A program made the position numbers and the translations under genes. Source: Microthyrium microscopicum (lineage: Eukaryota). From it: a DNA stretch of 64,000 bases. The notes beneath the pieces were generated by a model. It worked only from the letters and a program-made list of their open reading frames with translations. It had not been told where the DNA came from and searched no databases. Where the stretch lies: NCBI GenBank assembly GCA_010405405.1, contig MU004243.1:1-64000 (forward strand), read 5' to 3'. Every line of letters begins with the position of its first letter. Position 1 is the stretch's first letter. This document shows, piece after piece, positions 1 to 64,000 of the stretch.

Positions 1-3000
1 GTATTACTATTAGAAACTCTATCTATATAGAAAGGAGAAGTAATAATAAGAGTATTAAGTAAATTAGAAGCTATAGCTACTATAATAAAAATATTATTAT
101 TAAAGCCTAGTACCTATTAAGATTCTATAGCCTTAAGCTCTTAGATTAATTTATAATCTATATAGTTAAAACTATTAAGTTAAAGCTAATTTTTAAAGGC
201 CTAAAGAAATTAATATATATATTCTAGCATAGATAAATACTAACTAGGCTAAGTATTTAAGATAAGGTTAATAAAATAGTTAGTTCTATAATAAGTATAA
301 AGAGTAGTAAATAACTTAATCCTATTTAATTTTATAACTCTACTATATATAGATAATAAACTTAGTTACTATATAAGATTAGCTATAAATAATTACGTAG
401 ACTCTATTATATTAGTAGTATTATAACTATTAGACTCTTACATTAATATATAACTTATAGTAAAGAATAGTCTAGAAGGTAAGTACTAAAAAAAAGGCTT
501 ATAACCTTAAGAGTTAGTAATAAAGTAAGTATAATAACTAATAAAATCTAAAGATAAGAAAGAAGGTAATTTAGGTTTAGCTATATTAACTATTATTAGG
601 ACTTATATAAATAAAGAAGATAGCATTAGTATATCTAAGACTATAAAAAAATATAAAAAATATATTTAACTATATTTATACTTACGCCTATACTTAATAT
701 AAGCTTATAAGTAATTATATCTTTACTAGCGCTAATAATAGTTAAGCTTTATTACTTTAGTAAGTAATATTTTATAGTCTAATAGTAGTTAACTACTAAA
801 AATATTATAAAGTATTTATAAAGAGAAATAAGTAGAATTATCTTTAGGCTTAATAAAGGTTAGCTAAATTATACTAATAATATATTAAGTACTTATATAC
901 CTAGATTAACGTCTTAAGGCTTTATTACATAAAGCATAATAATAAAGATTCTAAATAATTATAAGAATTTAGGTCTTATTAAAAGTATTACTCTTTAAAA
1001 TATTTACTTTTATAAAACAAGCTAGAGGCCTATCTAATATTATATAAAAAACTAATTAACTAAGGAAGCTTAATTTAGGTAGTAGAGGAAATAGAACTTA
1101 TAATCTTAAAGAAGAATAAACAAAGAAAGTAATACTTAGAAAAGAGAAGAAAAAGAAGAAGAAGAAAAAGAAGAAGAGAAGTTATTTTATAAATAATAGC
1201 GCGCTACCTATAAAGAAGTAAAAACTTAATACTATTAATGCTATTATTATTTACTAATATAGAAATAATACTAATTAAGTAAGCCTTCCTATATAGAACG
1301 TATTTAACGTACTAACTATATAGTTAGCTAATTAGATAAACTATAACTATATAATATATACTTTAGGAATAAGATAACTACTACTATTACTTAATATAGT
1401 AAGATCTTATTTAAGACTAAAAATATAGAATAATATCTCTAGCTTCTAATACTAAACGTATTAAACGTTTAAACTATATAGAGTACTTAGAAATAAATTC
1501 TAGGTAAGAGAATAATACTAGATATATAACTTCTAGACTACTTTAATATAAAAACTATAACTATAAAAAGTATAAGATTAATACTATAGCTAATTAAATA
1601 TATAGGTTTACTATATCTAAACGTATATAACTCTATAATAAACGTATAATTATAAAACTACTTAATATTTATATTATATCTATAAGTAGGATATTATTTA
1701 TAAAATACTTAGAATAACTATAAACGTTAAATAATATAATTAGAACTATTAATAATAATACTAGTATAAGTATAATTAGGAATATTATATTTCCCTTTAG
1801 AGTTATTATAAATTATAATTAAGTAATGCTATAATATAAAGACTTCTTTACTTAATAATAATATAAAACTAACTATTTTTTATATTATATTTTTAATATT
1901 ACTACTATATAATATGCCTTAAGTTAATAGGTCTAATTAGTAAATACTTATATTATTAAAATTATATTAAATATTCCTCTTCTTTTTAATTATAGTACTA
2001 CTACTTTATAAATTTCTAATAAGGTAAGAGATAATTCTAAATCTTTATAGTAATAGTTTTCTACTATATACTTCTCTACTTACTTCTTATAGGCTCTATA
2101 GGAGTACTTAGTAATAAGAGTAAATTTAAAGATTAACTATTAGACTAGGCTTAAACTATACGTCTTTAAGTAGTAAGCTATAGCTACTTATTAAGACTAG
2201 TAGATATAGCTTACTACTTATTAGAACTACCTATAAGATTATTAAGGGCTATTTTTACTTACTTACGTTTTAAGCCTATATAAGATAGCTTTAATATTAA
2301 GGAGGACTATATACTTAGTAATAGATAGCTATTTAACGCTCTTAATAGTAGAGAATTGCTATATATATTATTAGGTTAAGAATAAGATATAATCTAAGAT
2401 ATATTATTATAAAGGGTTAAGAATTAAAGACTAGGAATAGTCTTAAGTAGAGATATAATTAGTTTATAGATATAAAAAGAGCTAGGCTTCTAAGTAGATA
2501 GTTTATAAAACGTATTTTCTATAAAGAGAAATATAGCTTATATTAAGTTATCTAGTAAATTAATTAAGTTTAATATTAGTAGTATATTATTATATAAATA
2601 GCTAAATATTGTATTTATATTATTAAACTATAATTTTAGTAGCTTATCTAAGGACGAAGTTCCTAGTAAGACGTTCTTAGTAGGACTATTTTTCTTAGTC
2701 TATTTATTCTTAGTATTTTAGTCTTATAGCTTATACTAAGTATTATATTTAATAGTACTAGTAAAATAAGTAAGCAACCTATTAGAATATATTATAGCGT
2801 TAAGCTAAGTAGAAAGACCTAGTACTAGTTTATATAATTTGTTCTATATAGCATTAGATAAATATAACTAACGTAGTTTATTTTAATGCTATCTAATTGG
2901 ATTTAGATTATTAATAACGTTACTATAGTTAGCTAATATAGCCTTAGTAATATTTACCTAAAGTTAACTTAATTTCTATAATAGAGAGGAAGGAATTAAC

Positions 3001-6000
3001 TAGTTATTATAAAACGAAAATATCTAATTAATTAACTAATAATAGGACTCTATACGTTATTAAGCCTAGAATAATAAATAATCTATAGTAAATCTAGCGT
3101 AGGTCTTTACTATTAGCATCTTAATACTTAGCTTAAGGTCTTATATATTAAGTAGTTAGTTAAATAATTTAGGTTAGTATCTATTATAATAATAGTAAAG
3201 AACGCGCATTATAGAACTATTAGTCTTCTTTATATTCTATAGATATACTATAAATACTACATAGTAATAATACTAACTATTATGTTTAAAACTATTTACT
3301 ATTATTAACTATTTAGCATTATTAGAATCTAAATAATATTATTATTCTATTTTTATCTAGTATTTCTAACTATTTAGAGCCTTCTTAAGAGATCTTACCT
3401 TAGATAGACTAGCTATAAGCGTTTTAGTTAGACTACTAATAAGCGTAGTTAAGTCTACTATCTAGATATAATAATCCCTAATAGGACTAATACTAATAGT
3501 AGACTTATTTCCTAATACTTTTAGTCTATTCTACTTATAAAGCTTTTAGTAATCTAGTAGTAAAATTAATAGAGAATATTTAGTAAGTTTCTTAGAAATA
3601 ATTTATTTACTATATAGATTACTAACTAAGTTAGCCTTATTAATATTCTCTTAAGCAAACTAAGGATAATAAAGACTAATAGTATTAAATAACTAGTATA
3701 GAAGAAAGATATAGTAGATATTTTATATATTATCTTAGTTATTTCTACTAGCGTAACTAAGACGTTACTAAATATTACTAAGCTTATTACTAATTAGAAT
3801 ACTCTACGTTATAATACGTTTAATATTAGTAATATTTATATCTATACCTAAAGCTATAGTTATAAATATAATATAAATTATTAAGTCTTCTTTTTTAAAT
3901 TTATTAAATTAAGCTTCTTAATCCTCCTTAGACATCTCTTTATAGTAATATTAAAGTATAGTAATAACACTTATAGAGGTCTATTTAGGACTATTAGTAT
4001 ATACTTAGTTATAGAAGGTTATATAGTTATTAAGCTATCTTTACTATTATTAAAGTAGATATATATATAAATAATTAGTAGTATCTTAGATCTTATTAGT
4101 ACTATTAAGAAATACTATAGTTTTAGGTATTTTTTAAGGAGTAGGTACCCTATTAGTATTAAATACGTTATTTAATAAGTACTCTAGGCTATTATAAGAG
4201 TTAGTTTTACTAAAAGATATTACTTTAACTTAAAGCCTAATATTAAGGCAGTTAAGATTAGTATAAATAAAATAAGTATAAGCTTTATTTATACTAATAG
4301 GCCTAAAACTAGTAGAAATAAGTAAAGTACTCTTAGCTTCTTTACTAAGTATTTTAGTATAACTAAACTATATAAGACTTTAAGGAAATAGGCTATAAAG
4401 CTAGTAAAACTAAGTATAGAATCTATAGAACTCTATTCTCTATTTATATACTAAATAATACTTATTTATAGTAAGAAGACTTATCTAATATTATACTCTA
4501 AAGTCTATTAATATATTCTAAACTAAATTATAAGTTAACTATTCTAAGGAAAGTAATAAGTAAGTAATCTATTTGCCTTCCTTAGTGCTCTAAAGTCTTT
4601 AGATAATAGATTTTTTATTATAGAGTATTATACTTTAATTAAGAATTTAGGCCTTAGTTTATAGAATAATATTAATATTTTTTACTTATTACTTACTAAG
4701 CGTAGTAAAAGGAATAACTTAGATTATAACCTTACTAGTTAATAATATATAATACTAGAAAATAATACTTTTCTTATACTTAGTCTAAGTAATTAGAATA
4801 ATATCTTATTATTAGAATATAAGGTAATAAAGAGCTTTAACCTAACCTAGATAAGGAGTATAATTACTACTATTACAAGTATCTAATATTACTTTTAGAT
4901 ATGAACTAATAGCCTAATACTATTAAATACTATCTAGAGTATAAAAATAGTTTATAATCTAGAGTATTAATACTAATAATATCTCTTTAGATAAATCTTT
5001 AAAGATCTCTATTTAGTAGCTATAGCTATAATAAGACATAATAATTCTAGAGATATTATTATACTTACCTCTATTATTACTATTAACTATAATAAGTAAT
5101 TTAAATACTTCTATTTATTTCTTTATCTTATCTTTTAATAAGTAACTATAAGGACGCTATAGGACTAAGACTATAAGTAGTAAGTTATTTCTAGACTTAT
5201 TATTACGTAAATAGCTACCTTAGGAACCTTTTAACTTAGTAGCTTTTATAGCTTATCTTAGTATTATAGCAATATAAAGATCTTATAAATAAACTTACTT
5301 CTATCCTTAATTACTATATTAGCTAACGTAATAATAGTATTATTAATAGCTAAGTAAAATAATATAGAGAATTTGTATTAAATAATTCTTTATAAATTTG
5401 CTATATATATAATATAGTTAGTAAAGTAAGTACTATACTAATAGATCTTACTATATAGTAGATATAGTTAGTAAAGTAAGTACTACGCTAATAGATTCTA
5501 CTATATAATTAGTATAGTTAGTATAGTTAGTATAGTTAATAATATTAATAAATCTTACTATATAGTTAGTATAATTAATATAGTTAATTATGCCTATAGA
5601 CCTTACTATACGTTTATTATAATTAACTAAGGCTAGTATCTTACCTATACTAGATAATAATAAAGAATATATAGAGATAAGTTAATTATACTTTATACTT
5701 ATAAGGATATATTAAGAGAAGTTTAAAACTAGTATTAAGTTAAAGATATACTTTAAGATATTATAACTTATAAAATAATAGATATATAATATAAATATTA
5801 GGGGCCTAGTTTAAACTAGTATTAAAGAAGGGTTATAAAAGGTTTAAGTTTTTATATATTTATTTTATATACTAGAAGTAATACTCTATCTAATAATATA
5901 TTTTATAAGAAGAAGAGATATATAGTAATAGAATTTTAGGGAGTAGGTAAATTATAGAATTATAAGTATTAACTTAGTTTTAAGGAGGTTAATAATACTA

Positions 6001-6288
6001 TTTATTAAGAGAGTTATAAGCGATAATACTATTTAAAACGTAGTTTATTTAAAAGCTACTAACTTACTATATTTTCTATAGTAATTTAAAGTAATACCTA
6101 ATAGTAATAGTAGAGATAAAGATAGTTAAACGTTATAAGAAGAAATGTTATAAGCGTTTATACTAATAAATTCTATAATCTAATCCTAGACTATTAGATT
6201 ACGGTTTAGGAGGGTGGTAGTTACTAATAATATACTTACCTAATTTGGGTCGTCCATGCGATCCAATTAGTCTGGGTCTCTGAGATAA
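1..6288. mobile_element. RIP-degenerated AT-rich element, one end visible (continues left of the window)
   Basis: CpA/TpG are depleted and TpA enriched, and no ORFs survive. There is an abrupt switch to normal composition near 6240-6290. The block ends in CTGAGATAA (6280-6288), identical to the terminus of the 32298-62922 element. Confidence 0.8.
5413..5600. repeat. Local tandem repeats (~50-bp unit x2 plus TATAGTTAG-like repeats)
   Basis: TATAGTTAGTAAAGTAAGTACTA(T/C)(A/G)CTAATAGAT occurs at about 5413 and 5463, followed by repeated TAGTATAGT. Confidence 0.6.
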
Positions 6289-6352
6289 CCCTTCTACGCG
6301 CCGCGTCTTTTCGCAGTTCTTGCAACGAACCTTTTAAACAATCAATACTGAA

Positions 6353-7480
6353 ATGTCTAAATTTCTTCTCAATCAAGTAGTCAAAGGCAGCAAAGGATCA
6401 TACCGCCTCATCAAGTCTCTTACACCACACGTTTTTCAAGCCAAAGTCGAAGGCACAACCGATTTGTAGGCCTTGTTGAAAACTTGGAGCATTAACGCTA
6501 ACGTGCCTCAGAGCCGCAATCAAAATTCCACCAGCAAATCCATACTTGTTCAACGACGAGAAAAATACGTACTCATGGCAAACCATCAAGACATGCCCTC
6601 ATATTCGATCCCTTCGCGAGTTCATCGATGACGAATCAAGTCAATGTCTCGTTTTTGAGTGGATGGACAGAACACTCTGGGATGCCAAGGATGAATCCAC
6701 CGAACAGAAAATGAAAGCCTTCAAGGCTGTTGCCAGATCATGCCTACAAGGTTTACTAGCGTTCCAAAAGATGGACCGCGTAAACGACTATTGCCATGCA
6801 GACCTGAACCCAAACAATATCCTGATTAGTGGCTTCCCGGGTGCAAACCCTATTGTCAAGATCTCGGATCTCGGATTTAGTAAGATTCACGATGTACGTG
6901 AGCCAAGTCATAGAGTCTAATCACATCCAGCAACTCGGGCTGGCTCAGTTGATAAGCATCAAGCACGGCTGCAAGGCGATGCAATTCGAGCGCCAGAGAT
7001 CTGGAAAGGCGCAGCGCCAACTCCTGCTATGGATGTGTGGTCACTGGGTGTTTCTGTAAGTCATAATGTGCTCTATATGATCCAATATTTATCTTTGACA
7101 TATCTTTGGCTAACGCAATCTGCTCGTGCTAGTTGGCGGATTGGATTACCGCTAAAGCGGTATTTGGATATGGTGGATGTAACATTGAAACCAACTTTGG
7201 ACCAGATGTGACTAAGAATGCTTGGGCCATCGCCAAACTTCACAAGGTTAGAGGCGCCCCGTTATGCGATCCTCTAAAGGAAGAGTACAGCTCAGACTTC
7301 ATTGTGGCGGAAGCATTCCTTCAGGATAACTTAGTGAAGGACCTTAGCCTTCGGGAACAATTGGGCCAGCAGCAGATCCCGTCGGACTGTATCAGCTTCA
7401 TTGAGGACTTGCTTACTATAGATCCCGAAGAGCGTCCATCTGTGGATGATGCTCTTGCTCATCCATATCTACAAATATAG
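6353..7480 (+). CDS. Ser/Thr protein kinase-like protein (divergent, 4 exons)
   Basis: Spliced reading MSKFLLNQVVKGSKGSYRLIK...AAIKIP...HADLNPNNILI...VKISDLGF...RAPEIWKG...MDVWSLGVS...LLTIDPEERPSVDDALAHPYL contains the kinase subdomain motifs. Three GT-AG introns join the ORF-track fragments in frame. Confidence 0.85.
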
Positions 7481-8238
7481 AACTGAGGCCCGGAGGCTTT
7501 TACATGGATGTTTTGGACAAGTATACTTGGCAGACACAACATCGAATTATTAAGCACACTTCTCAGCTGAATCGTGAGCGACTCAAGGGATTAAATCAGC
7601 GGTTACTGGGCCGAATAGCCTGGGTTGTTTCTTTTGTTACCTGCCAAAGCCCACATAAACGCCAGCGATTGTGTAGCGGAACGGTCATGTTCACCGGTCA
7701 CAGCATTGATGGCGCTAGGCGCCGCTCAAAGAAGTCGGCTCTTTTGCTAGCAGACATGCCACACGGTAAGCGCAGCCATTGAGCTCTATGTGGTCACTTG
7801 AAACCAGCTCAGCAATCCCAGCGCTTAGTGGTTCATCACGCACCCACGCAACGCTTGCTCATTGATTGACCATTACCTATCAATCATGAGGCTATCAGCA
7901 GCAATTGAAGTTTGAAATTAGCAGCCTTCACTTAGCCCCGGACCTGACTTGAATCAGACTTCTCGCCGCGCAAGTTATTCTGCGGCACAGGTAGTCTGGC
8001 ATGACATTTCTCAATGAATGCCTTCGCTCAAAAGTGTATTTAAGCACGCATGCTGCCTCAATAAGAATCAGATCACAATTCTACAGAGCAAACAAACATC
8101 ACCTTCCAAAGTTTATATATCTGATTAGTCTTTCTGTTGAGCAATTCTTTCTATCGCTAATTCATCTGTTCATCATTCCTGAGTTGTTCAAACCAATCCG
8201 TTCTTAACTTTATACTTTCAATCACTCAATCTCACGCC

Positions 8239-8797
8239 ATGTCGGGCTCACAACTATTGAAGACCGCGGTCGGCATTCCCATCTACCTTGCTAGGCAAGT
8301 GACAGTCAAGGGACAGGTTGTTGCCTATCGTTTGGTAGACGCCATCGGCCAGGAGCAGAAAGACAATGCAGCCGATAAAGTCGCAACAGCCTTGGAAGGA
8401 AATAAGATGCTTCCAGAAGACATCAAGAAAACTGTGAAGGCGGTTGAGATCACGTAAGTTGCCTTCGGTCGATTTGTATTGAGCTTTGATTGCTTACAAT
8501 CACAGCTCCATGCCTCATCAGAGCCCTATGGATCCTGCACCACACATTTCAGTAGATGTCCAACTCGAATCTGGAGCCAACATGAAGGCACACATTCCAA
8601 GCGATGGAAGCGAGCAACAGGTACTGCGAAACCCTTTCACCTTCAGAATCATACATGCTGACCCACAAAGCCCGCCAGGTAGTTACAATTGTGATCACTT
8701 GCCTCTGGAAGAGACAAGTAGAGATACTGTTCCAGACGATGGCCATTTCGGATTACTGGTATTACGCATTCTTCGCCATATCCACATGTTTTACTAG
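8239..8797 (+). CDS. Small hypothetical protein (spliced; 3' end uncertain)
   Basis: ATG at 8239 in good context (CGCCATG). Intron 8454-8505 (GTAAGT...CAG) joins ...AVEIT to SMPHQSPMDPAPHISVDVQLESG in frame. A further intron may start at 8621. Confidence 0.55.
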
Positions 8798-9545
8798 GCT
8801 CTCCACTATGAGAATAGGTACATATTGCAATGATGAACAGCCAAAGCTATAGCAACTGCTGAATGAAACTTGAGTTATCAATATATGCTTGAAGCGAAAA
8901 AAAAACTTTGACCGTGTTAAAAGATTTTGATATGATAGCCACCTCAACTTTTGCGTTTAAACTTTTGCGGGTGTTACGCTGGTAATGTTGCTGATTTCAT
9001 GCAACAATAACACTTGCGGACTCTTTGCACTCATTGAACCCCTTCTATTATATCAGAAGTCAGGCACTTACAGTTAGGCCATACCCAAGTTGCAACACTG
9101 CGAAAGTAAGCGTCGATGTGCGGCGAAGGGTGCTGAGTAGGCCATTTGAACAAGGAAGCAAGCATACCGCGCACGGTCAGCTGTGATGGTGACTGAAATG
9201 AGCGAGGCGCCGTGTATTGAAGACCGCTTCATCGAAATGTCGGGTTTTACCCTTGTGTAGAAAAATTGTACAGATTACCTTGAACTGACAGGTACTGAAG
9301 TTTCAGAAGGGTAGTTAGTACTACTATGTAGTTGTACAAGTAGGGTAGGATAAGCGGCTTTAGCGCGATAAGCGCTGAACATCATTGATCACCAAACCTT
9401 AATGGCAACTTCTTGTTCCAGTTGCATACACTGACATCTTTAAGACGTTTCACGATCTGTCTGCTTGTTTCGACCTTCAGGTCGATACTCCATCATCACA
9501 ACGCACACGCTCTTGATAGAAGCATGATATAAAGCTCTAGCAGCT

Positions 9546-11651
9546 ATGTGGCAGGAAAGGCGCCCTTCCACGCAATCACCATCGCCGCGAACTGCCTCTC
9601 CGCTCCCTCGCCGTCCAACCTTAAACACTGGGTCCCAATCTGCGCGACCGGGCGCACTACCACGATCGTCTTCTTTATCACTGGTCTCATCTCCATCCAC
9701 GTCCACCACAAACCTGGGATTGACTCTTAGACATGCGAATGGATCCACCCTGCGACACGAACTCCGCGCAGAGCCAAGCTTCAATACGCCGGATCCACTG
9801 CAGGTGTTAGAAAGCATATTAGGCGGGAAGCTTGCCAATGGACAGGCTAGTGATGCGCGAGGTCGGGAGCTTGGAGATGACGAGCTACAGGATCTGGACG
9901 ACATCAATTGGGAAGGCTTGAGTTTAGAGCAATTTGCTAGTGAACGAGGGCCCGAAATGCAGAATGGCACTTCGAATAAACCGGCATTTGATCCTGCGGA
10001 ATGTATGAATCTTGTCTTGAGTTCAGCTCAATGGTCTTAACTCACAGCGCATAGGGGACAGGGAGAAGACTAGATTCGAAGAACTTCATAAATCTATCAA
10101 GGTATTTGGGTACCAATTCCAGGCTCGGCGATCGGAAGCTGATCCGTGTTGTAGGCATGCGACCAAGTCCTTAAATCTGTGGAGACATATCTCGTGGGCT
10201 TCCAGGCTGACCTTGGGGCCGTTTCCACGGAAATCGAAACATTACAGTCTCGGTCTACTTCACTAAACTCCAAATTGGAAAGACGACGGGTGGTAGAGAA
10301 GCTTCTTGGACCATCAGTTGAGGAATTGGGACTCTCTCCAGAAGTTGTTCGAAGCATTGTGGATGGGCCAATTGACGACAGCTGGATTTATGCCTTGGCT
10401 GAATTGGATAAAAGATGTAAAGCGGTCAAAGCCAAATCGAAAGAGCAAAAGCAAATGAAAGCGCTAGAGGACCTGGAACCTCTTCTGGAAAACCTCACCA
10501 ACAAAGTAAGGAAACGGACGCAATATTATTACTGCAACTGACAATATTAGGCCGTTTCGCGAATACGTGATTACATTGTTGCCCAAATCAAAGCCTTGCG
10601 ATCTCCAAACATGAATGCTCAGGTCATCCAACAACAAGGCTTCCTGCGATTCAAGGACTTGTATACTTTTCTGGCATCCCATCAACCACAATTGGGAAGC
10701 GAAATATGTCAGGCCTATGTAAATACCATGAGATGGTATTATCTCAGCCAATTCACCCGTTACGAGGCAGCCTTACGGCAAATCAAACTCCACACAATTG
10801 ATAAAACAGATTTAATAGGATCTGCTGATGATCCAACTGTGCGTCGAGCAAAAGGACCACCAGCAGCGCACGATGCGTTTTCAATAGGACGACGCATGGA
10901 TGTCATCAAGACTACGTCTTCGTCGGCCATTGCATCACATGTAGCCGAAGAAGATAAATCATCACATTACCTGGAAGTCGTATTCAGATCCTTTAATGTT
11001 GCAATTGTTGACAACGCATCCTTTGAATACACTTTTCTCAGTTCCTTCTTTTCTCCCGCCCAAAACTTTCACACCATCCGAAGAACCTTCGACTCTATAT
11101 TCACACCCACATTCAAACTCGGACAGGAGCTTACCAAGTCGTTGGTTGAAAACAGTGCAGATGCTATTGGTATCTTGCTCTGTGTCCGGCTGAATCAACA
11201 ATTTGCCTTCGATTTTCAAAAGCGCAAAGTCCCACCTGGAGAAGGCTATATCAACGCAACAAGCATGCTGCTATGGCCACGATTCCAGATTATCATGGAC
11301 CTCCATTGCGAGTCTCTACGAAAGCTTTCAGCAACAGCGCAGTCAACAGCACCTCATCCTATAACGCAACGCTTTGCAAGCTTTCTTCAGGCCATTCTGA
11401 AGCTGAGCAGTGAGACTGGTGATGACGAGCCAGTGTCTCGCAGTTTGGGACGATTGAGTACAGACTATGAGTCACTCATAACCAAGCTTAGCAAATCGAT
11501 AGGGGATACAAGGAAAAGAGAGCGGTTTCTTTCCAATAATTACAGCCTTATAGTGACTATATTGGAAGAGGGGAGTGGGAAACTGGCTGATGAAAATAGG
11601 CAGCATTTCTTGGAGTTGCGAAAGGCTTATGGCGATTCTGCAGTAAAATAG
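9546..11651 (+). CDS. VPS52: GARP complex subunit Vps52 (Sac2 family)
   Basis: Multi-exon gene with the family-typical segments LVGFQADLGAVSTEIETLQSRS, LRSPNMNAQVIQQ, AYVNTMRWYYLSQF, LLWPRFQIIMDLHCES and FLSNNYSLIVTIL. Confidence 0.92.
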
Positions 11652-12178
11652 AGGTATCAAAATGAAAGGCTGACGCGGTGAATTCAATGAATTAACGATA
11701 TAATGCAATTTAATATCCGTTGAAATTGGTTGGCTTGACACCGCACCTGCTATGGAAGAGATGCTGTGTTTCCCATCGCATTCGGTAATCTCGTCGATGT
11801 CCCACGCGCTCGATTTAATGGGAGACAGCTGGATACATAGAGTTGCCTTGATCATCATTGATCAAATGGCCAGCTACAGCCTACCGGTAGTAATTCTGGC
11901 GAAATGACATGACTACTATGTAGGCGGGGTCAACATATCAGAGTGCACGTAAGTTAGTAATTGTCACATCACGCACGTATTTTTCAATTTCTACCAAGAT
12001 TTGAAGGACTAAATGATGACGGAGCATACGCTAACTAAATTGAGAAAATATCTGTCCCACTAAGGAAGAACCCTGGGTGATGTCGAAGGTCGCTGGGGTG
12101 TGGGGCTTTTTTATATAAACGCTCGACTCATTTCCATTTCCACTACCTATTTCACCCACCTACAATTTCAGCGCAAAC

Positions 12179-14222
12179 ATGGCCGAACAAGTTCAGAAGG
12201 TCGTTGACGCTGCCAAAGATGCCGTCTCTAATGTTACTGCCGCCGTAGCTAATTCCTCAATTGCACCTTCTTCTGCCTCTACCGAGGCCCCGTCTGCCAA
12301 GCTCCTACTCGATGATGAGACTGGAGAAATGGTCTCCAAATCAGAGTTAAAGAAGCGCCAGAAAGCGCGTCAGACTGCCGCCAAAAAGGCTGAAAAGGCC
12401 GCTGCTGCCCCACCCCAACCGGAAAAGAAAAAGGGAGGGGACGATATGTCGGACTTGAATCCAAATGTGCGCAAGCATCTAACTCCAAGTAACCCAAGGC
12501 TTACAAGTTGTAGCAATACTTCGAACTACGTACTCGCAAAATCGAAGAATTGCGCAAGTCCAAGAACCCAGATCCGTACCCACACAAGTTCCAAACCAAT
12601 TTCGAGCCAGCCAAGTTCCACGAGAAATATAATCATTTCAAGCCAGGCGATCAAGAACAGCAAACCGAGATTCGGCTAGGAGGACGTATCATAACTCAAC
12701 GAACCGCTGGTGCAAACCTCCGATTTTACGATGTCAAGTGTGGTGAGCTTTGAACAAAGACACACTCTGGGAAACAGGCTAACTTTATCTGTAGAGGGTG
12801 TTATGATTCAAGTCATGTGCCAATCGAACAATGCGACCAAACCAGAGACCTTCCTGGAACAGCATGAGATACTCCAGCGTGGAGATATTATTGGTGTGGT
12901 TGGATTCCCTGGACGAACGAATCCAAAATCAAGACAAGGTGAAAACAAGGGAGAATTGAGTGTCATGGCGCAAGAAGTCACACTTCTTACTCCATGCTTG
13001 CATATGTTACCGACTGTCAGATATGGTTTCAAAGACACAGAAGCTCGATTCCGCCAGCGATACGTGGATCTGATTATGAACGATGCTTCGCGAAACACTC
13101 TGATCGCGAGGACGAAAATTGTCAAATTCATCAGTAATTTTCTCGACGACCGAGACTTCCTCCAAGTTCAAACTCCAATGATGAATCAGATTGCTGGAGG
13201 TGCGACAGCCAAGCCATTCAAGACCTTCCATAACGATCTCGACATGGATCTTTTCATGCGTATTGCCCCTGAGCTGTACCTCAAAATGTTAGTTGTTGGA
13301 GGTCTAGACCGCGTGTACGAAATTGGCCGACAATTCAGAAACGAAGGAATCGATCTCACACATAACCCCGAATTCACAACGTGTGAATTCTATTGGGCGT
13401 ATGCAGACATGTACGACGTTCTAGACCTGACCGAAAACATGATCTCGGAAATGGTCAAGCATGTCACAGGTGGCTACAAGACCAAATTCACAACTCAAAG
13501 CGGCGAGGTATACGACGTGAACTGGGAAAAGCCCTGGAAAAGAATAGAGATGATACCAGGCCTGGAGGAGGCATTAGGTGTCAAGTTCCCACCTGGCGAA
13601 GAGCTTCATACCGACGAGACCAACGCTTTCCTGAAGAAAATTCTCATAGACAAGAAGCTCGACTGCTCTCCACCACTCACAAATGCACGCATGCTCGACA
13701 AACTAGTGGGAGAGTACCTGGAGGAGGTGTGCATCAATCCCACATTCATCATCGGCCATCCACAGATGATGAGTCCACTTGCCAAATACCATCGAAGTCA
13801 AGCTGGACTTTGTGAGCGATTCGAGGCTTTCGTATGCAAGAAGGAGATTTGCAATGCTTATACTGAGTTGAACGATCCTTTTGACCAGCGCCTGCGATTC
13901 GAAGAGCAAGCGAGGCAGAAGGACCAGGGTGATGATGAGGCTCAATTGGTAGACGAAACCTTCTGCAATTCTCTCGAGTATGGCCTCCCGCCAACAGGAG
14001 GGTTTGGTTGTGGTATTGATCGACTGGTCATGTTTATCACAAGTAAGTTATTTGGAGTATTCTTCATCTTCATTCGCTAATCTGTGAAAAGATCACTACA
14101 GCATCAAGGAAGTGTTGGCATTCCCATTTATGAAGGAGGACACTAGCGCTCAACAACACCAGCTGGCAGCTGAGCTGGTCGGCATCAAGCCAATGCCAGA
14201 AGAAGCTATTAAGCACAAATAG
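12179..14222 (+). CDS. KRS1: Cytosolic lysyl-tRNA synthetase (class II)
   Basis: N-terminal [10 protein letters not shown] and PYPHKF, then [15 protein letters not shown], motif 2 [15 protein letters not shown] and motif 3 [15 protein letters not shown]. Last exon reads [14 protein letters not shown]...stop at 14220-14222. Three introns. Confidence 0.97.
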
Positions 14223-14690
14223 ATGATAGTTCTGAGATGAGAAAAGAAGAAGCGCCGTCGTGTCTGGTCATGTAAAATAGTATCCACTGATGGCATTTCG
14301 TGGTTTGACTACTCTTAAGAATAAGGCCGAAACTTGGTCCAGCCTTTTAGGCTAGATAGATACCAAGAACCAATGACTTACCGTTAATAACACAGTGTGT
14401 CTGTGAAGTCTGTAATGTATGGCAATGACCTGAGCGCCGGACAGCTTTAACCTTGTATCATCGTCGGAAGGGCGCATGCTAGTCTGGAATACATCTACGA
14501 CAGCAGAATGTAAGACTGTCCTGATACTTTTATCTACGTGAAAGTCGGCTTGACTAGAGTACTCTGATAGCCGGTTGTCCAGATGCCTAGTGGAGTCAAA
14601 TAAGCTGGCTGGGTGGTTGATTGCATGCCTCTAATGTTACGCGTAAGCGTGCTGTACATATTCAAAAACACCGAACTTCCTAACAATATT

Positions 14691-14761
14691 GCTTCGGTGG
14701 TTTAGTGGTAAAATCCATCGTTGCCATCGATGGGCCCCGTGTTCGATTCACGGCCGATGCA
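14691..14761 (+). tRNA. tRNA-Gly (anticodon GCC), intronless
   Basis: GCTTCGG-TGGTTTAGTGGTAAAATC-CATCG TTGCCAT CGATG-GGCC-CCGTG TTCGATT CACGG-CCGATGC-A folds as a cloverleaf with A and B boxes. One acceptor-stem mismatch (T3:T70). Confidence 0.92.
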
Positions 14762-15409
14762 CATTTCGTTATGTACGTCTATGTGCAATATGACATTTAA
14801 ATATGTCGATTTACTTTTTTGCATTTCGAGAAATTTTGAGGTGCTTGATTTTTTTGTTGATGCTTGAGATAGGAGGAGTTTTAGCAAGAAGCAGAGTTAG
14901 AATTGTACGGTAACCAGTAATCGAATCACATCAAGGCATGCCAACAAATAATAAAGTAACTTGAAGGAGTTGACCGATCACATCGGATCCGGCCTCATCG
15001 GGTTTCCTGTGCAGGTGTGTGATAATGCAGACCATTCTGCTCTCTGCAGGTGCAATGCAGAGCATACTCTATCCTCACATTTTTGGTCCTAATTGTTTCA
15101 AAAAGACTCCACCGTGGACGGAGAGGAAGAATTTCTTATATGGTGATATGGTGCTTGCGAGCTTGCCGTCAAAAAGAGCACAATATGTAAAGACACAAGA
15201 CTATGCAATTCAAGAGGTGATACTGAAGAAAGAGTTTTAGAATTGAACTAAGCATCGAAACATTACACAACCTATCAAGTCGCCATGTCCCCCCACAAAC
15301 GTGTCATATCATCCTTTATCCCATGCGGTGTACCGTTTGGAAGTCCAAAGACAATGAATTAGTTGACCACCAAGTCTGCCATAATCCACAATTGACCGCT
15401 GGAAGGACG

Positions 15410-16147
15410 TTAGATCTGCGCGAGGCCTCCATCGACAGCAACCTCACTGGCAGTCATAAAGCTGCTGTCAGATGATGCGAGGAAGGCAGCGACTGCTCCA
15501 AGTTCCGCGGGATCAGCCATGCGCTGAAGTGGATTGGCCGCTCCAAAGGCCTTCATGCCTTCTTCGCCAAGTGCCGCCTTTGCGAGCTCAGTTGCCGTCG
15601 GTCCAGGCGACAGGACGTTGACTCGAATGCCAGTACCTTTAAGGTCCTCTGCCCAGGTTCGAGCCAGATTGCGAACAGCCGCCTTGCTCGCGCTATAGAG
15701 GCTGAATCCTGGAGCGCCCGTAGTGCCAGCGCTTGATCCAGTCAAGATGATCGAGCCGCCCTTGCCCATGAGTGGGAGAGCCTTCTGGACTGTGAAGACT
15801 GTTCCCTTGATGTTGGTGTCTAAAACCTCATCGCAGTGCTCAACAGTGATTTCGCCGAGCTTAAGAGGGGCTCCTGTCCCAGAATTGGCGAGCACAATGT
15901 CGAGTGTTCCGCGCTCGGACTTGACTGCTGCATAGAGTTTGTCGAGGTCGGCCATGTCGGAGACGGAGCCCTGGATTGCGCGGGCATTGGGTCCGAGGGT
16001 GGCTAGAGCCTTGTCAAGTGCCTCCTGTCGGCGGCCGAAGATGAAGACGAAGGCGCCCTCCTCGATGAAGCGCTGCGCAGATGCGAGGCCGATGCCAGTT
16101 GCGCCACCCGTGATTACGGCTGTCTTTCCAGTGAGTCTAGAAGTCAT
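15410..16147 (-). CDS. Classical short-chain dehydrogenase/reductase, intronless
   Basis: 245 aa from the ATG at 16147 (MTSRLTGKTAVITGGATGIG). Has TGxxxGIG, catalytic YSASK and C-terminal VDGG. Confidence 0.93.
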   Translation of the reverse strand: MTSRLTGKTAVITGGATGIGLASAQRFIEEGAFVFIFGRRQEALDKALATLGPNARAIQGSVSDMADLDKLYAAVKSERGTLDIVLANSGTGAPLKLGEITVEHCDEVLDTNIKGTVFTVQKALPLMGKGGSIILTGSSAGTTGAPGFSLYSASKAAVRNLARTWAEDLKGTGIRVNVLSPGPTATELAKAALGEEGMKAFGAANPLQRMADPAELGAVAAFLASSDSSFMTASEVAVDGGLAQI

Positions 16148-16713
16148 GATGTGGATGTTGGTTGGAGTTGTTGGCAAATGTAGAAGAAGCTATAAGGCTG
16201 AAAAGTCTGAATTCGGTATAGCGTAGTAAGGCTGAGTTGCAGTGTTGTATGAGTATGAAATTGGAAGAGGATTATGAGAGTCCTCGAGGACGTATATATA
16301 CACAATTGGCATTATTAAAGCATTCTATCTGCTTTGAAATCATTTGAAATTCATTCGAAATGTTATGAGAGACTGTCGCGCAGTTTATACAGAATGGGGA
16401 TTCAATGTCGAATGCCAAGACATAAAAGTTGCCAGTTATCTGGAAGCAGCAATGCATTTCTGTGCAGTGCAGATCCCTTTTGATCGACCAATTGCTAAAG
16501 CTGAACTGCCAAGACATAAAAGTTGCCTGGCTTCTCAATGCAGAAAGATCGGCGTAAGCTATAGCTTGTGCTTTGGCTCTCCACCCTTGTGACGCATTTG
16601 TCATCGCTTCATACTGGAGACCAGAATGGAAAGTTGGCAACTTTTTTATACTTTCAACAATCTCGCTTACACAGACCAATTACGAGATCTGGAAGAATAA
16701 ACATTGGTTAAGA

Positions 16714-18541
16714 ATGCATGCGAATGAGTGCTGGGCATGTGGAGGTACAGCATCTTTTTTATGCGGCGTCTAGCAACCAATGTACTCAGATGCTACAGAT
16801 TCCAGAGCAATATGCAACCGCGAACGCCCACGTTGTTCCAGATGTGCTAAGTTAAATAAACCATGTCGGTATGGGTTACGTCTGTCATGGCCAAAGAAGA
16901 CTAGCACAAAGCGCAGCTTGACGTATCCCGTTCAAGATGTGTTTAACAAGGCAAAAACTCGCCATCAAATTAGCTTTCTGAATGCGACAACATGGGATAT
17001 CCAGCTTCACGAATACCTGCGGATGAATCAAGGTCTGCTATCATATGTAGCACGAAAGACTTTCCGCTAATAGGCAGTGACAGGGCTTGGTAGTCATGAG
17101 AGATCTATACTTAACAGAAATGATCCTCCTATAGCGCTATCATGGCTGCCAAATAAACTAGGATATGAGGAAAGAGAACTTCTTGATCACTGTAAGCTTG
17201 GTAAATATAGACTATGGTCAAGCTAAACCTTGCAGTCATATGTACGGCGACTTCGACACTGGCTGTTTTCGAGCGCGACAAGAACGAATTCCTGAGCCTC
17301 TTAATGCGATTATTTCTGTTCGATGATTCACCATCCTCAGCAGCTGTTCTACAGTCGGCATTAGCTCTCTCTTCATTTCATCGTAATGGTCTTCGAGCAG
17401 ATGTTTTCCGATTCAGAGAACGCGCACTCCACACGCTAGTCACATCTTGCGATGACTCTACTGAGAGTCTAGTTCAGCATGTTGCTGCTAGGATGATATT
17501 GTGCCATCTTGAGGTACGTTTGAGGTTACTGTTGCATGTTTTAGATGAAACACTAATACGAGCTCAAGATGAATGAAATGTCAGACGACGTTTGGTTCTG
17601 TAAGTGATTTACAGTCTTCCCATTCCTTGTCAGGCTGAGTAGCTTGATCCTTCCGGATCATTGCTAATCTACGAGTTTCATTCTAGGCCATGTCGTTGGA
17701 GCCAAGAAGTTGATTGACAGCGTAGGGGTCGAAAATCAAATATTCCAAGGGGAGCTATCAAGACTTATCGCTTGGGCAGAGTACCACATGGTCATGAGCC
17801 GATTCAGTCTCAGACACTGGTATATAAATAAGCAGGCTGTCCAAAGAATCCAAAAGGTCTCACCTATACAACAAGAGACTTGTCTGCTGACAAAGGTATG
17901 GCCCTAAAATATGCGAAAATATGTTCTTCTACAGTTACTGATCTTATATAAACTAGATCAAAGATGTCTCATCTCACTCACATGATATCCTTCGGCACTT
18001 GTATATCATGTTCGAGATGATCCAGGACGCAACAAACTCGTCATATCACAGTGACGAATACGAAAATTTCTTAAGCTGTTTCGAGAATAGCTTGTCAATT
18101 ATTGACACACGGGCGCCAGCTAGTACATCCGATTCAGTATCCAACTCGAAAATAGAATGGGCGGCTACGATAGAACTCTTTAAGCTATCTGGTCTCATCT
18201 ACCTAAAAAGGGCATCGCGAAACTTTTCGGGACACTCCTTGGAACTCGACACGATGGTTCAGAGGGCATATGTACTTCTTGACAACTTGAGGATCTTCAG
18301 CTCGGGGTGGCCACTGCTGATCATTGGATGCGAAGCGAGAACAGATGAGCACAGAATGATGGTCCTAGAGCGTATTGAGAGAGCACAGACAAGCTCAAAT
18401 TCGAGGAGCTTGCTTGAGCTTCGGAGTATTCTTGAGCAAATTTGGGTTCAGGATGATCTTGCTACGGGGTATGAGCTCAGCTACTTGAACAAACTGGACG
18501 CTGTTATAGGCTCATACTCAGTCATACCAAGTTTTGTTTAA
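16714..18541 (+). CDS. Zn(II)2Cys6 transcription factor with fungal-specific C-terminal domain
   Basis: After splicing the first intron the reading is CWACGDSRAICNRERPRCSRCAKLNKPC (C-x2-C-x6-C-x6-C-x2-C-x6-C), then YGLRLSWP. C-terminal WPLLIIGCEARTDEHR...WVQDDL. Start and internal exon boundaries are approximate. Confidence 0.82.
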
Positions 18542-18842
18542 CCTAGCAGCGCTTTTTTATGCAGGAGATATGATGAGCAGAAAGAGGTTTTCCATGAGAT
18601 ATTGTTGATCGCTGATCAAATTATTCGTGAATTAGATAAGACGCAGCGGACTCTCCTCCTACAAACCATATCCAACCCGTCAGTATATTGTAACATTATG
18701 TCAATTCCTTTTCCCGTCCTTCCGATACAGATCATGCAAATCGTTCCTCCATATAAATATAGTTCGCTTCATAATCCCAATCATTTCCCATATCCCAACG
18801 CCATCGCTATTAACAATGCATCAAAAAAGCCAATCGAATTCC

Positions 18843-21800
18843 TCACAGCCCAGCGATGAGCCCGACCAGGCCCAAGATCAAGCCAAATCCAACCTTGGAC
18901 TCTGCTCTTGCTCCTAGGTACAGTGCATCTGCATCTGCCTTCTTCGTCGCACCAATTCCTGACGCGATTGCATCACCAGCTCCTCGTGACGACGACGAAC
19001 TACTTGTCTTACTTGTAGTTGTCGTCGAATTCGTCTTCGAACTACCGGTGGTCGATGCGCTCGCTAGTGTTGTCGTCTTGCCATCCACGACGACTGTACC
19101 AGAGGTTCCAACGGATATGGTATGGCCGTCACTGAGCGTAGCTACTTGACCGGGCGTCAGCGTCTTTCCACCAACGATGATGGCGCCATTGGCAGCGGGC
19201 GTGATGGTCTCGCCTCCAATGACTGTTGGTGCCGCTGCGGTTACTGGCGCGATCGTGGCGGTGTGGCCGTTGATCACGACAGCGGATCCTCCTGATGCGA
19301 CGGACACGACTTGCCCATTGGCGAGTGTTGCGCTGGAGCCAGGGAGGATGGTGGTGCCAGAAATGACTACTGCGCCACCGGGAAGAGGCGTAACTGCTGA
19401 GCCGTCGACTGTGATGGGGGTGGATCCGGAGGGAACGACTTGGACGGATTGTGTCTGGCCGTTTACTACGACGGCGGAGCCTCCTGGAGCCACGGAGACG
19501 ACTTGCCCGTTGGCTAGTGTGGTGCTGGATCCAGGCAGAATGGTTGTGCCAGCTACAATGACAGCACCGCCAGGGAGAGGCGTGACTGCTGAACCATCAA
19601 CAGTAATTGGTGTGGAGCCAGCGGGTATAACCTGGACAGACTGTGTTTGACCATTGACTACGACTGCCGACCCACCGGGTGCAAGTGAGATGGTTTGGCC
19701 GTTAGCCAAGGTGGCCACATTCCCGGGTAAGATAGTAGTACCAGCGACAACAACGGCACCTCCCGGAAGGGGTGTGACTGCACCGGCGCCATTGACTGTT
19801 ATCGGTGTGCCTGCGTTATTGGGCGAGTTTGGTGACAGGCCTGGGATCGTGGCGGTCGCGCCATTGACAACTACAACACTGCCACCTGCGCCGACTGATA
19901 CAGGTTGACCGTTGGCGAGAGTCGCTACTCCGCCAGGCTGTATTGTTGTGCCGCCAATGACTACAGCGCCACCAGCGATAGGGGTAATTCCAGCACCATC
20001 AACAGTGATAGGCGATCCAGTTCCTGGTTGTTGGCCACCTGCGGCAACAGTGGCCGTGGAGCCTCCGACTACAACTACACTACCTGGGCCAACAGATGCT
20101 ACCGTGCCTCCTGCGAGGGTTGCAGCTTGACCAGCAGCCAAAGTCGAGCCCCCGATAACGACACCGCCTCCAGCAACTGGTGTGACAGCTTGCCCACCAA
20201 CATTTACGGGAGTCGCAACAGCCTGGCCACCCTGTCCGCCTTGCACGTTAATAGTTTGACTGCCTACAACAACCTGGCTACCGCCCGGAGCAACAGATAT
20301 AGGGGCTCCATTTGATCCAGTCCCAGCCTGACCAGGAGCAATAGTTTGACCACCAGCTACAACTCCACCGCCAGCGACTGGAGTAACCGTCTCGCCTCCA
20401 GCAATAAACGGCCCACTTCCTACTGCTGGAGTTCCATTTTCGCCGGATCCAGTTCCGCCTCCTTGTCCACCTCCTGCTGGAAGTTCCGGTGCTGGTGTAG
20501 GGCCTTGTTGTTGAGGTTGAGGCTGTACAGGGTTATTTGCGCCGCCATTGGGAGTGGGTAATGATGCAGGAACAAGACCTGGGTCAGTTGTGCCACCACC
20601 GTTGACTGGATCAGTCTTTGCATTTGCGCCACCGCCTCCAACTGGTTGTGTTGCTTGAAAGTCTGCTGGTACCTGAATGAGTGTAGGAGGAGCTGTATTT
20701 GTCAATATTGAAACAGTCTGGAATGATAGAGCTTGTGGAATCACGGTTTGCGTCTGTCCGGGTGCTGCGGTCCCCGTGGGTGCGGGTGGGCCTGCTACTG
20801 AGGTCGGTGCTATGGATTCTGCTGCTGATGAGAGTTCCGCGGGTATCTGAGGTTGGACAAGTGGAAAAGATGAAGGCGTAACGGATGCACATGGAGCTAC
20901 GTTGGCTTCTTGAGAAACAGTCGCAAGAGCAGCAGATTGTACGGACGCCGTCGCGACCTTGTCGTTTTTGTTGACGGCGGTTGGAGTGGCAATGGGAACA
21001 GTATAGCTAGATGGTTTACAGCTATCTTTGTTTGTGCTAGTTACTGGAACTCCAACGCCTTCGACGCTGGTCACGATATAATACGTAGTCGGCGCAGTTC
21101 TGTTTACGGTCAGTAGGATACTGAGAATAGCTCGGTGCAAACCTACAAGATTTGGCCACTAAAAGTCCATGTCGGCTCATTAACTGAGGGAGTTGCAAAA
21201 GGGGTGTTGGAAGACAGTGTAATATTAGGTTGGAAGTTCTCAATCAACGAGCTCGTCACAAAGGTTGTACCATTGGGATATTGATACGTGATTGGTAAAA
21301 GTGTTGCAGTAACGCTTACGGTGCTGATAGTAATGCTTGTTTTGGAATACGTGAGCAACGCACCAAAGATTCTGTACCCGCAGCCTTGGGTACATGTTGC
21401 ATGATCTGTGTTATTGGATGGTCTTAAAGAAGAATGGGTCGAAGAGCCCGAAGACGTGGACGGTCGCGAAGTTATAGTCCTTGAAGAACCTGTGGATATA
21501 GAGCTGTTTGATGTAGAAGATCCAGACACTGAACTTGATATAGTCGACCCAGATGCTGAAGATATTGATTTAGAAGGTCCTGAGGAGGAAACACTTGATA
21601 TTGATGCGCCTGACGCTGATGTACTTAATGAGGCTGTGCTTGGTTTAGACAAACTGTTCCCTGACGATTGAATTGATGTTGATGAAAGAATTACTGAGGA
21701 AGAAAGCAACGAGCTTTCTACTTTGGCGACAGCGCTGGACGGAGTTGTGGCAGGGGTTGTAGAATTGGTATATGGTCCAGCTATAATCCATAGTCAGCAG

Positions 21801-21905
21801 TGTACTGGAACATGCATGGAGAAAAGCGTTCTCACCGCTGGCAGCTTCTGCTGTGCCTGTCAGCAGAAGTAGGCCATAAAGACCCAGACTGTGCAGTGGT
21901 ATCAT
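18843..21905 (-). CDS. Secreted, probably GPI-anchored Ser/Thr/Gly-rich cell-surface protein with internal repeats
   Basis: Signal-like start MIPLHSLGLYGLLLLTGTAEAAS. Intron 21835-21781 and a second intron near 21145-21100. Ser-rich stalk, repeated TPITVDGSAVTPLPGGAVV...TLANGQxVSVAPGGSAVVVNG units and a hydrophobic tail GFGLILGLVGLIAGL. Confidence 0.85.
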
Positions 21906-24630
21906 AGATATGGTTTCTGCTTTGTAAACAATGTATCTCCAGTAGACGAAGGCGCACGAGGGTAATAAAAGCCCAAAAACTACGTTGAGCACTTGCTAGT
22001 GGCTCTAGCCCCTGAGATAGATCAACGAGAGTTGGAGAACATGAGACGAGAAGCAACAACCGCGACAAGAACGGCGCAGGTAAACAGTATAGCGAAGGTC
22101 ACGATTTGAGAAACAGAAGAATGATGAAATGATGATTAAGAAAGAAGTGTGAGTTGAGCAGCTTGAAGGGTGAAATGAGCTGGGGGCTGAAAATGGCTTG
22201 GTGGACTCGGCCTAGGCCATGCACGTTGTCCACTGCGTTGTGCTTTACACAACTCTCAAACCAAGGAACTCAGCCCAGTCAGCACTGAGCCCGGCCACTA
22301 TTTTGATAGATAGTATTCATAGGACACCGATTACGACATGGAAGAATAGCTGTCGAAAGATGAGGACCACAAGTTGCTCAATTCGGAGCCATGACGGAAG
22401 TTGGAACCGTAAAGCAATTTTTCATCATTAGCAAAATCTCGCTCCTTCATCAAGCCATCCGGAATATGCAGCGTCTGCCAAGATGTAGAGCAAGATATAG
22501 AAGGCAAGGGTGATAATTTGGCAAAATCTTGCACAGTTGCAACACTGCCACAATTCAGTTGCATCCGAAACGCATCTAAAATAGAGACACCAAGAACCAA
22601 TAGAACCTCCAAGGTCCAACCCTACGCCCGACGACCCCGGACAATTGATCATCATTGGCCGCAGAATGGGTTCAGCTGCAGTAACTTCATGTCCGATGGC
22701 ATGCACAAGTGGGCAAGTCAAGCGTGGCTGCTCTGCAAGGAGATAAATGTCCGCAAAGTCTTCTCCATGGAATCTTGGTCGTACGCGTGTTCTTGGTGGC
22801 ACTACTCTCCATATGAAGGACTCTGCCCAGCAGTTGTTGTGAGATTGTCTTGAAAAAGGATGGATTGTGGTTCATGAACTGTTGTAAGAAGTTACGACTT
22901 CAAGTTTGGTTTGATTCGGGACTGAACCATATCCCAGGCGTTCGGTGTCGCCGACCACATGGCATGGAATCTAGCTTACCAGCTGTGCTTATCTAGGTAT
23001 CTACAGGGAGTTGTTTACTTGATTTATGGCTATCAGATGCATTATCATGTTGTACTTGATGTTGGTTAAACTTGGTAATTCCATCGGGCCTTCTAGGTAT
23101 ACTCTTTTATTTGGGCATGCTTGTTACTAGTCTTTGACCTTGTAATGTCAGACACAAGCTTGTATTTTGAAGTACTCTTTGTACATTAGAATCGATAATT
23201 CGCTTGTAGTCAGTCCCCTTCAAGTATTTCCCTGCGAGCGATCATCGCACAAAGTGGAGGTACACATGGTACAGCAACTTGAATTCTCGCTAAATATTCC
23301 ACATTTTGACATGGTTGTCCTAGTTCAGTGTATCAATCTTCTGATATGCATAGTATCGCAATTCCCAATACTCAAATGTTAGAGTTTATTCCAAATGAAT
23401 GATGGTAGACCGCCGTGCAGCACATAGCTTAACCCGGTGTTTTGATATCGGATCGGATGAGACTTGTGTAAATTCCAGCATTTTAGTAACCATTTTCAAG
23501 GCAAGGAACAGAGAAGGATAGCTCAAAAAATCAGAAATGGATTCATTCTGCTAGAAGACTACTTCCAAGTCACCAAAGACTCAAAAACTGCAAGAAAAGA
23601 AATCCCCGACAACCCCGATTGACCCCATGACCTTCTGGTTGCCCTTTCGCCCAAAGAGGAAACTCACGATAGATAATTGAAGCAAAAAATACAACCTTAG
23701 CTCCAACGAGCTAAGATTGTAATAAAAGCGTATTACCGCTTTTTGCTATCTAAGAAGAGTGCGCTAATTAGTCATCCACAATTAAGTGCGGTGGTAGTTA
23801 ATTAGGTAATGTTTTTGCCACTCTGTAATTTTCAGCCACTTGCTGACAAAGAGAGTCGATAAAATCGACTCAATCAATCTGTCAACAGGGCGATGGGGAC
23901 CTGCTTTGTTAGTACGAAAACCATTCCGGTGTTTGAGTATATGTAGTGCAATGTGTACTCCTGTTTCCCAAAAAAAATCCCTCGAACTCAATTTCATGTT
24001 TTCTAGTTATATGTTTGAAAGTAGAATTACATTTGGTATTCACTTTATTCTCCAAAATCTGGCTTCTGAGGCATTGGGTTTAACGTTTATTTCATTCACG
24101 TCTAGTACTGTTAGATCTATAGCGATGAAGTTCTCATTGCACTGCCAACTGTTTACTTCAGCAGAGCACCCTGTCCTTGAATCCAACGAAGCGATATATG
24201 CCTCTTTGGACGTCTGGACTTCTCATGGCTTCCTGGATTTTAGTCTCACGTGAAAATCCTGGTCAGTACTTCGTGAGTTTTGTTGGGTCTAGAGTGGTTT
24301 GGCTGGCACTGTTTTAGTCTAGCCGACTTTATACAATGGAACATCGAGTTCCAGCTGGCTTGATACCCAATTCCCGAAGGGAAGATTGGGGCCATATGGG
24401 TTTCCAGGACCTTTTATTGTCGATAAACTGCAAACTGAACATTCGCATCCGGCTGTTGTGCCAATCCAGGCGGAAAAGATGAGGCGGGCTTGACCGCATA
24501 TGGTGTGTATTGGTCATTGGAGCCGCTTGTTGTAGCTATGGTGGAAGCAAAATCCAGATTAATGAATCCCAGTGGCCATGGGAGTGTTGATGCTGAAAGA
24601 CGTCAATCATATTGACACTGCGACAATCTT

Positions 24631-25278
24631 TCAAGTTTGGTCAAGCTTCCGTTTTGACTTTTTCGTAAATCGTTTTTGGCTGTACTCCTCGAAAGTAATT
24701 CCTTTTGCTTCTGCCTTCGCAGCGTATTTCATTCTTTTCTTGTCGCTAAGTGTTTTGGCCTTCATGCGTAGCTCAACAATCTCCTCGGCAGATTCAACCG
24801 TCTTCTGAGCCTTCCGAGATTTTCTGCGTTTGGTTTTCACGACTTCCTCGTCCTTGCTAAATGTCGAATCCTCCGAGTTTCCAACTATTGAATCACTTCG
24901 CTCCTTTCCAGCCTCCCTATCCTTCTTCCTCCTTTTAACCTTCCTTTCATCATGACCATCCTCCTCATCGAAAGTCGACCCAAGAACCTCGCCTCTCGTA
25001 AAATGCCCATACAGTCCACCCTTCTTCACACCCACAGCCTTCACGCTCTCCAACATGCCCCCATCACCACTCCCATCATTCATACCACGTAATGCCGCAT
25101 CAAATGCGCGAAGCCACCACTGATCTGCTTGTCGCTCCGCCTGGCGCTTGGAGCCGAGACCGCGTGCATCGGTTTTGTGGGAGACGAGGAGTGGGCGCGC
25201 GAGACCACGGTCATGTGTATCGAGGGAGTAGCCTAGACCGCGCCAGCCGTAGGATTTGAGATGGGCGGAGGCGTCCAT
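24631..25278 (-). CDS. G-patch-like nucleolar protein (Tma23-like)
   Basis: N-terminus MDASAHLKSYGWRGLG...GLARPLLVSHK...GLG...QWWLRAFD...LYGHFTRGEVL followed by a Lys/Arg-rich tail. Confidence 0.8.
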   Translation of the reverse strand: MDASAHLKSYGWRGLGYSLDTHDRGLARPLLVSHKTDARGLGSKRQAERQADQWWLRAFDAALRGMNDGSGDGGMLESVKAVGVKKGGLYGHFTRGEVLGSTFDEEDGHDERKVKRRKKDREAGKERSDSIVGNSEDSTFSKDEEVVKTKRRKSRKAQKTVESAEEIVELRMKAKTLSDKKRMKYAAKAEAKGITFEEYSQKRFTKKSKRKLDQT

Positions 25279-25804
25279 TGGCGAACGAAAGTGGTTGTAT
25301 GGAGAATTTGTGGTGGTGGTGAGGTTGGATTTTTTGGGGAAGATGTTGAAATTTTGGAGGGCTAGTGCATGGTCTGTGCTTTTCGGCGATGAAAGACGAG
25401 TTATTGAGATATATTTTTTAGTTCATAGCATCTATCTTGGAAAATTGGAGACGATGCTGTAGGCAAAGCAAATAAGATGCAAGTGCAATCTTGGACTGGT
25501 TTCTTAGTTTGAAGACCTCAAATAAGCATAATGGGTCTATCGCGAAATAAAGTACCTGGATAGCTTCAGCCTTATTCCAGCCTTGCTGTCACTGGAGTAG
25601 TTCTTCGATAAAGAGACCATCTCCTCGTTTCAATAGACACCAGCTCGTCGGTCTCATCAAAATAAGAAAACTGTTTTCTTCACATAATCAGCCAGGCTTC
25701 ATAAACATCGGTATATTCGACAACATTGAAGATATAAAATCTATCCAGGCGCCCTACAATGCATCGCTCAAACCAAAGCACCAAGAAAAAGGCCCATCTC
25801 TCCA

Positions 25805-28500
25805 CTACCGATCACCTTGTTCCACCCTCGAAGTCTTGTCTCTCGAAGGCGGCGAATCCGGAGTCGTCACCGAGCGCGCCATAGTAGCTGGCAACCCAGG
25901 CTGCTCCTCCTCCGCCGCCAAGTCAAGCGCTTCCAACTGTCTCGACTCTTCGACAAGAATCTCATCATCATCTCCTCCAGCATCATGGCCTTTTTTGTCG
26001 TCGGGAGCACCCACAGCATGTCTAAATGCAACCTCCTGGCTCTGAGCATCAGTATAACTGTGGCCTTGATCACCGTGGACGAATTCTTCATCGTGGCGTT
26101 GTTGATCGTAGACTTGCTCATCCTCATCGCCTCCTTCATCATCATACTCCGCCTCCGGCTCTTCTACAATTCCCTCAAAGACCCCATCAAGCTCATCCTC
26201 TTCCTCCACAGTTCCTAGCACCACCGCCTCCCGTGTCTCCCCATCCAATGACTCCCTACCAGCCTCGGACATGAAACTCAGTTCCATATCATCCTGTTCC
26301 GTGCCATCCACCGATGGTCTACCGTCATACGTCCCAACCTCTGAAGTCTCCGACTCTGAATCCGAAAAGTCGTTCACGTCCAGCGGTCGATCCCGCCAAT
26401 AATTAAAGTCCGTATATTCCTCACCACCTTCCTTAACCAACATGCCCACCGGTGGAAAGTAATGATCCACCAACTCCCAAATGGAGAGATAGCTAGTTCG
26501 ATAGCTATTCAGAGTCATGAGAAAGAGTGAGATTTCTGCGTGGGAGTTGATGGTAAAGATACGCGTGGCTGGTATACTCACACTCCGATAACTCAGCGCA
26601 TCAGTAAGCCGATTTCCAAAGCCAGCGTAAAACGGCGTTCTTTGGTGAAAGTTCTTTGGGTCGCCGGCGGGCATAGGGTCAAGAAAGAGGTTCATGATGT
26701 CACGAAGACAGGCCATTTTGAAGACTTCGGGTTTGCGTAGATATACTTCTCGTCGGAGCGCGGCCATGGTGCGATCGGGACTGAGGATGACAGGACCTTT
26801 GGGTAATTTGTAGCCTTCTTGGACGACGCCGTTGAGGTAGCCGCGCGTTGTGTCTGCTTGGCCAACCGAGCGGGATGTTAGATACAGGATGTTGTAGCCA
26901 TTGGCGACAATGTCGGTGTAGAGCTTTGCGACTCCGAGATGGGTCCAGTCGCGGCCGATCATGTTCAGAACGTGGCCGAGGGCGTCGGATCTAGGAGAAT
27001 TAGAGGTCTTTCAGGTAAGGATGGGAGAGAAGACTAACTTTGTGATAGTTCCATCGATATCAGATATTACAATTGGGACGTCATGTTTCCAGTAGAATAT
27101 ACGAGCTTGACAGGCAGCCTTATTCACGGTGAAGCTCATATCATTAGGCCCTGGTTTGAGATCAAGAGATTTGAGTTGGTCGTTAGTAAGGCGTAGAGTT
27201 TTGGCATAATTCCTGGCTGGTCGCTTCAAAAATTGTTGCACGTTGGCAGACTCTGGAGAACTTGGACCCGAGAGACCCAGAGCACTATCTGAATCGCTTC
27301 GGAAGTGATCTCTCTGTTTGCCATCAGAATCAGACTCTGATTCACTTTGGCCGTCATCGCTATGATATCCTGGATCGGAGATGGCATCAGTAGATCTCAT
27401 CGCAAGGGGATTGAGAGTTCGCATATTGGCCTTTCGATCAGCGGCTTCTTTAGACTCTTCACTGCTGTAGATCCAGATATTGCCATGCTCATCCGCTCCG
27501 ATTAGAGAACCAATGCCCAAGCTACCCTGTTCGTCTTCGGCGAGAACTTTTCGCGCAATCACCTCTGCTTTCATTGCCTGCTCTTCATCACTTTTATATC
27601 CTGTCATATCCAGCATGAGATCTCCAGATGGTGATATATGGGTCGCAATGTTGGAGGTCCATAGTTTCTTCGAAAGCGCAACGGCTCGAGCATAGGCTTC
27701 ATTAGGAGGATTCGTTTCATCGACTTCAGGAGGAGCATGTAACTCTGGTGGTTGAGAAGCGCCGCGATCAAAGTGTTGCGGTTGTGGAGCGGATAGATTT
27801 TCAGGAAGATTGCGCAATGTCGACCAATCTCCAGATGACGGTCTTCGTAAGTCGGTCAAATGACCTTCGTGTGCATCAGCCGTTCCTATGTCCAAGGTTT
27901 TAGTATAGAGGGTACCACCGTCGCTTGTATGCCCAGTACCGTCAACACTTTTGGGCCGCTCTAATGCGGATCCAAGAAGAACTTGAGATTCTCTTCTCGT
28001 TTGAACGTCTGACTCTAGATTTAAAGGGTCTATGTCGGGTATTTCGCCAGTTGGTGTTGTGTCATTTGGAATCGCGCGAGGACTTGCGACAGGAGAGACG
28101 AGGGGGGAGGTTTGTAAATCGTGAGGTATCGAGTCGGAGGTTTCAAAAACAAAGAAGGCCTCTCCACCTTCTCCAACTTTCATAGGAAACTGTCGGGGTA
28201 TATCATTGACGGTAAAATCGACCTGGAAGCAATTAGGCACTAGTCTGTCGCAGGGAATGTATGGGACGAGTGTACCCTTTTGTCGGTAGGTCGAAGAAGC
28301 TGGAATTTGCCGAATCGGACATGAAAGGGGGAGCAGGCGAGGGTTCCTAAGTAATTAGATAATGTTTAGATGTTGGAGCGAGGCGGCTCACCATCTTCGC
28401 GCTCAACAACAATGACATCAATAGCACCGCTGAGAGTGGCGGGATTGATGGAGTTCCATGCCGTAGACACGGAGCCAGAGATGGAGCGAACGTATTGCAT
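25805..28500 (-). CDS. PAH1: Lipin-family phosphatidate phosphatase (Pah1/Ned1)
   Basis: N-LIP start MQYVRSISGSVSTAWNSINPATLSGAIDVIVVE at 28500 and CSPFHVRFGKFQLLRP. HAD motif DIDGT. LNS2 segment YLTSRSVGQADTTR...FYAGFGNRLTDALSY. Confidence 0.96.
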
Positions 28501-28855
28501 TCCAGCAATTTGTGATGAGCTAGAGGATGCGCAAAAGGAGGTTTGAGGGTGGACTACATAGGAGGGGAGTGTTGATGTTGGGAATAGGGACAGTAGCTTG
28601 GTGTGGAGATGGGTAGAGGAGGTTGAGTTGCCTTAGCTAGCGCAGCTTCAGGCGCACCTTAAGCAGCAGCAGACCAGACCAGGCACAAGACAAGCATCTG
28701 ATCATACATGTGGAATCAGCCGAACCAATCGGAAAACATCTGATAGGTTTAAGTTGATGTAACAAGTAAGCAATTAATATTTATTTTATTCAAGAATTCT
28801 GTTTAGGTGTTTGGAAACCTAACTCATTGTTTCAACGCCAGTAGCATGAAGAGTT

Positions 28856-29372
28856 CTATTCATCTATGAATGTATACATCTTCTGGATCCTGCCCTGAGC
28901 AATCGTTGCAACATCCTCTCCCAAAATATCTCCGAAAGTCCAAAGCAATCGAGCAATTTGAATGTCATTTTCTTCATCATAAGCAAGAATTTGTACCGAC
29001 CCTATATAGCGAGGTAGAGAATTAGCATGTGGGTTCCAGGAAAGTATAGTTTCAATGAGAAACCTACCTCGCACTGAAAAGACCTTTCCTACAAATTTGT
29101 CTAGCAATGTACCAACTAAAATGCTAATGTCGTTGTGATTTTTGAAAACACCGAAGTGGTCAATGAAAAGACAATCTCCATTTGGAGACCACAATCGATG
29201 AAGGCCTTGTAACCGTTTTTCGTGACTTGTTTCGCTAGAAAGTTGTTAACATAAGATTGTTGTGAAAGTTGTACTGCTAAACCTATAGCTTTACAACTGT
29301 ATACTGAACTGACCTAAAAACCAAGACTAAATTGTCCTGAAGGAGCTTGGATACCGCTTGTTCGGATGACAT
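28856..29372 (-). CDS. SnoaL-like / NTF2-fold small protein (3 exons)
   Basis: Spliced reading MSSEQAVSKLLQDNLVLVFSETSHEKRLQGLHRLWSPNGDCLFIDHFGVFKNHNDIS...GSVQILAY...RLLWTFG...GEDVATIAQGRIQKMYTFIDE. Introns GTCAGT..TAG and GTAGGT..TAG. The pattern resembles SnoaL_2-type proteins (family call from recognition, not a search). Confidence 0.7.
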
Positions 29373-29704
29373 GATTGAAGAGAGTAGAGAATGATTTGAA
29401 ATTGCTTTGAGAGAACACTATCAACCGAGCGACTAGCACTTTGTATCTATATAACACTAACGAATAACGATTCTAACGTGGTGGTACGCTAAAGTCCACC
29501 TGCATGGGGTCGAATACTACTCTACTGCGTGCATATCTAGTTCGATCAGTATGCGAGTTCGCTTTATACCTTCTAGCTTTAAATTCCAAATCGTTTGAGC
29601 TGACAAAACTGAAGTCATATCCTGCTTAATCTGACTTTGCTGCATTCCATCAATTGACCACAATTTTGAGCCCCTTCATACAGTATCCCAGCCTGATGGT
29701 GAAC

Positions 29705-31261
29705 ATGGATGAGGTTAGCCCAGCAGAAGAGGAACAGCCTGAGGCAAACAGCGAAGGATTTCAATTCATAAGTTTCAATGATCCAAAAAACATGAGCAGC
29801 TCTTCATCTCTCTCACTGATTCGTCGACATGCAATGAAGCAAATTGGCAAATCAAGACGCCGCCCAAGAGCGCATCGGAAGCTAGAACTCGTGCTTGATG
29901 CACAAAAGATGCAGACCCACGCCTCACCACATATACCAAAGTCTTGGTGGCTCGGCGCAGGACCAATGGATCCATTTGTCAAGTATCCAATAGATCTTGG
30001 GTCCAAGGAGCGTGAGCTGGTGACGCTAAGTAAGTCATGTTGTCCATCCAACTCGAATATTGCCGTCACAGTCCAGGTACTAACGAACCCCAGTATTCAA
30101 CAAGGAGATTCGTAGTCAGCTAGCTCTAAGAGACGCATGGTTCAGCGTAGGCCTATCAGATACTGCAACATTTTTGCTCGTTCTAGCCAATTCCGCTCTG
30201 GTCATGGACAGTGTTCGACATGGAGGCAGAGACCCAGAAGAGTCGGCTGATGCGTTGCAGTATCAGACACGCGCGATTAGATATACCAATTCGAAGCTTG
30301 GTGGTCTTATTGTGGTACCAACTGATGAAATGATTGGCAATGTCACTGGCTTGATGTGCTATAATGTATGGTGATCCTGGTCCCAATTTGTGGGGATATA
30401 GCTCATATGGGAGTAGGTTATTCTTGGGAAATATGATGCTTGGGTTATGCATCGCAATGGGCTAATCAGTATGGTTCAATTGGTCGGTGGAGTTGAACGT
30501 ATTGCTCTAAATGTACAGCTGCGTCTGACGATAAGTTGGTTTGTTGTCGCCTCCAGCATTTTCATAAAGATGCAACCACCTAACGGAACTTTTGCAGGGT
30601 GGAAATCCAGGGTGCCTTCGCCCTAGATCTTGAATGTGCATTTCCTTTGCCAGCACAGTGGGAGCAGTACTCCCATCCTATAGCGGACCACCAGGAGACA
30701 CTGTTGCCGCTGAAGTTGTGTGAAGCCTGGACTGTGAAATGGCCTCGGAGTCAGGACTGGCTAGATGTGTATCGCGATTTATTCCTCTTTTCACGACAAA
30801 CGTTCTTTGACACTCTCGGAGGCATCCAGTCTCCACATTCTGGAGGCTGGACAAATGCTATCATGCAACGGCTATTGGCAATGCGACCTCTTAGAAATAA
30901 CAGCTCTCCTGGGAGCAACGCGGAAGAAGCATGCAGGGTAGCCTCGCTTATCTACCTCGCTCCAATATGGCGCAAGTTTGGTGTCTTTCCCGTCCGTTCG
31001 ATAGTCTTAGTCAGCAAGCTAAGAAGTCTCTTATCCTCGCATCGCGTCGATTGGACTGGGCTTGAGTCGTTGCATCTGTGGGTGCTGTACATGGGGTATG
31101 TGGAAAGTTCTGGGGAGGACCGGGAATGGTTTGTGAGCGAGCTTGATGCTTGGTCAGTCCGATACGGACTAGAAAGTTGGGACTTGGTACAGCAATGTGT
31201 AAGGACCATCCTGTGGATTGATAATGTCTTTGGAGCGCCAGATAATTTGAAATCTCCTTAG
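29705..31261 (+). CDS. Fungal-specific transcription-factor-like protein (no Zn cluster seen)
   Basis: N-terminal FQFISF...IRRHAMKQIG and G.GPMDPF..YP segments typical of this fungal family. Several GT-AG introns join ORFs 29654, 30174 and 30599. C-terminal LHLWVLYMG...REWFV...CVRTILW. Confidence 0.72.
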
Positions 31262-32297
31262 ATTGATGCAAGTGGTTTATGTCGGTATGTAGCTTCAGCC
31301 TCGTTCAGCCTTGCCCTGCAGCTGCAATTAGCTGTACATGCAATAGCAAGGATACCACATACCAGATTTGGCTAGGTTAGATAAGTCGGTATAAGTCAGC
31401 ATTGGGTTTACCAATATGCTATTACTCATTGAGAGATGATATGGAAATGTATAAAATGCCATATTCCAGAAAAGTAAATATCCTGTTCAAATAAGGAGCA
31501 AAAGTTGAATTGTGCCCATATTCACCTCGTATACTTGCAGACACTATCCAAAACTTTCTTGACATATTTTGAAACATCTTCATAGAAATGGATTCCTTGC
31601 CAGAAGACTACTTTGTGACTAGCATGCAGTTTACAAAGCATGTTTACCGCGACACTTACCCATCAATTGATCCAACCTCGCCAGCCTTATCACAGAAAGG
31701 TAAAGTGATCATCATTACTGGTGCAAGCAGAGGGCTTGGAGCAAGGGTATGCCCCCTTACACGTCCGATCTTCCTTCGATTGATAGTGATTAACGATCCA
31801 TAGGCTTTTGTCCCATCATTTGCCAAAGCAGGCGCCAAAGCTATTGTACTTGTGGCACGAGATCCTGAACGCCTGAAGACCGCTGAAGCAGAGTTCAAGT
31901 CCAGCTATCCGAACACACATTTCTTGAGCATTTCCTGTGACGTTTCCGACGAGGAGTCGGTGAAGCACCTCTTTGCAAAGGTGGAAGAGGCATTTGGACA
32001 TGCTAATGTGCTCGTCAACAACGCTGGTGTGCTACAAACTGGTGGCAATGTCAAGGATGTTGAGGGAGCAGCTTGGTGGAAAGAAATGGTAAGTTCAACA
32101 GCCTCTGCCACTCCATCAAAGTCGCTAATAAAAAATAATAGACTCTGAACTCTTACGGCAACTTCCTCGTCACTCAATACTTCCTCAAATCGACGCCAGC
32201 GGACGCCAAAAGTACAATCATCAGCCTCACCACTGGCGCCGCACACCAAGTCTATCCTGGCTTGAGCGCATACGCGCTCTCCAAGCTCGTGGTCCTG

Positions 32298-32386
32298 TTA
32301 TCTCAGTTCTCAGACCCTAACCCTGCCCGTCCGCGGGCTCCCTCCGCAGGAGGGTCTAAGGCCAACTTGGACCTTTTTAGTGCGAC
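32298..32386 (+). repeat. Left degenerate terminal inverted repeat
   Basis: TTATCTCAG..CAGA..TCCGCGGGCT..GTCTAAGGCCAACTTGGACCTTTTTAGTGCGAC matches the reverse complement of 62837-62922 in blocks (9/9, 9/10, 25/33). Confidence 0.8.
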
Positions 32387-33470
32387 GCGCTTTATAGTTG
32401 TTAGTAAATGCCTATATTATTGTAACTATGTTCTTACTACTAATATATAAATATTTTTAATAATTCTACTATTATTATAATTATTATTTTTTCTTCTATT
32501 AATTCTATAAATTATACCTCCTATTAGAAGTACGCGTTATAGAGAAGAGTCTTATAAAAATAACCTAATTTCTATATAGGCTAGGTATATCTCTTTTTAG
32601 TAATAATAGTAGCAAAGGTAGATTTATCTCTATAATAATAAAGACTCTATATTTATATATCTTTAGTAATATAATAACTATAATAGATCCTATAAATACC
32701 TTAAGTAGGATTTAATATAAGCCTAATAATACTAAACTATTAAGTTATTTATAACTAGTAGTAATAATAATACTATAGTAAAGCCTAAACTTAGTTAAAT
32801 AAAAGCTTACTTTAATACTAAAATATATTTAAGATTAGAAGATAACTATAAAATTATTTCTTCTATTATAGGCTAGCTAAAAAGATACTTATAGCAATAT
32901 TATTCTTAATAGTAACCTATACGCTAACGTTACTACTTACTATAAGCTTTTAAAGAACGTTATAAAAGAGTTATTAAGTAATAAAATTTTGTTAGAGTAT
33001 TATATAAATTCTAAACTATAGGTAAAGTTTTATGCTCTTATAAAACTTATAAGCTTTAACTACTTTAGTAATAGAGTAAATAATATAAATATTAACTTTA
33101 AGAAAGCTATTAAGAAAATAAAAAATACTATACCTATTTAGATAGCTTTCCTTTATAAACTTATACGTAATTAAAACTATAAGATATATAAACAAAGTAA
33201 TAAGCTAGAATAGAAGCTTATATATATAATTATAATAATTATTCTTTATTAGTAAAGTAGAGAAATAAATAACTATTTAGTAGTAACGCTTAGAGTTTAT
33301 CTACTTAAGTTAAGTATAAAGAGATAGGTTATAGACTTACTAGTAGTTCTTAGAATATATACTAGTTATAAAACTATACTAAGGTATATAAAAAAAGTTT
33401 TAAAATAAGCCTTAGTATATAATAATACTATACTTAGTATTAAATATAAAATCTTACAAAATCTTTAAAT

Positions 33471-33550
33471 ATATTATAAGATCTTTATATATCTTATAAT
33501 ATCTTTATATATATTATAAGATCTTTATATATCTTATAATATCTTTAAAA
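33471..33550. repeat. 40-bp direct repeat x2
   Basis: ATATTATAAGATCTTTATATATCTTATAATATCTTTA at 33471 and 33511. Confidence 0.7.
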
Positions 33551-36500
33551 ATCTTAAGTTTATAACCTTAAAAGACTTTATATATTACTAACGCCTAATA
33601 TATAGAGAAATATTAAATAATATGTATTAAACTATTAAGCTATCCTATATTATAATAATATAAACTTTATATCTTATAAGTATAACGAGATAGTAAGTAA
33701 TACTATAAGTATAGTAGCTATTACTACTACTATTATTATAATCTATCTATCCTTATTTTTAAAAGGACTAATATAAGATATATACGATCTAATAAAGGAG
33801 TTTAACTAGAAATTAATATAAGAAAGCCTATTAGTAAAGGCTAATAGCTAAGGAGGTAAATATATTAAAACCATTAGCTAATACTTTATTATAAATACTT
33901 TAAAACGTAGTATTCTAGATATTATTAAACCTTAGATTATAAAGTATAAAAAAGATAAACACTAGCCTAGTATACTAAATATTAATATACTTATACTATA
34001 TAAGATAGAGTTTAATTAGCTTAGTACTATTATAGAGAATAAAGAAATAATAAATAGTACTTACTAAGTATATAATAAAATTTTCTTATAACATTTTAGC
34101 TTCTTAAAACCTTTAATTAATAATATAAGAGATATAGTCTTATTATTAAATATTATAGTGTCTATTCTATTCTCTTTACCTAATTCTAAACTAAATGCCT
34201 CTTTATTTAGTATAGTCTATTTATCTTCTAGCTAAATATATAGTAAAAGTTTATCTATCTATTATATCTTTAGCTAAGACGAATCTAATATAGATATATC
34301 TAAGAATATATTCCTATCTAGTAGTAGCCCTAAAGATAATAACTATAATAATAACTATAATAATAAGTAGATTAATATTAAAGATAATAATATAAGTAAG
34401 TTTAATAATAGTAAAATAGGAGAGGCGTCTAATAAAGAAAGTAGTATAGATATTAAGTCTATTAGTAATATAAGTACGTTTCCTAATCCTAGACGTAGTA
34501 TTCCTCTAGTAGATTCTATACTAGTATTATTATCTAGTATCTTAAGTATAGTTAGTAATAAAAACTCTACTAATAGTTTATAAGCGTTAGATCTAAGTAC
34601 TAAGATTTTTAGAAAGAGGCTATTTCTTACTTATAGTAATTAGTTAAGTATAAAGATTAACTACTCTATTAAAGCTAAGGCATTTAATAAAATATAACTA
34701 TATAATTTAAGGAAGTTCCTTTATCTAGTTCCTAGGTAATTCTATATATATATAAACTACTTTTTCTATATTATTTAAACCTATTAGGATTTCTCTAAGG
34801 TTAATATACTAGCTTTATATTCTATTATATATAACGTTAGTATATAGGGACAAAGCTATAAAAAGCGTAATAATGCCTAAATCTATTAGGTTATTCCTAT
34901 CTTAATATAAGGATTTAGTAGTAGAGTCTTAGCATTATTTTTATAGAGTCTAGACTAAAAAGGTTACTACCTTAAGTATATTAATAATTTATTCTTTACT
35001 ATTCTAAAACTACTTAAATCCTATATTAATAGGTTATCTATAGAATAGTTTAATAAGATTATTAAAAATATCTATTAAATAGCTTTTATAAGAAAAGTAT
35101 AAGATAAGCGCCTAAATAAGAATAATAATATTAAGTTCTAAATTATATACTAGTACTTATAAAAGATTAAGTTACTCTTAACTATATAATATACTCTTTA
35201 ATATAGTAATATTAGACTTTTATGCCTCCTAGTTAATTTTCTAACTATTTACTTTTATAGTACTAGTTAGAATAACTATAAAGATAAGATATTATAGCTT
35301 AAGTAGAACTTATCTAATATAAATACTCCTAAACTTTAAAGGTTTATCCTAGCCTTAAGCTTAGTTAACTAGGAAGGCTATAAGAACTTCTTTAAGCCTA
35401 TAGATTTAGGATTAGAGTATTTAAATAGTAACTATAGTAGAGATATAAAGTTATTTAATAACTTAACTTATAATATTAAAGTAATATTTAATAGAGTCTA
35501 CCTTTATAATATATATATATATTATTTATAAGATATATTTATATATATATTTATATGTAAGGCTAGTAATAAGTATACTAATACTAGTATAGAGTATAAT
35601 ATATTTTTATTATACTAGAATTTAATTAAAAATAGCCTTATAAAGTCTTAACCTTAGTTAGTAATTAAGAACTACGACTTATATTATAACTTACTAAATA
35701 TAAAGAGAATAGGACTTAATAAGCTTAATATTAAAGCTAAGTCTTTTAATTATAAAACTACTATTAAGTAAGATTATATAAGGAATAATATTATAACTAG
35801 GCTTATTAACATTCTTAACTAAGATATTAATAGTAATAACTTAGATATATAAGAAGAGGTTATAATAGAGGAGACTATAGATAATATATTATTTAATAAA
35901 GATAATCCTAGCGTATTTAAAGCTATAGAAGTTAATTTATAAATATATATTTATTTAAGGTTTCTACTTTAGTCGTAATTTATATAAGGTTAAAATTATA
36001 GTAAGATATAATAGAATCTTATCTATTATAATATAATCTAATTAATATTAGAAAATATTAGATAATATAAGATAATATTAGCTAATAGGATTACGCTATT
36101 TAATTTAGCCTTACTAATAAATACTTTCTTATTTCTATAATAGAATCATTTTAATAAATAACTCTAAGTACGTCTTAAATATAGAATAGTATATTAACCT
36201 TTATTATACGTTAAATATAGAAGAGTTTAGAGTTACTATAATCTTCTATTTAAGTATTAGTTATATCTATTTATTAGTTTAAGCTTATTCTAAGTTAGCT
36301 TAAAGTATAGAGATAAGAGTAATTTTACGCTACTAGGTAAACTACTATTATCTATATTAATAGTTTAAATTATTATCTTAGCCTTACTTATTATAATATA
36401 GGATTCTCTATAAGCCTACAAGGTAATATATAGAATAATAAATAATTATATTCTATCTCGTATTAGTTCTATAATATTTTAAGTTTTATCTAAGGATAGT

Positions 36501-37149
36501 TAGTAATTAAGGTTCTCTTACTATAAATAAAGTAGTAGCCTCTTTTAGCTTTAATATAGCTTTATCTTAGAAAGAAGTTAGTATATTATCTAATAAAGTT
36601 ATAGTATAGTAAAATATACTATATATGCGTCTAAAGTAGCAAGGAAATTAATAGACGTATAGGCTAGTTCTAAGGAGGTAGTTCCTAACTTTCTACTCTA
36701 TTATTAGCTATAACATTTAATATAATAAGGATATTAATATTAATATAGGTTAGTAGAGTATAGTAGGAGGTTTATTAACTATTTAGTCTAGTAGTAGTTA
36801 TAACTACTACTAAGTAATAGTAAACGTCTTAGAGAGTTTTTAAAGGAAAAGGAAGAAGAAGAAGAAGTAATATATATCTATAAATAGTAATAATATATTA
36901 TACTCTCTATAGTCTAATAAGCTTTTAGAGTTTAGTAATCTTATTAAGAAGTATATACTTATTACTATATTTAGGACCTCTAAGACTTATAATAAGTAGA
37001 TTTGCTTCATTTGCTCTAGTAATATTATAAGTATAGTTAAATTGCTCTCTCTATTTATTAGATTATTTTAAAGTACTTCTATTACTTCTTCTATATAATC
37101 TACTAAGTAATTACATAGTAAGTATTAATAGTACTATATATTACGCCTT

Positions 37150-37410
37150 ATGCTAGCTATTAATGCTAACTTAGTAGAATTAATTACTTAAGTATTAAAG
37201 TTATTAATTTATAAGTAGATAGTATAATTAGCGCGCTATACTAGTTATTAATACTAATTCTATTAAGTTAATTAGCTATATATTAGCTTTATTATAAGGT
37301 AGGTAAATAGTATAGCTAGCACGCTATAATAATTATTAATGCTAGTTTTATAGGGTTAATTAGCTATATCTTAACTTTATTATAAAGTAAGTAAAGAGTA
37401 TAATTAGGTA
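37150..37410. repeat. Degenerate tandem array, ~88-bp unit, ~3 copies
   Basis: CGCTATA at 37234 and 37322. TTAATTAGCTATA at 37268 and 37356. Confidence 0.6.
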
Positions 37411-40104
37411 TCTTTAGTTTTATTAATTATTAAAGTTATTCTACTAGCCTCTATATTAGTTCTTTTAACTTCTTACTATATAAATATTTAGTAAGAAGCT
37501 ATAGTAGCTAGAAGTAGCAAGAAGAGTGCTATTAGAGAAATAAATATAGTAAAGTTTAAGAGTATTCTAAGCATTATCTAAGAAGAAAAGAGAATAGGTA
37601 AGAAGAGTAATATAAGTAAAGTAAATAGAAAGTTATAACTAAATAATATACTTACTAGCTTACTTATTCTTTTCTTTTAGTAAGATCTTTACCTTCCTAA
37701 TATTTAGGTACTATATATTAGTATAACCTAGACTATAACTACTAATTACCCTATATATTGCTCCTAACTTAGTAGTAGTTCTCTCTAATTACTAAAGAGT
37801 TATTAGTAATATTTATATATATATATATATATATTACTAAGGGAGGAAGCTATAGTAGTATATAGGCAGATAGTAGAGTAGATCTAGTAAGCCTATTAAA
37901 CGTTAGACATTTACTTCTTACTAAGGTCGTTATTAAAGTAAAATACTAGCTAGCTCTTTTAAGTATTACTATCTCTAAATAACTAATAGGTAGTTTTAAG
38001 GTTTATTATTTTTTATAATAGATAAACCTAGAAGGTATATATACTAATTAAGGCACCTATTTAAAGATTACCTACGTAATAAGGTAATAACTCTAAAACT
38101 TTACTAAAGTAAAGGTTAATAAGCATACTATTTATATATATTTATATTAATTAGTAAGAAAGACTATACCTAGGTCTAATTATAAGTATTAATATAAATA
38201 ATTATAATAAGAAATAAAGAAAATCTTACTAAAGTAGATTTTAATAAGTATACTATTTATATATTTATAATTAATTAGTAAGAAAGAGTATATATATATC
38301 TAAATCTAGGCTATTAATATAACTATTTATATTAATTAATAAATAAGGAAGGAAACTAACTAGTAAATATCTATATAGATTTAAACTCTAGTAATACTAG
38401 ATTTAGTAGCTATAGCTTATATACTACTTCGTAGTATAATATAAGTAAGGAATTAGGAAGGGTTTAATAACTATAGTTTCCTCTATATCTAATAGAATAT
38501 TTATAAGTTATAAGGTTATAGTATTGCTAGCTACTTTAGTTACTATAATTACTAGGGAATTAGGTAGTATATACCTACTATAGAAAGAAAGAGAAAATAT
38601 AGTAATTTATATATTCTCTTATACTACTANNNNNNNNNNNNNNNNNNNNNNNNNNNNNNNNNNNNNNNNNNNNNNNNNNNNNNNNNNNNNNNNNNNNNNN
38701 NNNNNNNNNNNNNNNNNNNNNNNNNNNNNNNNNNNNNNNNNNNNNNNNNNNNNNNNNNNNNNNNNNNNNNNNNNNNNNNNNNNNNNNNNNNNNNNNNNNN
38801 NNNNNNNNNNNNNNNNNNNNNNNNNNNNNNNNNNNNNNNNNNNNNNNNNNNNNNNNNNNNNNNNNNNNNNNNNNNNNNNNNNNNNNNNNNNNNNNNNNNN
38901 NNNNNNNNNNNNNNNNNNNNNNNNNNNNNNNNNNNNNNNNNNNNNNNNNNNNNNNNNNNNNNNNNNNNNNNNNNNNNNNNNNNNNNNNNNNNNNNNNNNN
39001 NNNNNNNNNNNNNNNNNNNNNNNNNNNNNNNNNNNNNNNNNNNNNNNNNNNNNNNNNNNNNNNNNNNNNNNNNNNNNNNNNNNNNNNNNNNNNNNNNNNN
39101 NNNNNNNNNNNNNNNNNNNNNNNNNNNNNNNNNNNNNNNNNNNNTTATAAATAATTTTAATATATAGTATAATATATAGATAAGGAGAAGACTAATACTA
39201 AAGTAATAGAGGTTATAAAGAAGTATAGAATAAATATAAGTTATAATATAAATACATAATAGGTACCTAAGATTTAAGTAAGTACTTAACAAGATTATAT
39301 AATAAAGACTTTATACGTAATTTAGGTTTATCTTACCTAATAGAAAATATACTCTTTAGGAAACTATTTCTTAGCGTCTAGAATAAATAGGAATTATAAT
39401 TATAAGTTATTAGTAAGTATAAGTTATTAGTAATTATAGATTATTATTATTAGTAGACTATTAGTTAGTTAGGTTAGTAGTAAGATTAGTTTTATTTTTA
39501 TCTAATATAATATAATCTAATATTAGAACTTATTAGAAGATCTTAGCTAATAGAATACTAGGAATAGTTCTTTACCTTAGTAGTATATAATATAGAAATT
39601 TTAACTTACTTTCTTATAAAGTTTACTATAAAATATTAACTTAACTAAGGTAGGACTACCTAATAATAACTAGAATAAGTATAAATAAGTATAAGCTAGT
39701 AAATAATTTAGTACGTATAATATTAGAGATTTTATTATAATTATTTTATATATAGCTATCTAAGGCTTAGAGTTAGTAAAGAATAATAAAGTAATAAGAG
39801 AGATTCTAACTTATAGTTAAAGTATTAGAGCTATTCCTTAATTTATGCTTAACTTATTATTATACTAGAAAAGAATATATTATTAAGCTAGTGCTAAATA
39901 TAGATATATATCTTATAGCTATATATTCTTCCTTAGGTTTTAGTTTTAAGCTTATTTATATAAGCTAAATAAGTTATAAATACTTATATATTACTTAGTT
40001 ATTATAATATTTAGGTTTACTATACTTCTAGCCTATTAATCTTATCCTAGTAATTAATTATTATATAACTAGCGTAGCTTATTAAAATAATTAAGACTAA
40101 TATT

Positions 40105-41100
40105 TAATACACTAGCTCTAGTAGTTAAATATTATATAGCTTACAAAGTTAGTATACTTAGCTAAGCTAAGAATAGTTTACTTTAAGCCTATTATTCTTA
40201 TTCTAGTAGTAGAAGATTATAAGCTTATAAAGTTAATATACTTAGCTAGGCTAAGAATAGTTTACTCTAAGCTTATTATTCTTACTCTAGTAGTAAAAAG
40301 TTATAAGCTTATAAAGTTAGTATACTTAGCTAAGCTAGAAATAATTTATTCTAAGCTTATTATTCTTACTCTAGTAGTAAAAAGTTATAAGCTTATAAAG
40401 TTAGTATACTTAGCTAAGCTAGAAATAGTTTATTCTAAGCTTATTATTCTTACTCTAGTAGTAGAAGGCTATATAGCTAGTAAAGCTACTATAGTTAAGT
40501 AAGTAGCTAGTATAATAGTAATAATTTATTCTAAGCCTATTACTCTTACTTTAGTAGTTAATTTACTATATTACTAGTAAAGCTATTATAGTTAGCTAAG
40601 TAGCTAGCATAATAGCTATAATTTATTCTAAGCCTATTACTTTTATTCTAGTAGTTAAATATTATATTACTAGCAAAGCTTTAATAAATAGCTATTATAT
40701 TAAAGCACTATAGCTATAGTTTATTCTAAGCTTATTACTTTTACTCTAGTAGTTAAATATTACGTTACTAGTAAAGCCTTAATAAATAGCTATTACGTTA
40801 AAGTACTATAGTTATAGTTTATTCTAAGCCTATTACTCTTACTCTAGTAGTTAAACGTTACGTTACTAGTAAAGCCTTAATAAATAGCTATTATGTTAAA
40901 GTACTATAGCTATAATTATTTTAGGTTTATCTATTAAGGCTCTAGTAGTTAAACGTTATATTACTAGTAAAGCCTTAATAAATAGTTATTATATTAAAGT
41001 ATTATAGCTATAGTTATTCTAAGTCTATCTATTAAGGCTCTAGTAGTTAAATGTTATATTACTAGTAAAGCCTTAATAAATAGCTATTATATTAAAGCAC
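40105..41100. repeat. Tandem array: 84-bp units then 96-98-bp units sharing a core
   Basis: AAAGTT at 40145, 40229, 40313 and 40397 (period 84). GTAGT at 40458, 40554, 40651, 40749, 40847, 40945 and 41043. Core TTTATTCTAAGC(C/T)TATTA(C/T)TCTTACTCTAGTAGT. Confidence 0.85.
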
Positions 41101-43462
41101 GTTATAAAGCTATTAGAAGGAGTAAATATAGTAAGTTTATACTAGTTATTAATTAGTAAGAATATATTAGCTATTACTATACTACTAGGAATAAAGGCCT
41201 AATATATTATTAGTTATAAACTAAGATAGTTAACTAAGGAGATACTACTTATATAAAGACTTCTAATTACTTAAAGCTTATAATTAGATAAGTTATAGTA
41301 GAGTTAGAAGTAATATAGAATTAGTATCTTTCTTTTATAGAAAAAGGTTAGAACTTTAATATTAGAAATAATGTCTAAAGTAGTCTATAAGGATTATCTT
41401 ATATAGTAACTCTTAAGTTTAAAGGCATCCTATTAGTCTATATCTTTAAATATCTTTTAATATCTTATTAGAATATAAAAGATTTATAATTAAATAGTAA
41501 TAACTTTCTTAGACTATACTTTTCTAACTTCTTAATATAAGTTAGATATATTAATCTTTACTACTCTAATTATTAGTGCCTTATCTAAATATAGTATACT
41601 ATATCTAAGTAACTCTAAGTCTCTTATTTAGACCTTAGTTATTATAATAGATTAAGGTATTAGGACTAGAGTCTACTAGATTATATTAAGTAGATATAAC
41701 TTTAATTAGTCTATATATTATTATTACTTTTAGTAGAGATATAGCTATGTCTAAGTAAAGACTAAGATATTTCTTAATAGAGTAGTAGATAATATATTTA
41801 AACTTTTAAGGTTTAAAAGGCTAAATTATTAGAAGTAATATTAAAGCCTAGCCTAACTCTATATCTAATAGAAGGAAGCTAATAAATTATATATATTTAA
41901 CTACTTAGTCTTTTTAATATTTAATTTCTTTTACTTCTTTTTCTTTAATATATGTCTATATAGAATATTAGTAGAAGAGTTAATAAATAATTAATATACT
42001 TTACTAAATACTTCTATATTATAAGATAAGTTATCTTTATATCTTTTAGCCTTAATATTAAGCTTTATACCCTCTTTAACCTATTATAATAAGTTTAAAG
42101 ACGTACTAGAGGGTAGTATATTAATTTATTATAATAATCTAGCATAGAGCATATATATTTACTAAGTAATTTATTTAAGTAGCATTTAAGCTTTAATACC
42201 TCCTTTAAGTACTATAAGAAACTCCTTAGAACTTAATTATAATATAGTCCTTCTATAAAAGCTTCTACTAAGTCTTAGAATAAGATCTATTAATAAGCTT
42301 AAAAGGTTATTAATAGAGGCTACGAGCTTATTAAGAATTTAACTAGGTATTAGTATAGCGATTAAATTTAATAAGCTTATAAGAAAATATTAGTGCAAGC
42401 TACTTATTATTTTATCTTATAAATACTAAGGGTAGTCTCTATTAGTTATATTATTTTAGTATTAGAACTAAGGACTTATAGAGCATTTTAAGGATATCTC
42501 TATACCTTAATCTATACGTAGGTACTATAAATAGTATTATATTCTAGACGCTATAATTCTAAGACTTTATCTATATATAAAGTACTTACTACGTTATAAT
42601 ACTATTAGCTATAGTTTTAAAAATAGCTACGCTAAAAAGGCTAGCGTCTAAAAACTAATTCTATAATAGATTACAAAATTTCTTCCTATAAACTAATAAT
42701 AATAAATATATCTTTAATTATTATTAGCTAAGTTAAGAGATATACTATAGTATATATACTTTACTTTACTATATTTAGAATTATTAAGGAAGAAAGGATA
42801 AGTATACTATTAGTTATTACTTAGTTTATAGCATATAAGATTAAATAGGGCTTTAATAGGTATACTATAGTAATTAAATTTAACTATAAAGATTTTATCT
42901 TTAGCTATTAAGCTATAAGTAGTACTAGTTTAGTATAGAGACTTAATATTTCTAAGTTTCTAGATTATAATAAAGTTAGTATATAGAAAGACTATATTTA
43001 ATATATTAGAAGGATAATACTTATATTAAACTCTAAACCTTAAATATTATAATATTAATATCTATTCTTAAAGAACTAGAGCTTACTAGTTTTATAAGAT
43101 AGTGCTATAATCTTATATTAAAGAATACTTAAATAAAAAGATATAGCTTTTAGGAATTCTATATTATAGTTTAATATAAAGAAAATATAGAGATAGATTT
43201 AGTATATAAGTATTTAACTATATAAGTAATTTAAAATATAAATTTTTAGAATAGAAAGAAATATAGCTAATAAAAGGGCTAGTAAATAGTAATATAATTA
43301 ACTACGTAATCTACTATTATAACTCTAAGGAATAAGGATATTTAGAAAGAAATAAATAATACGTACTACTAAGCTACTTACTATATTACTTAGACTTTAA
43401 TAAAGATATACCTTTAAATATAGCGCTAAAGAAAAAGATAGTTTTATTATTATTAGATATTT

Positions 43463-43990
43463 TACTATATTTCTTAATAGACTATAATAAGGAAGTATTT
43501 AGTAGTAATACTATAAAAAATAAGTATAAGTAAAAATAGGTAGTATACTATATTTCTTAATAGTTTATAATAAGGAAGTATTTAGTAGTAGTACTAAGAA
43601 AAATAAGCATAAGTAAGAATAAGTAGTATACTATATCTCTTAATAATCTATAATAAGGAAATATTTAGTAGCAATACTAAGAAAAATAAGTATAAGTAAG
43701 AATAGATAATATACTATATCTCTTAATATTTAAGAATAGAAAGATATTTAGTAGTAATCTAAAGAAAAAATAAGTATAAGTTATAATATATAATATATAG
43801 TATCTCTTAATATTTAAAAGTAAGAAGATATTTAGTAGTAATTTAAAGAAAAAATAAGTATAAGTTATAGTATATAATATATAGTATCTCTTAATATTTA
43901 AAAGTAAGAAGATATTTAGTAGCGGTCTAAAGGAAAAATAAGTATAAGTTATAGTATATAATATATAGTATTTCTTAATAGTTAATAAGT
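43463..43990. repeat. Tandem array, 83-84-bp unit, ~6 copies
   Basis: ATTTAGTAG at 43497, 43580, 43663, 43746, 43830 and 43914. Confidence 0.85.
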
Positions 43991-44129
43991 TAGTAATAAT
44001 TTATAATAGGTACTAAGAAATAGAAAATATATATATTATTAGCTACTAAAGCTTTATTTAAAGTAATCTTTACTACGCTAGAGAGTATATATCTATAGTT
44101 AATATATTAATTTACTATTAAGTATTAAG

Positions 44130-45035
44130 AAGGTTTTAGTAATAGTATTTAGAAAGAAGATATAGTCTTATATTATATAAATAATACTATTAGAAGAACG
44201 CTAGTAAGTAGACTTTTAGTAGTAATCTTTAGAAAGTAAGATATATTCTTATATTATATAAATAATACTATTAGAAGAAAGCTAGTAAGTAGACTTTTAG
44301 TAGTAGTTTTTAGGAAGCAAGATATAGTCTTATATTATATAAATAATACTATTAGAAGAACGCTAGTAAGTAGACTTTTAGTAGTAATCTTTAGAGAGTA
44401 AGATATAGTCTTATATTATATAAATAATATTATTAGAAGAAGGCTAGTAAGCAGACTTTTAGTAGCAATCTTTAGGAAGTAAGATATATTCTTATATTAT
44501 ATAAATAATACTATTAGAAGAAGGCTAGTAAGTAGATATTTAGTAATAGTCTTTAGAAAAGAATATAATAATATTTAGCATAGTAAATTATATTCTTAGA
44601 ATAAAGCTAGTAAGCAAATTTTAGTAATAGTCTTTAGGAAAGGATATAATAGTATTTAGCGTAGTANNNNNNNNNNNNNNNNNNNNNNNNNNNNNNNNNN
44701 NNNNNNNNNNNNNNNNNNNNNNNNNNNNNNNNNNNNNNNNNNNNNNNNNNNNNNNNNNNNNNNNNNNNNNNNNNNNNNNNNNNNNNNNNNNNNNNNNNNN
44801 NNNNNNNNNNNNNNNNNNNNNNNNNNNNNNNNNNNNNNNNNNNNNNNNNNNNNNNNNNNNNNNNNNNNNNNGTTTTTAGTAATAGTCTTTAGGGAGAAAT
44901 ATATAATATTTAGCGCGCAAATTATATTCTTAGAATAAAGCTAGTAAGTAGATTTTTAGTAATAGTCTTTAGGGAGGAATATATAGTATTTAGTATATAA
45001 ATTATACTCTTAGAATAAAGCTAGTAAGTAGACTT
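44130..45035. repeat. Tandem array, 80-82-bp unit, spanning an assembly gap
   Basis: GCTAGTAAG at 44200, 44281, 44362, 44443, 44524, 44606, 44940 and 45020. Confidence 0.85.
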
Positions 45036-48000
45036 TAAGAAAGAGAATACTTATACTAAGTTAAAGATACTACTTAATAGCTAATATTATAATAAGACTT
45101 TTAAGTATATATAAGGCTTTAAAAAGGATTATATTATATACTTAAATCTAGTATACTAGTATATAATAAAATTAGCTTTACGACTTTACCTTTAGCTTTT
45201 AAGAAAACATTAGTACTATTTTATAATAGGTAAGAATATATATTATAATATAAATTAGTTATTACTTTAAACGTAGAAGATATTAATATTAGCTAGCTTT
45301 ATAAGATAAAGAATATAGGGATACTAATAGCTAGAGAGATTATAGTATAAATAATAAGAAAGTTATATATAAGCTATAGGTATAAGTAATACTAATTATG
45401 CTTAGTCTTAAACTATAGTTATTAAGGTAAATTATATTATAATAAAAAGTATAAATATTAAAGTTAGATATATTAATATAGAGTTAAAAAGACTTTAAAG
45501 TTATAATACGATATTAGGTATTATATACTAATAATTAAGTCTTACTAAGAGCTATTTAATTAGACTAATATCTTTATATAACTTAAAATATTATTTAAAA
45601 ACGTCCTATATTATTTAAAAGTAGTTAAGTATATCTTAGTTTGCTTATTTAGAGTAGAACCTTAAATCTAGCTTTGCTTAAATACTACTAGCTTTATAAT
45701 TTATTACTATACCTTTCGCCTTTATAATCTAGTTTTATTCTATAGATAATATATAAGTACTTAGAATTATCTTCTCTTTTATTATAAATATAATAATTAT
45801 AAAGTAAGGTTAATAATAAGCTTTAGAGTATATCTTTAAATATTAGGTTACCTATTAAGTTAAAGTAAGCTATTAATATACTAATAAGAATAATAGTACT
45901 ACTAGTTTCTAGTATAAGGCTCTAAGTAATTATAATTAAAGTAGATCTATAAAATAGTTTAATTTATAGACTAATATAAACTAGCTAGTATTTAGATATA
46001 TAACCTACTATTATCCTATTCTAAAAGAAAAAGATTTTAGAAATCTCTTTTTAACTTTATAATATTAACTTCTAAAAGCATTACTACTTAGTAGTAGTTT
46101 AAAATATTCTAATAGTAAGCTAGTAAGGAACTTTACTATATTATTAGATAGCTTATATTTATTACGTTATTTAAGATATAATCTATAGCTTAGCTCTATT
46201 ACTACTAGATATAGTTAGCTAAAATAAGAAATATTTAACTAGGATATAATCTACTAATATAGCTTATATACTACTATGCTAATTAAGCTCTATAGATTAA
46301 GATAAGATAAGCTAAAAATAAGGATTACCTAATCTAAATTTATAAACGTAATATAGTTAGTTATAGATTACCTATCCTATTTATAGTTAAGAAGCATATT
46401 ATTACTTATACTCTAAAAGTATAAGTAAAGTTATAGAATTTAGTAATAGCTTATAGGTATATAAGCCTACTAGTAAGTAGCAATGTAGTATTAAAGATAA
46501 TAGAAATTCTCTAAGTCTAGTCTTAAAAGATTAAATAAAAATTATTATTTATCTATCTTTAAGTAAATAATATATATTCTATAGAAAATTATTATTATAA
46601 TTATTAGTTAAACTAAACCCTTTTAAATAGCTATATCTTAAGTTTCTACTCCTTTAATTACTATCTTATATTGCTTAGTCTTTTATAACTTCTATTTTTC
46701 CTTACTAGCAACAAGGTAAGTAATTTATTAAGATATAAATTTACTAAAGTCCTCCTTAGCCTTTCTAGTCTTTATAATATTAAGATATAGCTTAGACGCT
46801 AATTATTTATTATTTTTATAAAAGGAGTAAGTCTTATAATATCCTTTTATAATATAATTTATATAAGTACCTTTAAATAAAACGCTTCTATTCTTAACTT
46901 TTATAATTATATAAGTAGTATATACTAATATTAGTTCTTTACTATTCTTTATTTAGGATAAATTAAGACTTTAAATTTTAAAGCAACGCTAATAAGAGTA
47001 TTTAACTTAACCTATAGTAAAGCAATATATTATTATAGTATATAATAAAAATAGTATCTTAAGAATATTTATAAGCTAAGGAGTAAAATATTTATACTAT
47101 TATAGACCTTATACTAGTTAATATTTAAGAAGTATTTAAAGTATTATTAAATTAGTATTATTAAGAATCTATTTTTAAAGTAAGTAAAAGAGTAGTTATA
47201 TAACTTAGATATTAGTAGTTTTAGCGTAGTTATTAAAGATAAATACTTTTATATTACTAAATATATATTATTTCTCTAAGAACTATAGAACTAGGACTTA
47301 AAGATTTACTTTTAGTATTAACTTCTTACTTATAGATAATTTAGAAGATAGTAATAGCTTCTTAACTATAACTTAAGTTAGAGAAGTTATTAGACTTTTA
47401 AGTAATATTATAATCTTTATATTATTTTACGATAAAGTTATAAAGCCTATATTAGTTATATTACTTTAAGTACTTTAATATATATATACTTAACTATAAG
47501 TAGCTTCCTCTATAATAGGTTTTAAGTTACTTACTTAGCGTTTTTAGTATACTTCTTTCTACTATTTTGCTATTTCTACTTTACTATTAGTTATATAATA
47601 TCTCTTTTACTAAATTTGCGAATTTCCTTTATAGGTACTATATAGAAACATTATATTATTATAGTAGCAAGTTACTATAATTACTAATAATTCTTTATAA
47701 TTTAAGGTTAGCTATACTTCTTCTCCTTTTAGAGAAGGAATAAATCTATATTTAAAACCTCTTTCTATTATAGTAGTATCCTCTTTACTATAAACTAGTA
47801 TTAATAAATAATTATAATTATAATAACTCTTATCCTTTTTAACTAATTATTTAATAGAAGTAGAAGCCTAGTTTCTATTACTTTATATAGATAACGTAGT
47901 AAGTTAATTTACTATTTTATTAATAGGAGTAACTATAGTTAGCTAGGCCTACTTAGGCTTTTAAGGAGTTTATAGTAATTATACTAATATTTCTTAATAA

Positions 48001-48733
48001 AGATATTTTTTACTATAAAATTAAGAATTAGTAGAAGGTAAAAATATTTATAATAATTAGATTAGAGTAGTTTAATAGCTTACTAAACATACTTAGTTTA
48101 GATTTATAGACTACTTAATTAGAGTAGCTTATTAGGTAGATTTTAGTAATAAGGATTTATCTAAGTTTAGAGTAATTAGGTCTTTAGTAGAGTTTCTAGA
48201 TATTTTTAGTATACTTAAAGTAATTATAATATACTTAATATTAAAGCTTATAAATATACGCTTTAGAGCTATTATTATAAGTTTTAGTAGAAGAAATTAT
48301 ATTTTATAGTTATTTAAAGTATTCTTTAGATATAAGAGTATAAAGAAGAAAAAGAAGTAAAGAAGTTAATAAATTAAGAGATTAAATAGACTATAACTAT
48401 AGGCTCCTACTATTAAGCTTAAAACTACTCTATTATAAAAGGTTACTACTTTGCTTAATTATTAAAGCTTTAGCCTTTAAGGCTTTAGAGCTTTAAAGCG
48501 CTTAGCTAGTCTAGTCTTCCCTTACTATATATAGATATATTTTATAATTATTACTATCTTACCTACTCTATTAGTAAATTACTAACTACTATATTATAAT
48601 AGGTATATCCTAAAGGAATAAAGATGCCTAACTATATAGTTAATATTTAATAGTATTCTAGGTAGCTAGTACTAATAACGTTTAAGCCTTTCTAGATTAT
48701 ATAGTTTTAATTTTATAAGTACTATAACTATTA

Positions 48734-49090
48734 GCGTAAAGAATACTATTTTATTATTAGAATAGGTAATAAAGAGGATAATATATTTATTATAAAGAAT
48801 AGGAGGTATAGTAGATATTTTATAGGCGTAAAGAATATTACTTTATTAGTAGAATAAGTAATAAATAGCATAATATACTTCTTTTAAAGGGTAGGATATA
48901 TAATAAATATTTTTATAATATAAAGAGTATTACTTTATTAATAGGATAGGCAATAAGAAGTATAATATACTTATTTTAAAGGATAAGATATCTAATAGAT
49001 ATTTCTATAATATAAAGAGCATTATATTATTAATAAGATAGGTAATAAGGAGTATAATACGCTTATTTTAAAGAGTAAAAGATACTTTAT
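48734..49090. repeat. Tandem array, 92-bp unit, ~4 copies
   Basis: TAAAGA at 48737, 48829, 48921 and 49013, each followed by similar downstream sequence. Confidence 0.75.
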
Positions 49091-52000
49091 AATTTTTCCT
49101 AAAGCTATATAGAGTTTATATTTTTATAATAATATACTATTATAGTTATTAGCTTACTAGATATACTTATAATAGTTATTATAAGCTAGTTAGTAGTTCC
49201 TATTAGCTAAGGAAAAAATAGTATAGAGGATAGTAGTACTTAGATTAGATAGATATTTTAAGAACGTAAAAAGAATAATAGAAGTACTAGTAAGGATAAA
49301 GAATTTAAATATTAGTATAAGAAATAAGAAAAGTAGTTTATAAGATAAAAAATAGGAGATATAGAGATAAAGACTAGTAAAGATTAGAAGTTAATATAGT
49401 ATTAAAAATTAATAGGTTAGAAACTAGATAAGATATAAACTATATAATTAGAACTAAGGTAAATAATTAGCTTAGAAGTAATAATATTATCTAAGATTTT
49501 AAAAGATTATTATATAACTCTATTTATCTAACTAGATTTAGTAAGATTAATATTAGTATATAGATTTCTTACTATAACCTTTTAAATTCTAGTAACTACT
49601 ACTCCTTAATTCTTATACTAGTATTTATATAATATAAAATATCTATACTTATTTTATATACTATATTCTTATTAGCTATTATACTATAATAGATAAGCCT
49701 ACTAGATAGAACTACTATCTTATAGAAATACTTTTAAGTATAAATAACTCCTTATCTAATTTACTATTAGTATAATTATAATATAGAATATTCTTACTAT
49801 AAAAAGACTAGATTACTCTACTAACTCCTTTTATAAATTAATTAAATAAAAATAAACTATCTCCTCTCTCTAGCCTACTATATATTCCTCTAACCTACTA
49901 TATATCTAATCTAGAAATACTTTATACTCTAAAATAAGAGCTTTATTATCTAGATAATTAGTATTACTACGTTATATATAAGAAGCTTATTATAGTATTA
50001 ATTTATATATCTCTATTAGCAAAATAATAAATCTATAATAGGTACTACTCTTAATTACTAGCTAGCTACTAGCTATATATAAGATTAACTATTAAGTTAA
50101 CTATTATCTCTTATATTAATGCTAATTACGTTTAATTACTAGCTAGCTTATTACCCCTTCTAGACCGCTTACTAAATATTCTATTAATTTCTAGAAGTTA
50201 GTAATAATTATACAAAATATATATCTAGTAATACTTCTATATAAAGTTCCTTTACTAAATATCTTATTAATATCTTAATACTAGTAGTAATTTTATAAAA
50301 TATACTACTAGCAATATACTTATTAAAAGCCTAATTATTAAATTCTTTATTAGTTACTAAATATTAGAGGTAATAATACAAAATATAAAAGTAGTAACAC
50401 CTTCTATTAGAAGCTATAGTTTATATACTATATTAACCTTTAAATATTAAGAATAATAATATAGAATCTATACCTAGTATTACTTACTATCTAGAACTAC
50501 TACTATAAAGAGTATTTTATCTAACTAATATTAGTAGTAATTATATAGAATCTCTTTTTAAGTAGTACTTCTTAGCAAAAGAGCTATATTAATTAAAATT
50601 ACTTTTAGTAATTATTTATAATAACTAGATAGTAGAATTAAAGAGTATAATTTATAAAGTTTATTCTCTACTCTAGTTAATATATTATTTATCTCTATTA
50701 AGTTAATAATATCTCTTATAGTTTAGTAGCTATAGATTATAGAAATCTTAGCTTTCTTTAGACGAAAATATTCTATAGTATATTCTTACGTATAAACTAT
50801 ATATAGTTTTATTACTATCTACTTTATATTATTATATAAGATATAGTACTTTATTAAAGTCTAAAACTATATAATTATATTAGATAATAATATAGAGATT
50901 TAATATATTTAATAATATTATAATTATAAAGAATAATATTAGAAAGATTTAAGTTTATAAGCTAGTATTATCTTCCTTAACTATAACTAATAAGTAAGTA
51001 AAGCCTTTAAAGTACTACTATATAGGATCTTATTAGTTATTACCTCTTACTTATATTACCCTTAGTAACTAAACTAAAGCTAAATCTAAAGCTACTAGAT
51101 ATTAATAGTAGCTAGAGCTAGTAAATATTATTTAACTATAATTACGTCTAATAATTATAACTATATACTTCCTTATAGATTAAGTATAGCTAGAAGATTA
51201 GCTATATTAAAGAAAAGAGTATAAAATATTAGTAGTAAGAGGCTAGTATTAATTATTAGAACTAATCTAGGTAACATAATACTATAAACCTATTCTTTGT
51301 CTCTTAAGATAGGTAGATAAAGAATAACGTCTTTAAAACTATAATATATACTATTCTATATATAGTATATATATTAACTATTTTAATATTTAAGAAAGTT
51401 AACGTACCTTATTATTACTAGCTAGTTAATTTAGGACTAAGAATAAGAAACTACTACTAAATAATAGGATAGGTATTAAGTATATTTTTAATTAGCTATA
51501 TAGTATTTCTTATAACTATATAAGACTATAACTTTAATAAAGATACTAGTAATCTTAGTACTAAACTACTAAAAGATTTAAGAGAATAAGTCTACTATTA
51601 GGTATAAGATACTAAACTTTTTAATTATATATATACAAAATAGGTTACTACTTTCTATAAGAAAACTATTTAGATAAGGAGAAACTACCTAGAGTTACTA
51701 TAAGCTTAAGTCCTAACTAAAGGTTAGTAAAATAATTCATAATTAGAAGAATATATACTTATATTTATAATCTAGACTAAGACTTAGAAAATATAATAAG
51801 TTAAAGGATAGTAGAAATTAATTTAAGTATACTAGCTATTATTTAGTCCCTAGTAAACTAACTATCTACCTAGATTTTATATTATTACTTATTACTAAGT
51901 AAGGAGTAAGCTATTATCCTTTAATCTAAGCGTAATATAAATAACTATTATAGTAGAGAGCTAAAAGAATAAGCTAATCTAACTAAAAGGATATTAAGTA

Positions 52001-53127
52001 TTAACGTTAGCTTAATATTATATATATATAAGTATCTTCTAATGCTTTCTCTCTTAGCTTAATATAAAAATAGTATAATAATATAATATAAATACTATAA
52101 GAATAAAACTACACTAATTAAAATTAGCTTTAGTCTAAGACTTAGACTATACTACGTAGAAAAAGAAGTTCTACTTATAGAACTACTAAATGCTCTAAAT
52201 AATAAGAAATATATAAAAGTAAACCTAGAAGTAAAGGCTAAGCATAATACTAATAATAGACGTAGTTTAAATTATAAGTTAATTATTAGGAGTATAGTAC
52301 TTAAAGTTATTATTATAGTTTAGAGTTATATTAAGATTTAAAAGTTAAGAGATTCTTAGTAGGTTCTACGCTATTACCTAAGTAGTATAATTAGATAATA
52401 ACTATAAACTAATAATATTAATAGCTTCTCTTCTAAAATTATAAAGACTAAAGACTAATTTATTAGATAGTTTAGGTAGCTAGAAAAGTATAAATATATA
52501 TAAGTATATATTTATAGAGCTAAATAAAAGTATAAGTTATTAAAACATAATTATAGGATAGAACTTATAGCTTTCTTATTACTAAGCTAATAAATAGCTA
52601 AAGACTAAAATAGAATTACTTCTCCTAACGCAAGTAGTAGAAAAAAGCGCTAAGTAATAATAAATTATAAAAGATAAGAAATCTTTACTTTAAAGATTAA
52701 TAAATAAGAGTCTATATTAATAGTACTAAGTAAATAAGGTTAGTTCTTAAATAAATATAGTATAGTAGAACTTATAGTCTTTTAATATAAGGCTAAATAT
52801 AAGATACTATTATAGTATATAGTAAGTAGCGTAAGTAATTAAAGTAAATAAAGATAAAGAAGTCTTTACTCTTAAAGGGAGTAAAGAACTCTAATAGAGA
52901 GTTAAAGAATAATATAAAGAAATAATAAAAGTATAGATAAGTAAAAGGATTTTATAGATAATAACCTAATTAAATAGCTACTTACTTAATAAAGGATAAG
53001 TAAGAGTAATTAGTATAGCTATAGATTATAATATAACTTAAGCTAAAGTAGTAAATAACTATATAACTATTATTATATAATATAATAGCCTTTACTAGTA
53101 TAATATTCTAAAAAAATCTTATAATTA

Positions 53128-53999
53128 CATCGTGAAAAAATTATCATTGATTTGAGTTATCCGATAGCACTAATAATATCTATAGCTATTATACGTAGTG
53201 CTATATCTGAGGAGTTAGAAATAACTTTAAAATAACTGCGATAACTTACGATAACCTTAGAACTAATAAAATAGATAGAAGGAATTTAGTAAAGTCTTAA
53301 GTCGAATAACTAATTAACTAATCTAGCTATGCGCCTAAATGTCTTGCTATAGGCTAAAATATAGGGTTTAGTACCTTTAGTTTAATCTAGAAATAAAAAG
53401 GTTGAAAAACCATAGAGTTAGCAAGGATTCTAGAAATAAATAAAAAAAGGAACATCAAAGTCTAAAAAGCGTTTTTAGGCTGCAACTAGTAACGGCTAGA
53501 TAATAAATTCTAATTTAAATTATAACTTATTTAGCTAAACGAGGGCTATCTAATGGTATACTTTTTATTATTATAGCAATTATATTTAAAAAGTTATTAA
53601 TAGAAATCAAAGAATAAAAAATATATTTATCTTCAAACAATTATAACTTCATCAACTTTTGAGATATAAAAATAATAAAAACATATCTAGATAGAGCCTA
53701 ACGAGCTCTAAATAGTAATATAAAAATTATACCTTAAAGTTGCCTATTTGGGTTACGATGTCTCCGATAACCACGATAGATTTTAAATAACTACGATAGA
53801 TTTTAAATAACTACAATAGATTTTCGATGTATTTAAAATAACTACGATAAGTTTAAAATAACTAGAATAACTAGAATTATTTAGTACTTTATCTGATGTA
53901 CATCCGATGTACATCTAATATCTTTAAAATAACTAAAATAACCGTTTTACCGTCGGATACGTAGTCCAATTTGCGATGCATAATAATTTTTTCACGATG
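53128..53999. mobile_element. Nested non-autonomous TIR element (MITE-like, Tc1/mariner-type TA flanks), 872 bp
   Basis: TA|CATCGTGAAAAAATTAT ... ATAATTTTTTCACGATG|TA: a 17-bp perfect TIR. Retains many TpG/CpA sites unlike its flanks. Internal 20-bp repeats ACGATAGATTTTAAATAACT. Confidence 0.88.
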
Positions 54000-56900
54000 T
54001 AATATACTATAAATAGTAATAATATTTATAAAAATAGTTATCTTTTCGTAATAATAGTAGTAAGTATAGATATTAGTAATATTAAAAGAATATATAAAAG
54101 CTAAAAACTTATAGTATTAATAGAAAGATATAGACTAAAATAGCTAAGAGTAATAATAATTAGTAATTATAGCTAAAGTATTAATATTAGCTATTATAGT
54201 AACTAAATATATAGAAAAAGGTAATAAAATTATAGTTCTAATAGATAGTAATCTCTATAAGAAGAAGTTGCCTTCTACTAATATAAAGTAAAGTATAGTA
54301 AAAGTAAAGGTTTTAGGGAAAGCAAGATAATAAATATAAGTATCTAATATAAGTAATAACTTAATAAGTATTAAGAAACTTACTTATCTAATTCTATAAT
54401 TTAATATTAATATATAGTAAGTATATAAAGCCTATCTAGTAGTTTCCTAGTTAATAATAATAAGTAGCTAATAATAGATAGACTAAATTAATATTAGAAG
54501 TATTATTTCTATAATAGAAAAACTTAGCTAAAGTTTAGTAAATAAGAATAATAGTATTAGTATTATAGGAAATATATAATAGATATAATAGTAGCTCTTT
54601 TAAAACTAAACTATTAAGAGTAGGAGCTATATAATTAAAGCTAAGGATACTAGGTTAATTTTCTTAGAATATATTAGAAGATATTAACTAATAGAAAAGT
54701 ATATATCTAATTAATTAGTATTTATAGCCTCTTTTCTTAACTTTATCTTATTAAATTTATATTAACTTTATTAAATCTTTATATTAGTACTTTAATTATA
54801 TTATATTCCTTAACTTTAAGTATATAATAACTTTCCTAACTATAACGAAGTATAGCTACTTTGTCTCTTAAATTAATCTATATATAGTATTAAATACTAA
54901 TAGTTATAGTTAAATAATTATAATAAGAATAAGAACTAAGTTTATATAATTATAATAGTTTTATTTATTATAATTATATAGGATATAGAGTCTTATAATT
55001 AGAGCTACCTTAAAACCTATAGCTATTTAGAAGAAGTTAGACTAAGCTTATAAGGCTAAGTTAAACCTTACCTTATAAAGATAAAGCGCATTAAGATATA
55101 TCTTATAATATTAAGCCATACTAGATATCTATAATCGTTTAGTAGAGTCCTATAAACTTATAGAGCTAGATTAAACTATTAATTATAAAGAATAAAATAT
55201 ACTTAAGTAGTTATTATTATTATATATAAAGTACGTTAAAACGCTACCTTCTACTATACTATACTTATTATTACTTAAGTTAATATACTAGCTAAACCTC
55301 TACTAATAAGTAAAATTACTATAAACTCTCTACGTTTCTTTAGTAATCTTTTTAATACTCTCTTCTTTCTAGTTAATATATTTATAGATCTAACTATACT
55401 ATAACTACCCTTTAGTAGCTCTACTATATAGTACTATAAATACTAGAACCTAGGTTTTTTAAGAATATTTCTTACTTCTAAAATATATACTTAATATATA
55501 TAACTTCTAAGCTAGTAATACTTATAAGCATTATTACTAGTTAGAGTCTTACTAGTATTTATTTCTTCTATATAACTAATATAAGTTACTTTATGCTTCT
55601 AGTTAAGTAATATAGCCTCCTACTAGTTAATAATTATTAACTAGAAATAATCTAGTATAAGAAGGTAACTTAAAATATTACTATTCTTATAAAAATGCTA
55701 AAGAATTTTCTTAACTAAACTATAGGCCTTAGTAATAGCTATAGCCTTTAAGTTAAAAGACCTAACTAGGCCTAAAAAGAAAGCTTCTATAATAGTAGCT
55801 ACTACGTAAACTATAAATAAAGCTTTTATAGCTTTAACTTCTTTATTAAAGTTTATATAAGTAGTACTATTATAAATACTAGTAGAAGAAATTAAGATAA
55901 TAGAAAATAGTAGGTTAAGAAGAGACGTTATAATAGTATATATAATAAAGAAGTTTATAATATAAGAAAAAACTCTATTAAAATATAATATACTAGCTAA
56001 CTAAGGAGAAGAGAAAAAAGAAAGAGAAGAGCCTTAAGGCGTTCTAATAGAAGAAGTAGTAAAGCTTTTTTAAGAGTAAAGAAGAGAAGAAGACTAAGAA
56101 AGCATAAATAAATTATAACTATTATTATTATTATAATTATTATTATAAACTAGCGTATTATCTTTATCCTTATTCTATATATATAAATCTTCTTTTTCTA
56201 TAGTAAGAGGAGCCTTTTTAAAGATAAGTAAATCCTCCTCTTATAAAGTAAGTAAATTACTATTAAAATTAATAAGTAACGCTAAGGACTCTTACTTAGA
56301 AGAACGTAAGAAAGTAGGTAAAGTAAGGTATTTATGCTTATCTAAGAGCTTAGGCTTAGATAATAATAATTATTAAATTACGTCTAAAGATATAACTACG
56401 CAAGAAGACTACTATAGTAGTAGTAATAGTAGTAAAGAAGAGGAGAGAAAAGTAGGTAGATTTAAGGATAGTAAGCCCTAGACTACTACCTATTCTTCTT
56501 AATTATTATTACTATAATATTATTAATATTATTATTTATAATTTAAAAGTAAAGGAATATACTTATTAACGTTAGGAAGAACATTTAGAAGATTTATATA
56601 CTTATTATAGCGTAAATATATTTCTTATTAATAGACTATTCTAGATTCCCTAATAATTACTATATAGGCTTTAAGGCTATATATCTTTTTTTTACTCTTA
56701 AAATTATATTTAAATAAGTTAGTACAAATATATAGCATATTATAGCGTACTAAATATACTAAAGGCTAGTAATATTAAGGCATCTTTAAAAATCTAATAG
56801 AAAGCTAATATTTATAAAGGGTATATAAAGCTAATATATATATTATTAAAAAGCTTTAAAATATAGAGTAAGGGAAGGTTTTATTATAGTAATACTCTTA

Positions 56901-59900
56901 TTTAACCTATACTCTTATAGAAATAAAGCCTAGTTAGTTTAGGCTATTATTCCCTATTAAAGCTATCTCTAAGAATAATATCTTATTATTCTTTCTTAAA
57001 GTATAAAGTTCTAATAAATTATATAAAGTTTTATAAAGATATTAGCTAATTATATACTAGAATATCTTTATAAGAGCCTATTTACTATAAGAGCGTTAAT
57101 AACATAAGATAGTAAATATTATAAGGTAGCTTATTTATAATAGCCTTATAATAGAATAGATTTCTTAAAAATATAAGAAGTCTATAAGTCTATTTTTTAA
57201 GTACTAGAAGCGTTATAAAAACCTAGAGTACTTATTATTAATCTTAGAATTAAATATTATAGAATAAAATTAACTTACTAAAAGCTATAATAATACTACT
57301 ACTATAAGGTATAGAATAAATAGCTACTACGTAGTCTACTTCTAGGCCTTAGGATAAGAGAAGTATAACTTAGTCTAATAGTACGTAATATAAATTTTAG
57401 AAGATAGTCTCTACTATATAAACTAAAGTTATCTAGATTTAGTAACTAAAATCTTATACTATAAGACTAGGATTAAACCTATAAGATTAGTAACTATATT
57501 ATTACCTATCTATAAGTAAGTTAGTAAGATTTATATAGTATTATCTATTAAATATTAACTACTTACTAACTACTTATAAGCCTATAAAGATAAGCTATAA
57601 TAGGCTTAGAATAGGTAGTATTTAAGATAATAGTCTACTTAAGGCTTATTAGATAAATATAAATTAACCTAAGGAACTCTCTTAGTATAAGGCTTAATAA
57701 ATAAGTAAGAGATATTAAACTAAATACGTATAAATAAGGATCTAATTTCTTAAGCTACTAAGCTACTAAGAAGTAATAAATATAATTTTAAATTTAGCGC
57801 TATAAACTTAGAGGTAGTAACTAGAGATTTAATATTAATACTATAAAGATAATAATTAGGCCTAGAGAAGTATAAGAATTAGTCTAAGAATTAAACTTAG
57901 AAATAGACCTAAATAGCCTTATACGCGTAATAACTAGAGGTTACTAAGTAAGTAAAGTAACTTAAAACTATATATAGAAAGGCGTATAAGTAATATAGTA
58001 TATAATATTAATATTAATATTAAACTTACTAAATATCTTTATAAGGTAAAGCTTTATAAAGCTTAGATATAGAGTAAAGGTATAATAAAGAAATATAAAG
58101 GATTTAGAGTAGTAGATATAGTTAAATACTTATTAGGCCTTAGTCTTAACTAGTTTAAGTAGATACTATAGTAGACTATATTTACTTCTTACCTTTTAGC
58201 TTACTAACTCTCTTTCTATAGGTATTAATATTAATAATATTACTATATAGTAGTTAGTTCTTCTTACGTATTATAAGGATTAAGTTAAGCTAATAGTAAC
58301 TATACTTAGCCTACTATCTTAAGCTATTACCTTATATAGAAATTTAATTTTTACCTAGATATAGTAAGATATAATACTAAAAATAATATACTATAATAGA
58401 TAGAAGGCTATTAATATTATAGTAAGACCTTTTAAGGAAGAAGTAAATATATCTTCTTACGCGCTTTAAACGCTATAGGGTAATAGTATTATATTAAAGG
58501 ATAGCTATACTAGCAAATAGTATATTAACTAAAAGCTTTAATAAAAAAAGTATATAATATAACTTATTATATAATTATACTTTTGCTAAAAATATAGTAA
58601 AGGTTATTAATATATATAGCTTCTATTAATAGTATAATAATAGAATATAGTCCTATTATTAGTAAGCCTATAGTTACATACTACTCTATCTAACTCTACT
58701 AAAAACAATATACCTAGGTAGTAGAAGTTTAGTATTATTATAATATATTTAAATTTATAGGATTATCTAATTTAATCTTAAATAATCTTAGTTAATATTA
58801 ACTAATTAGAGGGTAGTATTTTACTAATATTAAATATAGAGTAAGTAGCTTACTAGGAGTATAGAACTTTACGTACTAGTATTAAAAGATATACTAAGCT
58901 AAAGTAACAATTAGTTAGGAAAGGTAGTATTATACCTCTCCTTTTCTATAAGAATTAATAAACGCCTAATACGCGTTTTTTAGATATAGCTTAACCTAAT
59001 AATTCTCTATTAAGCTCTCTTCTCTACTTATTTAATACTAGTAATACTTAGTAACTAGGTAGCTCTTTTATAACTAAGTAGTATACTTAAAGTATTTCTT
59101 ACTTACTTATTAGCTCTAGCCTAGGTTAAGCTAATAAGTAACTCTATAAGAGTACTATAATATATAGTTCTACTAGTAAGTAGAGATATAAGACTACTTA
59201 GCTTAGAATCCTTAAGAATTATAATATTAACTATAGCTTATAACGTATAGTAATAAGAAGGCTTAGGAATTAGAGAAGAGGCTAATAGTCCTAGAGCTAA
59301 ACTAGATATTAGCGTAGTACTAGATATACTTATTACTTAAAATAGTAAGCTACTCTAGTAATACTATTTTTTATCTTATTTATATACTATAGCTTTAAAA
59401 TAAGCTTTAATATTAGTATAATTAGCTTCTTACTACTATCTAATAGCCTTATTAGTATTCTTAGCTAAGTTAATCTTAATTACTTATTAATTAGTAGATT
59501 AAAATACGCTCTAGCCTCTTATTACCTCTTTTTATTTTTTATATTCCTACCTCTATTACTTAAGTTTAGTAAACCTTATAGGTACTAGAATAGCTAATAC
59601 CTTAAGCTTTTTAAGTAAGTCTATGCTATAGTTATTATATTTATCCTAATTATAAAAAAGAGTTACTTAATCCTTTAACTAATTCTATTTTATTAAGAAT
59701 AGTAGGTTACTAAGCTTAGTAGTATTAAAGAAGATATAAGCTAACTACTATTAAGTATAATAGCTTAGTACTATAAAAGATAATATATTATACTTAGATA
59801 TAGTAAAAAGTAGATATAATCTTTATACCTAGTCTTATACTTAAGCTATAATCTCTTCTAAAGCAAACTAGCTATAACTATTAAGAGCTAAAGGTTTTAG

Positions 59901-62836
59901 TTAGGCTAATTTATTTTTATAAGGAGCAATCTCTAGAAGTAATAAGGCTAAGTTATATCTATTATAGCAAAGTAGTAAATCCTAAGGTAGTAAAAATAGT
60001 ATCTAATCTTTACTAAGAAACTTCTAGATTATAACGTAAATATAATTAGCGTTTACTAAATTATAGAACTTTTAAGAAGTTTTTACTTATTACTTAGTCT
60101 TAAGTTTAAAAAAGAACTTTATCTTCTTTAACTTCTTTTACTTTTTTACTATATTCTAGGTTAAAGGTCTAGCTTAAAACGAACTAGCTATAAGAGATTC
60201 TAATTTAGTAGATTCTTATTCTATATTAGTAAGGCTATTTTTACTAATATCTAATATATTACCTAGTATTTATACTTATAATAGAAGATATAATAAAGCT
60301 TGCTAGAAAAGAGCTAGCTAAGACTAATATTATTATTATATAGCGTAATATAATAAAAGTATATAATATATAGTAGTTTTCTATTAGCGCGTTATAGTTA
60401 TACTAGGCTTAAGTATATCTTAAATAGGTTATTCTTTTATATATTTATTATATAAATAATATAGAAGCTAAATTTTAATTATACTATAGTTATCTTTACT
60501 TTATACACTATAATTAGTATACTACTAGAGATTTAATATATTATAACTAATTAGTATTTTCTAAATAATAATAAGTATAATACTAGGAATATAGTAGCTA
60601 AGTTTAAGATAAGTTATTACTATTATAATTTAAATCTTAGAGTTAGGTTTATAAAAAGTAGTATAGTAGTAATTTTAATTATACTTAGATAACTAAGACG
60701 TATACTTCTTAATAATTTTATTAATATAAAATACTTTAGCCTTTAAATTATATAAGTACTTTTTAGAGTAACTATTAGAAAAATAAGAAGTAAGTATAAC
60801 TAGTAAATAGTAAAAGTATATAAGTGTAATTTAGATACTAAAGATACTATTAATAAAGATAATTATCTTTAATATCTTAAATAGACTATTAACTTTAATT
60901 TTATAATTAGAGCATTTATATATATACTTATACTTAAGTTTAGGATATTAGCTAGAACTATTAATATTAATACTTTCTTTACTTAAAGGTTTACTATTAG
61001 TATTATTCTTATTCTTTATAGAATAAAGATTAAATCTAGAACTTACTATATCTATACTAGTACTATACTTATTATTAGACTATATGTTTTAGCGTTAAAC
61101 TTCTTCTTAGCTAGTAGTTACTTTATAGTAATTCTTATTTACTAAGGTAGTAGTTTTATATACCTACTAAAATGTATACTATAGAATATTATAAAGATTA
61201 TTAAAAGAAGTAAGCTTATCTTTCTTAATAAAGCGTATAATAATAGAAAGATCTAGATAATTAATATTTATTCTTAATAAAGTAGTTTGCTACTAATATT
61301 AACCTAATTATTAAAAGCTACTAAGCTAAAGAACTATTTCCTATACTAGTTAACTTAAGATATTAATATATCTAAACTAAATAATATTCTATAGTAGTAT
61401 TGCTCTAAGCTTACTAATTATAGTAAACTTTATTTAAAAGTTATGCTACTAATAAATAAGATAATACTTATTAATAGTAATATACCTAATTCTTTACTAA
61501 AACTTTACGTCCTTTAGAAGTTTTTAAAAATCTAGAAATAATACTAGCTCTAGTAATAAGAGAATATAACTAAAGTCTCTTTTTCTTATTCTATAAGTAA
61601 GATATTAAATCTTCTCTTTAGAATCTCTTATTAGTAGATAAAGAGTATATCTTATTACGTTCTTAATGCTATTATACTAGTCTTTTCTAAGTCTATTAAG
61701 AAAAATAATCTAGAGTATAATCTTGCCTATTAGAGCACTATAAGTATATAGAATTAGGCTTTTATTAAACCTAGTTTTAGCTATTAAAAGTATATCCTTA
61801 CTACTATAGATTAATATATAAAGGGCTTAAATCTAGGCTTCTTTTAGCTTAATGTCTAGATAGAATTATTTTAAAGTACTTCTTAACACGCTAGGCTATT
61901 TCTTTAAATAACTTTTACCCTAAGTTAAGATATTAATTATCTTCTAGATAGTTTCTAGTTTTATTCTAAGTATCCTCTTAATACGTTTATCTAGTTCTTC
62001 TAGCTCTATCTTATTTAAGTTATATAGTAATAGAGGGTACTATGTCTCCTAGTTATTAGGATAAATACTAAACTATCTTCTATTATTCCTTTACGTAGCT
62101 AATAGCTTCTTTTTAAAATCTAGAGGTACTTTTTAAATTCTTAGTATTTTTTTAGATAGTATTATTAACTTAGGTAAAATAGTTTAGACTTAGGATATAT
62201 AATAAGCATAATAGTTTAGTAATAAGGCATAAGTAAAGCAAGAAAATATTATTATAAATCTTCTAATATCTTCTAATATCTTTTAAGATTATCTAGATCT
62301 TATAAGAAGCAGCAACTTTATAAGGCTTATTAAAGATTTTACTAACGTTTTATAGACCTTAATTAATATATAGTACTAGAAGATTCTCTATATTTATTAA
62401 CTATAAGCCTTTAAAAGTCTATATATATATTCTATAATAAGGAATTAAAAGACTAGGTAAGTAATAATATAGTAGCTAATAGAATAAAAAGAGAGTATAT
62501 ACTACTATTAATAATAATAACCTAAAAATAATGTACTAAATTAAAATAAATATTAGTTTTAAATATATTTATATATATAAAATTATATATACTATAGTAG
62601 TTATTTAGTAGTTACTAGTTAAAGATATGCTTACTAAAATATAAATACATTAAACGTTTTTAGGTATATAGAGAGGATTAGTTTAATTTTATAGTTTTAC
62701 ATTAGTTCTAAATAAAAATAAATTTATTAAAAAGCTAGTTTCTAACTTTAGGTTTATATAGTCCTAATTTTAATCTATAGTACTATAAGAGTAATAGTGT
62801 TAAGTTATTTATAAAAATAGCAAAATTGCGAAGTAA

Positions 62837-62922
62837 GTCGCTACAAAATTTTCCCAGTTGTCCTTAGACGCGACTACGTTGCAGCCAGCGGAGACTTGGC
62901 GCGATCTGATTGGCTGAGATAA
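62837..62922 (-). repeat. Right degenerate terminal inverted repeat
   Basis: Minus strand reads TTATCTCAG..CAGA..TCCGCTGGCT..GTCTAAGGACAACTGGGAAAATTTTGTAGCGAC. Confidence 0.8.
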
Positions 62923-64000
62923 TGGTCCTGCAGCTGACGGCCTTTGTCGCCGCTGAGAATCCAAATGTCGCAGCGTTTGCTCTTCATCCAGGCGTTGTCC
63001 CAACGGATATGTTGGTGGATTCATTCAAGAAGTTTGCTTTGGATAAACCGGAACTGGTGGGTGGAACTGCTACTTGGCTAGCAACTGATCAGGCACGGTT
63101 TTTGACGGGAAGATTCATCAATAGTAATTGGAGTGTTGATGATCTATTGGCGCGGAAGGATGAAATTGGTGGTGGTGATCAGTTGAAGATTGCTCTGCAA
63201 GGAAAGTTCGGGGCCGAACAGTTTCAAAGTTGAAGATTGAATACAACAAATCCTACGTATATATGTTAGCTCTCAGTTCAGATTTTGATAATGAATTGTG
63301 GTTGAAATGTCGCGCATAGAGATGAGCTTGAGCCTCACATCACCCCCAAACACATCCATGGTGTTGATGCGACGAACCGCTGCTCTGTTCAACCAGATGC
63401 AATCAAGCAGCAATATAAATGCCAGAGCTGCTAGGGCTGTTAAGTCGTATTGGTATTGGTTGTTTGGACTGTTAAGCGTAGAAGCCCTTGTGCGTCGCTG
63501 TAAGCAGCCCATGTTTGATGTGTGATGTGATCTGCTCCTCCATCCCTATTTTGGCTTTTCTTGCTTGCAAATATTCAACAACGCCGCACCTGGACCAAAA
63601 AAGCAAAAACAAATACCATGTCAACCTCTCGAGTGTAGTTGGTGAAAAAGAGCCGCAGAAGCAGAAAAGACCCACTTGGATCAGATCGTCGGCAAAATAA
63701 CCAGATCTTGTGCCTGCTTCTACCCGCGAAGGCTCCACACCCCCATCATTCGAACCAGTTCTCGACACCCTCTTCCTCTTTGAGCTCCTGCATCATTCGT
63801 CGTCGCCTTGCATGTTCCTCAACACCAATTTCTCCTCCTTCGTCTCTTCCTGCCAGCTTCCTCTGCTCGACTCTTTCCCTGCACATCTCGGCCCAGGGCT
63901 GACTGCTGTGGACGCTTGTCAGACCCACACCAGGTCTGCCACGCCGTCCTGTGCATCTCCAAGTCAGCCATCCGTCTTCTCCATGGGCCAACTATCTCTC

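Follow-up and report, generated by a model that had tools for sequence, protein, structure and literature searches.

The stretch of DNA analysed here, 64,000 nucleotides long and hereafter called the window, alternates between AT-rich blocks, at 1-6288 and 32298-62922, with a GC content of about 21%, and stretches with about 47%, and the question that it raises is what the AT-rich block that breaks off at 6288 is and whether it belongs with the larger one to its right. The AT blocks bear the signature left by repeat-induced point mutation (RIP), with a TpA/ApT ratio of 1.65 and a (CpA+TpG)/(ApC+GpT) ratio of 0.08-0.09 against 0.45-0.69 and 1.34-1.58 in the GC blocks, and this signature ends about 50-95 bp before each terminus. 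The initial annotation had proposed that block 1-6288 is a different subfamily that uses the same end-recognition motif as the other block. We consider it highly probable that block 1-6288 represents the right-hand portion of a class II (cut-and-paste) transposon inactivated by RIP, a member of a two-gene family that many fungal-like contigs contain. In kind this is an ordinary RIP-killed DNA transposon, but the family is a poorly described one.

The first evidence comes from the ends themselves. As had been claimed, the AT block stops at a 9-mer, CTGAGATAA at 6280-6288, that lies on the composition switch, GC in 50-bp steps rising from about 0.2 to 0.36-0.5 within 6200-6300, and the flank that follows reads CCCTTCTA. 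The three ends read inward as TTATCTCAG-AGACC-CAGAC (6288, end A), TTATCTCAG-TTCT-CAGAC (32298, end B) and TTATCTCAG-CCAAT-CAGAT (62922, end C), in agreement with the readings given earlier. Counting both strands, the 9-mer occurs four times in the window (shuffle mean 0.78; 0 of 100 shuffles reach four), and three of these occurrences sit at the three AT/GC switches, all pointing inward. The chance that a 9-mer in the correct direction falls within 100 bp of one given boundary is estimated at about 6e-4, for which the shuffles supply a rate of 0.39 per strand and 64 kb. The fourth occurrence lies in the Vps52 gene, where TTATCTCAGCCAAT at 10739-10752 has 14 bases in common with the right end of the 30.6-kb element; since these bases are read as WYYLSQF in a conserved frame, the likeness is taken as chance. 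Beyond about 19 bp end A is unlike B and C, as had also been noted: past the first 9 bp the observed scores are reached by 488 and by 432 of 500 shuffles. The CAGA(C) word of end A is therefore without significance of its own inside the window, and gains its meaning only from the family-wide comparison below. No further RIP-mutated copies of the three ends were found in the window, and RY space, which is blind to transitions, shows no extra family ends inside either block. To the right of 6288 a protein-kinase gene (Pkinase, E 1e-10; 6354-7480) appears to start after about 65 bp, with the block-1 element just upstream of it.

Table 1. Features of the two AT-rich blocks in the window and complete family elements in metagenome contigs
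Feature	Position or length	Strand	Evidence or remark
Second family member (probable), RIP-mutated right-hand part, running off the left window edge	1..6288	-	GC 0.21; TpA/ApT 1.65; (CpA+TpG)/(ApC+GpT) 0.08
RIP-degraded DEAD/Helicase_C helicase relic, reading inward from the 6288 end	3681..4913	-	profile i-Evalue 5.1e-47; tblastn E 1e-11
Subterminal stretch spared by RIP	6236..6279	-	GC about 0.4-0.5; holds CCAGAC, counterpart of the family's second word YAGAC
Terminal 9-mer of the block 1-6288 element (TTATCTCAG inward), right-hand (helicase-side) end	6280..6288	-	first 8 bases as in 20 of 22 family ends
Flank CCCTTCTA, predicted copy of the 8-bp target-site duplication	6289..6296		partner copy expected left of the window
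Fourth TTATCTCAG, outside any element	10739..10747	+	within Vps52_C coding frame
Left copy of 8-bp target-site duplication TGGTCCTG	32290..32297		
Left terminal inverted repeat, without RIP	32298..32386	+	61 of 91 columns identical to right arm, score reached by 0 of 500 shuffles; 5 contigs with unlike flanks stop at 32298
Dead DUF6589 (predicted DDE transposase) gene, interrupted at 33415-33605 (191 bp, intron or insertion)	32514..35939	+	Pfam PF20231 E 3e-9; family profile E 3.4e-83
Central region of 23 kb with tandem arrays and two masked N runs	35940..58913		recurs at other places in the same sample
Dead helicase gene (DEAD + Helicase_C), pointing towards the transposase gene	58914..62162	-	P0129 aligns full-length; profile E 3.7e-49
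Right terminal inverted repeat	62837..62922	-	
Right copy of 8-bp target-site duplication TGGTCCTG	62923..62930		
Complete element L019	8610 bp		duplication CATAAGGT, 8/8; 9 and 10 bp give only 2-3 matches
Complete element L038	8268 bp		duplication 6/8, both differences transitions
Complete element L027	7662 bp		duplication 5/8
Complete element L004	9560 bp		duplication 1/8

The block at 32298-62922 was taken as the reference because it is whole: it has imperfect inverted ends of about 90 bp and a perfect 8-bp duplication and measures 30,625 bp. When the element and one duplicate are removed the frame of a short-chain dehydrogenase becomes continuous, …YALSKLVVL running on into QLTAFVAAENPNV… (also written QLTAFVAAENPNVAAFALHPG…). 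Since the duplication is perfect and the dehydrogenase frame runs across the junction, the block is a single insertion. The left half of the split gene corresponds to adh_short positions 107-155 with an E of 0.0015, which is weak and below Pfam's cut-off, and the right half gives a weak Pfam match with an E of 0.16. The two halves (31900-32297 and 62923-63230) are cut at the YxxxK region, and both are still open and free of RIP mutation.

Inside the element a DUF6589 gene, which in the family codes for about 1000 aa, reads inward from the left end, and a DEAD/Helicase_C (DExH) helicase gene, for about 900-1100 aa, reads inward from the right end on the other strand. The 191-bp stretch that interrupts the DUF6589 gene shifts its frame relative to its intact counterpart, P0002, and carries a palindromic 10/20/40-bp tandem repeat (33445-33556). 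Between the two genes lie tandem arrays at 40116-41100 (period about 84/98 bp) and 43463-45036 (81-84 bp), the second of which borders a masked N run; the N runs inside the element are at 38630-39144 (515 bases) and 44667-44871 (205 bases). Pfam searches with stop-bridged translations gave no match in 44872-53900 on both strands or in one frame of 53700-57200, and a word-based protein search with the scanned frame of 53700-57200 gave none either. Scans of stop density separated coding from non-coding frames poorly. The element is three to four times the size of its four complete relatives (7.7-9.6 kb).

Intact counterparts of both genes were found. A phmmer search with the stop-bridged transposase translation returned 124 relatives at E<=1e-3, the best being P0002 (1062 aa, E 7.5e-219), a hypothetical protein of Microthyrium microscopicum in the public protein collection, and the helicase counterpart, P0129 (1083 aa, DEAD + Helicase_C), is recorded under the same source name. 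P0002 covers two segments of the plus strand, 32665-33414 and 33606-35939, and in the longer one all 778 of 778 codons can be reached from it if nothing but C>T and G>A changes are allowed, against 181 of 771 for a shifted control. P0129 aligns without gaps and over its whole length to 62162-58914 on the minus strand, with 1060 of 1083 codons reachable by RIP (193 of 1076 in a shifted control). P0002 and P0129 each come from a contig with a recorded length of 2,506,003 bases, and this agreement suggests one un-mutated element alongside copies heavily mutated by RIP, an odd situation if RIP acts on every copy. These intact sister genes of the 30.6-kb element are a good candidate for probing what a transposon-encoded helicase does.

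The sequencing data tell of further copies. Four sequencing runs contain the region, all from one sample that is probably the source of the window assembly, and they are therefore no independent support. Contigs placed on 32000-51999 at 80% likeness cover 30 of 30 bins, and almost all of their differences are transitions: run X1 has 1373 of A>G, 884 of T>C, 431 of C>T and 407 of G>A, and at most 29 of any one transversion type. Five contigs stop precisely at the left terminus, 32298, and their flanks are unlike (agreement 0.53). All eight interior loose ends (39261-51761) carry the un-mutated counterpart of the window sequence, with 29-30 of 30 bases consistent with RIP, and at least this part of the 23-kb centre therefore belongs to a repeated unit that has a little-mutated copy. 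Three contigs of the same sample track the left end for 80 bases and diverge at 32377/32378 into related but different sequence, a hint of another subfamily or of a deletion derivative.

DUF6589 is a Pfam family without an assigned function, and the function that we propose for it is that of a DDE transposase. In an alignment of 40 DUF6589 relatives of at least 500 aa the residues YDN, GDQ (D629), W655, FH663-664, D884, E888 and N891 are kept, and at least 90% of the sequences conserve D629, D884 and E888; at a significant level all 40 match PF20231 alone. The AlphaFold models (P0002, pLDDT 73; the shorter P0003, pLDDT 87 and pTM 0.88) are predicted to have the strand and helix order of RNase H, with the D of YDN on strand 1, D629 right after strand 4, a large all-helical insertion after D629, and D884/E888 on a later helix. 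The putative catalytic acidic residues were assigned from this conservation and from the predicted secondary structure. In an exhaustive structure search the best 30 of 50 matches were all retroviral or retrotransposon integrases or DDE transposases: the HTLV-2 integrase core scored Z 9.8 (133 residues aligned), the P element Z 9.0 (286), Hermes Z 8.9-9.4 (270-304) and RAG1 about Z 5, a Z of about 9 being only moderately above the background of 7-8 stated for the tool. Foldseek against the PDB returned nothing at E<=0.001, a sequence-profile search of the PDB with DUF6589 gave no meaningful match, and the ESM Atlas gave no usable match for the DUF6589 protein. It is the predicted fold, the conserved acidic residues and the transposon context taken together that argue for a DDE transposase.

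The same arrangement is found well outside the window. A scan of metagenome contigs gave 45 loci that encode DUF6589 relatives, and in 16 of them a second ORF with DEAD and Helicase_C domains lies downstream and convergent, on the opposite strand in all 16. GFGKS and DE(C/V)H are present in six of the eight helicases from which a profile was built. The ORFs of the 45 loci match the window at the transposase and helicase relics only. The family elements have imperfect terminal inverted repeats that start with TTATCTCA(G/T), and a few bases inward of it lies a second word, YAGAC. When TTATCTCA(G/T) followed within 12 bases by YAGAY was searched for 1000-2000 bp upstream of the transposase core, 12 of 18 testable loci had it in the forward direction (5 of 8 with the whole interval and 7 of 10 with a partial one) and the other 6 lacked it at the expected place; in the reverse direction the same intervals gave none, and shuffled intervals gave 46 in 1600. 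Altogether 22 ends are available, 3 from the window itself and 19 from 14 loci, and 20 of them begin with TTATCTCA. L021 and L031, one element at two different sites, have 300 identical terminal bases, diverge exactly at the terminus and are unrelated beyond it, and in four loci (L019, L004, L027 and L038) the terminal word is found at either end.

An 8-bp target-site duplication flanks family elements. This 8-bp rule stands behind the prediction that the far end of the block-1 element should read CCCTTCTA followed directly by TTATCTCAG. The duplication is perfect (8 of 8) both in the 30.6-kb element and in L019; a clean duplication is absent in two of the four complete metagenome elements, L027 and L004. 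In L027 a stretch of 133 bases outside the left end (L027:7-139) recurs inverted, in three tandem copies, at L027:3296-3573 downstream of the transposase, and the target of this element may have been a copy of itself. The enlarged centre is not unique to the window element because L005, which is at least 13.5 kb long, and L044, whose right end is at 21074 and whose transposase is at 10001, have one as well between the two convergent genes.

With the family in hand, block 1-6288 can be placed. The profile of eight metagenome helicases, run on the six-frame translation of the whole window, gave two strong matches, both on the minus strand, at 60543-62018 (E 3.7e-49) and 3681-4913 (E 5.1e-47), all others having an E of 3.4 or worse. 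The second of these, in block 1, aligns to profile positions 61-450 of 927, which by extrapolation puts the helicase start about 1.2 kb from the right end; the corresponding figures are about 0.76 kb for the 30.6-kb element and 0.4-1.2 kb for metagenome elements. Since a helicase relic lies at the expected place and in the expected direction, block 1 represents the helicase-side end of another, divergent member of the family. No DUF6589 or transposase relic was found in the visible block 1-6288 with the family profile, by mapping P0002 or with Pfam on the minus strand, and Pfam on stop-bridged translations of that strand gave no match at all. That the 9-mer at 6288 is a coincidence and the block an unrelated RIP-mutated repeat has a negligible probability in our judgement, for even though end A past its 9 bases is not significantly like B and C and one more TTATCTCAG in the window, at 10739, is clearly chance, the placement at the switch would be a rare accident by the above estimate, the family's helicase relic is where it should be, and end A fits the family-wide pattern TTATCTCAG…CAGAC.

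The two blocks are not copies of one another. By blastn they have only three short matches of 36-100 bp in common, and the transition-blind (RY) dot plot that the initial annotation had proposed shows 0 common 32-mers and 42 common 28-mers, a number equal to that of the reversed control. P0129, the intact helicase that matches the 30.6-kb block, fails to detect the block-1 relic, and the two relics of the window agree with each other at 92 of 289 comparable positions, which is no more than either does with the metagenome proteins. As they have no common DNA and P0129 misses the block-1 relic, the blocks represent separate lineages, the 30.6-kb block being a full member of one and block 1-6288 belonging to another. 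The proposal of a different subfamily with the same end-recognition motif is thus supported by the inward helicase relic, by the motif in distant metagenome relatives and by the absence of common DNA.

Two further readings of the blocks have to be weighed. Starships have a DUF3435 tyrosine recombinase, the 'captain', as the first gene at one end. That the blocks are giant elements of this kind, or of the KDZ/Zisupton kind, is very improbable: a size of 30.6 kb with a long interior of unassigned content would suit such elements, and so would the 8-bp duplication, which the cited texts give for Zisupton/Dileera and Cryptococcus KDZ1 (PMC12730594, PMC11588098) and likewise for hAT, but the end genes here code for a DUF6589 DDE protein on the left and a helicase on the right, with no tyrosine recombinase there, and the KDZ domain PF18758 and the CxC domain were absent in all 40 DUF6589 members even at E<=1. 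The second reading takes block 1 to be composite, the family member ending at 6288 with its left part truncated or abutting other RIP-mutated repeats, in which case the far boundary would not read CCCTTCTA followed by TTATCTCAG. We think this unlikely, though it deserves to be taken seriously. The visible part is 6.3 kb long and the transposase gene is not in it, half of the complete metagenome elements are without a clean duplication, and contigs of the sample show joints between distant places of the stretch; on the other side, the one full element of the window is intact from end to end, and the RY comparison gave no additional family ends within the blocks. The far AT/GC boundary of block 1 need not be the left end of the element, if other repeats abut it.

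Returning to the preferred reading, in which both blocks are members of one two-gene transposon family, what characterises class II TIR elements was found here: inverted repeats, a duplication of fixed length, a transposase with a predicted RNase-H fold and a conserved acidic triad, and copies at different sites. We propose that the DUF6589 DDE transposase would recognise the conserved terminal word, excise the element and join it to target DNA whose two strands are cut 8 bp apart, and that the helicase would be a conserved accessory protein of this predicted transposition system. Several copies would have arisen before RIP took their repeated interior to about 21% GC, and RIP would have spared the last 50-95 bp of each end and the single-copy flanks. 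It is probably because the termini and flanks were spared that the element ends coincide with sharp AT/GC switches. The sharp AT/GC borders in this genome are thus transposon ends combined with RIP, and such borders can be annotated to the base. What the locus yields is a conserved end defined to the base, a rule of 8-bp duplication and, for DUF6589, a proposed function as the transposase of a two-gene transposon with that end and that duplication.

How does this family compare with known systems? hAT elements have YARNG ends, and P elements make 8-bp duplications. The DUF6589 elements are like hAT (Hermes, 8edg) and the P element (Drosophila, 6p5a) in their 8-bp duplication and, in the models, in a predicted RNase-H core with a large helical insertion ahead of the catalytic E. 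The longest structural alignments are likewise those with hAT and P (270-357 residues, Z 8.3-9.4 against a tool background of 7-8), and DUF6589 has a conserved H after strand 5 at the place of the C/DxxH signature as that signature is described in PMC9587614. Unlike hAT, the DUF6589 elements have ends that read TTATCTCA and a conserved helicase partner gene, and no hAT or P Pfam family, the hAT transposase and dimerisation domains included, was matched in 40 of 40 DUF6589 members. Kolobok makes TTAA duplications, which do not fit the DUF6589 elements. KolobokH is presented in the cited text as a fungal DDE lineage with a RecQ-type helicase situated downstream of its transposase domain (PMC9587614), whereas the helicase of the DUF6589 elements is a separate gene on the opposite strand. 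The KDZ group (Kyakuja-Dileera-Zisupton), as exemplified by the account of KDZ1 in PMC11588098, resembles the DUF6589 elements as a large fungal TIR element with an 8-bp duplication and extra genes. In the cited texts KDZ, hAT and P are not described with a helicase, and the present family, which does not match their Pfam families, has one.

The explanation that survives best beside our own is that the family simply is AcademH, so that the window adds two more copies and nothing else new, and we hold the chances for and against it to be about equal. AcademH is, reportedly from the work of Kojima, the helicase-encoding lineage of the Academ superfamily, and it is said to have been described first from Puccinia. 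The only mention of DUF6589 that a full-text literature search returned, in the excerpt of a preprint, is of its enrichment in a rust fungus, which points the same way. The organisation fits as well: in the relevant passages of PMC10799480 and PMC10045372, AcademH elements consist of a transposase gene and a separate DEAD/Helicase_C helicase gene and occur at low copy number in fungi including Ascomycota. Against this, the duplications reported for AcademH are of 9 or 10 bp in the text cited (PMC10045372), and those of the window element and of L019 are of exactly 8 bp, 9 and 10 bp not fitting. A bolder possibility, which we put forward only tentatively and think improbable as a whole, is that the DUF6589 elements form a separate, undescribed fungal DDE superfamily that differs from AcademH as the latter is known from its description, with an 8-bp duplication, an invariant TTATCTCA and an obligatory convergent DExH helicase, in which the centre would have grown from about 1 kb to 23 kb to give a giant, possibly cargo-carrying element; an intact master copy with P0002 and P0129 may then still be able to move in this organism. 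Among described kinds AcademH is the closest, the likeness being one of gene organisation as the cited texts give it: both have a gene for a DDE-type transposase and a separate gene for a superfamily-2 helicase (DEAD, Helicase_C) between inverted ends, and both duplicate their target.
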